DNA of 62,879 bases, filler included, from Octopus bimaculoides (taxonomy: Eukaryota), in NCBI RefSeq assembly GCF_001194135.2. It is 8 parts of 8 records of this genome, joined end to end, with 100 filler letters (N's around TTAATTAATTAA, not from the genome) between each part and the next. Parts side by side here need not be neighbours in the genome. Positions count along the whole stretch, not along the records: positions 1 to 28,601 come from NC_068992.1; 7 more parts are not named here. The stretch is one strand, 5' to 3'. A program made the position numbers and the translations under genes. The notes under the pieces were generated by a model, which saw only the letters and a list, made by a program, of their open reading frames with translations, did not search any database and had not been told where the DNA came from. Below, piece by piece: positions 1 through 62,879 of this stretch (the stretch's first letter is position 1; every line of letters starts with the position of its first letter).

Positions 1-2211
1 CTACACGTGTGCCCCACTACCCGACTTTGTTTCCTCATAACTCAATAGATTTTTTTTTTTTTACTGAAAGTTTCTGCAAGTATCTTAGAGATAGTACAGA
101 TTGCGATTATATCGGAATTTACTGGTAATGTGGAAAAGAAAAGAAAATTAGTGGGCGCGCACACATAGATCCTGATTTTAAGTTTCATTTTGTAAAATAA
201 ATGTCGCGGTATATACGTGTGCGAGCTCATCACTTTTTTCCCCTTTTTTTAACATTAAATTTCGATATAAGCATAAACTACATCATCTGAAAGGTGTCTA
301 TTTTATTAAAAGCAAAGTGTTTTATACTGATTTTCTTTAACAAATACACTGAGAGGTAGGGAGAGAAAAGAAGTGTGCACGCACGGATAAATTACAAATG
401 TAAATGTTTTCTTATGGCATTTGCACTTCTTAGTCGAATTATTTCTATATAAATTTTGTATCTAAACATTTTTGGGATACATTCTCCTAAAAGGTAAAAT
501 AAAATTTAAAAATTGTCAGTTATCTCCCTTCCATCTGCTAGCTAGAAAGTAAATTTCGGAGTTATTCCCGTCGCTCCAACAATTAAAAAAGGAATTCATA
601 TTAAGTGGCTTCAGACATGCTTTGAAATAGCTCATATTTACGACACAAGCCAATGGAACATCATTGCTGCACCTAGAGCAAATAGCAGCCAAATCTCTCT
701 CGAACCGCATCCTATCACAACCAGAGCACACGCTCTTATTAAAATAAGAGCCAATACACTAAATAATATACGTCTACATAAACTTACAAACACGAGTCAT
801 AGTTGAGATACTGCAGACCAGAGGTCAGACCTGAGACTAAACAAATGTGATGTTTGCTGCAGTATACATACTTCTTAGACCTGGATTCTAAACAGCAACT
901 GTTCAGGAAGGTCGCGATATTACGAAGACGTGCTAGGTGCATTTGAGGGAATTTGGTTGTTATTTCTAACGGATGGAACTCTCAGTGAAAAGAGTAATAA
1001 TATGATTAAAAAAAAAAAAAGCTGTGATATTTAACAAAATGTGCAAGGCAGTGAACTGGGAGAACCGTTAGGGCATCGGGGGAAAAATGGCTTGTGGCAC
1101 ATTTGTTCTGGGTCTTCACGCTCAGAGTTCAAATCCCTCGGAAGCCAACTTTGACTTTCATCGCTTCAGAGTCGAGAAAACGTAATACCAATAATTTACA
1201 GGAGTCGATTACATCGACAAAATCGCTCTTCTCAGAATTGTTGGATTTGTGCCTAAATCAGAAATCAAGAAATACCATATGTAATAATATCACAAATAAA
1301 ATATATGGTGTTAAATAATTAAATTGATATGGCTTTTATGATGAAAAACGATACGTCTGTCTCATACGAGTATTATACTGATTTGAAAAACTTTGAACCC
1401 AAAGGAAATTAGTTTAAAAATGCAAGGGAAATAACTCTAATTTTTGTTTTTGTGCGCCAAACATACTTCCCAACTATGTGGTTTGGGGTTCACTCCCACA
1501 GCGTAGCACCTTGGACAGGTACCTTCAGCTATATCCCCAGGCCAACCAAAAGCTTGTGAATAGATTTGGTAAACGGAAATTAATATATACATATAAGTTT
1601 GTTCGCCACCACACTTGACAACCAGTAGTGGTTTATTGACATCCTCATAGCTTAGCAGTTCAGCATAAGAGACTCATAATAATAAGTACTAGATCGATTT
1701 GTTTGATTAAATCCTTCAAGGCAATGCTCCAGCGTGACCACAGTCCAGTGACAGAAACAAGTAAAAGATACAAAATTCCTTTTGTTAATCAGTAAAGAAT
1801 GGAGACCAAAACTGACAAAGATGGAAATATTTGGCTGAAATGGTTGAATATGCAAAGAACTGTGAAGTTGGATTAGTGTGTTGTGTGGAGGCCACACTGA
1901 ATTGGAACATGCGATTATCTTAGGATAATCTTGGTTTAGTGTTGAAAAATTATGAATGGAAATGAAAAAGAAATGGGGAAAACAATTGAATCTCAGAGAC
2001 ATGTCTGGGCTGCTAAGGAATTTTCAGAAGCACAAACTTTCCTAAATAATCCTCTCCACTGTAGGCACAAAGCTTGGGCCTTATTTTATCAACCTTGAGA
2101 GGATGAAAAGCACTCAACATAAAGACAAAATGCCACTAAGCATTATGTCTGGCATGCTAACAATTCTGCCAGCTTACTGCCTTAAGTCTCATAAATAATA
2201 ACGAGTGAATA

Positions 2212-2595
2212 GCGCAGGAGTCGCTGTGTGGTAAGTAGCTTGCTTACCAACCACATGGTTCCGGGTTCAATCCCACTGCGTGGCACCTTGGGCACGTGTC
2301 TTCTACTATAGCCTCGGGCCAACCAAAGCCCTGTAAATGAATTTAGTAGATAGAAACTGAAAGAAGCCCGTCATTTATATGTATATATATGTATGTGTGT
2401 GTATATGTCTGTGTGTCTGTGTTTGTCCCTCCAACATCGCTTGACCACCGATGCTGGTGTGTTTACGTCCCCATAACTTAGAGGTTCGGCAAAGAAACCG
2501 ATAGAATAACTCCTGCGGTCGATTTGCTCGACTAAAGGCGGTGCTCCAGCATGGCTGCAGTCAAATGACTGAAATGAGTAAAAAGAGTGAGAGAG
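2212..2595 (+). mobile_element. tRNA-derived SINE, family A (representative copy)
   Basis: A-box-like GGAGTCGCTGTGTGGT and B-box GGTTCAATCCC (2264-2274), core GGCACCTTGGGCA.GTGTCTTCTACTATAGCC, internal (AT/GT)n. Other copies near 1450-1655, 12545-12670, 15600-15740, 16140-16465, 20025-20150, 23630-23760, 26415-26590, 31610-31765, 35400-35620, 54295-54440 and 60705-60815. Confidence 0.85.
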
Positions 2596-3224
2596 AGAGT
2601 AAAGAGAATATTTCTAGTGTTAAGGCCAAAAGACTGGCACCAAGAAAATAGCCAGTCAGCAGGTGTAAAGGAAAATATATTCCTACCCGCAGACTGAAGA
2701 ATAAAGATTAAGTAAATAGATAAGAAATTAGAGCAACAGCCAAAAGTATAAAATAAAGCCATAATAATAATAATAATAATAAGGCCAGCAATTTTAGGGG
2801 AGAGTCCTCAATACTTCACTGGTTCTTTATTTTATTGACTCCAAATGAACTGACTTCAGTGCGATTTGAACTCTGAAGGTAGAGCTGGAACAAATACCAC
2901 AAGGCATTTTTTCGCATGCACTAATTCTTGTAGTTCACTATAATAATAATAATAATAATAACAATCCTTTCTACTATAGGCACAAGGCTTGAATTTTGGG
3001 GAAGGGGGGGGGGCACTCGATTACATTGAGCCCAGTGCTCAACTAATACTCATTTTATCAAACCTAAAAGGATAAAAAGCAATGTTGGTCTTGGTGGAAT
3101 TTTGAGACAGTTATTTCAAATTCTGACACAAGACCAGCAATTTCAGGGAAGTGGGTAGGCACTTCTTGCTCGCTGCCTTAATAATAATAATAATAACAAT
3201 AATAATAATAATCCTTTCAACTAC

Positions 3225-4350
3225 AGGAGTCTGCCAAATGTTGAACCAGTTGAGGGACCAGCTACCCGAATCGATAGCACCCTGGTAGATAAAGTAATTA
3301 AGGATATAAAGTCAGGAAAAGCTCCTGGCCCATCAGGAATCACTGCTGAGATGCTTAAAATATCTGGTGGTGTGGGTTATGGTCTAATCACCCGTATTGT
3401 AAATCAGGTAGTTCACGAAGGAGTCATACCCAATGACTGGTGTAGCAGCACCATAGTCAACTGCTTTACAACGGTAAAGGTGATGCTTTAGATAGAAATA
3501 ACTACAGGGATATCAAACTACTGGATCAGGTGATGAAGGTCATAGAAAGGGTCATAGCTCAACTAATTAGGGAGAAAGTCTGCTTAGATGAGATGCAGTT
3601 CGGTTTTGTGCTGGGTAGAAGCACCACTGATGCTATATTCCTGGTATGGCAACTGCAGGTGCAATACCTAGCCAAAGTTAAACCCCTATATTTGGCTTTT
3701 GTTGACTTGGAGTAAGCCTCTGACAGGGTACCCCGATTCTTTATCTGGTGGGCAATGTGGAAACTAAGGATAGACAAGTGGTTAATAAGAGTTATACAGG
3801 GATGCTGTCAGTAAGGTAAGGGTTGGCAACGAGTATAGTGAAGAATTCAGAGTAGAAGTAGGGGTCCACCAAGGATCAGTCCTCAGCCCCCTCTTATTCA
3901 TCATAGTCCTCCAGGCAATAACAGAGGAATTCAAGACAGGCTGTCCCTGGGAGCTCCTCTATGCTGATGACCTTGCTCTCATAGTTGAATCATTACCAGA
4001 ACTAGAGAAGAAATTTCAGGTGTGGAAGCAAGGTCTAGAATCGAAGGGTCTTAGAGTCAATGTAGCAAAAACCAAAATTCTAGTAAGTAGGAAGGTGGAC
4101 AGATCACAAACCCCTTCAGGTAGATGGACTTGCTTGATCTGTAGAAAAGTTATAGTTAGAAACCCCATAAGATGTACCCAGTGTAAGCTATGGATGCATA
4201 AGAGGTGCAGCAACATCAAAGGAAGGTTAACTGGGATGATAGTTTTTGTGTGCAGCAGATGCACAGGGGCAATAAACATCAAAGATGGTCAGAAAACAGG
4301 TTCCATCACATACCAGGGGAAGAAACTAGAAGTAGTTGATAGCTTCCACA
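3225..4350 (+). mobile_element. RTE-clade LINE fragment (degenerate reverse transcriptase followed by a Cys/His-rich segment)
   Basis: QFGFV.GRSTTDAIF, LYLAFVDLE, GVHQGSVLSPLLF, LLYADDL; then C..C...C..C..W.H..C. Frameshifts and stops present. Confidence 0.92.
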
Positions 4351-6292
4351 TTCAAATATTCATCGTAATCATCAACATTAAAAATACTGAATATACATGT
4401 AATCCCACACTACAATTGTAAGATGTTTTCACTTTGTATATGTCATATTATTGTCAATAAATTGTTTTATTCATTGTCTTAATTTGCTTAAGAAATCGAA
4501 TAACAGGTTTTTTTTCACGTGTGTAATACAATCATATGTAAATTTTGTACAAGCCATGTCGATTGAAATATTTTCAAAATTTTTTTTGTTTTATTATTTT
4601 GATAAGGTTAGGCAGTTTAGGCCTTATCGTTTAGGCAAATTGAGACATAATACATAATACCGAAATTATGATTTTTTTAAGAGTAATTTTTTTAATTTTT
4701 ATAACTTTCTCATTATTATTATTATTATTATTATAAGACATGGAAGGAAATCAATTTCCCACCATGTGTAATATTTCTTTTAAAAAAGTTTAAGAGAGAG
4801 TACAAAAGGAAATCTTTCCTTTTTCCGGACGTCTATAAATCCTACTTCTATAAATCTGAACGGTGTTGTATGAAATATTAACATCGCCCGAAACGGAATT
4901 GGTTGGCATAGGGACTGTTAACATTTTTTTCGACACGTGTTGCTATCGTTTAATCCCAAGTTTGGAAAGACTTCCTCCCGTCCCCGATAGTTGAGGCAAA
5001 AACCTGCTACAGAGGCATTTTTGTAAACACACTAGAATAATTAAGAAAACGGCACATGTCATTTACAAAACAAAATTAGCAACTGTGAAAAACAAAAATA
5101 ATACTCTAGAGGTATTAAAATTTGACACATGTATCTCTCAGGAGTATGTCTTGTCATAAACTAGCTAGTGGTAAATATATAATTAACTAATTAGTAATGC
5201 CCCGTCTTATTCGTATTTATATAAAATATCAGCTGGGTGGAGAACTCATATAACCAAATACCTTCTTTGAAAGATATGCCCTTGTACAATAAACTACAGC
5301 CTACAACTTGAAACATTCGTTTTTATGTATCAAGATTATGGATGTCGTAAGGATGGTTTGAACACGAAACAACAGATAGCAAACTAAAGAAGAAGAGAGA
5401 AAGAAAAAAAGAAAACGTAAAGCACCAAGATTAGTTATCTCAACTGAGATTATTGTCTTAAAAATAATGATTCAATTTTTTGAGGGGTGAGCGAGGTCGA
5501 TTACATCGACCCCAGTGCTCAAATGCGAAGTCGGCAACGACAGTATTTGATCTCAGAACGTAAAGACCAGGAGGAAATACGGCTAAATATTTTGTGCAGT
5601 ACCTGAAGAAAAATGATTTCTAATTCTGTTGCATGGCTAACAATCTTGAAAGAAGGTGGTTAGTCGAATAAACCGATCCTCACTACTGGACTGATACTTC
5701 ATTCTGTCGATCTTGGAATGAAAGATAAACTTGACCTCAGAGAGATTTGAACTCAGAACTAAAGAGTAGGAATAAACACCGCAAAGTATTTCTTCGGCAT
5801 TTCAACAATTCTGCCAATAATATTGATAATTCATGCTAATCTTGACGAACGGTCGAAATCATTATTGTTGTTTAGCGCGGGGTCAGTCTTAACTGAAAGA
5901 GAACGAATCGTTGGTCAAAAAGTTCGACAAGTCAGTTCGATAAAATAAAGTCTTTAGGAATCGATAAAATAAAGTACCAGTCAAATCAATATAATCGATT
6001 CTGTACTCTACAATCAACATATAAAGTCTTGTATGTGAATTATTATTATTATTGTGTCGAGTAGGTAAATCGTTAGTCATAAAAGTTGTGACCATCCTGT
6101 CTATTACTCAGACACGTTTCCTTAGCCTTAGTAGGGTGTGATATAGCTACTATTTCTAGCAGGTGGAACAATCGCGTATTTGATTTGAAGTTTTGAAGCA
6201 TATTAGTGACATTCTAATTATTCTGAAGACATCATAAACAAGGATACGACTACACTATCATAATGATTTCTTACATTGATAGAATTACAGTA

Positions 6293-6339
6293 GAAAGGTT
6301 GGCACTATCATGCTATTAGCATGATAGTGCCGAAAGGTT
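6293..6339. repeat. 31-bp palindrome flanked by an 8-bp direct repeat
   Basis: GAAAGGTT[GGCACTATCATGCTA-T-TAGCATGATAGTGCC]GAAAGGTT. Confidence 0.92.
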
Positions 6340-6801
6340 TATTCGATGAAACCGGTAGTAGTATATGACAAGTCCTTATTTCAATATGATCTTGATGGGA
6401 TTTAAACTCAGGACATAAGGGAACCTGTTAATCTAGCATTCCGTTCCAACCACTCCAAAGTCGCACTAATAACTATCATTTCAAATACTGGTGAGAGTAT
6501 ATCGATGTAACTGATTATATCGTAACTAGTAATTACAGGTGTTTATTTTATTGATAGCCTTCTCAACATAATTCACACACAGGACCTCATATGTTGGTGG
6601 CAGAGTACAAAGTCGATCCCAGTATTTGACTGGTATTTTATTTTATCGATCGCGACACGCTATGATCTGAACTAAACACTGCAAAGCTTTACCAAATCTG
6701 CTTCTCCATCAACACAATAACAAAAACAATAATAAGAACAAGTATAGAAATAACAATAATAAATACTTTGCCTTTGGATGAATCTTGCTACGAATGTTTG
6801 G

Positions 6802-7746
6802 TCAGTGTTTAAGTGCCAATATACAAGCTATAACATAAAGAAGTCCAAAAATAAAATTCAACCGTGCCACTTTCCGAGGCAATTGTTCCAAGTGACGGTA
6901 ACGAAAATATCTCTCCAATTTAAAGGATTCAAACACGGTTAAGAGAGGTAGAAAATACCATTTGGAATAATGCAGTCCAAAGTAGACAAAGGCAATATAG
7001 GGCAGAAATAAAAGCATCACGAACAATATGTAGGAGCCAGTATGGCCCAGCAGAATGGCTAAGGTAACAATCCCAGCATCTGTATCACTTTCCATATGTC
7101 GAGTGTTATTGCAATGAAGGACTGCTTCAGCACTGATAGCTAAAGGGATGGCATAAAAAATGAGTTCGTTCGATAGTTCGCCGGTTTGTGAAAGAAAGGC
7201 GAACACGACTGTAAGGGGGCCAAAAGTGAGAAAGACTACCACGTCTCCGAGAGCAATGTACTTCAGTCCAAGACCACCAGTGTAAAGGAAACTTCCGGAT
7301 AAACCTCCGAAGTAAATAAGGGCCAAGTGCTCCATGCGGGCAGGAGAAATATAGGTAAGCAACAAAAATCCACAGCATCCCAACACGTAGGACAACCCTC
7401 CCAGCCAAGCAATGTCACCCGGCATCAACACAGAATCGACCAATGTTTTGTGGTTAGCATCTTTCTTTTTCTTAGTGTCGATTCCTCGAACATAATCGAC
7501 GTACGTGTTGACAAGATTTCCAGCAGCATGGACAGAAAGGGCAGTGAGACAGGTGACCAAAGAGATGAGAAGGCTAAATTCGGCATGCTCCATATAGGCA
7601 AGGGCGCTGCCTAAAGCAACTGGGGTAAAAGAAGATGTGAAAGACCATGGTCGAAGTGCTGCTAAGTATTTAGACAATTCCTGTGAAAGAGAAGTTTTCT
7701 TGAGATGACACTTGTTTCCTTCTTTAGCATGGCTATTGTTTTGCAT
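6802..7746 (-). CDS. UBIAD1: UbiA prenyltransferase domain-containing protein 1 (UBIAD1/heix family), single coding exon, 314 aa
   Basis: Uninterrupted ORF from ATG at 7746 to TGA at 6802; the ORF track's start at 7749 is a GTG. Family motifs: LRPWSF, HAAGNLVNTYxDYxxGID, GLSGSFLYTGGLGLKYIALGD, LHCNNTRxMESDxxAGIVTLA, plus multiple hydrophobic TM segments. Confidence 0.96.
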   Translation of the reverse strand: MQNNSHAKEGNKCHLKKTSLSQELSKYLAALRPWSFTSSFTPVALGSALAYMEHAEFSLLISLVTCLTALSVHAAGNLVNTYVDYVRGIDTKKKKDANHKTLVDSVLMPGDIAWLGGLSYVLGCCGFLLLTYISPARMEHLALIYFGGLSGSFLYTGGLGLKYIALGDVVVFLTFGPLTVVFAFLSQTGELSNELIFYAIPLAISAEAVLHCNNTRHMESDTDAGIVTLAILLGHTGSYILFVMLLFLPYIAFVYFGLHYSKWYFLPLLTVFESFKLERYFRYRHLEQLPRKVARLNFIFGLLYVIACILALKH

Positions 7747-7749
7747 CAC

Positions 7750-8297
7750 TTCAGTATAATTTTTCAGTTGGTGTAAGCTTTTTTGACACGGTCTTATTGA
7801 GAGTTACCACAAGCAACAGCGGCCCGCTTTCTAGCGATGATGATCCGCGAGAAACATACTAAATGAGGCGAGGGAGAGAACTACAAGTGGTGTGAATGTA
7901 TAAAAATGTGGAATAAGGAATAAACGAAAGACGAAAACGAAAAAATAAATGTCAATTTAAATAAAATTGATAAATTAATAATTAAACAGATAAAAGATGT
8001 AATATTTATTATTATTAGAGTCAACTATATTTAAAATATATTAATCACGAATTTGAGTAATGTTTAATGGAAGAGTCAACGCAGCGTGTTTATATAATAT
8101 ATATGCATGTATGTGTATGTATATGCGTATCAATGTGTGTTTGTATGTCTGTGAAATGGGTGTGTATGTGAGAAACTCGCCAGATTGCTATGATATATTA
8201 TATAAATATTTATAAGTATTTCTGATAATACGTTGATTTTTTTTGTTTCGTGTGCATGTGCGAATCTGTTCATTTATGTACATGGGCGTACGTGTGC

Positions 8298-8328
<31 letters not shown>

Positions 8329-8600
8329 CGATCCCATTTGCACATGAACAGTTTCTTGCATACAAACACACCCACACATACATACATACACATATACTCA
8401 TTTATTATTTGTTTTATATATATATATACATATATATATATTTATGTAGAAGTGTGTGTTTGTGTACGGGCGCACACATATTTCTTTGAATTATTTAATA
8501 TATATGTGTAGCAATAATCTCGTATAAACGAGAGCTTGAACGAAGGAGTGTATGTATATGTGTGTGACTTCCAGACGAGATCTCCCATTAATCTATGGTG
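7750..8600. promoter_or_regulatory. Candidate shared (bidirectional) promoter region between UBIAD1 and MTOR
   Basis: Divergent gene starts. CpG-rich patch at about 7815-7875 in otherwise CpG-poor DNA, containing CGCGAGA (7846-7852) and ACTACAA (7880-7886). (GT)n(GC)n tract at 8288-8330. TSS positions unknown. Confidence 0.45.
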
Positions 8601-8747
8601 CAGGTAAACAAGGCAGCTGTATGCAATGTGTAACATTCATAGAAGCCTTTTAACACAACCGCCTTCCGATCACAAAGTTTATTTATCATTTCCTGGGGAA
8701 TATTCAACTCAGATATGTTAATTTGGACGACATGGGAGATCTTTAAG
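8560..8747 (+). other. Candidate non-coding 5' UTR exon of MTOR
   Basis: MTOR coding exon 1 has an acceptor upstream of its ATG, so an upstream exon must exist. AAG|GTAAGC at 8747/8748 is a strong donor near the putative promoter. The 5' boundary is a guess. Confidence 0.3.
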
Positions 8748-9580
8748 GTAAGCTTTTGTTTAGTAAATGGTTAATAAATGTTCCATCTCTGCTTGATTTC
8801 AATGTACATTTCACCCTGTTCCCATTTAAAAGAAAGAGATAAGAAGATTATTTAAAATATACTCTTTAATGGCAAATTTTTAATAATTATTTTTACCATT
8901 TAGAAAGACAAGCCTGCATTCATGCCGATGTTCTTTATCCATGCTGCATTAATTATTTTAGATGATGTTTCAAGAAAAGAAAAGCTGAACCATTTATAAG
9001 AGAAAAACAACAAAACCATTTTTATTAATGTTATCATCATCAGCATTATTATTATTATTATTATTATTTCGTGTTTTCGGGGTTCGTGAAATAAGTACCA
9101 GTTGAGAGCACTGGTGTCGATCGCAATCCGTTATCCTCCTCCCACTAAGAATCTTAGGCTTTGTGCCAAAACTAGAATGAATAATAGAGAAACTATTATT
9201 ATTATTAGGAACTGTCGGAAGTCTTTTCCACTGTCTGTCTTTATTGGGTTATAAAAATTTAGGAACCACAAAATAATCGATCTCGTTGCTATTCCCTCGT
9301 CATTTGCATATTCAAGATTCCTCCTTAAATTTTTCGCTGCTTGCTGCGGCTTTCACAGATGACTGACACTATATATCCACACATGCACACACACACACAC
9401 TATTATGCACTCAAAGAAACCTGCTAGAAATAGCAAACGAATTCCCCTTAAATCACACCCTACTGTATTCTTTAAAATAGAGCTATATTAATGTAGTCCT
9501 GGATACGCTCTGACCAGAAAAAAAAAAAGAATGCCTTTCATTATAGGCGTGTTCTATTAGGGTTAATCAGAGAATAAACT

Positions 9581-9645
<65 letters not shown>

Positions 9646-10011
9646 CATACATACAGGAGTTCCTTGATGTGCTGGAAATAGCAGCCAAATTTCCCTCGAA
9701 TTACTAATTAAAAAAAAATATTATATTGGGACATTGTATTTCGGGTAATGCATCTCTGGATACGTTAGTATTAAAGAGAGAGAAAAAGACTAGATTGTTA
9801 CAGCTGAAATGCTTTTAATTGTAGACGTGCCCTATCAATTTCTAACCTGGGGGTTAAACAATACTCACACACATACATGCGTGTGTGTCTATGTTCAGTG
9901 CTTCATTAAACCTGACATTCAAAGCACCATCGGGGTCGGCTTTGCTTTAATATGCAAGTGAACTACAAGCAGTGGACTCCAATAACTTCATCTTTAACAT
10001 AGTGTGTGTAA

Positions 10012-10047
<36 letters not shown>

Positions 10048-10655
10048 CCCCCCTCCCTCCACTTTTAACAGTGGATTTGCTTCAGCTTTCGTGAACAAAA
10101 ACCGTACAAAAATCAAAAACTCAGAATGCGAAAAATAAAAACATGTCGCAAATTAAATAATTATCATTATTTTGTCTATTTTGAAAGTCTTCTTGAATGA
10201 CATAAATATCACTTTTTTTCCTTTCCCTATAAATATGAGACCTTTAACCTACGCAAGAAATGATTTATATAAACACACACATCTCGTACAAGAATTTTCT
10301 GTTTGTGTTTTCGATTTCAAACTTTGAAATTTGAGTTTTATGTTACTTATTATGTCGGGGTTTAATATCATTTCTTTTCACTTGCGTCACTAACGCTAGG
10401 GAGAACGGCGTAAACATCATCAAATATTCGCATCTCTCTCTCCCGTTTCTGAGATATTATGTTCATGTGAGAAATATTCCATTATGTTATGGCTTACAGA
10501 TAGAAGTGGTTGTCTGTGTACGTATCCACATGCAGATACATCATACATTTATATACATACTTGTATACAACATGCGCACATGCGATATATGCACTCCTAC
10601 ATAACACATTCACGCACTAATATAAATTATATATATATATGTGTGTAAATATCGG

Positions 10656-10699
<44 letters not shown>

Positions 10700-12879
10700 T
10701 ATACAATTTAGATGTAAAATAATTTTATTGAATATGTTTTCTCTTGTGGCTTAACTGTCTCCTCTCCTCCTCATTCTGAGCGGAGTGAAAGCTTAAGTCT
10801 ACATTGTAGAGACGAATGGTTCAAGAGAAGAGATTAAGTCATGTACAAAAGATCTGTAAGGTCAGAATTGGCAGTGGATTCGGTATAGGTAGGTATTCAT
10901 CAAGGCTCTTATCTGATTCTGTTGAAGAGCTGCAAGAAAGATTCTACATCTCGTAGAAAGATTTGGAATTGTTTGGTAGGTAATACTGCAAAGTTGAAAA
11001 CTAATTAATAACAGACAACACAAAATGTCAGCGCCATGCAGAAAGTGGTCTTGTTTTGTTAAAAGTGTTGATAGGGATACAGGCACAAGATCAAATTTCC
11101 AGGACCTTTTGGTTCTAAAGTCTTTCTGAATTAGTGAGGGGTGGTCAACTTGATCAACACACCCTAAATTAAATTAAATATTAAATTTATTTGAATAATT
11201 AAATGAAAAACAGGTGTTCGTACATTAGTGTAAATTAGTAAAGATTATAAGAGGTTCCAGACCATCAGTGTCTGGAAGGTTAGTGTTGTACCTGTACTAT
11301 CTACTCAGTACAAGATACAAGTGATCAAGATTTGAGATGACATATTCACAAAGAATCAAAGATTTTAACACCAGTTAACCTATGATCTTAATGGCTAGTT
11401 GACAGTCAATTGTTATATTGGTGATATGCTTAAGTGGTGGAGGTAGAAGCAGTAAGAATCTAATTGCGCTAGAATAAGGTAGAAGTAGGGGTTTATAGAG
11501 CTAGGAAGGGTTGTTTTTTTAGGGGAGGAGGCAATGCCCATGACACTTTTAATGGGTTTGCTTGACTAGTTGGAAGGAGCAAGCTGTTAAAGTAGTGACC
11601 TGGTGCTTGAATGCTTACAAAAAAAATGGATTCAGCTAAGAGCACCCAAGGTGCTAGTTGTTAATGTCAAACTGGGTCACAAATTTGTCCCATCAACCAA
11701 ATTAGTTATGGCAGGATTTGAACTTAAGCTGCAAAAAACTGAAACAAATAGAGTAAAGCATCTTGTCCAACATTCTTACAGTTCTGCAGTTCACTGTCCT
11801 GGATTGATACTTTGTAAGCCATAAAGTTTCTCTTCACAAATGCAAGTTGTATGGTAGTAAGACATGGGATGTGGGGTTTCAGTGTGTAAAGTGTGCATAG
11901 ATTTTAACCTCCAAAAGCCCTAATGGACCCCAGTTGAGAACCATTGACGGAGAGACTCCCTTATTGGTTTGGTTTAAATTTTTTAATTTTATTTGGTATG
12001 CAGTGATGAGGCCAACACTTGAAAGTGAAACATTTTAGGGACAGAGTCTATGTTGATTTAATTCTTAGTTTAATGTGAATTACTGAGAGTAATGAAATAT
12101 TAGGTTTGCTGCTAGCATCCTTCTAGCCTCCCCAACTCCTGTACCACCTTCAAACCTTTTCAATCTTTACAGATATTGCCTTCCTCCTATCTCTTTCCAC
12201 ACATATCCTTGCAAACTCCCATCCACTATTACTTGAGTTGCAACAGTGAATGACAACTACAGCTACAGCTTCTGTGTTATCTGAGGCACTTGCTCTCTCA
12301 GTTATCAAATTTTCAAACTGGACTGCCGTGATTGTCACCAACCATCTGATGTGGTCAACATTCATGAGGGATGTGGTGAACTTGTTGGTCAGTGCCAGCT
12401 CAATCCACAACAGGTGAATGCTCCCACAAGAACAAGTACTTGAGGTGCCACCTGGACACCTCATCATCACTATCACTTTGGAGGTACTACCAATTAACTT
12501 GTTCACTCTCTCCTAAATATGAGTAGCCAGGTAGCTCCTCTACAGCAAGAATCTGCAGTACCAAATTCACTTAAGGCATTGATCAGTTCATGCCTATAGC
12601 AGAAAACACTTGTCCAAGGTGCATGTGGTTGCACAGGGAGCTTATTAACCACACAGCCATTCCTACACCTATGACACACAATGCATGTATAGTTTTGATA
12701 TCATTAGGTGTTCAAATCATACTAAAATCACGCTGTTTTACTATCATGAAATTAGTGTTTTCCTGTTTAAAAAATGTTTCTTATGCTGTTTAATAATTTT
12801 TTTTTTTTCTTACAGATTAAACTGGATTGAAAAAAGAAATTTGGGCGGTGCCTCTGTGTGGAGAGACAATTTTACCAAA

Positions 12880-13102
12880 ATGACATCCAAACATATAACT
12901 CCTTTTATTACTGGCTTACGTAGCCGCAATGACGAAAGTCGACTGGCAACAGCCTACGAACTTTATCGTTATGTTAACACTGATGTTCCTGAGATGCCTT
13001 TAGATGACCAGAATGCATTCATTGATGAGATTAACCACAATGTCTTTGAGATGGTATCCAGTAGCGAAGTGCATGAAAAGAAAGGAGGAATTTTGGCTAT
13101 TG
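12880..13102 (+). CDS. MTOR: mTOR coding exon 1 (MTSKHITPFITGLRSRN...EKKGGILAI)
   Basis: Acceptor tacag ends at 12815, ATG at 12880, donor GTGAG at 13103 (phase 1). Matches the mTOR N-terminus GL.SRN...FE.VSS...E.KGGILAI. Confidence 0.93.
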
Positions 13103-14124
13103 GTGAGCAGAATTGTCTCTTTAGTGTTTTTGTCATTCTTTTTCAAAATATCCATCTTAGATACCCTTCAAAAGAATTTTATATATTTGCATGAATAATT
13201 TTGGCAGTGTTCCAGTATGGTTAGTATTAGAGTAATTCAAACTAATTTCTTTGGCATCCATGTTCTTTACGAGACCATCAGTCTGTGATGTGACAGTGGG
13301 GCATCCACTCCAGGGTGTAGACCCCGGTAAGATTGTTTACAAGTACTTAGGCAGCAGGTTTCCTCTCCTCAACAATGTTAGCTAGGGTATGGGCAAGGGC
13401 TGATGAAGTTTAGCACCAGTTCCATTCTGGCTGGATTTGCCAGAATACAAACCGCAGCACAATCTATGCACCCGTCTCCACATGTGTGCCATTTTTCACG
13501 TGAATCCACCCATCCGTTTGGCTGTGAACCTCAAGACAAGAAAGAATACAATGGTCGCCCATGTCCAATTTATATTATAGATATATAATCATCTTCATCA
13601 TGATCCTTTAACACCCATTTTCCCTGCTGGCATGGGTTGCATGGGTTGACAGCAGCTGGCCAGTGGAGGAGCTGTCTAGACTCCCATTGTTCATTGTACC
13701 ATGGTTTCTACAGCTGGATGCTCTTCTTAACACCAACCACTTTACAAAGTGTGCTTGGTTTCTTTATGTGCCACTGGCATAGGTGCATCTACATAACACT
13801 GGCACAAGTGCATTTTATGTGGCACCGGCACTTCTGAAGGACAAGCCTATATGTATGAAAGACAATGATTTAACTTAGCTTGGTGTGTCTTCTCAAGTAC
13901 AGCAAATCACCACAACTCTCGGTCCCTTGTCATTTCCTCAGTGGGGTCCAGTTTCTAAATATCCACACATGCACACGTACGCACGTAGCCTAGTGGTTAT
14001 GGTGTTCCATTCATGATCACGAAACCTGTTTTCAATTCCCAAACTGGCAACCTTATTCGAAAGCGTCAACATTGCAAGGAAGTGCATTGTTACCAACGGT
14101 ATATAGTATCTCATCTGGTTCATA

Positions 14125-14430
14125 AAGATACACACGCACACACAGGCAGACACACGCGCAGACAGACAGACTGAGACAGAGAGAGACACACACACACAGC
14201 GAAACAGAGAGGCACACAGAAATAGACACATGCACACACAGAAAGAGACACACGCACACACACATGCACAGACACAAACGCACAGACACACTCAGACAGA
14301 CTCACTCAACACAGACAGACTCACTGACTCTCTCTCGCATACACACATACTCTCTCTCTCTCTCTCTCTCGCACACACTCTCTCTCACGCACACTCTCTC
14401 TCTTTCGCACACACACACACACATATATGC
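14125..14430. repeat. Compound (AC)/(AG)/(TC) microsatellite in an MTOR intron
   Basis: Direct reading. Confidence 0.93.
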
Positions 14431-17400
14431 ATGCATCCCTTATTCTAGATTTATTCTCCACACCTTTAATTCTGTTGCAGGATTTCAATATCTCTACACT
14501 ATTAGTTCTCTTGCCAATTCTGTGAATTATGTTGGAACAGAAAAACACAAGAGAATGATAGTCTGAAAAATATATTTAAATGTTCTCTTCCCCCTCCCTC
14601 ATCTCCCCCCTCTCTCCCTCCTCCCCTCTCATTTCAACTTTCCTTTAACAATTGGAACTAAAGTACATCCATCCATACAGACATACATAACTCGTAGTCT
14701 CCTGATGACAATTATGGTTTCTCTAGACATACTTAAGAAATCTGCAATGTGCTACTGTTTCACTTTGACTGACATTTTCTGTTCAACACAAAAAAGGAAA
14801 AAAATATTTGCCCAAAATAGAATGACATGGCATTTTGTGTGAGCAAACTTTCTTTTCTTTTTCAGTCTATTGGACTGAGATAGCATTTGAACACTATTGT
14901 GTAATGTTTGAATTATTAATTTTTATGGTTTATAGATTTGACCTTTTAAATGTAGGACTTAGATTCACTTCAAATGAGTTAGATTCTTTCAACCACTGAC
15001 TTTTTCTCTAAAGATATTGGCTTTATTGATAGGAAAAACAAAAAGGCTGTGGAGGACATTATTATCTCATTGTATGCAGGCTTCCAAGTTAATATTACAT
15101 AACATTTTAATGTCCACTTTTCTATGCCTGCATGGGTCAGGCAGAATTTGTTCAAATTTTCTACAGTCTGTAGCTCTTTTTCATGCCAACCCTCATCTAT
15201 TGACAAGCCAGTTAATATTTTTGCATAGCCAGACATGTGTTGATGGAAGATTGGAAATGAAGGTTACTATTTGTAAGATGATAACACTCCTTGTGACTAT
15301 CATATGATGTTAAGAGAAGGAGACACACACACACATCGACCTACCAGCCAACTCGCTCCTATCGCAAAGCCTTGGTCGATCTAAGGCTATAATAGAAGTC
15401 ATTCGCCTGCCATGTGGTCGGGAAACCAACTTCTGACCCCACCCCCCGTAGCCAAGTCTGTCTAACCAAAATCACAACGTGTGCAGGAACAAGATAAGGC
15501 TTAAGCAGTTCATTTTTCCAATCTTGAGATCTTGGGATCAATTCCACTGGTTTTAACTGGTTGTTAAGTGGTGGCGGGGGACACAAGCATATTCATATGT
15601 ACATACATATATAAATATATGATGGGCTTCTTTCAGTTTCCATCTACCAAATCCACTCACAAGGCTTTGATCAACCTAGGGCTGTCCAAGGTGCCATGCA
15701 GTGGAACTGAACCCAAAACCATGTTATTGGGAAGCAACCAAAATTTGAAACAATTAACAGAGGTGTGTGTTGTAGGGGGATCAGCAGTGTTGATCAGACT
15801 TGTTGGAATCACATAAATGAAAGTGATGTGAAATGTGGTGATAAACAGTGTCCAAAGTCCTCAGCATTGTGTGTAAACTGTGGCTGTGATGTTTAAATCG
15901 TAATAAAACAGTGGTCATAATGTTGAACATTCAGAAAGTATGTTTTCAAGCTGATTGACACAAGTGACAGTCTAGTCTGTTTTTGTTATTGACTCAAAGT
16001 ATCAGTCCTACAAATTGTGTTGTGCATAGACTGCACAGTGTGATGAATGGATCAGTCGTTCAATGATAAGGATTTGGTCAAGCAAATCTTCATGTCAAAG
16101 TGACTGAGCAATCCACACACATCTTTTATTTGTTTCCATCATTGGACTGTGGCCATGCTGAAGGGTTTAGTCGAACAAATTGACCCCAGTGCTTATTTTA
16201 AGCCTGGTACTAATTCTATTGTTCTCTTTTGCTGAACTGCTAAGTTACAAGGATATAAACAAACCAACACCAGTTGTCAAGTGACGTGGTGGGGGGCAAA
16301 CATACATAATTGTGTGTGTGTATAGGAGAGGCTGTCATTTTCCATCTACCCAATTCACTAATGAGACATTGGTCAGCCTCAGCCTGGGACTATAATAGAA
16401 AGTGCTTGCCCAAGGTGCCACACAGTGGGACTGAACCTGAAACGATGTGGCTGCAAAGCTTCTTAACCCCACAGTCATGTGTACTCTTACAATCAGCATG
16501 GCATAGTGTGGGACAGTGCTATACCTTTTGAATTTCAGGTACTGTCACTCAATAGGCTTCTTTACAGTTTCTTTCAACCCAGTTTCCTATAGCCAAAGCT
16601 ATAGGAAATGACATTTTCCCAAAATACAACACAATGGGAGCAAACTTGGGTCTGTGTGCTGGTAACTGCACCTACAATGCATAATGTGTCTGGCTACTAA
16701 TAAATTTATAGAGAAGTATTACAGCTTCATAAATATGAAACTGTTGGTGCATTGTATGTCACAGGAAAGATAACCTCATAGTGATATCGGCTACTTCAGA
16801 GACAGTTTGTAAAGAAACTGTAAGAGACTGCATACAGTTTGTTTTATAATATTGTACTGGATGAATTAAAGAATGGTCAACATACAAACTTTGTCACTAT
16901 CTTTCCAAATCCTGCTGCAGTTCACATGAAGTTTTTGGTTCTTCAAAGTCATTTTGGTTTGAAAAATTCAACTTGTATGCAAGAAAATAGAGTAAATTTT
17001 TTTTTAATTAATTTAGCTTAAGTGTTAGATTGATTAAATGTTATAATTTGTTGAACATAGTTTCTTTAACCAAGTTTTCTCTCAACTTTTCTTTTCATGT
17101 GCCATGTCCTCAGGTATCAGTAATAATAGACTTCCATGCCAAAGTCTGAAGATTCATGATTTTTCTTGGAAAAGATACATGAATGTTTTCTTATAGCCTT
17201 CTTTCAGTCTATTTATAATTTACTCTGCTAGTCTCTTGTTCCCCTAAGCTAACCCTTGAGGTTCAAGACCTAAACCTTAGACAGGGGGACAGGTTCATGT
17301 GACATCAGGACAATACTCTCACTAGTGGGCCTGTGTGACACATGTCTGAAAGTTAGTCCTAAGTGCTGTATGGTTTAACCACAGGATCTTTATGCGATTT

Positions 17401-18331
17401 GACTCGTAGCTGGTGTCCTTGGCAGGTCGCAGCGCCTCTTATCAAAATGCCCTTGGGAGTAGTGGTGACAAAGGGGCTATTCTGGCCTCCCTGAAACTCG
17501 TAAGCTGGAGCCTCATCACTAAATACTGTTTAATGTCCCTTAATCCCTCAGCTTAAAGTACTAATGGGGGTGGGTGGGTAAGACAGATTTATGGAATTCA
17601 GCTGCAGAGATTTCTAAGTAGAACAGACAGAAAACTGTATGCCTAAAGATTGTTGGAATGTTATACTAGGCGTTAATGTTTACAATATTTGGCTAACATT
17701 TTTATTGGCCTCTCTCTCTCTCTTTCTGTCATCTTTAAATGCCACTCAGTGTCTAAGATTACTGTGTGCAGACAGTACATGTGTATATGATTAAATTGTA
17801 TTTTTAATAAAATTCTATTATTTACTGAATATAGACGTGGAATGCTGTATATTTCTCCCCGAAATAGCCAGCTACTTCAAAGCACATAACTATTTTCACG
17901 TGACATCATTACACATGGCATATTTTATGAAAGTTACTGAAATGCAATTGTGTTTATTGGTTTAACCATTCAACATTCAGATTACTGTGTCAAACATAAT
18001 GCTTATTTATTCATGTTGTTTTCAATTAACCGTGTATATATATATAATGTATATATGTATGTCTTTCTATCTGTCAGTCACCCACAACTATTTGACATGT
18101 GGTCTTTGGTTTGTTTATGTCCCCTGTAACTTAATGGTTTGGCAAAAGAGATTAAGAGACTAAATACCAGGCTTCAAAAACAAAAGTTCTGGGGTTGGTT
18201 CATTCTATTAAAATTTCTTCAAGGCAGAGCCCTAGCATAGCTACGTTCTAATGGCTGAAGCAAGAAAAAGATGAAAGATTTAACTGATTTGTTATCAATT
18301 AATAACGATGTAATTTGTCTTTATTTTACAG

Positions 18332-18567
18332 CCACCCTAGTTGGTGTTGATATTGGAAATGCAGCTACAAAAATTAGCCGTTTCGCTAATTACTTGAGAA
18401 ACCTTGTTCCATCCAGTGATGTTGGCTTGATGGAAATGACAGCTAAAGGGATGGGCATATTAGCTCTGTCTGCTGGTAACCACGCTGCTGAGTATGTGGA
18501 CTTTGAGACCAAGAGATCTCTGGAACTTTTAGCTGGTGAAAGACATGAAGGCCAACGTTATTCAGCA
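18332..18567 (+). CDS. MTOR: mTOR coding exon 2 (ATLVGVDIGNAATKISRFANYLRNL...EGQRYSA)
   Basis: ttttacag acceptor and GTAAGT donor; phase matches the previous exon; RFANYLRNL motif. Confidence 0.96.
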
Positions 18568-19382
18568 GTAAGTAAACACACATACAATGGCATATACCCT
18601 TGATAATAAATTAGCCTAAATGGTGTCTGCCTGCATGAAGAATGGTGTGTATTTGCAACTGAAGAGCGGCATTATTGATTCCAGGTTTTTGTTTGCAACA
18701 GTTATAAACTTGGTACAAAACATGTAACTGTTTTGAAACTGGAACGATGTACTACAAAATTGAACCACTATGACAAGATTCATCTTAGTAACATTTGTTT
18801 TTATATTAAGATTTATATCTTATCTTTGTACAAAGAATTACTATTAATTTTAATGTAATTTTGTTTAAAATTGTTTGACATTTTTTTTTATCATGTTGGC
18901 CAGAGAAGCACTTCAAAAAAAAAAGAAAGACAATGTTCTTCCTATTTCTCTCCACATAACTGCAAGTATTACAGGCTATTGTCAGCCAAGCTGTTTGATG
19001 CATATCATTATAGAGCTTGCTGACTGGTTGTTGTCAAGGCCTGAACTCATGGCCTGTGGTCAAAATAATTGAACGTGTTGTTTATTGTGAGAAAATATAT
19101 AATTTTATCACCAATATGGGTTAGATCCTATCTTTTCAAGGAAAATGGATTAAACATAGAAGAACTGGGCAATTTATGGGTTATTGTTTTTTGATTTTTT
19201 AACATAAGTAACCCACAAACACTGTTAATGTCACTTAAGCATTTATTATTTGGTGCAATGGAATTATGTCAGTGACCAGGTTGCTGTTGATATGATACAA
19301 AACTTTTTTTTATATCTTTTGTTTCTCTCTTGAAATTGTTGTAAATTAAGGAATCCTTCATTTGTTTCTTTCCTTCCCAAAG

Positions 19383-19484
19383 GTCCTTATTCTGAAGGAG
19401 TTGGCTACTTTTACCCCAACATTCTTTTTTCAACAAGTTCCACAGTTTTTTGAAAATATCTTCAATGCTGTTAGAGATCCCAAG
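19383..19484 (+). CDS. MTOR: mTOR coding exon 3 (VLILKELATFTPTFFFQQV...RDPK)
   Basis: AG acceptor and GTAAGT donor; 102 nt; PTFFFQQV motif. Not in the ORF track; read manually. Confidence 0.95.
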
Positions 19485-20583
19485 GTAAGTTGTTGTTAAG
19501 TCTAATTGTCTACTGTTACTTTTTTTACAGTTTTCCTTCATTGAACCCTTGTCCCTGCTGGAGCATTGCTTTCACCACTCCAACCAATTATTTCAATCTC
19601 AGTACATAAAGGTACTTCTTTTATTGAATGGATTTTAGAACAACCACAAAGCTGATTTTGGTAGGATTTGAAGTCAGAATGTAAAGAGAATTAACCAAAT
19701 CCCAGAATATCATGACTCATTCTCTACCAAACCTTCATATTTCTTTCTTTTTATTGTTTCTTTTTTTAATTCTAGAAATTACCTGTTTATACATAACACT
19801 TTAAGTAAAAGCAAAGTAAATATCTTTAATTTCAACCCTTTTGTTACTGTATTTCTAACCAAAATACACCTTGTGTTTCTCAATAAAATTCTAAAATAAT
19901 CTTGAATTTTGATTGGTTTCAAAGCAGAAGTGTTTTTTATTGTGATTTTTGGAACACGCTTTAACAAAAGGTTCTCAACCAAATGTGTTTAATAATTTTT
20001 GTCTCATTTAATGTGTAATGTAGCTGTTGGTGTGGCTGTGTGGTAAGAAGTTTGCTTCCCAACCACATGGTTTCAGGTTCAAGCCTACTGCATGGCACAT
20101 TGAGCAAGTGTCTTCTACTATAGCCCCTGGCTAACCAAAACTTGGGAATGGATTTGACAGCACGCTCTGTAAAGTGGTTGGTATTAAGAAAGGCATCCAG
20201 TCATAGAAACCATGCCAAAATACACAGAAGAGCTTGGTGTAGTCCTCTGGCTAAGTAGCTCCTGTCAAACTGTTCAACCCATGCCAGCATGGAAAGCAAA
20301 CATTAATAATGATGATGATGACAACGATATATATACTTATATGTAAGTGTGTATTTGTGTCCCTTATCTTGACACTGTGGTGAGAGTTGGAAATGATTGC
20401 TACTGTCATACAAGTAGTGTTGCTCATTTCCAATACATTTTGGAGTTGGCTTTTGAGGGTTGGCAACAGGAAGTGCATCCAGTTAGAGAAAATTTGCCTC
20501 AGTAAACTCCATCTGACTTATGCAAGCATGGATTGTTAATTTATTATAATTTATCCTAATAAATCTCTCTTGTGCTGTTCCAG

Positions 20584-20682
20584 CCTGCTGTCAGAGAAGC
20601 TGCCGTAGCTGCATTACGGGCAACACTTGCTGTTACATCACAACGAGAGACGAAAAGAGATCACAGTGAAGACTGGTACAAA
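20584..20682 (+). CDS. MTOR: mTOR coding exon 4 (PAVREAAVAALRA...DWYK)
   Basis: ttccag acceptor and GTCAGT donor; 99 nt. Confidence 0.93.
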
Positions 20683-21169
20683 GTCAGTAAACCTTTTCTT
20701 TCCTCCTTTTTCTCCTTTAATTCTTTCTTCCTTTCTTCCTTTCCTGTTTTCTTCAATGCTTTTATTCATGTAATTCCCTTTTGTTCCTTTCTTTACCTTT
20801 TGTTAACTTTTCTAAGTTTCTCTCAATTTGTTCTTCTATTTCCCAAGCTCATGTTTAGATGTTTATTAGAGCATTTTTTGTTTTATGGTCTTGTATCTCT
20901 TCATTTAACCTGCTTCTGGTGGGGTCTACTCTGATTCAGAGTAGTAACACCTCTCCAATAGGCCTACATTGTATATTAGTTCAATAACTAATATTTTCAT
21001 TATTAAGCTACTGTTTAGACTGTAACTTAGATTATGTTGGAAGGTCTTGATTTGGGAAAGTTTAAAATGCAAGGTACTATCAGGTAGGTTCTTATAGAAA
21101 AGGTTTTAATTTGTTTATTGCAGAAATTGTTGTGAACTGATTTTAGTTTATTTTATTAATATTTGTTAG

Positions 21170-21304
21170 ACTTGTCTAGAAGAAGCCTTGAGGCCATACA
21201 GTGATGCTCTTGCTAAAGAAAAACGTCTCAACAAGGATGATTGGCTGCATGGATCTTTACTGATAATCAATGAACTTCTACGATGCAGTAACATGGAAGG
21301 AGAG
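21170..21304 (+). CDS. MTOR: mTOR coding exon 5 (TCLEEA...LHGSLLIINELLRCSNMEGE)
   Basis: ttgttag acceptor and GTGGGT donor; 135 nt; HG.LLI.NEL motif. Confidence 0.94.
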
Positions 21305-21324
21305 GTGGGTTCCCCCCTTCTTTT

Positions 21325-21361
<37 letters not shown>

Positions 21362-21495
21362 AGTGTTAGTATGTTTTCTCTGCTAGAACAAAATAGCTGG
21401 CAAAAATCAGTAAAGCATGGAACTAAATGTGGTATTTAGTAACATCCTTTCACATATTAACATTCTGAGTTGTAATCCCACCAAGGTCCAAAATA

Positions 21496-21858
21496 ATACA
21501 CCATTCCGAGCGTGGCCGTTAACCGTTACCAACGTCGCCTCCCTGGCACGTGAAAAGACATTCGAGCGAGATCCTTGCCAGTGCCGATGGGCTGGCTCCT
21601 GTGCAAGTGGCACGTAAAACACACCATTTCGAGCGTGGCTGTCGCCAGTTCCGCCTGACTGGCCCTCATGCCGGTGGCACGTAAAACGCCCACTACACTC
21701 TCAGAGTGGTTGGCGTTAGGAAGGGCATCCAGCTGTAGAAACTCTGCCAAATCAGATTGGAGCCTAGTGTAGCCATCTGGTTCACCAGTCCTCAGTCAAA
21801 GCGTCCAACCCATGCTAGCATAGAAAGCGGACGTTAAACGACGATGATGATGATGATG
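21496..21858 (+). mobile_element. Repeat family B: RTE-tail-like SINE or LINE 3' end terminating in (GAT)n
   Basis: GTTAGGAAGGGCATCCAGCTGTAGAAACTCTGCC ... GGACGTTAAACGACGATGATGAT. Older copies near 13590-13830, 20165-20315, 26690-26820, 27650-27810, 29080-29240, 31790-31990, 34824-34920 and 61075-61260. Confidence 0.8.
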
Positions 21859-22508
21859 TTTAATGTTCAATGAAACATGCTGGGGGAGTCAATATGATAA
21901 ATTGTTTCATAGAAGGCAATGCTCCAGCATGGCAACAGTTCAATATCTGAAAACAGTAACAGAATAAAAAGCATGTTATGCATCCATAACGAAGGACCAA
22001 GATACCTGATGCTTTGAAGACCCATCCTCCTCCGCAGCAGAAGTGTTAAGGCCGCATCCCCTGGTGATGAGGATTGGCCTGCAAGAACCCTGTGCTGGTG
22101 CCTCATAAAAAAGTACTCCTGGCACGTAAAGACGCTTGTGCTGGGGCCATGTTAAAAGTACCCAACACACTGTAAAGTGGTTGGCATTAGGAAAGGCTCA
22201 ATCTGGCCAGTTTGAATATAAAACTGAATGTTAGTGCCAGTTTAAATGGCATAGGGTTAATGAACTGAAATAGCTCAGCTGTGAGTCTACAATGATTGAA
22301 ATAGTGGTAGTTGAACTCAGCTGTGAACCATCTAATTATAAGGAATTGAAAAGAGTTACAGCAGGGATTGTCCCATAAACCTTCTATTCTTTACTTCTAA
22401 CCTATTATTGATTAGTTTAATTAAATTTAAGAGTTGAAAATACTGAATAATACTTTTTTTTTTTTTTGTTGATTTGTTTTATATTATTTTGTTTTTCAAT
22501 TTCTTCAG

Positions 22509-22571
22509 CGCCTTCGTGTTGAAATGGAGGACTTGGCCATTCAGCAAAACACGTTTGAGAAAGCAGTGAAG
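22509..22571 (+). CDS. MTOR: mTOR coding exon 6 (RLRVEMEDLAIQQNTFEKAVK)
   Basis: ttcttcag acceptor and GTGAGT donor; 63 nt; RLR.EME motif. Confidence 0.9.
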
Positions 22572-23375
22572 GTGAGTAGGCTTTATACTCATTATGATTA
22601 TCCATTTTCTTCACCTTTCTCTACTCCTTTTTATTTAGTTTTTTTTTCCTTTATTTCCTTCTCAATATTAAAAGATATGAAAAGTAAGAAAAAGGGGTTT
22701 CAAAAATGTAAATCTTATATTTTCCAATAATTACATTTTGTATTAATGTTTGTGAGCCTATAGCAAGACATCCATACTCCAACACAAAGGGAGTCTAAAT
22801 TGGACAACATGTTTTATAGGTTATTATATAATAATAGTAATAATAATAATTATTATAATACTATTATTAAAAGAGTTGTTTCCTCTGTGTACAGCAAGAT
22901 TTGCGTATTTATTCATATGTTCCAGCAGATTTGAATGCAGATATGCTAGTCACTGTTGTGTATGTCACAGCAGCACAACTTCATTTTACAATGGCAATGT
23001 GCTCATAACACACTCCACTCATTGGTGCAAGGATTCTTCAACACCAGTCAGAAGCATCCTTGGTCCTTTCAAGCCAATGGCTTTGTTTATGATTTCAGTG
23101 AACAAGCTGGTTGCTGCTCAGTGCTGATACCTGCCAACTGATAAACAAGCGTTCTTTGTATATTTATTCTTAATATATTATTCTACTTGTAGCAGAGTAC
23201 AAAATATGCACATTTTCTCTTCCTCACCCTTTCCTCTTCAAATAGCTTTCCACAACCTATTGAGGGAGATTGTTTCTATGTTTGTTTCCAATTCAATTTA
23301 AAAATAAAGTTTGTTTGTTTTTTTTTTTTTTTTTTTTTACCTTATTTGAAATGTCTTTAAAAATTTTCTTTTCAG

Positions 23376-23543
23376 GAATTCTCTCCACGCCGCAGATCCC
23401 CTGCCAACACCAGTGGCTTCCAACAACTACATCAAAAGTCTCCTTTAATAGTCTTCGATGCATCACATGCATCAGCACCTCAGAAAAGAGGTCTCTTTGA
23501 AAGTAGAGTTTGCAAAGAGCTAATGACCAAAAACTATGACAAG
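23376..23543 (+). CDS. MTOR: mTOR coding exon 7 (EFSPRRRSP...FESRVCKELMTKNYDK)
   Basis: ttttcag acceptor and GTTTCT donor; 168 nt, open in phase 0; ESR.C..LM....D motif at the 3' end. Confidence 0.88.
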
Positions 23544-23950
23544 GTTTCTACAATCTTTTTTACAATTCTATTCATTCCTTTTTTAATAATTTTATTTTCT
23601 TCTATGTAATGGAGTATTGTTTATAATTCAGTAAAGTCTCTATCCATCAAATCCACTCACAAGGCTCTAGTCAGCCCCAGGCTTGAAGAAGACACTCAGT
23701 GTTATTCAGTAGGATTGAACCCCAAGTCTTGTGACTAGCAATCAAACTTCTTAACCACTCATCCATTTCTCTGCCAGTCTGTGGTTGATAATGTGCTAAG
23801 ATACTGGAGTAGGTTATAGGATATGGGCAGTCAGTTAAATTATTTATACATCCTGCCTAAAACAATAAAGACAAAAACACATCTTGTATTAAAATTGACC
23901 TTGTCAATGAAAATAGTTGTTGAAGAGAGCACATATGATCTTTATTACAG

Positions 23951-24066
23951 GTAGCTAACTTGGTTCATCAACTTTACCAAGGAAATCGTAGCAGCTATGT
24001 ACAACAAGTCATGCTGAAAGCCATTCCTAGGTTGGCAGCTTTTGATCCAGAGTTGTTTTCCAGAAC
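23951..24066 (+). CDS. MTOR: mTOR coding exon 8 (VANLVHQ...IPRLAAFDPELFSR)
   Basis: ttacag acceptor and GTAAGT donor; PRLAAF motif; ends in phase 2. Confidence 0.94.
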
Positions 24067-24729
24067 GTAAGTGCACCTTAACACTGTGTGTGTGTATACT
24101 CTTAATCCAAAATTTCATCGATTTGTAATGAAATCAAAATCTTAACTACATTCATGGTTTTTTTTTCTTTATTATTATTATTAAAACAAAATTTTAAAAG
24201 AATGGGCTTAACCCTTTAACACTTAAACTGGTCGTATTTGGCTAACATTTTCTACTTGTTTCATGTTAAAACTGGCCAGATCCAACTTCTTGCACGTACC
24301 CTGCAATGTCATTCTAAAAACAGTCGCATCATTGAAATTTCAAAGCTATGAGATGATGCATGATTAATTCTAAACAATGTGAATAAATAAATAAGCATTA
24401 CATTTAACAGAATAATCTGGATACTGAAAGTTTAAATTTATATTCTTTTAATTTTAAAATAAATTTACAGTTGATGTTGTGCAACACCTGTGACTTTATT
24501 CAACTCTGGAGACTTCAGTTTTTAAGGGAACATTCCATTGAGCTGTTCAATGGTGACATTTTAGCATAATTAAAATATTCATTATGGTCATAAAAGTGGT
24601 GGTGGCAGCACTGGTTGTTTTTGTTAGAGTTCTGAGTTTTGTTTTTCCATCAATAAGATGGAATGTTAAATGATGATAATGGTTAAAAATATTTAGAAAC
24701 TGTGAGGTTTTTCTGTTTTTTTTCTCCAG

Positions 24730-24909
24730 GTACCTTCGAGACACCATCGTATACTTGCTTAATGCTTTGCGGCGTGATAAAGAAAGGGCTGCAGCATTCC
24801 AAGCAGTGGGTCTCCTGGCAGTTGCTGTGAAGGATAACATCTTCAGCTTTTGCAATCGGATCATGGAGTTTGTGAGAAGTGCTCTACCACCCAAGGATTT
24901 ACCACAAAA
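24730..24909 (+). CDS. MTOR: mTOR coding exon 9 (YLRDTI...KERAAAFQAVGLLAVAV...ALPPKDLPQ)
   Basis: ctccag acceptor and GTAAAT donor; 180 nt; AAFQA.GLL and ALPPKD motifs. Confidence 0.95.
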
Positions 24910-24954
24910 GTAAATAAAAACCACTTTTCATTTTAAGTCTCTTTTTGTTTTGGA

Positions 24955-25548
24955 ATGTTTCTCTCCCTGGCATGTGATGGAATCTGTTTTCTGAGCATCT
25001 TTGGTGTTTATTGCCCCTGTGCATCTGCTGCACACAAAAACTATCATCCCAGTTAACCTTCCTTTGGTGTTGCTGCACCTCTTATGTGTCCATAGCTTAC
25101 ACTGGGGACATCTCATGGAGTTTCTACCCACACTTTTTCTGCAGATCGAGCAGGACCATCTACCTGAAGGTGTTTGTGATTTGTTCACCTTCCTACTTAC
25201 TAGGACTTTGGTTTTTGTAACTTTGACTCTAAAGCCCTTTGATTCTAGACCTTGCTTCCACACCTGAAATTTCTTCTCTAGTTCTGGTAATGATTCAACT
25301 ATGAGAGCAAGGTCATCAGCATAGAGGAGCTCCCAGGGACAGCCTGTCTTGAATTCCTCTCTTATTGCCTGGAGGACTGATGAATAAGAGGGGGCTGAGG
25401 TCTGATCCTTGTGAACCCCTATTTCTACCTGGAATTCTTCACTATACTCGTTGCTGACCCAAACCTTACTGACAGCATCCCTGTACAGCCCTTTTTAACC
25501 ACTCACTCGTCTATCCCTAGTTTCTGCATTGCCCACCAGATAAGGATG
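24955..25548 (-). mobile_element. Second copy of the same RTE-clade LINE fragment, in the MTOR intron after coding exon 9
   Basis: Aligns by eye to about 3735-4325 of the first copy (LLYADDL, WKQGLESKG, Cys/His segment). Confidence 0.92.
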
Positions 25549-26104
25549 AAAGCCAGTTTCATCTCTTGTACAATATTTACATCAGATTATGTTAACGAAT
25601 ATAAAAATTTTAATGAGACAGTAATGATTTCCCAGAAAATAAGAAAAATAAATTTGAAGGAACAAAAATCTAAATGAAGAGATGCAAACAGAAATAAAAT
25701 ACATTTTTCCAGATTTTTCTAATGTTGACTTTAGGAAGAGCATCCAGCTTTTGGCATTGTGACCCAGTGCCAAAGGAGACACTGGATCACAATGCAGTCC
25801 TTGAACCCATCAGATCCTGTTATACTGTCCAATCCATGCCAGCATGGAATGTGGATGCTTAAATGATAATAATCCAAAACTCAGTTGACCACCATTAAAC
25901 TGTAACAAAATAGCTTTATTTCTGCAGTGAATTTTATTTTTTTCATCTCGCATTCTATTTTTAATAAAATATCAAGTTTCCCATTTTATTTTATTCTGAT
26001 GTACTTATAAAAATTAGGAAGAAAACTGGAAGATTATCTGGTTTGTTTCATTGCTTGTAGTTGTCATTAGATAAATCTAATTAAAAAAGTATTTTGTCTT
26101 TCAG

Positions 26105-26233
26105 GAAACAGAAAGCTATCTCTGTGGAACCTTCCGTTTTTACCTGTATCAGCATGTTGGGGAGAGCTTTGGAGACTTCAATTGCTCGTGACATGAAGGA
26201 CATCTTGGACTCCATGCTGTTCACAGGTTTAAG
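26105..26233 (+). CDS. MTOR: mTOR coding exon 10 (KQKAISVEPSVFTCISMLGRA...MLFTGL)
   Basis: tttcag acceptor and GTAAAT donor; 129 nt; VFTCISML motif. Confidence 0.95.
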
Positions 26234-27112
26234 GTAAATGCTTAAATAATTTAATGATAGTTCTAACCTACTGAAATGTTGGTTGTTCTTGCTTTGGACC
26301 AGTCATTCTGGGACTCTGCATATTCTCTTATTTATGGTCATCTTAGAATGTTATGGTTTCTTATTTTTCATTATTGTTGTTGTTGTTGTTGTTTGAGTAG
26401 TGGGATGAATGGTAAGTATGGTGCCAGTATGCTTGTGTGATGTGGTCAAGATTCTTGTTTCTCAACCATGTGGTCTCAAGTTCAGTTGCATTATGCAGCA
26501 CCTTGGGTAAGTGTCTTCTACTACATAGCCTCAGGCCAACCAAAGCCTTGTTAGTAGATTTGGTTGATGGAAACTGAAAGAAGCTTATCATTTATGTGCG
26601 TGGGTGTGCACCCATGTTTTGACATCACATGGTAGTTGTAAACAAGTGTCCATATCATACATGTAATGTTTCTTTCCAATCTGTCATGGGAAATATTACC
26701 ATGTTTGGAAACGGGTAAGTGCTAATAACAAGAAAAGCATCCAGCTGTATAAAATCTGCCTCAACAAATTCCATCTGACCCATGTGAGCATGGAAAAGTG
26801 AATATTAAATGATGATGATCATCGTGATGCTAGAATAGATCTGCAAGACTTGAGATCTTGTGGGAGTTTTTTTTTTCTTTTTAGTTTGGTGCTTTAGGGT
26901 TCTGACATGACCACGGGTGGTATGTATTTTGCCCTCCCTTCTGTAGTGTGTGTGGGGGTTCACTAAAAAAAATACCATAAATCAAATTATTCTTTTTGTT
27001 TCTTGTTTTAATATCAACCTTGTACTTGGTCAAAGTGATATTTCCTTTGTTGTTTTTTGTTAATCATTTTCATCTTATTTTGTTAATTCAATTTTTTTCC
27101 TTTCTCCATCAG

Positions 27113-27270
27113 TCCTGCATTGACAGCCGCACTGCGGGATCTGGCTACCTATATCCCCCAGATGAAGAAAGATATCCAAGATGGGTTACTTAGGATGTTG
27201 TCCTTGATTCTGATTGGTCGACCACTTCAGCATCCTGGTGCTCCCAAGAATTTACCCATTGGGTCGTCTG
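27113..27270 (+). CDS. MTOR: mTOR coding exon 11 (SPALTAAL...KKDIQDGLLRMLSL...HPGAPK)
   Basis: ccatcag acceptor and GTAAGC donor; KKDIQDGLL motif. Confidence 0.95.
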
Positions 27271-27899
27271 GTAAGCAAACCCCGATTTTTATAATCCATG
27301 TTCTCATTAAAACTATCTCTTATTTCAGAGCTGCAGCCCCTTTCCTCTACCCATGTTCTCCTCTCAGTGTTTCCCTTCTTCCCTTCACATTCTCAAAATC
27401 TTACTTTTGCACTCACCTTATCCAGTCCTTTGTACTACTTATATACACACCTTCCTGTAACTTGGAGTATTCCCTGACACATCTTCCCTATCTTCTCTTT
27501 CTCTCTCTGGTAGCCATGTGTCTCCTATACAGCAAAACACCTGTTTCTGTCCCTCGGTCATACTTTAACCTCTCATCACCTGGTACTCCCTCAGTACTAC
27601 TTTCCCTTCATTTGTGGGGGTCTTGTCTTGCAAGTTACTTGGTGACCTTGTTGGCGCCATGTAGAAAGCAACCAGTCCATTCTGTAAAGTGGTTGGCTTT
27701 AGGAAAGGCATCCAGTAATAGAAACCATGCCAGAACAGACATTTGGAAACTGGTGCATCTTTCTGGCTTGTCAAACTGCCCAATTCGTGCCAGCATGGAA
27801 AATGGACATTAAAAAGGGGGGGGGGAACTAATGTTATCTGTGTGTGTGAGAGAGAGATGCGTTATTGTTTACTGATTGTGTATTTATTTCCTTTTGCAG

Positions 27900-27971
27900 C
27901 TGGTAGTGATTCTCAAGATGACACTAGTATTACATTGGCACTCTCAACTCTGGGCAGTTTTGATTTTGAAG
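27900..27971 (+). CDS. MTOR: mTOR coding exon 12 (GSDSQDDTSITLALSTLGSFDFE), last exon detectable
   Basis: ttttgcag acceptor and GTAAAC donor; SITLAL.TLGSF.FEG motif. Confidence 0.93.
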
Positions 27972-28452
27972 GTAAACCAAATTCATTTCTTTTGTTCAAG
28001 GCAATAACTGAAAACATTTTTGTTTTTTAAATGTTGTAGTGTTATTTAAGAGTTACAACTGTTGTATAAAAATTAACAGGTTTATTTGATCAGAGCTAAT
28101 AGCTATCTTTAATTTGAAGACAAAGAGTAATGTTCCCTCCAAAATGAGAATATAGGCACAAAGACGTATGTTGTTTATCCTATATGTAAAGGAAATTAAA
28201 CATTTTTGGCACCAACTCACCTGAATCTGTCCTTGGTTCAATGATACAAACTCCATGTCTTAAAATCATCTTAATTAAAACCTACCATCAAAATTTCATA
28301 TAAATTTATATTCAAAACACCAGCTTAATAATGAAAAAGTTATTTTACTGAATTCATTATTATTTTCAAAATTATTTGAGCCAAAGGTATTTCAACAGAG
28401 ATGTAGCAAAAGGGTAAATGTAATATCAGTACATTAAAAATAATTTATATGC

Positions 28453-28601
28453 TCATCATCATCATCATCATCGTTTAACGTCCGCTTTCCATGCTAGCAT
28501 GGGTTGGACGATTTGACTGAGGACTGGTGAAACCGGATGGCAACACCAGGCTCCAGTCTGATTTGGCAGAGTTTCTACAGCTGGATGCCCTTCCTAACGC
28601 C
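28453..28601 (-). mobile_element. Family B copy (young), cut by a spacer gap
   Basis: 2 mismatches in about 131 bp against 61371-61500. Confidence 0.85.
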
Positions 28602-28701
28602 NNNNNNNNNNNNNNNNNNNNNNNNNNNNNNNNNNNNNNNNNNNNTTAATTAATTAANNNNNNNNNNNNNNNNNNNNNNNNNNNNNNNNNNNNNNNNNNN
28701 N
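28602..28701. other. Artificial scaffold spacer 44N-TTAATTAATTAA-44N
   Basis: Exactly 100 bp; the 12-mer has stop codons in all six frames. The same 12-mer sits between N runs at 37724, 42410, 46461, 50593, 56578 and 61634. Confidence 0.92.
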
Positions 28702-29027
28702 CTGTGCGTGAGAAGACCCGGCAAGCCAAGTGAGATCATTGCCAGTGCCCCTGGACTGGCTCTTGTGAGGGTGGCACATAAAAGACACCATTTTGAGCAT
28801 GGCCGTTGCCAGTATCGCCTGACTGGCCTTCGTGCAGGTGACACATAAAAGCACCTACTACACTCTCTGAGTGGTTGGTGTTAGGAAGGGCATCCAGCTG
28901 TAGAAACTCTGCCAAATTTAGATTGGAGCCTGGTGTTGCCACCCGGTTTCACCAGTCCTCAGTCAAGTCGTCCAACCCATGCTAGCATGGAAAGCGGACG
29001 TTAAACGACGATGATGATGATGATGAT
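28702..29027 (+). mobile_element. Family B copy on the far side of the spacer
   Basis: Same consensus as 21496-21858; ends in (GAT)n. Confidence 0.85.
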
Positions 29028-29516
29028 ATATATACAGTTATATATGTGTGTGTGTGTGTATATATAGTATGTATTTCTATCATCATCATCTTTTAGTGTC
29101 CATCTGTCTTCAGTCCTAACATGGGTTGAATGGCTTGACAACGTCCAACAGATCCGAAAACTGCATCATGCTCCAATGTTTGCCTTGGCATGGTTTCTAC
29201 AGCTGGATGAACTTCTTAATGCCAACCACCTTACAGCATGTATCGAGTGCATTTTTTCTCATGGCACCGGTCATTGCAAGGTCCCCATGCAGTTTTAAAG
29301 AGGTTCCCTCTACTGTTAGGGTGTGACACTTCTTCACACAGCTGTCCTCATCCATACGCAACACATGGGGCCCACACTCAAAAGGAGCTCAGTCACAACT
29401 ACGATTCACTTAGCTTCATGGGTCTTCTCAAGCACAGCATATCGCCAAAGGTCTCAGTCACTACTTATCACTTCTGTGAGGCCCAAAGTTCAAAAATCAT
29501 GCTTCACCCACTCATC

Positions 29517-29547
<31 letters not shown>

Positions 29548-29554
29548 TATATAA

Positions 29555-30545
29555 AACAATGAAATTATTGTGTATAGTGCTCAGGTGCACTACAACTCAC
29601 CAAAGAATTATGTACAAAAGTCAGGAAAGTGAACCGTGTATGAGTCATAATATACATGTGTGCATGCATATGGAGGGGGGATACCAGGTGTAGTGTTGGC
29701 AAATTCCAGGAAGCATGGAGGTTTTAAAGGATGCAATATCTTGGCAGCTAACAACTGATGCAGGTAGTTTGTTCAGCAACTCGGAGGGGGTGAAAAAATG
29801 TTTCTGAAAGTCATGGGAGCTGTGCTGTTTCCTGACTTTGTAGGCATGCCCACATGAGTTAGACACAGAGCCCAAAAAGTTGCCCAAGATGGTTGTTGGC
29901 ATGATGGTTAATAATTTTGTGGGTGTTTACTAAGTCAATTGCCAGACGTCAGAGCTTCAATGTATCTAAGCCCAGGGAAGCAAGGTGTTCAGGGTATGGT
30001 AGATGTTTGATGGGGGGTGTTTGCTTGGTTGCATGTCTCTGAACAGTTTCCAGGAGGTCAATGTCCTGAGCAAGATACGGGTTCCAGACTGGTGATGCAA
30101 ATTCCAAGTGTGGCTGCACCATGGCCATATACAACCTTAAACAGACAGCTGGAGAGCAGCTGACAAAGGTCTTGCTGAGTGATGCCAAGACACCAGACAC
30201 CCTCAGCCTTCTGGATAATTTTAGAGATGTGCCTTGTCCAGTGCAAATCACTGCTGACAGTAAAGCCCAGGTCACGTTCACAAGAAGACATCTTGATATT
30301 AGTGTAGAGAGAGTATGTGGATGCTGGGTATTTCCTCCCAAAATGTATGGTGGTACACTTGTTCACAGCCAGCTTGAGTTGCCAGTCCGTGATCTGTTGT
30401 TCCATTGTGTCCAAGTCCGATTGCAATAAAGATCTATAGGGTTCAGGATCTGTCCTTTTTATCTCAAGGTACAGCTTGATGCCATCTGCAAGCAATAAAT
30501 TACAGGACTCAAAATACAAAAGTAGAGTATCATTCTTTGATATGC
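29555..30545 (-). mobile_element. CR1/L2-type LINE 3' fragment (RT C-terminus and 3' UTR)
   Basis: WQLKLAVNKC...ERDLG...SSDLHW..HI and LY.AMVQPHLEFASPVWNPY...DIDLLETVQRHATK; 3' tail GTTGTAGTGCACCTGAGCAC followed by an AT microsatellite. Confidence 0.85.
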
Positions 30546-31086
30546 TATGACTCAAAGCCTCTAATTCGCCGTCATCTGAATTGCTCATTTTTGATCACCA
30601 GCTAGTGAACTAGGCTTAGATTTCTTTTGACTATTCACTGTGTGAATATTTTTTGAAATATGGAGTGAAAGCTTGAAGGAAATGCTTATCATTTATGTTC
30701 TTTTGTTCAGAAAGCTTTGTGAATGACATGTGCAAAAATGACTGCTTCAAGCTCACATTTTTTTAATTTCATTTCTGCTTGTCTCGGACGAATATCATTA
30801 TAAATGCTGTAAACTCTATAGAACCAAACTCGTGAAACTGTGTTGCTGTGTAAGCAATGTTCTGAAGTAATATGTTTAATTAATGCTTTTAATTAAAATT
30901 TAAAAAGAACTATGAGTGTGTATGTGGGTGTTCATTTTGCATGCACCTGTGCAGACGCATAGATATAGACATATGTACACTCATAGATTCACATGTCTAC
31001 ACAAAATTATACATACATGTACACACAATTATATATAAATGTACACATATGCTAATATACATATACTCACACATAGACATGCGCAC

Positions 31087-31204
<118 letters not shown>

Positions 31205-31416
31205 TAAAGTTTATATTAATAAAACTTGTTAATTAAACATTTCAAAATTTTTTTGTCTCTCTGAACCAGAACAAAATTCAAAGAGACTTGTATTTGCGTA
31301 AAAGATACTCAGCCACATGCATACAAGTTGACAGTTCATTTGTTTTGTTCAAACTATTGGTGCCTTGAGCCAAAATTCTCAAACAAAGGCTCCTCACTGC
31401 ATCTTCGATTTAAAGC

Positions 31417-31466
31417 TCCTGACAATTCACTGTATCAAAGGCCTTGGGCAAGTCAACAAAGGTCAT
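31417..31466 (-). mobile_element. Tiny LINE RT remnant (MTFVDLPKAFDTVNCQEL)
   Basis: Manual translation gives the FVDL.KAFD.V motif of non-LTR reverse transcriptases. Confidence 0.55.
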
Positions 31467-33692
31467 TTGATTTTGGTCACGTGCTTTTTCTTGTGTGTGT
31501 ATATATTTACACAGATACATACACAGATATAGGTTTGGGAAAACAAGCAGGATAAACAGAACTCAATATGTGATTAAAAAAAAAAGAAATTTATATATTA
31601 GATGCAGGCTTGGCTATGTACTGAATAATAATTTCACTCCCCAACACCATGGTTCATGGTTCAGTCCCACTGCATGGTGCGTTGTGCAAGCATCTTCTAA
31701 TATACCCCAGGTTGATAAAAAAAAACATGTGGGTGGGTTTTGTAGACATACACTGAAAGAAGCTTAACGCGTGTGTGTGACTGTCTTACATTGCAGGATA
31801 GTTGTAAAGGAGTTGCTTGTTTCCAATCTTCCATGAAAACATGTCTGGCCATGGGAAACATTATCTTAATTGGGTAAGTTGAGAGCTGGCAACAAGAAGG
31901 GTATCTAGCCATAGAAAATCTGTCTCAAAGAATTCCATCTTACCCATGAAAGCATGGCAAAATGGACAGTAACACGATGGTGGTAGTGGTGGTAATTATT
32001 ATTATACATGTATGTTATACACACCTGTGGAGTTTGTAATAACATTGGCTTGTAATTAGAGACTGACATAATTTACACATGCTTAGCTTTGCCACTTCCT
32101 CTAACTAACCCCACTCTCTGTCTGTCTGTCTGTCTGTCTCTCTTTCTGTCTATGTCTTTATAAATAGTAATGAAAGAGAGATTTTTGGGTAGCTTCCAAT
32201 TCTTAGCTGTATGCCCACATATACCCTAGAGAATAAACACACTTGCAAACATGCACACATAAAGACTAATATAACACACATCCAAATACCTAAATGTATA
32301 CCAACACACACACACACACACACATGCAAACACACCTATAGGCATATTTAGATACCACTCCACATGCACACACACATTCACACACACAAATCTGTTTGCA
32401 TCAGGAAGTTTAACTTGTGAGCATGGCACCAAAATTTGGTAAAGGTTCAATACAAGTCTTCAGTTATGATAAACGTTTGTGGCTTGTGTCCATCATATTG
32501 GCTGATAGGAGTGAAAAGTCAAAAAGGTCATGTGTTGCAAATAAATATCAACCGACTGGAATTTTGTAAGAAAAAATAAACATAAAATATTATGTGAGCA
32601 GTTTCAATGGTTGTAAGGTCAATGTATTGCAGTTTTGAAAACTTTGGTCAAGAGTTCAATTCTTAGTACCACAACCATTCTGTTGTGTCCCAGACCAGCA
32701 CATCACATAACTTATTCCAGTTTATTTGGCTAGACTTGTTAAATGTCGCAATGATATCCACCCAATCGTTTAACCCTTTAACATTTAAACCAGCAATATC
32801 TAGTCAAAATATTGTACTTGTTTTATGTTCAAACTAGCCAGATGTGGGCCCTCACACCAACCCTACAATGTCATTCTAAAACTTAGCCGTTACCTCATCA
32901 AAATCTCAAAGGTACAAGAAAATTCATGATTAATTCAAGGCATGTGAATAAATAAGCATTACCTGTGATAGAATAATCCCTTAACTTGGAATGGACAGTC
33001 TCTCCAAGCTGAAAGACTATTGATTGTAGTTTCTTCATAATTATTGCTTCATATCAATAAGAGATTTCAAAATTTAAACAATCATCTTTTCACCTTGATT
33101 TTATAATTTTCCATTAAAAAATCAATGAGCTTTTGACATTCCTGAAATTTAGTAGGTCTTCTCCCATTCTCACATGCACATGAACTGGAAGAATCATTAG
33201 CACATCAACCAAAATGCCTTGACAGCATTTCCTCCAGCCCTTTATGTTCTGAGGTCAAATTCCTTCAAGGTCAACTTTGATTTCCATCTTTTTTTTTNNN
33301 NNNNNNNNNNNNNNNNNNNNNNNNNNNNNNNNNNNNNNNNNNNNNNNNNNNNNNNNNNNNNNNNNNNNNNNNNNNNNNNNNNNNNNNNNNNNNNNNNNNN
33401 NNNNNNNNNNNNNNNNNNNNNNNNNNNNNNNNNNNNNNNNNNNNNNNNNNNNNNNNNNNNNNNNNNNNNNNNNNNNNNNNNNNNNNNNNNNNNNNNNNNN
33501 NNNNNNNNNNNNNNNNNNNNNNNNNNNNNNNNNNNNNNNNNNNNNNNNNNNNNNNNNNNNNNNNNNNNNNNNNNNNNNNNNNNNNNNNNNNNNNNNNNNN
33601 NNNNNNNNNNNNNNNNNNNNNNNNNNNNNNNNNNNNNNNNNNNNNNNNNNNNNNNNNNNNNNNNNNNNNNNNNNNNNNNNNNNNNNNNNNNN

Positions 33693-33737
<45 letters not shown>

Positions 33738-34568
33738 TTTACATTACTTTTTATCTGTATGTAATATACGTCTTTCATTTTATGTTTATCTCCACTGTTG
33801 TCCTCCGCTGGGTTTTACTATTTCCTGTTTAATTTCTCATATTCCAGGGGCTTGATAGGCAGCCATAATGCTTTTATAAAGCATGCATGCCCCACCGCTT
33901 TCTGTTCTGTCATTTGAAACATCTATCTTGTTCCAAATCGTTAACATTCTTCACCTACACCTTCTCTTCACCCTTTTGTTACCATATTGCTCTGTGTTTC
34001 TTTCAATTAATTTTAAATATAACAAAGAATTTAGTAAAATAACTTCGTTATCATTAAGCTAGTGTCAGGAGCGTAAATTATGACTAAGGTTTGGTGGAAG
34101 ATTTTAATTCAGAACTTATGGAAACAAGACATTTGTAGTACAGAGCCAGAGCTGGTTTCAGCTGGGTTTTCGTATCGAAAGGGTTAAGTGGTTCACTCAT
34201 AAACTAACATTTCATTCCTTTCTTATTCAGTTCTAGTGTGTGAGTGGTTTTAGTTGGTTCCTCTTGTCTTCATAGCTCATTAAGCTTCCACATCAGTGTA
34301 GCAGACAATGGAACACAATGCAGTCAAATCATTCAATCCATGCCAACATGGAAGATGGACATTAAAATATGATGCTGATGTACAGACATACATGCATGCA
34401 TCATTTGACATGTGTGTTCCATTCTGAGACATGGCTTATTAGTCAAAAAGTCTGTCTCACAATCATGAAAATAGAAACGACATTGAAGCTTATCAGATTG
34501 ACTGAACTCTGTAATTCAAAAGGTCTGGCTTTGTCACGCTGATTCTACTTGAGAATTACATGAAGGCT

Positions 34569-34607
<39 letters not shown>

Positions 34608-35071
34608 CGTAATACTCAACTACTTTACACACTAATTCAATGACTAAGTCATTTAGCTGATTCAGCAACTTTTGATAGATGCTCATGTGTCATTTGTATG
34701 TGTGTGTGTGTGTGTGTGTGTGNNNNNNNNNNNNNNNNNNNNNNNNNNNNNNNNNNNNNNNNNNNNNNNNNNNNNNNNNNNNNNNNNNNNNNNNNNNNNN
34801 NNNNNNNNNNNNNNNNNNNNNNNCCTTTTAACATCCGCTTTCCCTTGCTTGCATGGGTTGGAAGGAATTTGTTGAAGGAATTTGTTGAAGTTCTACAGCT
34901 GGATGCCCTTGCTGTATCCAACCTCACCCCTTTCCAAGTAAGGCAATATTCCCCCTCCCCTCCCTCATGGCCAGACAGGTTTTTCACAGAGGAATGGAAA
35001 TGAAGGATACCACTTGTTTGGTGGTGACACTTGTTTACAACTATCACATAATGATGTCAGGACAAAGAGAC

Positions 35072-35112
<41 letters not shown>

Positions 35113-37058
35113 TGGTGTGATGGAGTTCTTTTAGTTTCCATTCACAATTCTTCTCATACGAGGGTTCCAGTTGATCCAATCAACGGAACAGCCTGCTCGA
35201 GAAATTAATGTGCAAGTGGCTGAGCATTCCACAGACACGTGTACCCTTAATGTAGTTCTCAGAAAGATTCAGCGTGACACAAAGTGTGACAAGGCTGACC
35301 CTTTGAAATACAGGTAAAACAGAAACAGGAAGAAAGAGAGAAGGTTGTGGTGAAAGAATACAGCAGGGTTTGCCACCCCTCCCCCCTGCCAGAGCCTCGT
35401 AGAGCTTTAGATGTTTTCACTCAATAAACACTCACAACGCCCGGTCTTGGAATTGAAACCAAAATCCTACGACAGCAAATCCTAACCACTGGGCCATTGC
35501 GCCCCCATGGTCTGAGAATATAATAGAAGAGACTCCACTTGCCGAAGGTGCCATGGGAGGAACTGAACCCAAAACAACAGGACTGGGAAGTGAATCTCTC
35601 AACCAGACAGCCATAAACACAAAAACACGTGTACACACACACACATACACACACACACATTCATTTATATATATTTATCCAGATACATTGTTCCCCACCC
35701 ACACTTTCACACGCCCACACACACACACACACACAGCCACACTCGCAAATATCGTGTTGCTTTAAAACATCATTAAGTGTTGATTAAAACTGCCCTTCTG
35801 GAATGTTTAACTACTTCAAAATGTACTGATTTTATGGAATTTTCTCTCCCACAAATGAAAATTAATTTTAAAATATTTACAAAATATACATTCATTTTTG
35901 CTAGTACAGGACCCATGATGGCTGAGTTAATTACTACTTTATTAATTTGGATTTCATGTTGAATTTAATTATTAAGACCCTGTTAAAGTACTTTTTCAAC
36001 ACTACTTGAATTTCACTTAATTTCTCAAGTCTAAATTATCAAGTTATTCAAATTTCTGGTTTTTAGGGTTAGTTGTAAGATTTTTCTAAAGACCCCTGCC
36101 TCTTTGCATTCTGTTGTGTGAGTGCACAAATTTGAAGATATACAATATTTCAAATTGAAATTCTAGAAGTTTAATTTTGCTTAAAAATCATTTTTCTAAT
36201 CAGCAAATGAAATAGAATAAATTTTCAAAAACATTTGATAACTTTAACGAGGTGTTGCAATAATTTTAAGAACGACATTTTATAATTAAAACACAGATAT
36301 GTGTAATGTTCTATTTGTTCTAATTAACCTTTCTTTTTCTATAAATTCTTCTCTGATAGAAAATAAAATCAAGCTTCAAGTGCAGAGCGAAATTTGAACT
36401 TAAAAAAACACCTGCTACAAAGATTATCTGTTTGCCAAGCAGAAATACACTTGCATCAATTTCTATAAATGATAGATAAAACCCTCAACTTACTCTCTCA
36501 CAGTTTAATGTATAGTTATGGAAGTAAGAAATGGGGATTTAAAATCTCTCAGAAATTTCAAATTGTTTTCAGCTATGATTTTCAAAACATTTTTGCCTAA
36601 GTTATTGTAAGTTGGACTAAACATTTGTATATCAAATGTTGAGGCATTCAAATAATTAAGTTTTACAGCAAAAGAGATTCCTGTCCAAGAATCAACCCCT
36701 TAATCAGAAATTTAAGTGGTCCCATATTTGTTCTGGTTTTAAAACAATAACTCTAACAGAAACTATCTTACAATTCCATCTCTCTCCATTACTTACTCTT
36801 ACAATATTTTTTTCTTTAAATTTCATTAATTCAAACACTGAACAATATATAAACAGTCCCTTATTCTAAAGAACCCTATCTTAAAGAATCCATTTCTGTC
36901 TGAGGGATCTTATGAAGCATTAAGGATCTCAAATGTTGAATTTCACTTATTTCATTCCTGTCTTTTTTAGTAATTATTCTCCAGGCTCTGGAAATATCCT
37001 TCTTTCTCAGATGCACTGATATTGGAAACTAAATCAATTTGAGAAATATTTGATATTA

Positions 37059-37391
37059 ATTAAACCCCAAGAAGACACTATTGTCTGTCTGTCTGTCTTG
37101 TAGGAGGTGATAGCAGATATTTGACATAGTTCCATAGCAGAGTGGATAACAAGTTTCAGGTGAGTTCAGCAGGGGCAATAAAATCACTCTCTCTACAACC
37201 AAGACACGCCTTTTAAAATATTTATACTGATGTGCTCCAACCTCAGAAAATTGAGCCAAAACTGGTCGCACCGAGGACAGCTGCCCAGTTGTGATGGTCA
37301 ATTCTGTCAAAACTTTTTGAATCACATCAATTAGAGCCCAACCTAAATCAAATTTTTCACCCAATAAAGCATCCCATGTGCTGGGTTGGAT
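37059..37391 (-). CDS. Unassigned exon-like open frame (IQPSTWDALLGEKFDLGWALIDVIQKVLTEL...CYHLLQ)
   Basis: 111 open codons after an AG, protein-like composition, GC above the flanks. No convincing donor and no recognised family. Confidence 0.3.
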
Positions 37392-37779
37392 CTACCCAAT
37401 AATTTCAGGAAATAATAATTATTTCTCACAGAGATGCCAGATTATATGTTTGTGGAAAAGAAGTTTGGTTAAGTTAACTGACCGGGTATATTACTGGTAC
37501 ATATTTGATGACATGAAAAGAGAGAAAAATGAGCTCTGATAGAAAACTAAGAATTACATCATTTTGGTAAGAATTTAGGCCATTTGTTCAACCTCCATAA
37601 AATACCTTACCAATGACTTCTGAAGAACCTTTCACTCATCAGGGGACCATTGCTCAGCAGAAATATCACTCATCCTACCNNNNNNNNNNNNNNNNNNNNN
37701 NNNNNNNNNNNNNNNNNNNNNNNTTAATTAATTAANNNNNNNNNNNNNNNNNNNNNNNNNNNNNNNNNNNNNNNNNNNN

Positions 37780-37829
<50 letters not shown>

Positions 37830-38320
37830 GTATATATATGTGTGTATATGTATATACATATGTATGTATGTATATATATGTATATATACGTATATATATT
37901 GATATGTAGATATATATATATGTATATATTGCATATATGTATATATTGCATATATGTATATATACATATAGATAAATGCATATATATATATATATACACA
38001 TATATGCACACATATATAAATATGTATATATATTTATATATATGCATATGAATATAGATATTTATGTGTATATATATAAATATATATATATATATATAAA
38101 CACACACATATATATATATATATGTTTGTGTGTGTGTAAAATCGTATATATACGTAAACACCTCTATGTATATACATATATATACATTTATACATATATA
38201 TACATACATATATATATGTATATATACATATGCATATAAATACAGACACACAAATATATGTATATATACGCAGCATATATATGTGTGTGTGTGTGTGTTT
38301 GTGTTTTTGTGTGTGTGTAT
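37780..38320. repeat. Compound (GT)n/(AT)n/(ATAC)n low-complexity tract
   Basis: Direct reading; source of the spurious YI/CV/HT ORFs. Confidence 0.95.
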
Positions 38321-38513
38321 ACGTTGTGTGGAAATCACCCCGTAAGACTGTAAAGGTCGATATTCTATAGAAAGAATCAATACGCAGTTCCTGGTTTTTC
38401 GTGTGACTTGCTCCAATGGTTCTTCATGTAATTAGCTTTGCTTGTACTGAGGTATTATGGGTAAAACTTGTTTTTCTTTCCCCAGTTCTGTGTCTTCTGC
38501 ATGTTTGATGTTT

Positions 38514-38563
<50 letters not shown>

Positions 38564-39452
38564 GTATGTGTATGTGTTCATGTGTGTGTGTATTTGTAGA
38601 TATATATGCATATGTCCATGAATTAATTCCTACATCTATTTATAGTATACGNNNNNNNNNNNNNNNNNNNNNNNNNNNNNNNNNNNNNNNNNNNNNNNNN
38701 NNNNNNNNNNNNNNNNNNNNNNNNNNNNNNNNNNNNNNNNNNNNNNNNNNNNNNNNNNNNNNNNNNNNNNNNNNNNNNNNNNNNNNNNNNNNNNNNNNNN
38801 NNNNNNNNNNNNNNNNNNNNNNNNNNNNNNNNNNNNNNNNNNNNNNNNNNNNNNNNNNNNNNNNNNNNNNNNNNNNNNNNNNNNNNNNNNNNNNNNNNNN
38901 NNNNNNNNNNNNNNNNNNNNNNNNNNNNNNNNNNNNNNNNNNNNNNNNNNNNNNNNNNNNNNNNNNNNNNNNNNNNNNNNNNNNNNNNNNNNNNNNNNNN
39001 NNNNNNNNNNNNNNNNNNNNNNNNNNNNNNNNNNNNNNNNNNNNNNNNNNNNNNNNNNNNNNNNNNNNNNNNNNNNNNNNNNNNNNNNNNNNNNNNNNNN
39101 NNNNNNNNNNNNNNNNNNNNNNNNNNNNNNNNNNNNNNNNNNNNNNNNNNNNNNNNNNNNNNNNNNNNNNNNNNNNNNNNNNNNNNNTATATATATATAT
39201 ATATATATATATTGCGATATGTGTGAGCTTGTATATAGTAGTTTTAAATAGATCTATTTTTATATGCCCGATTTACTGTGTTCAGGCCAAACTGCACTGA
39301 CATATGTTTGCATGTGCATGCATACATACATACATACATGCACGCTCACACACAGAAACACACACACACACACACACACATTTCAGAGAGAAATTCAAGT
39401 ATTGCAAAAGATAAATAGCTTATTGCGCGTTTCTGAATGTCCACACACATAC

Positions 39453-39483
<31 letters not shown>

Positions 39484-40717
39484 TGCACTTCTACACTGTA
39501 TACCAGTGTATATGTTGATATACATATATATGTACGATGTATATGTCTATATACGTGCATGTTTATATACAACTGGAATATATGAATAATGGTATGATTA
39601 TCCTGAGTTAAGGAGCATGTCCTTTTCATTATTATTATTATTATTATTATTATTGTTGTTGTTGTTCTTGCTTAGGCAGGATGCTGGCAGAATCATTAGA
39701 GCATAGGACAATATACCTTGCAGCATTTCTTCCAGCTCTTTGCATTCTGGGTTCAAATTCAACAGGGGTCACCTTCGCCTTTCATCCTTTCAAGGTCGAT
39801 AAGAAATGCACCAGTGGAGCAAGGTTGGCCAATGCAATTGATTGCAAGTTGACAATGCGAGTCAGTTCTGATATCCTTCAGTCTCTGAAGAAGCATTTGG
39901 GGTGTTGTGCCAAATGCACCCCTTACTACAGAAATAACTATCGCCTTGGTCTTCTACAATCTCTTCATGTCTCAGGTTAGGTCTTGATATTTCTCAGTCT
40001 TTTCTTTTCAATTTTTCTGGTATCAAGCTAGTTATCATATGGTATTGCATAGTCTATGATCTCACTTTTTTCTCACTTTTTTTTTGTCTCTGTAATCATA
40101 TCTTGTGGCCTTGCTCTAAAACAACACGCGGAGATGAGATATCTCTCGACAAAAATGTAAACAACACGTGAAAACGAGATGTCTCTATAAAAAAATGTGA
40201 GCACATGGATTAATCATATATGCATTCCCATTTCGACACACGCACACACTACAGTTCCTTGCTTATACGTCAACAGACGTAATGTTTATATAGTTCACAC
40301 ACAAACATGTACAAACTCTCTCACATGAACACACAGTGTTTAAACAACTTACACGAGAGAAATAATGATAAACACACAGTGTTTAAACACAGTGTTTAAA
40401 CAACTTACACGAGAGAAATAATGATAAACAAATAAAAAATGCAGCACGCTTCATTTCAAACAGAGAAAAAAAAAGCAGAAAAGTAGATATGCTCGGTAAT
40501 AAAGCTATGAAAAGTAATATAAGTTAGTTTCGATCTGTGAGCCTCAGGCAATCATGATACGAAAGGAACCTTAGCACATGACCAGAGACGGTGTTCTGTC
40601 AAAAGTTAACACTGAACAGACAGACCCATTTCTTAATGTAACTGACCAAACGGAAACAAAGCCAAGAGAGAACAATGGCCATGGTGGGAATGAAGACTTG
40701 AGAATCAAGCTTCAAGT

Positions 40718-40848
40718 TCATTTGCTGGGCGTTCCACTTGTGGCAGCAATAAGATAGTTCATTCTCTTTGATGATGAATACTGCAGGCTGGTAGCGTAAG
40801 TGTAGTCTCTGGCTGTCATATCCGTGTAGTGTTTTTGTATTACAATGT
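40718..40848 (-). CDS. Unassigned putative terminal coding exon (IVIQKHYTDMTARDYTYATSLQYSSSKRMNYLIAATSGTPSK*)
   Basis: Acceptor ttttgttag at 40849-40857, branch-like CTGAC at 40881-40885, 42 protein-like codons then TGA. Too short for the ORF track. Confidence 0.4.
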
Positions 40849-41239
40849 CTAACAAAATTTTAAATTTGTTTTTGTCTTTGGTCAGTAAGTATTATTTCTT
40901 ATTTGCTTCTATCTAGAAATCAAACGAAATTACTACTAATCCCTCCAAACTTTGCTTTTCTGACCTGGACATCAATGTTTTGAAACTGACCTATTTTCCA
41001 TTACATTTCAGACAAATTCAGTAACGAGTTGCTGAAGCAGAAATATCATTATAACAAATATTCTGCTTGTCAGTTGTTTGATCTTAATCATTTTAACGTG
41101 TCCCTTAGTAACTGACAATGTGTAGCACCATAGCCATGTTCTGAGAGAGATTCTTTGGGGTTTGAATAAATGTAGCAAACGCAATGTGTGGAGGGAATAT
41201 TAGACATTTTCATACATTCTAGGGTTAAGCAAATAGGAA

Positions 41240-41525
41240 ATAACAGTTGCTACCCAAGGACAAAAATTGTGTTACACAGTGTTATTATCGGGTGGTGTAT
41301 GGGAGTTTCTATAGTCAATAAGAACCAAGATCCTCCTAATGGGTAGCTGATATCATTTCGAAAGTTACAGGTTAGGGTGAGTATTGGCGGCTGTGTGGCT
41401 GGGTGTTTGTGTCTATTGTGGCATGCAATGTTTGAAGCGATGTTGTCTAACCAGGAATAACTGACCTTGACGTTGCGGGCGTTAGGGTGGCAAAGTTTAT
41501 AGTACTTAGGGGTTCCATAAGTAGT
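41240..41525 (-). mobile_element. Degenerate Penelope-like element fragment (different family; region preceding GIY-YIG)
   Basis: N.RNVKVSYS.LDNIAS.IA.HN ... CN.RN....PL.G pattern of PLE C-terminal regions; some Cys residues mutated. Confidence 0.65.
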
Positions 41526-42558
41526 AATCATAGATTAACACTAAATCAGGGCCAACTGAAGATAAACTCCAAGAAGACCGAAGCAGTGTTAATATTGTGA
41601 CATCAGTGTTTGAACTGGCACTGAAATTCCATACATTACTGGCAGTAAGATTTGGCTCTACGCGGCTACCGGACGTCTGGCACTGAGGGGTGGAGTGCGT
41701 CGAAGTTACGAGATTTGGAAGTTCCAGCACCCATAGCAGACGATTCTCATCTATCAGCAATATAAATGTGTCTACTTTTATGCATCATGTCTTCATATGA
41801 GAACTCCTCTCATGGTAAATAACGCAGTATTCAACGATCTAACAACACATCCACGTTAAGCTGTTGATTTTGGCATTAATACTACTTGTCATTTTTAATT
41901 ATTTTTAATAAGCCTGTTGACTACTTGCGATATCAATGTACGAACGGACATTAAGATTCAATAGATGACTGGCAGATTTTGCTGTATGCAGCTACCGGAC
42001 CTCTGCCACTGAGGAAACGGAGCACGAGAAATCACGAGAAATCACGAGAAATCACGAGAAAGGGCAGTTTCGTCGTGTGTAGCAGACGCTTCTCGTCTGC
42101 CTACGGTTCAAAATTGTGTGCTTTTATGCACCACGTTTCCAGTATGAGAGGTACTTTCAAGGTAAATAAAGGAATACCAGGTGCTCTAACAATACGTCAA
42201 CAATAAATTGGATATAAGGATCTCTTGTTGGTATTCTGCCTCTGTTGCTACTAATATGAATCGGGGGAAGGGATGCATCTGTGTGTCTGTGTCTGAGTAT
42301 ATACGTCTTAATGTATATGCATATATATATATATATACACATATATATATATATTTATATATATANNNNNNNNNNNNNNNNNNNNNNNNNNNNNNNNNNN
42401 NNNNNNNNNTTAATTAATTAANNNNNNNNNNNNNNNNNNNNNNNNNNNNNNNNNNNNNNNNNNNNATAAAATAAGTACCAATCGACTAGTACCCTCCCCC
42501 AACATTCCAGGCCTTGTGCCTATAGTAGAAAGGATTATTATCATTATTATTATTATTG

Positions 42559-43107
42559 AATGAGAGAGCAGTGCATGCCATCAAAGTGACACTGGGGTAA
42601 AATATACGAAGCCCATTATACCCATCATGTCTACCTGTTTGATAAGGGTGCAACCAGACACATGTATCACAACCATATGTGCGCGACATGGTGATCTCAT
42701 ATCAAGATAAAAAGCGCATGACCTCGCAGGTGGGGGCCCAGTTAGAATTTTCTTCAAGTTGAGTAGCCCATCCCGCTCAAAAGGTCCCTCAATAAGGATT
42801 GCTTAAGGATATTGAACAACACACCTATGTTTCCAAAGGTGACTTATCCAAACCCTAGAGAATTCCTGTCAGCACACGTCTATGATGCTCCTCCACTACT
42901 TCTGCTCGTGATCAGAGATGCACATATCGTCAGCCATTAAGAGACATGCTCAACTGATTAAGGTCAAACAACTGACAAGAAAATCTGTGGTATTGGGCGG
43001 AATATTTGCTGAAGCCCATCTTTTATGCCAAGACAACACTATGTACATGATAACACTTCCTTCCAATCAGTTAAGATCAGAAGCCATGAGAGCCACTACC
43101 TGGTATT
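42559..43107 (-). mobile_element. About 550-bp non-coding interspersed element flanked on both sides by (ATT)n
   Basis: Sharp boundaries against (ATT)n tracts; degraded opposite-orientation copy at about 41030-41190; no long ORF. Confidence 0.6.
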
Positions 43108-43119
43108 GCATGAGAGTAT

Positions 43120-43181
<62 letters not shown>

Positions 43182-43266
43182 TAATTTTAATCTGCATATT
43201 TGTTAAAATCACTTGCCGAGATACACCCAGCGTCTTAGGGCGAGTGAAGGATAAGAGATATTATTA

Positions 43267-43309
<43 letters not shown>

Positions 43310-44457
43310 CATTATTATTATTATCATTAGCGGCATTTTATCTGTCTTTACGTTCTGAGCTCAAATTCCGTCAAGGTCAGCTTTATTTTTCATCTTTTCC
43401 GGATCGATANNNNNNNNNNNNNNNNNNNNNNNNNNNNNNNNNNNNNNNNNNNNNNNNNNNNNNNNNNNNNNNNNNNNNNNNNNNNNNNNNNNNNNNNNNN
43501 NNNNNNNNNNNNNNNNNNNNNNNNNNNNNNNNNNNNNNNNNNNNNNNNNNNNNNNNNNNNNNNNNNNNNNNNNNNNNNNNNNNNNNNNNNNNNNNNNNNN
43601 NNNNNNNNNNNNNNNNNNNNNNNNNNNNNNNNNNNNNNNNNNNNNNNNNNNNNNNNNNNNNNNNNNNNNNNNNNNNNNNNNNNNNNNNNNNNNNNNNNNN
43701 NNNNNNNNNNNNNNNNNNNNNNNNNNNNNNNNNNNNNNNNNNNNNNNNNNNNNNNNNNNNNNNNNNNNNNNNNNNNNNNNNNNNNNNNNNNNNNNNNNNN
43801 NNNNNNNNNNNNNNNNNNNNNNNNNNNNNNNNNNNNNNNNNNNNNNNNNNNNNNNNNNNNNNNNNNNNNNNNNNNNNNNNNNNNNNNNNNNNNNNNNNNN
43901 NNNNNNNNNNNNNNNNNNNNNNNNNNNNNNNNNNNNNNNNNNNNNNNNNNNNNNNNNNNNNNNNNNNNNNNNNNNNNNNNNNNNNNNNNNNNNNNNNNNN
44001 NNNNNNNNNNNNNNNNNNNNNNNNNNNNNNNNNNNNNNNNNNNNNNNNNNNNNNNNNNNNNNNNNNNNNNNNNNNNNNNNNNNNNNNNNNNNNNNNNNNN
44101 NNNNNNNNNNNNNNNNNNNNNNNNNNNNNNNNNNNNNNNNNNNNNNNNNNNNNNNNNNNNNNNNNNNNNNNNNNNNNNNNNNNNNNNNNNNNNNNNNNNN
44201 NNNNNNNNNNNNNNNNNNNNNNNNNNNNNNNNNNNNNNNNNNNNNNNNNNNNNNNNNNNNNNNNNNNNNNNNNNNNNNNNNNNNNNNNNNNNNNNGTGTG
44301 TGTGTGTGTGCGTGTATGTGTGTGTGTGTGTGTGTGTGCGTGTGTGTGTGTGAACAAATTTTTCATTATGTGTATGAGGGAAGAAATGTTTGTTTTCCTC
44401 TCTTTCTCTTCGTCTTTGTCTATCTCTTTCTCTCTCCCTCTCTCTCCCTCTCTCTTC

Positions 44458-44493
<36 letters not shown>

Positions 44494-45294
44494 GTAAGTG
44501 TGTGTGTGTATGTATGTGCTTCTCTGTATGTGCTTCTCTGTATGTGCATGAGAAAAGGGAAGTGTTTGTCAATCGTGTTTAATAAGTTGTAATGTCTCTC
44601 TCTTGCTCTCTCTATCTCTATATCTCTCCCTTTTTATTTCTCTCCGTCTCCCTCTCCCTCTCTATCGAACACACACTCCATTGATTTAATGATCCTGCAT
44701 TAAGTGGCTGCAACATGCATTTGCTGATGTTGAGAAAATCTCATCTAGCTTCTCTCTTCAGACTCTCGCCTTCGGTTTTCTACAATCCTCCTTGCTTTAT
44801 ACTTGTTTGTGGTGGCATATTTTTCCCAATGTTGTAAACAAAAAATTATGAACATAGAAAGAAATTATACATTAATCCCTATTTTTGTAAGCAGTTGTAT
44901 CCGTAAAAAAGCAGAAATTGAAAGAAGAGAAAGCAAAAAGAACAGAGAAAGAAAGTGAAAGATGTATGTACGTCTATATGAGATGGATGTGTGTGTGAGA
45001 GATAAAGAGAGATAGAGTGAGTGGGTGAAGGTGTGTGTCATGATGATTGATGTCTTTTAAGGTACACACACGTATAGAAAATGTAACGTCATTGTATAAA
45101 ATTTTTACGATAGTTGATTTATAGAAAAGATTGTTAAATTTTTGAAATGCAAATATGTGAATGAAAATGAAGTTTAATTCGTAGCCAAAATAGTACTGAA
45201 TCTTTTGATACCCCATATGTCAAAATCTGTAACTCGGTTTTGGAAAGCATAAGGAATATATCAGGTCTTTTATAAGTTCTGTTAGAATTTCGAA

Positions 45295-45368
45295 TAAGGA
45301 ATAAAGAAAACAAGCATTCTTTCCCATAAACTGAGTGTATGTTTCGAGTCGCTTCAGCTGCAGAGTTT
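45295..45368 (-). mobile_element. Mariner HTH remnant (NSAAEATRNIHSVYGKECL)
   Basis: Resembles the mariner N-terminal AAEA.RNI..VYG motif; abuts an N gap. Confidence 0.45.
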
Positions 45369-46045
45369 NNNNNNNNNNNNNNNNNNNNNNNNNNNNNNNN
45401 NNNNNNNNNNNNNNNNNNNNNNNNNNNNNNNNNNNNNNNNNNNNNNNNNNNNNNNNNNNNNNNNNNNNNNNNNNNNNNNNNNNNNNNNNNNNNNNNNNNN
45501 NNNNNNNNNNNNNNNNNNNNNNNNNNNNNNNNNNNNNNNNNNNNNNNNNNNNNNNNNNNNNNNNNNNNNNNNNNNNNNNNNNNNNNNNNNNNNNNNNNNN
45601 NNNNNNNNNNNNNNNNNNNNNNNNNNNNNNNNNNNNNNNNNNNNNNNNNNNNNNNNNNNNNNNNNNNNNNNNNNNNNNNNNNNNNNNNNNNNNNNNNNNN
45701 NNNNNNNNNNNNNNNNNNNNNNNNNNNNNNNNNNNNNNNNNNNNNNNNNNNNNNNNNNNNNNNNNNNNNNNNNNNNNNNNNNNNNNNNNNNNNNNNNNNN
45801 NNNNNNNNNNNNNNNNNNNNNNNNNNNNNNNNNNNNNNNNNNNNNNNNNNNNNNNNNNNNNNNNNNNNNNNNNNNNNNNNNNNNNNNNNNNNNNNNNNNN
45901 NNNNNNNNNNNNNNNNNNNNNNNNNNNNNNNNNNNNNNNNNNNNNNNNNNNNNNNNNNNNNNNNNNNNNNNNNNNNNNNNNNNNNNNNNNNNNNNNNNNN
46001 NNNNNNNNNNNNNNNNNNNNNNNNNNNNNNNNNNNNNNNNATATA

Positions 46046-46077
<32 letters not shown>

Positions 46078-46383
46078 CAAACATAGATACATACATGTAT
46101 GTATGTATGTATGTATGTATGTATATAATAGATCAGGATTCAAATGAATTAGGCACTTAAATGAATTCTATGACCAGCAAGGGTCATAAAATCATGAAGA
46201 TGAACCTCCCGTTGGATTTTGAATGTTTTTTAATGAGGTGGTTTCAAATATTTTTCTTAATGGAAACGGTTTTTTTTTCTAATGATGTAATGTCTCCATT
46301 ACTTAAATGAAAATTCGTTGTTATTATTTATTCATATATATATATATGTGTGTGTATATATGTATACATGTATGTATATATAA

Positions 46384-46416
<33 letters not shown>

Positions 46417-47029
46417 NNNNNNNNNNNNNNNNNNNNNNNNNNNNNNNNNNNNNNNNNNNNTTAATTAATTAANNNNNNNNNNNNNNNNNNNNNNNNNNNN
46501 NNNNNNNNNNNNNNNNCCCTCGTATATATTTACATACATACATACAGACAGACAGGGAGAAAGAGAAGGGGGTTGTGGAATGCGCACGTCGAGGACTGAC
46601 CAACCGCGGGTGCTTCGCTAAGAGGAAACAAAACTACTGTTGGTTCATATAATACTTCATATCATATTACACATGTTTCAATGAGCCCAATGACCGAATT
46701 ATGCAATGCGGACCAATCTCTGATGAAGTGCGGAGCACAGAAACCTACTTGGATCGCATTGTATACTCTTTGTTCTTTCTAATTCAAGACACCGTCGAAA
46801 AGAAACCTAACCGATAATAACCGAATTCTTCCTGCTGTCTCCTGATTCTATATATAAGGATGCACATAGATTTCTAAATGCTGTTTCATATATTTCATGC
46901 AATTTAAATCGTTAAATCGTACTGTACAATTATATTACGTGTGTGTGTGAGTGTGTGTGCATAAGTCTCTACATAAAGATGTACAGCATACGAATATGTT
47001 TATCAATTTGCCTGTTTTTTTTTTCAATC

Positions 47030-47082
<53 letters not shown>

Positions 47083-48054
47083 NNNNNNNNNNNNNNNNNN
47101 NNNNNNNNNNNNNNNNNNNNNNNNNNNNNNNNNNNNNNNNNNNNNNNNNNNNNNNNNNNNNNNNNNNNNNNNNNNNNNNNNNNNNNNNNNNNNNNNNNNN
47201 NNNNNNNNNNNNNNNNNNNNNNNNNNNNNNNNNNNNNNNNNNNNNNNNNNNNNNNNNNNNNNNNNNNNNNNNNNNNNNNNNNNNNNNNNNNNNNNNNNNN
47301 NNNNNNNNNNNNNNNNNNNNNNNNNNNNNNNNNNNNNNNNNNNNNNNNNNNNNNNNNNNNNNNNNNNNNNNNNNNNNNNNNNNNNNNNNNNNNNNNNNNN
47401 NNNNNNNNNNNNNNNNNNNNNNNNNNNNNNNNNNNNNNNNNNNNNNNNNNNNNNNNNNNNNNNNNNNNNNNNNNNNNNNNNNNNNNNNNNNNNNNNNNNN
47501 NNNNNNNNNNNNNNNNNNNNNNNNNNNNNNNNNNNNNNNNNNNNNNNNNNNNNNNNNNNNNNNNNNNNNNNNNNNNNNNNNNNNNNNNNNNNNNNNNNNN
47601 NNNNNNNNNNNNNNNNNNNNNNNNNNNNNNNNNNNNNNNNNNNNNNNNNNNNNNNNNNNNNNNNNNNNNNNNNNNNNNNNNNNNNNNNNNNNNNNNNNNN
47701 NNNNNNNNNNNNNNNNNNNNNNNNNNNNNNNNNNNNNNNNNNNNNNNNNNNNNNNNNNNNNNNNNNNNNNNNNNNNNNNNNNNNNNNNNNNNNNNNNNNN
47801 NNNNNNNNNNNNNNNNNNNNNNNNNNNNNNNNNNNNNNNNNNNNNNNNNNNNNNNNNNNNNNNNNNNNNNNNNNNNNNNNNNNNNNNNNNNNNNNNNNNN
47901 NNNNNNNNNNNNNNNNNNNNNNNNNNNNNNNNNNNNNNNNNNNNNNNNNNNNNNNNNNNNNNNNNNNNNNNNNNNNNNNGTGTGTATATATATATATATG
48001 TATATATATATATAACAAATATATATATAGAGAGTGCGTGTGAGAATGTATCAG

Positions 48055-48095
<41 letters not shown>

Positions 48096-48192
48096 ATCAG
48101 TAAGGATCTCGAATGTTCTTTCTTAAATCTAGTTTTCTGACGACTGAAGATTTTCTTTGTTGCAGACACTCGCTCAGAGGCGTTTACGAACG

Positions 48193-48375
48193 TGATGATG
48201 ATGATGATGATAATGATGATGATAGTTGATGATGATGATGATGACGATGATGATGACGATGATGATTGTCATGATGATCATGACGATGGTGTTGGTGGTG
48301 ATGACGACGATGACATCCACGACCATGATTATGATGACGATGACAACAATGATGAGGACGATGATGATGATGATG
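48193..48375. repeat. (GAT/GAC)n trinucleotide tract
   Basis: Direct reading; source of the poly-D/poly-M ORFs. Confidence 0.93.
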
Positions 48376-49098
48376 TTCTTGTCGCTGTTGCTTCTTATTC
48401 TGCTTTTGTTGTTAGTATTGTTGTTTTAGCCCCAGGTAAACCCTAACTGAGCACAGCTGTGGTCAAAGGCATTCCAGCCATGACTGTCCCCTTTATTTTA
48501 ATCGAAGATTGTATACCTAAGACTACATCATAATCTAATGTATTTTAGCGGTCATTGATTGCTACGACCTTTAGTAAGAGTTTTCTTGACCGGAAGTCAC
48601 GTGTCTAATTCTTTAAAAATCTTTGCAGGCATCTAAAGAATTGGAATCGAGTCTGTGAGGCAACGATCCTCGGAGTCAATAAATGCTAACCTGGGAAACC
48701 TACAAATACGTACTCTTCAATTTGAAGAGAACTTCCTTAAAGATGGCAGGGTTCGACTTGTGGGACGTGTGGCTGCTGTTTCTTGCTGATAAAACAACGA
48801 CGTGACCGACTCTCTCAAGACGGCGAGAAGCAAACGGTGCAAGAATGAGGCGGAAGGGGAGGTAAGCAGTGTGTCGGCTGCGGCTATGACGGCGGAAAAG
48901 GCCCGGGGTTGCAGAATTGTGCCGTTGGTGTGGTGAGTGGCAGTTATGTTGCTGGTACCGTGATATAGTTATTGTGTTGTTTAACCCCAGGTTCAACTTT
49001 GATCGAATAGATCCACAGTAAAGGACATTCCATTCATGACCATCCACCCATCCATCCATCCATTCATCTTTTATGGAGTGTCTCATGGAATATTCTTA

Positions 49099-49141
<43 letters not shown>

Positions 49142-50510
49142 NNNNNNNNNNNNNNNNNNNNNNNNNNNNNNNNNNNNNNNNNNNNNNNNNNNNNNNNNNN
49201 NNNNNNNNNNNNNNNNNNNNNNNNNNNNNNNNNNNNNNNNNNNNNNNNNNNNNNNNNNNNNNNNNNNNNNNNNNNNNNNNNNNNNNNNNNNNNNNNNNNN
49301 NNNNNNNNNNNNNNNNNNNNNNNNNNNNNNNNNNNNNNNNNNNNNNNNNNNNNNNNNNNNNNNNNNNNNNNNNNNNNNNNNNNNNNNNNNNNNNNNNNNN
49401 NNNNNNNNNNNNNNNNNNNNNNNNNNNNNNNNNNNNNNNNNNNNNNNNNNNNNNNNNNNNNNNNNNNNNNNNNNNNNNNNNNNNNNNNNNNNNNNNNNNN
49501 NNNNNNNNNNNNNNNNNNNNNNNNNNNNNNNNNNNNNNNNNNNNNNNNNNNNNNNNNNNNNNNNNNNNNNNNNNNNNNNNNNNNNNNNNTATATATGTAT
49601 GTATGTATGTATGTATATATTGTGCGGTTTATCATGCTTAGCTTCATTTCAATCTTGTAATCTGCCCTCGACCCTCACAAAAATCCCCCACCCCCACCCG
49701 TCTGCCGCTCCCGCCTACATCACCACATGCGACACTTATCAGATTAGGTGAGTCTTGGCCGCCTGTTCTTATCTGATTTGTCGAGCTCGCTCTATCAAGG
49801 TGCGCATGCGTACATGCCAAGGAGGAGCCGTCGTGTTGTTTCTTGACTTCGTTTGCACGTACAAAACTGCACACACTTGACACGTGCAGCGTCTGGGAGG
49901 TGGCATGTTTGTGTGCGTGTGTGGGGGAGGGTGCTTCTGTGTGTATGTGTGTATGTGTGCGTGCATGCGTGCGTGCATGCGTGCGTGTGTGTACATACGT
50001 ACACTCATACACATAAATGTTCATATGACATAATATAGATATTATGTATATGTTTCTGTACTAACAAACGCACAAAATATACAGAAACATTCATACGTAT
50101 CTACACACAGAAACTCATGCGTGTACATACACACACACATACACGCGCACACACACACACATACCCATACATACAGACCAAGAAAGAATTTCTGCGTAGC
50201 AAATTCTTCTTAGAGTGTTTGGCAGCCACAGAAAGAGTAAAGCATTGGTTTATATAAGAGTTTCCAATTGTAAATAAGTCGAAGCGAAATCCATACACAA
50301 ATAAAATAAAAGAAAGACATACACAAACAAAATAAAATGTTACATATAAAAATTTATATATACAGGAGGGGCCTTTGGGCGAAACATGATTTTGTCGGAC
50401 TCATTGCTTTTTTATTATAAACATACACATACACACACACACACGTACGTACGTATGTATGTGTACATGCATATATGTATGATATAATACATATGCAAAA
50501 CATTACACAC

Positions 50511-50548
<38 letters not shown>

Positions 50549-50671
50549 NNNNNNNNNNNNNNNNNNNNNNNNNNNNNNNNNNNNNNNNNNNNTTAATTAA
50601 TTAANNNNNNNNNNNNNNNNNNNNNNNNNNNNNNNNNNNNNNNNNNNNTGTGTGTGTGTGTGTAGTATATA

Positions 50672-50892
50672 CACGAGGGAGTGCTGAAAATTTCCTGGCT
50701 TTCCGTAAAAGAAAATGCAGGAGGATCAGTTAATCAAGATTTTATTCAACATATTCCCTTCTCAGATTCACACACTAATTGCAGGAGTCCTTCAGTTTTT
50801 CTAAGCCCCGTAAATGAATTTAGAATGTTGGGCCTCCAACCAGGCCTTTCGCGACATCCATAAAGCCAGAAACTTTTAAGCACTCCCTCGTG
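50672..50892. mobile_element. 221-bp mariner-derived MITE with about 30-bp TIRs and TA target duplication
   Basis: TA|CACGAGGGAGTGCTGAAAATTTCCTGGCTTT ... AAAGCCAGAAACTTTTAAGCACTCCCTCGTG|TA; the interior resembles the reverse of a mariner transposase 3' end. Confidence 0.88.
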
Positions 50893-50929
50893 TATATACA
50901 TACATACATATATATATATATTCTTTTAT

Positions 50930-51300
50930 TATTTTATTCTTTTATTTGTTTCAGCCATTTGGTTGCGGCCATGCTGAAGCACCACCTATAGTGGAACAAA
51001 TCGACCCCGGGCCTTATTCTTTGTAAGCGTAGTACTTAGCCTATCGGTCTCTTTTGTCGAACGGCGTAGTTACTGGGACGTAAACACACCAACATCGGTT
51101 GTCAAGCAATGATGGGGCAAACACAGACACACAAACATGCACACACACGCACATATATGACAAGCTTCTTTCAGTTTCCATCTACCAAATCCACTCACAA
51201 ACCTATAGTAGAAGACACCTGCCCAAGGTGCCATGCAGTGGGACAGAACCTGGAACCATGTGGTTGGGAAGCAACCTTCTTAACACACAGCCACGTCTGC
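50930..51300 (-). mobile_element. tRNA-derived SINE, family A (near full-length)
   Basis: Reverse-complement match to 2212-2595, including the 3' GGTGCT.CAGCATGG segment. Confidence 0.85.
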
Positions 51301-51886
51301 GCCTATATATACATATATAAACTTTGTCTTCACCTTTTTTAGGCCACTCTCTGCTCTATACTGTTTTCTTCCTCCATCCTTCTCTAATTCCCTTTTTCTC
51401 CTCTACTCTCCTTCACCGTTTTCTATCTGTCTCTCTTTCTCCCTCTCTTTGCTGACACGTGACCATCGTCTATCTTTCTTTTCCTTACGTAACTATCTTT
51501 TCCTGCACGGACGTTTAAACGAATGGACATGTCTTTTCTCTCTCTCTTCTACCTTGTCTCTTTTCAAAAATATGTTTCTCCCAGCGTTCACTATTTTTTC
51601 TTGTCGTTCTGGTCTAACGACCCTCCATGTTTGTTTTCGTTCGATTTCCTTGTATGTCTCCACTGTCGTGATTTTGTTCCCAACTTTGACTCTCCATAAA
51701 TCCCAAATTTTATTTTAGAGTTTATGGGAGCAACTGTGGTTGAGCGCTCGAAATGAGGAGTAGGTAGATAGCCGACAACTGATGAGGGGTCCTTTCTCGG
51801 TCTTTATTTGTCCTGTTTTCCAATTTTTCTCATTGTTTACGTATTTCATGTTATTTGCACCGTTGGTGACGTCTTGTGCCCATATA

Positions 51887-52000
51887 TGCTAGAAATAAGT
51901 CAAAACAACTCAGAGCCACAATAACGCACCGTGTCCCTTGTCAGTAAATAAGACGATGCATTATTGTGGCTATGAGTTGTTTTAACTCTTATTTCTAGCA
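51887..52000. repeat. Imperfect inverted repeat (about 47-bp arms) with TGCTAGAAATA termini
   Basis: GCTAGAAATAAG..AAAACAACTCA.AGCCACAATAA.GCA pairs with TGC.TTATTGTGGCT.TGAGTTGTTTT....CTTATTTCTAGC. Confidence 0.9.
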
Positions 52001-52037
52001 ATACTTGTGCTGAATAGCGCCCTCAGTCGCTTTAGTG

Positions 52038-52074
<37 letters not shown>

Positions 52075-52244
52075 NNNNNNNNNNNNNNNNNNNNNNNNNN
52101 NNNNNNNNNNNNNNNNNNNNNNNNNNNNNNNNNNNNNNNNNNNNNNNNNNNNNNNNNNNNNNNNNNNNNNNNNNNNNNNNNNNNNNNNNNNNNNNNNNNN
52201 NNNNNNNNNNNNNNNNNNNNNNNNNNNNNNNNNNNNNNNNNNCC

Positions 52245-52286
<42 letters not shown>

Positions 52287-52372
52287 TATAAACAATTGCA
52301 GTGTGGAAGGTGTTTATAAGCCATTTAAAAACACACAAAAACCGTTAGATTCACTTCAACATTTAAATTTAA

Positions 52373-52423
52373 TTTGTCAAAACATTTTCGTCGCTTTGAA
52401 ACCGCGACCTGTTCACTGACAAA
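52373..52423 (-). ncRNA. Putative minimal type-I hammerhead ribozyme with G3-C8 core variant
   Basis: UUUGUCA-GUGAACA-G-GUCGC-GGUUUCAAA-GCGAC-GAAA-AUGUUU-UGACAAA: 7-bp stem I, 5-bp stem II, GAAA core, near-palindromic stem III. Confidence 0.5.
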
Positions 52424-52431
52424 ATTCCGTA

Positions 52432-52585
52432 CTGCACGAGGATCAGTTAATTATGATTTTATTCAACATCTTCCCCTCTCAGATTCCCAAACTTATTGCA
52501 GGTATTTTTCAGTTTTTCTAAGCCCTGTAAAAGAACTCAGAAGGTTGGGCCTCCAGCCAGGCCTTTCGCGACACCCTTAAAGCTC
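52432..52585. mobile_element. Partial copy of the same mariner MITE interior
   Basis: Similar to 50722-50865 (GGATCAGTTAAT...GGCCTTTCGCGACA). Confidence 0.75.
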
Positions 52586-55493
52586 AGAGACCTCTCGGAA
52601 AATGGGACTAACAATGCTATTGGCAGCTAAATATCACCAAGGAAGAATTTTAAAAGAAGTCTAGAACGAAATAAGTAGCTTAACATGAGACAGGATATGA
52701 ACTTACAGTGAAGCCTTGTATAGAGCAACCGACATTTTAACAAAGTAAACAAGGACAAAATAAAAACAAAATTATGAACAATAGGAAAAGAATAATGCTT
52801 GTACGTCGCCTTCAACAATATAATAAGCAAAATCGTTGCTTTGTGACTTCAGGAAAAAAACATGCATGTATGTGTCTATGTATGCGTATATATGTGTATA
52901 TATGCTTGAATGTATGTGTGAATATGTATATAAATTTGTAGTGGAAAATATGGGTTTACAGAATCATGTGACTATCACGAAAAGCTCCTCTTGCGGACCC
53001 GGTTAACATGCCACAGAGTAAAGCATAAAAAGTCAGAAGGTATTAGAGGTGAATATATCTATTTATCCACTTGGCATGCTTAGGATTACGGCCGTTTCGT
53101 AGCCTTCTTCATGTAATAATAACTTCAGTGTATAATGGATTACTTTACATGTCTGCACTAATATGTATACTACGCATTATACAATACAATTGTATATTTG
53201 CAAATCAGTGCAGATACAGCTCACTAGAACATTATGGTAACCAATATATTCACCTCTCAAGCCTACTGACTTTTTATGCTTCATATTTTTACATTTATAT
53301 ATAATTTGTGCAACTTCACACTCTGTTCTCCGCCTATTTTCTTTGTTTCTCTTTCTCCCTCAATGTTCCTCGATATTTCTTTTTTCTCCCCTCCTTCCTT
53401 GCTGTCCCGTCTATTTTTCTTTTTTCTCCCTTCTCCTCACTCCCTTCGTTTCTTTCCTTTCTCCTCTCTCTTCTCCCCTTCCCCTCCGCCTGTAGGTCAC
53501 ACATGGCTACAAGCCATTTTTCCCGTTTCTCTGTCTTTTTTGGATGGGACGTTCAGCCAGCTGGACGTCATTTCTCTCGCCTCTCGATATTTTTTCTCTT
53601 CTACTATTTTTTCTCTCTTATTTTTTCTCTTCTACTATTTTTTCCCTTCTACATATTCTATATCCTTTCAAAATTTCTCCCAGGCGTTACCCATTACATT
53701 TCGTCTTGGCTTAATGTCTGTCTTCATCGATTGTTTACTCTGAACCTCCACTCAAGTGTCGTTTGTTCGTTAAAAGCTCTAACTCTCCATAAATTTTACA
53801 TTTTCAAAATTACTGGATGTTTCTGTCTTATGAAGTTATTTTGTCTTGCAACTCCCTTCATGTGGTACAAATGTCAGTGCGCAAGAAATTATGCGTAAGT
53901 TTGCATTAGTACGTATACACAAATTTTTTGTGCATAATTGTATATTCACAAATTAATGCAACTAAAGAAATCTAGCTCATCAGATCACCGGCACGTCATA
54001 GTTACATCACCAGTTCAAAACTAAGTAGATGCACAAAATATCAATGAAAGTAGGGCCAGAACTGGATATAAGTACATTGATTTGTTCAGTAAAAGGTAAG
54101 TATCTTAGTCAAGGTACATTGTGTTATATTATAGAAAATAATTAATGGAATAATTGAGGAGCATGTTTCACAAACTGTCCCAGTCCAGTTCCAGTTGCTA
54201 CACATGCAAACTTGAGCTAATATCAAGACCCAACACTTGCGATTTTACCTGTAATTTAAATATGCAGCCTTGTCACACACGCACATATATATACGACGAG
54301 TTTCTTTCAGTTTCTGTCTACCAAATCCACTCAGGATTTGGTCGGTTCGAGGCTATGGTAGTAGACACTTGCCCAGGGTGACATGCAGCGCGATTGGACC
54401 TGGAACCATGTGGTTGGTAAGCAAGCTACTTTCCACACACCCATTCCTACACCCAGCAATATATATGTGTGTGTGTGAGTGTGTGTGTATGTGTGCGCGT
54501 GCGCAAGTGTGTGTGTGTGTGTGTATGTATTAATGTATGTATGTATATATATATATATATATCTGTTCCTGAATGATGTGTAAAGAAATTTTGATTTAAG
54601 CATCTTAATGAATTCTTTATACTGAAATATATTGAAGAAGATAAATATGTTCTTTTGAATTTATACGTTTTTGCGTCGTAACTCCTTTATTATTATTTAT
54701 ATATATATATATGTGTGTNNNNNNNNNNNNNNNNNNNNNNNNNNNNNNNNNNNNNNNNNNNNNNNNNNNNNNNNNNNNNNNNNNNNNNNNNNNNNNNNNN
54801 NNNNNNNNNNNNNNNNNNNNNNNNNNNNNNNNNNNNNNNNNNNNNNNNNNNNNNNNNNNNNNNNNNNNNNNNNNNNNNNNNNNNNNNNNNNNNNNNNNNN
54901 NNNNNNNNNNNNNNNNNNNNNNNNNNNNNNNNNNNNNNNNNNNNNNNNNNNNNNNNNNNNNNNNNNNNNNNNNNNNNNNNNNNNNNNNNNNNNNNNNNNN
55001 NNNNNNNNNNNNNNNNNNNNNNNNNNNNNNNNNNNNNNNNNNNNNNNNNNNNNNNNNNNNNNNNNNNNNNNNNNNNNNNNNNNNNNNNNNNNNNNNNNNN
55101 NNNNNNNNNNNNNNNNNNNNNNNNNNNNNNNNNNNNNNNNNNNNNNNNNNNNNNNNNNNNNNNNNNNNNNNNNNNNNNNNNNNNNNNNNNNNNNNNNNNN
55201 NNNNNNNNNNNNNNNNNNNNNNNNNNNNNNNNNNNNNNNNNNNNNNNNNNNNNNNNNNNNNNNNNNNNNNNNNNNNNNNNNNNNNNNNNNNNNNNNNNNN
55301 NNNNNNNNNNNNNNNNNNNNNNNNNNNNNNNNNNNNNNNNNNNNNNNNNNNNNNNNNNNNNNNNNNNNNNNNNNNNNNNNNNNNNNNNNNNNNNNNNNNN
55401 NNNNNNNNNNNNNNNNNNNNNNNNNNNNNNNNNNNNNNNNNNNNNNNNNNNNNNNNNNNNNNNNNNNNNNNNNNNNNNNNNNNNNNNNNNNNN

Positions 55494-56355
55494 GTTTCCT
55501 TATTCAATCTAATTTGTGTTGGTGTATTAATGGCACATTGATAGAAAAGAAAGATTATAAATTGTGGTAGCATTTGTTTTGCGCATTTCTCAATATGCTC
55601 ACTAAAGGGTATCATTCGGTATTCTGGGCATGCAATCTGCTGTCGATGCAGAGTGCATCTGCGTCTGAGCGTTAATCCTGTGGACCCTATGTAGTTTTCG
55701 TGGCAGCCCGAGCATCTTATTACATAAATAAGGTTTTCTGAGGAACAAGTAAAGTCAGATTTAACTTTGAATTTTTGTCCCTCTTTGAAGAGGAATTCTG
55801 AACCTTCTAGAAGGTTTGGGCATGTTACGCAATTTGGACGACCACATCTTTTCACTTTCGTATCTGTTATTTTGAAAAATAATTTTGCCTTTGTGAGGAT
55901 CTTTTTCAGTGATTTTGGTTGTTTGTAGCTTTTAATGATTTTGTGTGTGTGTAAAATTTCTTTTAATTTGGGGTCCTTATGTAGCATTGGTATGTTTTGG
56001 GTGATGATGGTGAAGGCTTCTTTGTTTCTGGGGTTGTATGTGGATATGTATGGCAGTATTTTCGGGGAAGGTGTGTTGCTGTGTCTAACTTTTCTTAAGT
56101 TTTTTTTATGTCGATTTGTGATGCACGTCTGATTCCATCCTCTATGAGTTGAACTGGGTAGTGTCTGTCAATTAGTGTGTTTTTGAGTTCTTGTAGTCTA
56201 TAGTCTCTAGTATTTTGTTCTGACACTATTGTGCATATCCTTCTTGCAAGGTTGAAGGGGATGTTTGTTTTAGTGTGTCTTGGGTGGCATGAATCAAATA
56301 GTAGATATTGTTTGGCGTCTGTGGTTTTGTAAAATATGCCCGTTTCTATTTTTAG
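55494..56355 (-). mobile_element. Penelope-like element, 5'-truncated: RT thumb, linker and GIY-YIG endonuclease
   Basis: FYKTTD..QYL.F.SCHP.H...NIPF.LARRI, LPYISTYNP, C....C..C, NLIYVIRCSGCHENYIG.T. One frameshift at the T8 run 56100-56107. Runs into an N gap at its 3' end. Confidence 0.93.
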
Positions 56356-56403
56356 ATATATAGAAAAATAAGAGGAATGACCAGCAAAAGTGGACTCCAA
56401 TAT

Positions 56404-56533
56404 GCTAGAAATAGATGCCGAATCATCTAACCACGAAAAATATGTTCTCAGTAAAAATTTAGCGACACAACAGACTAAATTTTTACTGAGAACATATTTT
56501 TCGTGGTTAGATGATTCGGCATCTATTTCTAGC
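56404..56533. repeat. Perfect 59-bp inverted repeat with 12-nt loop
   Basis: 56404-56462 is the exact reverse complement of 56475-56533; loop CGACACAACAGA. Confidence 0.97.
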
Positions 56534-56633
56534 NNNNNNNNNNNNNNNNNNNNNNNNNNNNNNNNNNNNNNNNNNNNTTAATTAATTAANNNNNNNNNNN
56601 NNNNNNNNNNNNNNNNNNNNNNNNNNNNNNNNN

Positions 56634-56659
<26 letters not shown>

Positions 56660-56667
<8 letters not shown>

Positions 56668-57530
56668 GGCAGAAGCATTATGGCATAGGATGAAATGGTT
56701 TGTGTTATTTAGGTACAGCTCTTTATAGTCTGGATTCAAATCCTGCCAAGATCAACTTTGCCTTTCAACCCTTGAGGATCAATAAAATAAAGTGCTAAAT
56801 AATTATTGATAGCATTAAAAAGAAAAGAAAAACGCTTTTGCAATCAAATTGGTGTCTTTGATAAATACTTTTTCCCACCAGGGTCGACTTTGCCTTTCAT
56901 CCTTTCGGAGTCGATAAAATAAGTATCAGTTGAGTACTGGGGTCGATGTAATCAATTATCTCCCTCCCCAAAATATAAGGCCTTGTGCTTTTAGTAGAAA
57001 GGATTATTATTTTATTCTTCATTAAGACAGCAATCTAGCAGTAACATTAGAACATCAAACAAAATGCTAAGTGGCATTTTATCCATCTGTACATTCTGAG
57101 TTCAAATTCTGCCAAGATCAACTTTGTCTTCCATCCTTTTGAGGTTGACTTTGCCTTCTATCCTTTTCGGGTCGATAAAATAAGCACCAGTTGAGCACTG
57201 GGAGGTCAATGTAATCAACTTGCTTCTCCACACACGCACACACACACCCCAAAGAATTACTAGCCTTATACCAAAATTTAAAACCATTTGTTTATTCCTC
57301 ATTAAGATGAAGATCTGGCAGAATTGTTGGTGCATTGGAAAAAAAATACTTGAGGTACTTTTTCCAGCTTTTTACATTCTAAGATCAAATTCCACCAAGG
57401 TCATCTTTGCCTTTTTTTCCTTTTGGAGTCAATAAAATAAATACAAGTTGAACACTGGTGTCAATATAATCAGGTAACCCTCTCCCTTTAAAATTGCTGG
57501 CCTTGTTCCAAAATTTGAAACCATTATTTT
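56660..57530 (+). mobile_element. Cluster of four head-to-tail copies of SINE family C
   Basis: Each carries GTTCAAATTC(T/C)GCC.AGGTCGACTTTGCCTTTCATCCTTT.GGGGTCGATAAAATAAGTACCAG-like sequence. Further copies near 1050-1270, 2040-2170, 2780-3180, 5480-5820, 9065-9180, 39670-39850, 43325-43409, 58160-58260, 59630-59710 and 60030-60350. Confidence 0.8.
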
Positions 57531-58399
57531 ATTCTTCATTCTTCTTTTATTTTTATTCTTCATTTTAGGGGGAACTACAAATGTGATGCCATTTCTTTAC
57601 AAAGATATTGTGCAAAATAAAACAGAGGTGCCATTTTTGTTATTATTAAAAGAAATTATTATTTTTTAAATTTATATTGTAAGTTTTTGCTATGTAACTA
57701 TGCACAGTTGTGTGTATTTTGGATATACGCTATGTTTTATTCTGGTTTTGTGTTTTCTATTGTATTCACATTCCTCTGCTTGCAGTGCCTAGTTGTACTA
57801 TACTCTGTATGTAAACCCTGGGATTTTGGTCACATATTTGCTTCGTTTTTTTAAGCATTCCCAAGGTGCCTATTATTATATGAACTGCATCTCTTTTCAT
57901 TCTCTATATTCTGGTTATTTCTAATTCCAGGTTATTATATTTGAATAATTTATCCATTTCTTTTAGTAACACATTATTGTTTGTTGGCATTGATATGTCA
58001 TTTCTTTTGATCATCCTTGACAACGATAACTTATCAATACACTTGATCCCTCTGCCTGTGTGGATTGGAAAATCCCTGAGCCTGTTTGCATTTTCATTCT
58101 CTAAGACCTGTTTTGGTGTATATTTATACAATTTCTTTTCTGTTGGCATTTCATTATATCAACAGTAAGAAAGCTGGTCAAAATACTTATCAGCATTTTT
58201 TCCAGTTTTATGTTCTAAGTTCAAATTCTACTTTGCCTTTCAACCTTGCAGGATTTTCTGGCTAAATTTGAAAGTTTGCATGAAAGGTAAAGAAAACACA
58301 ATATCCCACCTAAAACAAAAATTATTTTTAAAACTCTAAAAACATCAACTTGATTATGGCTGGGAAATAACAGTTTACTCAAAGTAACTGTCCACAGCT

Positions 58400-59560
58400 T
58401 CCACCACAGCTTCAAGACAGCTCCAGAACTTGGTGCATGCATTCCTTATTGTATCTCCGGGAAGATCTTCCTTGATCTTGGCCACCTGTACAGCTATGGT
58501 GTTGCAAGCAGAGTAGTTGCTGTCTTTTTTAACTGCGCCCTACACATAACAATCTATGGAATTAAAATCAAAGGAATTAGGAGGTCGGAAATTGGGGCTG
58601 GTGAAGTTGTAGAAACTTTCTGACAACCAATTCTGGCCCTTTCCAGAGGAATAGCAAAGAGCCAGATCCTGCTGCCACACATATAGCCTTCCTGCAGCTA
58701 CTACTTTTGACTCTTTTTGGAAGTATAACAATGAGCCGAATCTTGCTGCCACACATATAGCCTTCTAGCTGCAACCCTCTCCAGCCAAAATTTGATTTCA
58801 GTCTCCAGTAGCTTCACATAGTCATCTGAATTGAGCCTAAGGCCCTGTTTAAAGATATGGGGTTGCATGATGTCACCCTCACAGGAGACACCCAAAGATC
58901 ATCACACTTTGGGGGAGCTTGGTTTTCATGACACATGGGACATCACATGGATTGTAGGCAAACCTACAATCCAGATTGTTCTGAGTATTGTGCAACTAAT
59001 TCTGGCAAAAGTTCTTTTCATCTGAGAAGAACCAGATCCTCTCTGGCTCAACAGGATGCCTCAACTTTTCTGGGGTCATCTATGCCTTTGTCAAGCAGTT
59101 ATCTTTGGCTTTGGCTGTCAGAATTTTTCCCTTGTGCCTCTTGTATGAGTAGTAGTAAAGGTTTTCATTTAGGGCCAGCTTCGTGGTGGTGACTCCGTCA
59201 CCTGCCTCTCTCACTAAAGCTTGAATTCCTTTGCTCAGATTTTCCATCACCTTACCCTGCAGTTGTTGGATGAATTCCAATGTGCAGACACAGTCAGAAT
59301 GCCTGCTGTGTCCATTCCTGCTGACCACAGCTTCATAGTCTCTGTTGCAGTTGTCCATGTCATATCTTACAGCCATCACAGTATTCAAAGAACATTGAGC
59401 AGCTGTCACAATATCAGCATTTTGACACCTGATGTGAATCATTATGATATAGGTAACTTCTTTTCTAATATTCAGATGACTTTCAGTCCTCCATGTCAGC
59501 TGACTATTTCTCAAATACAACTTTAATCTTCATGCTCTCCAATGCTGTTGACTGTTCACC
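58400..59560 (-). mobile_element. Degenerate Tc1/mariner-superfamily transposase, maT/DD37D-like
   Basis: GVS.EGDIM.PH.F..GLRLNSDDY..LLE...K.WL...AA.R.YVWQQDSA and P.NS.D.N..D.YV; N-terminal HTH-like part; frameshifted. Confidence 0.8.
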
Positions 59561-61350
59561 AATACATTAGGCTGTCTCTTACGAAAAGAGACATAAAATA
59601 TCATCAAATTTAGCCGAAACGCTCTGCAAGTACCAGCTGAACACTGAGGTCAATGTAATCAAATGGCCTCTCCCTACAAAATTTGAAGCCTTGTGTCTAT
59701 AGTAGAAAGAATTGTTGTTGTTGTTTTTGTTGTTGTGGTGGTGGTGGTGGTGGTGGTGGTGGTCGTCGTCGTCGTTGTGGTCATTGTCATTGTCATCATG
59801 GTTGTGGTGGTCATGGTGGTTGTCATGATGGTAATCAGAATATCAGATAGGCAGGTTGTTGTGCATAATATGTAATTTTGGGATTGATAAAGCATCGGTT
59901 ATGAACCCACAATGATTTCCTTGATTAAACTTTTCCTCAAACCATGCAGCCTTGTGCTTATTCTAGAAATGATGATGAAGATGATGATCATCATCATGAT
60001 CATCATCATTAATAGTAGAAAAGATTATTATTATTATTAAGATGTTGAGCTGGTACAATTGGTAGAACACTGGAGAAAATGCTTTGCAGTATTTAGTTAT
60101 ATCCGTTTGTTTTAAAAATAAATCTTGCAAGGATAGATCTGTGATCTACTGAGAGTTGGCTCAGTTAACAATATCTACTCCTCAAAATGTGTGTGCTATT
60201 ATGTCTTATCTAAAAAAATCTCTATTATTATATTAGGATGGTGAGAAGCAGAATTGTTAAAAACACAGATCAAATGTCCTGTAATATTTAGTTACATTCT
60301 TTCACATTCAGAGTTCAAAACTGTCAGATCAGCTTTGCCATTCATTTTTCTGCTGACAAAGACAAAAATGACAACTATGACGACATCAGCAGAGGTGACA
60401 GTAGTGGTAGCAGTGAGGAGGAGGAGGCGGAGTAAGATAAAGGTTTGAAGGGAATTAACAAGTCCATTCTTAAAATCAAACCATAAGTTTGTTCCGAATG
60501 CTGGTTTTAATCCTAATCCAAGTACATTCAAGTGCTTCCAGTAAATCGAATAATGGAATATTTCAAAGGTGAAATGTCAAAATGTCTCAAAGTAAATGAA
60601 AAAAATTAGATACTGTGAGATTAAGACTGCATTTGAGAAAAGTGAACTTGTATGGGTGTATGTGATGTAAGAATGCATGAGCACACACACACACACACAC
60701 ACACACAACAGGTTTCTTTCAGTTTCAGTCTGCCAAATCCATTCACAAGGCTTTAGTTGGCCTGAGGCAACCTGGAACAATGTGGTTAGGAAGCAAGCTT
60801 CTTACTACAGTCACACCTATCATCATCATCATCATCATCGTTTAACGTCCGCTTTCCATGCTNNNNNNNNNNATATATATATATATATATATGTAGATAT
60901 ATATGCATGTCTATGTAAGTATGTGCATGTATGTATAAACATATATATGTATATACGTTACACATGTCACTCAAATGTACCAGTATGTGAACACAGAAAA
61001 TAATATTTATATATAAAATTATTTAACACACATATCTGCACATACACACACATACATATTATATCTATATTTCATCATCTTCATCATTATGATTTAATGT
61101 CCATCATTATGATTTAATGTCCATGTTCCTTGCTAGCATAAGTTGGACAGTTAGACAATATCTGATGGGTCCAAGGATGGTATCATGCTACAGCGTCTGC
61201 CTTTGAATAGTTTCTACAACTGAATGCTCATCCTTATGCCAACGACTTTACAGTGTGTTATGAAGGTCGGCAATGGTCTTCCTCGGTCACGAGTGGACGG
61301 CTATGTATGTATGTATGTATGTATATATATATATTTGTATATATATATGT

Positions 61351-61589
61351 ATCATCGTCATCATCATCATCGTTTAATGTCCGCTTTCCATGCTAGCATG
61401 GGTTGGACGATTTGACTGAGGACTGGTGAAACCGGATGGCAACACCAGGCTCCAGTCTAATTTGGCAGAGTTTCTACAGCTGGATGCCCTTCCTAACGCC
61501 AACCACTCAGAGAGTGTAGTGGGTGCTTTTACGTGTCACCCGCACGAAAACGGCCACGCTCGAAATGGTGTCTTTTATGTGCCACCCGC
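61351..61589 (-). mobile_element. Family B copy (young), cut by a spacer gap
   Basis: Near-identical to 28453-28601. Confidence 0.85.
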
Positions 61590-62004
61590 NNNNNNNNNNN
61601 NNNNNNNNNNNNNNNNNNNNNNNNNNNNNNNNNTTAATTAATTAANNNNNNNNNNNNNNNNNNNNNNNNNNNNNNNNNNNNNNNNNNNNAAAATCTAAGC
61701 TAAGAGCACTAGATTCCTTGGAAGAAAGCAAGCGAATGTTTACGAAAAGAAGGACAAAAAATACGGAGAAATGGTACACAAATACAAATGCAAACAACAG
61801 GTCATTAACAACAGGTGTCTTACGACTAAGGACAAATTTAAGCTGGCGTGCATAGAAGTGAAACCTTACGTCAAAGACATAAGAAGTGACAGTCATGAGA
61901 AGGAATATAGATGTTGCACGGATAGTAGTCGAACCAAGAAAGGAATGTCAGGCTTGGCGGAACACCGGTCACGTGGAAGGAGAGGAGAGAGATGGAGGCT
62001 GAAT

Positions 62005-62006
62005 GC

Positions 62007-62090
<84 letters not shown>

Positions 62091-62170
62091 ATATTTATAT
62101 GTATATACATATATTTATATGTATATATATATATATGTATATATATATATTTATATGTATATATGCATAT

Positions 62171-62211
<41 letters not shown>

Positions 62212-62220
62212 TATATATAA
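62005..62220. repeat. (AT)n-rich tract
   Basis: Direct reading. Confidence 0.95.
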
Positions 62221-62290
62221 CTAAACACGTGAGTGCGCGAGCGTTTGCATGTGTACGTGTGTGTGCATGTACATATAAATATCTATCATA

Positions 62291-62860
<570 letters not shown>

Positions 62861-62879
62861 CAGGCATTCATATATATAT

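What the first reader, a model, noticed from the sequence alone, without database searches (positions are those of the whole stretch)
6802..13102. MTOR and UBIAD1 are head-to-head, as in human
Seen: UBIAD1 (minus) and MTOR (plus) diverge with ATGs about 5.1 kb apart on a gap-free contig. Knowledge: human MTOR and UBIAD1 are adjacent and divergently transcribed on 1p36, and coleoid cephalopod genomes are extensively rearranged. Inference: an ancient bilaterian microsyntenic pair kept by a shared promoter, linking growth signalling with vitamin K2/sterol regulation.
Basis: partly seen in the sequence, partly recalled or inferred. Interest (0 to 1): 0.75.

Follow-up and report, generated by a model that had tools for sequence, protein, structure and literature searches.

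The report
Ancient head-to-head MTOR–UBIAD1 gene pair
In this octopus sequence the growth-control gene MTOR and the vitamin-K2/CoQ enzyme gene UBIAD1 sit back to back, as they do in a scallop, a brachiopod, a worm and humans; it is a real, old but ordinary case of conserved gene neighbours, with no evidence yet that the two genes work together.

Summary
The piece is Octopus bimaculoides chromosome CM046612.1. UBIAD1 is one uninterrupted reading frame (6802-7746, minus strand). MTOR runs the other way, with its ATG at 12880. The ATGs are 5134 bp apart and the piece has no N.

The pair is inherited, not convergent. The same head-to-head arrangement, with no gene between, occurs in O. vulgaris, Argonauta, the scallop Pecten, the brachiopod Lingula and the annelid Capitella. 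In human a published SNP table places the two genes about 10.6 kb apart. MTOR was not found within 10 kb of UBIAD1 in a limpet, a chiton, a nemertean, the annelid Owenia, a spider and a sole.

An intronless UBIAD1 coding sequence is the protostome norm, so this is not a young retrocopy.

The 5.1 kb figure overstates the gap. MTOR very probably has a non-coding first exon at about 8504-8747, only about 760 bp from the UBIAD1 ATG. The stretch between them is the one CpG-undepleted island in the piece.

Closely apposed or shared promoters are therefore plausible but unproven. A functional link between growth signalling and vitamin K2/sterol control has no support here. The pair fits the known class of conserved ancestral microsyntenic pairs. 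Interest is low to moderate.

The parts
6802..7746 (-). UBIAD1 coding sequence, a single exon of 314 codons plus stop. The ATG is at 7746-7744 and the stop at 6804-6802.
   Evidence: ORF; Pfam UbiA E=1e-29; 98% identical to O. vulgaris UBIAD1, 55-66% to other invertebrate UBIAD1 and 52% to human; exact match to a gene called in GCA_001194135.2.
7096..7098 (-). His217 codon, at the place of the first Asp of the second Asp-rich motif (NNTRHMESD; human D236).
   Evidence: His is found only in the four cephalopod-like hits P0001-P0004. Most of the other top-120 hits where the motif was found have Asp; two have Asn.
7747..8503 (.). Divergent promoter interval between the UBIAD1 ATG and the inferred start of MTOR exon 1. 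It is AT-rich, holds (GT)n/(CG)n microsatellites and is CpG-undepleted.
   Evidence: CpG observed/expected is 1.53 here. The 850-bp windows starting at 7651-7951 are the highest of 556 windows in the piece (median 0.30, 95th percentile 1.02). The same peak lies next to UBIAD1 in Argonauta and O. vulgaris. There is no splice acceptor directly upstream of the UBIAD1 ATG (read).
8504..8747 (+). Inferred non-coding exon 1 of MTOR (5' UTR); the donor GT is at 8748-8749. The 5' limit is approximate.
   Evidence: This is the only non-repetitive intergenic block conserved between Octopus and Argonauta (8549-8754, 73%). Conservation stops right after AAG|GTAAGCT in all four octopods. The 5' end of the O. 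vulgaris MTOR gene model (L001 9159) maps to about window 8504.
8731..8745 (+). Four-codon upstream ORF (ATG GGA GAT CTT TAA) at the 3' end of MTOR exon 1.
   Evidence: The ATG and the in-frame TAA are kept in O. bimaculoides, O. vulgaris, O. sinensis and Argonauta (alignment A2).
8748..12815 (+). MTOR intron 1 (in the 5' UTR). It holds microsatellites and a strongly CpG-depleted block at 11000-12815.
   Evidence: Donor and acceptor read. CpG observed/expected is 0.09 for 11000-12815. No Rfam family reaches its gathering score, there is no tRNA and no Pfam domain. In O. vulgaris and O. sinensis this intron is longer, and the first coding exon lies outside the 10-kb flank.
12816..13102 (+). MTOR exon 2, the first coding exon. 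The ATG is at 12880 and the donor is G|GTGAGC after 13102.
   Evidence: A polypyrimidine tract and CAG lie at 12800-12815. tblastn to the human mTOR N-terminus gives E=9e-17. It is 81% identical to Argonauta over 12796-13123. An acceptor at the same place occurs upstream of the ATG in Argonauta, with similar ones in Pecten and Capitella.
18332..27973 (+). Further MTOR coding exons (HEAT-repeat N-terminus): 18332-18567, 19383-19484, 20584-20682, 21170-21304, 22509-22571, ~23484-23543, 23951-24066, 24730-24909, 26105-26233, 27113-27270, 27900-27973+. The gene runs off the piece.
   Evidence: Collinear tblastn matches to human mTOR residues 91-596. Splice junctions were chosen by frame and consensus. 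The exon near 23484 and any exon between 22571 and 23475 are uncertain.

Best explanation
This is the orthologous MTOR-UBIAD1 locus of Octopus bimaculoides. The two unrelated genes have been immediate, divergently transcribed neighbours since at least the protostome-deuterostome ancestor, and the arrangement has been lost repeatedly in individual lineages.

In octopods the real gap is much shorter than the 5.1 kb between the ATGs. MTOR starts with a non-coding exon about 0.76 kb from the UBIAD1 ATG, and UBIAD1 has no upstream intron. Both transcription starts therefore fall within one CpG-undepleted interval of about 0.8 kb.

The most likely reason the pair survives is structural. The promoters of two broadly needed genes are packed so tightly, or are shared, that a rearrangement breakpoint between them would damage at least one of them.

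Shown: gene identities, orientation, distances, conservation across four phylum-level lineages, and the intronless state as the protostome norm.

Inferred: the position of MTOR exon 1, the closeness of the two starts, and selection against breakpoints.
For: The same head-to-head pair, with no gene between, occurs in:
- O. vulgaris, where the MTOR model's 5' end lies 842 bp from the UBIAD1 ATG
- Argonauta hians, 6.0 kb between ATGs
- Pecten maximus, 3.1 kb
- Lingula anatina, 0.84 kb
- Capitella teleta, 3.7 kb

tblastn confirms the MTOR first exons in Argonauta, Pecten and Lingula. In human the gap is about 10.6 kb (PMC5302868).

MTOR exon 1 rests on three observations. It is the only non-repetitive conserved intergenic block between Octopus and Argonauta. 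That block ends exactly at a consensus donor. It also matches the 5' end of the O. vulgaris gene model. A splice acceptor lies 64 nt upstream of the ATG in octopus, with similar ones in Argonauta, Pecten and Capitella.

The CpG observed/expected maximum of the whole piece lies at 7750-8600, and the same peak occurs in Argonauta and O. vulgaris.

The class is known. Of the 595 conserved ancestral microsyntenic pairs described, 54.8% are 5'-5' in human, and these have shorter intergenic distances than controls (PMC3514665).
Against: No transcription start site was measured for either gene in any octopod. The 5' limit of exon 1 rests on another species' gene model.

The UBIAD1 5' flank (7747-8500) shows no detectable conservation between Octopus and Argonauta. 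Comparison between Octopus species is too shallow to reveal constraint.

In human the two genes are about 10.6 kb apart, above the 1-kb criterion for a bidirectional promoter.

MTOR was not within 10 kb of UBIAD1 in Patella, Liolophura, Lineus, Owenia, Parasteatoda and Solea. Any constraint is therefore dispensable.

Non-vertebrate deuterostomes and non-bilaterians could not be examined.
Confidence: 0.7

Rival explanations
1. Neutral leftover. The adjacency is ancestral but under no selection; it simply has not yet been hit by a breakpoint in these lineages, because the target is short.
For: The pair was not found within 10 kb in 6 of the 12 non-octopod or vertebrate lineages sampled or cited. 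Intergenic length varies from 0.84 to more than 10 kb. There is no conserved promoter sequence between Octopus and Argonauta outside MTOR exon 1.
Against: Survival in four phylum-level lineages over more than 500 My, always with the same orientation and no intervening gene, is what the randomisations of PMC3514665 essentially never produce by chance. Octopods kept it despite the coleoid genome reorganisation (PMC9023564).
Confidence: 0.2
2. One reading: the pair is kept because the two genes must be co-regulated from one promoter. This would couple TOR growth signalling to vitamin K2/CoQ10 synthesis and sterol (HMG-CoA reductase) control.
For: The orientation is divergent and the starts are probably less than 1 kb apart in octopods and Lingula. 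Conserved 5'-5' pairs as a class show raised co-expression (PMC3514665; PMC9023564).
Against: No expression data were available here. No paper in the library links UBIAD1 with a bidirectional promoter or with synteny to MTOR. In human the two genes start about 10.6 kb apart. The link is dispensable in many lineages.
Confidence: 0.12
3. Long-range regulatory block. Enhancers of one gene lie within or beyond the other, so that the neighbour is a bystander and the two cannot be separated.
For: This is the second known cause of conserved microsynteny (PMC3514665). A human intronic MTOR SNP is reported in chromatin contact with UBIAD1 among five genes (PMC13400861).
Against: Such blocks typically involve developmental regulators, not housekeeping genes. 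No conserved non-coding element was found in UBIAD1's flanks or in MTOR intron 1 between Octopus and Argonauta, apart from exon 1.
Confidence: 0.06
4. The adjacency arose independently (by convergence) in vertebrates and in lophotrochozoans.
For: It was not found in the spider, chiton, limpet, nemertean, Owenia or sole. No non-vertebrate deuterostome or cnidarian could be checked.
Against: The two genes are unrelated, so tandem duplication cannot recreate the pair. The orientation is identical in every case. Chance linkage in four lineages has a false-discovery rate below 0.0002.
Confidence: 0.03
5. The octopus UBIAD1 is a young intronless retrocopy that happened to land next to MTOR.
For: The coding sequence has no intron, whereas the Solea and Owenia gene ranges are too long to be intronless.
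Against: The coding sequence is also intronless in Argonauta, Pecten, Patella, Lingula, Lineus, Capitella, Liolophura and Parasteatoda. The gene sits at the orthologous position next to MTOR in three phyla. There is no poly(A) tract after the stop codon. It is the closest octopus relative of other UBIAD1 (median 57% identity), whereas the neighbouring paralogue is at 37-43%.
Confidence: 0.01

Closest known systems
Human MTOR-UBIAD1 locus at 1p36.22
   Same: The same two orthologous genes are immediate neighbours and are divergently transcribed. MTOR has a non-coding first exon with the ATG in exon 2 (own knowledge for human; inferred here for octopus).
   Different: In human the two genes start about 10.6 kb apart (PMC5302868), against about 0.76-0.84 kb inferred in octopods and 0.84 kb between ATGs in Lingula. 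The human UBIAD1 coding sequence has an intron and the octopus one has none. Octopods also carry a second, divergent UbiA paralogue tail to tail with UBIAD1.
Conserved ancestral microsyntenic pairs (CAMPs), 5'-5' co-regulated class (Irimia et al. 2012, PMC3514665)
   Same: The genes are unrelated, adjacent in at least 4 major metazoan lineages, head to head with the orientation kept, and separated by a short intergenic distance.
   Different: Whether this pair is among the 595 listed CAMPs could not be checked, because the supplement is not held. Co-expression, which defines the co-regulated subclass, is untested.
HSPD1-HSPE1 bidirectional promoter pair
   Same: A divergent pair of broadly expressed genes, conserved from human to invertebrates (PMC3514665).
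   Different: HSPD1 and HSPE1 are functional partners with a demonstrated shared promoter of less than 1 kb and strong co-expression. MTOR and UBIAD1 have no known shared function and no promoter has been demonstrated.

Membership tests
[quoted passage not shown] | UbiA prenyltransferase domain spanning the protein | tested here: met
   Pfam PF01040, E=1e-29, residues 42-279.
[quoted passage not shown] | Closest relatives are animal UBIAD1, and it is the best octopus match to them | tested here: met
   52% identical to human and 55-66% to invertebrate UBIAD1. The neighbouring paralogue is only 37-43% identical.
[quoted passage not shown] | First Asp-rich motif (N-x3-D-x5-D, human N102...D112) | tested here: met
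   NLVNTYVDYVRGID is present.
[quoted passage not shown] | Second Asp-rich motif D-x3-D (human D236...D240) | tested here: not met
   The octopus protein has H-M-E-S-D; the first Asp is His217. The same holds in P0001-P0004. This does not affect orthology but leaves the catalytic activity open.
MTOR | N-terminal HEAT region collinear with mTOR | tested here: met
   12 exons align in order with human residues 25-596.
MTOR | FAT, FRB, PI3/PI4-kinase and FATC domains | tested here: met
   These lie outside the window. The 2497-aa gene model that begins at this ATG in the same assembly carries all of them.
Conserved ancestral microsyntenic pair (Irimia et al. 2012) | Non-paralogous genes | tested here: met
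   A UbiA membrane prenyltransferase and a PIKK kinase share no domain.
Conserved ancestral microsyntenic pair (Irimia et al. 2012) | [quoted passage not shown] | tested here: met
   Zero intervening genes in Mollusca (octopods, Pecten), Brachiopoda (Lingula), Annelida (Capitella) and Vertebrata (human).
Bidirectional promoter pair (divergent, starts less than 1 kb apart) | Divergent orientation | tested here: met
Bidirectional promoter pair (divergent, starts less than 1 kb apart) | Transcription start sites less than 1 kb apart | tested here: inconclusive
   Inferred at about 760 bp or less, from the conserved exon-1 block, the O. vulgaris gene model and the CpG island. No start-site data exist. 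The feature is not met in human (about 10.6 kb).
Bidirectional promoter pair (divergent, starts less than 1 kb apart) | Correlated expression or promoter activity in both directions | not testable with these tools
   No expression or reporter data were accessible.
Processed retrocopy | Intronless copy with a poly(A) remnant at a non-orthologous site, and an intron-bearing parent gene elsewhere | tested here: not met
   It is intronless, but at the orthologous site, and the same is true across protostomes. There is no poly(A) tract after the stop codon.

The most novel reading that the evidence does not exclude
MTOR and UBIAD1 have been transcribed from one shared bidirectional promoter since the bilaterian ancestor. 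Under this reading, TOR growth control and prenylquinone/sterol homeostasis are transcriptionally coupled, and the coupling was relaxed only secondarily, for example by the 10-kb spacing in mammals and by loss in several lineages.

A side possibility concerns coleoid cephalopods. The MTOR-linked UBIAD1 has lost a catalytic Asp (His217), while a linked paralogue that keeps the Asp may have taken over the enzymatic role. The conserved copy might then be retained for a non-catalytic or altered function.
Probability: 0.12. Interest if true: 0.55.

Novelty: new member of a known kind. Interest (0 to 1): 0.25.

Why it matters
The finding adds one well-documented example to the several hundred gene pairs that have stayed neighbours since early animal evolution. 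It also shows that ATG-to-ATG distance can badly misjudge how close two promoters are: 5.1 kb here against about 0.8 kb.

If the two genes proved to be co-regulated, that would suggest an unexplored transcriptional link between TOR signalling and UBIAD1's roles in vitamin K2/CoQ10 synthesis and cholesterol control.

As it stands it is a solid but unsurprising comparative-genomics observation. It could serve as an anchor for orthology and synteny work in cephalopods.

Tried and rejected
- **Octopus MTOR transcripts.** I searched the protein database with the spliced MTOR N-terminus, hoping for transcript contigs that carry the 5' UTR. It gave 19 hits, none named as octopus and none more than 69% identical, so exon 1 had to be inferred from conservation and a sister species' gene model.
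- **Footprinting within Octopus.** Comparing the intergenic region among Octopus species gave 87% mean identity with no contrast between promoter and intron, which is uninformative.
- **Hidden genes or RNAs between the two genes.** Rfam gave only sub-threshold miRNA-like hits on TG/TA microsatellites, taken as chance. There is no tRNA and no Pfam domain in four intergenic ORFs.
- **Reaching amphioxus or cnidarians.** A profile search of eight UBIAD1 sequences returned protostomes and vertebrates only. The last context look-up, on the sole Solea, found MMP23-like and MIB2-like neighbours instead of MTOR.
- **Published lists.** The supplement of Irimia et al. 2012 is not held. The held parts of the supplement of Schmidbaur et al. 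2022 list a different UbiA-family block and not this pair; those blocks need at least 3 genes.
- **Full-text searches.** Searches for UBIAD1 with microsynteny, synteny, head-to-head, FRAP1 or bidirectional promoter found no description of the conserved pair.
- **Naming P0003 and P0004.** Cluster look-up to name the taxa of the squid-like UBIAD1 hits returned no names.
- **A blastn mix-up, corrected.** An early blastn table pooled three loci held in one file. It was redone locus by locus.

Full report
**Source and observation.** The piece is Octopus bimaculoides. The 314-aa UBIAD1 protein encoded at 6802-7746 (minus strand) is an exact match to a gene called on chromosome CM046612.1 of assembly GCA_001194135.2, and 17.7 kb of the fetched locus is 100% identical to the window. 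The ORF carries a UbiA prenyltransferase domain (E=1e-29). It is 98% identical to O. vulgaris UBIAD1, 89% to Argonauta, 55-66% to other invertebrate UBIAD1 and 52% to human.

On the plus strand, 12 exons from 12880 to about 27973 align in order with residues 25-596 of human mTOR. My remembered UBIAD1 sequence was checked against database mammals and known residue numbers. The assembly's gene model starting at this ATG is 2497 aa and has mTOR_dom, FAT, FRB, PI3_PI4_kinase and FATC.

**Anatomy between the genes.** The MTOR ATG exon is preceded by a polypyrimidine tract and CAG at 12800-12815. It is therefore an internal exon, with 64 nt of 5' UTR.

Against Argonauta hians, non-coding DNA is essentially saturated. 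The only non-repetitive intergenic block that still aligns is 8549-8754, at 73% identity. In a four-octopod alignment this conservation ends immediately after AAG|GTAAGCT, a consensus splice donor, at 8747/8748.

The O. vulgaris MTOR gene model (2552 aa) has its 5' end at L001 position 9159. That is 842 bp from the UBIAD1 ATG and maps to about window 8504. I therefore infer a non-coding MTOR exon 1 at about 8504-8747 and a 4.1-kb 5'-UTR intron.

In O. vulgaris and O. sinensis this intron is longer, and the first coding exon falls outside the 10-kb flank. Acceptor-like sites lie 50-65 nt upstream of the MTOR ATG in Argonauta, Pecten and Capitella as well. ATG-to-ATG distance is thus a poor proxy for promoter distance.

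UBIAD1 has no acceptor-like site directly upstream of its ATG, so its start should lie within 7747-8503.

That interval has a CpG observed/expected ratio of 1.5. It is the maximum of all 850-bp windows in the 28.6-kb piece (median 0.30, 95th percentile 1.02). The same peak sits next to UBIAD1 in Argonauta and O. vulgaris. The distal part of intron 1 (11000-12815) is extremely CpG-depleted, at 0.09.

Nothing else is recognisable between the genes. Rfam gives only sub-threshold hits on microsatellites, there is no tRNA, and four intergenic ORFs have no Pfam domain.

**Is the pair ancient?** I looked up the genomic context of UBIAD1 orthologues with 10-kb flanks. MTOR lies head to head with UBIAD1, with no gene between, in:
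- O. vulgaris
- Argonauta hians, 6.0 kb between ATGs
- the scallop Pecten maximus, 3.1 kb
- the brachiopod Lingula anatina, 0.84 kb on one scaffold; the MTOR model is truncated on a second
- the annelid Capitella teleta, 3.7 kb

tblastn confirms the MTOR first exons in Argonauta, Pecten and Lingula.

For human, a published SNP table places the MTOR promoter SNP rs2295080 10,651 bp upstream of UBIAD1, and a "5' near gene" SNP 6,491 bp upstream (PMC5302868). That means a head-to-head arrangement about 10.6 kb apart, which agrees with my own knowledge of 1p36.22.

MTOR is not within 10 kb of UBIAD1 in:
- the limpet Patella
- the chiton Liolophura
- the nemertean Lineus
- the annelid Owenia
- the spider Parasteatoda
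- the sole Solea

tblastn also found no MTOR exon in the Patella, Lineus and Owenia flanks.

Four phylum-level lineages with identical orientation meet the criterion of Irimia et al. 2012 for a conserved ancestral microsyntenic pair. [quoted passage not shown] Common descent from at least the protostome-deuterostome ancestor is the only reasonable reading. Repeated loss shows that the linkage is dispensable. Amphioxus, echinoderms and cnidarians could not be reached with the available look-ups.

**Retrocopy test.** The UBIAD1 coding sequence is a single exon in Argonauta, Pecten, Patella, Lingula, Lineus, Capitella, Liolophura and Parasteatoda, because the gene range equals the coding length. 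Only the Owenia and Solea gene ranges are too long to be intronless. The octopus gene sits at the orthologous site, has no poly(A) remnant after its stop and is the closest octopus relative of other UBIAD1. It is not a young retrocopy.

**Mechanism.** The best-supported account is that the two promoters are closely apposed or shared. The starts are 0.8 kb apart or less in octopods, and the ATGs are 0.84 kb apart in Lingula. A breakpoint between them would then damage at least one broadly required gene.

This matches the known 5'-5' class of conserved pairs, which make up 54.8% of human CAMPs and have short intergenic regions.

It remains an inference. No start site or expression data were available. 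The UBIAD1 5' flank is not conserved between Octopus and Argonauta. The comparison among Octopus species is too shallow to help. The human genes start about 10.6 kb apart.

A specific functional coupling of growth signalling with vitamin K2/sterol control has no support. No paper in the searched library connects the two genes in this way.

Retention in an octopus is not remarkable in itself. Euprymna keeps 275 ancient microsyntenic blocks, against 216 in a scallop (PMC9023564).

**Novelty and score.** I found no explicit description of this conserved pair. The kind is well known, however, and the pair may already sit in an unheld supplementary list. I class it as a new member of a known kind and score its interest at 0.25.

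**Side observations.** The most notable is that all four cephalopod-type UBIAD1 sequences (P0001-P0004) replace the first Asp of the second Asp-rich motif with His. This residue is human D236, a Schnyder corneal dystrophy site. A divergent 293-aa UbiA paralogue lies tail to tail downstream of UBIAD1 in O. bimaculoides and Argonauta, just outside the window, and it keeps that Asp.

Noticed in passing
window 7096-7098 (-), His217 of UBIAD1: The first Asp of the second Asp-rich motif (human D236, a Schnyder corneal dystrophy residue) is His in Octopus, Argonauta and two unnamed hits at 75-78% identity, presumably squid or cuttlefish (NNTRH[ML]ESD). Most of the other top-120 hits where the motif was found have Asp; two have Asn. 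It may alter Mg2+/diphosphate binding.
   Followed up: partly
L004 19437-20318 (-), about 1.7-2.6 kb beyond the window's left end; Argonauta L003 14628-15509 (-): A second, intronless UbiA-family gene (293 aa, Pfam UbiA 1e-27) lies tail to tail downstream of UBIAD1 in both O. bimaculoides and Argonauta. It is 37% identical to UBIAD1, 69% identical between the two species, and keeps the Asp that UBIAD1 lost. It is an octopod-wide or older fast-evolving paralogue. A chiton has an independent tandem duplicate.
   Followed up: partly
window 8731-8745 (+): A four-codon upstream ORF (ATG...TAA) at the end of the inferred MTOR 5'-UTR exon is kept in all four octopods, although the codons differ.
   Followed up: no
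window 11000-12815: The distal 1.8 kb of MTOR intron 1 has 6 CpG where 65 are expected (observed/expected 0.09), next to the CpG-rich promoter interval. This suggests heavy germline methylation. It has no Pfam or Rfam match, and no extra copies appeared in the fetched loci.
   Followed up: partly
window 3234-4421 (+) and 24928-25549 (-): Two inverted copies of a retroelement-like fragment, one downstream of UBIAD1 and one in an MTOR intron. Each has an ORF with a PHD/C1-like zinc finger. Further copies occur in the O. vulgaris locus.
   Followed up: no
window 2212-2594, 15595-15737, 16122-16450, 18035-18271: A short interspersed repeat, present several times in the window and at about six sites in the 44-kb O. 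vulgaris locus at 66-81% identity.
   Followed up: no
L001/L002 positions 1-4700 (O. vulgaris, O. sinensis): Homology to the window stops at window 12562, and the first MTOR coding exon is not within the 10-kb flank. Intron 1 therefore carries a large lineage-specific insertion in these species. The O. vulgaris UBIAD1 gene model also spans 24 kb for a 314-aa product.
   Followed up: no
L009 15134-20987 (-) (Lineus longissimus): In the nemertean, the gene downstream of UBIAD1 is a 1392-aa Patched/sterol-sensing-domain protein. From memory, human UBIAD1's other neighbour is DISP3/PTCHD2, also a Patched-family sterol-sensing protein. This is possibly a second old linkage.
   Followed up: no
L014 (Solea senegalensis): In this teleost UBIAD1 is flanked by an MMP23-like gene and a MIB2-like gene rather than MTOR. 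From memory, the human counterparts of both lie elsewhere on 1p36. The pair is therefore broken, or more than 10 kb apart, within vertebrates too.
   Followed up: no
window 8275-8460, 9585-9675, 10631-10701: (GT)n, (TA)n and (CG)n microsatellites in the intergenic region and intron give sub-threshold matches to several miRNA families (27-43 bits against gathering scores of 75-100). These are taken as compositional artefacts.
   Followed up: yes
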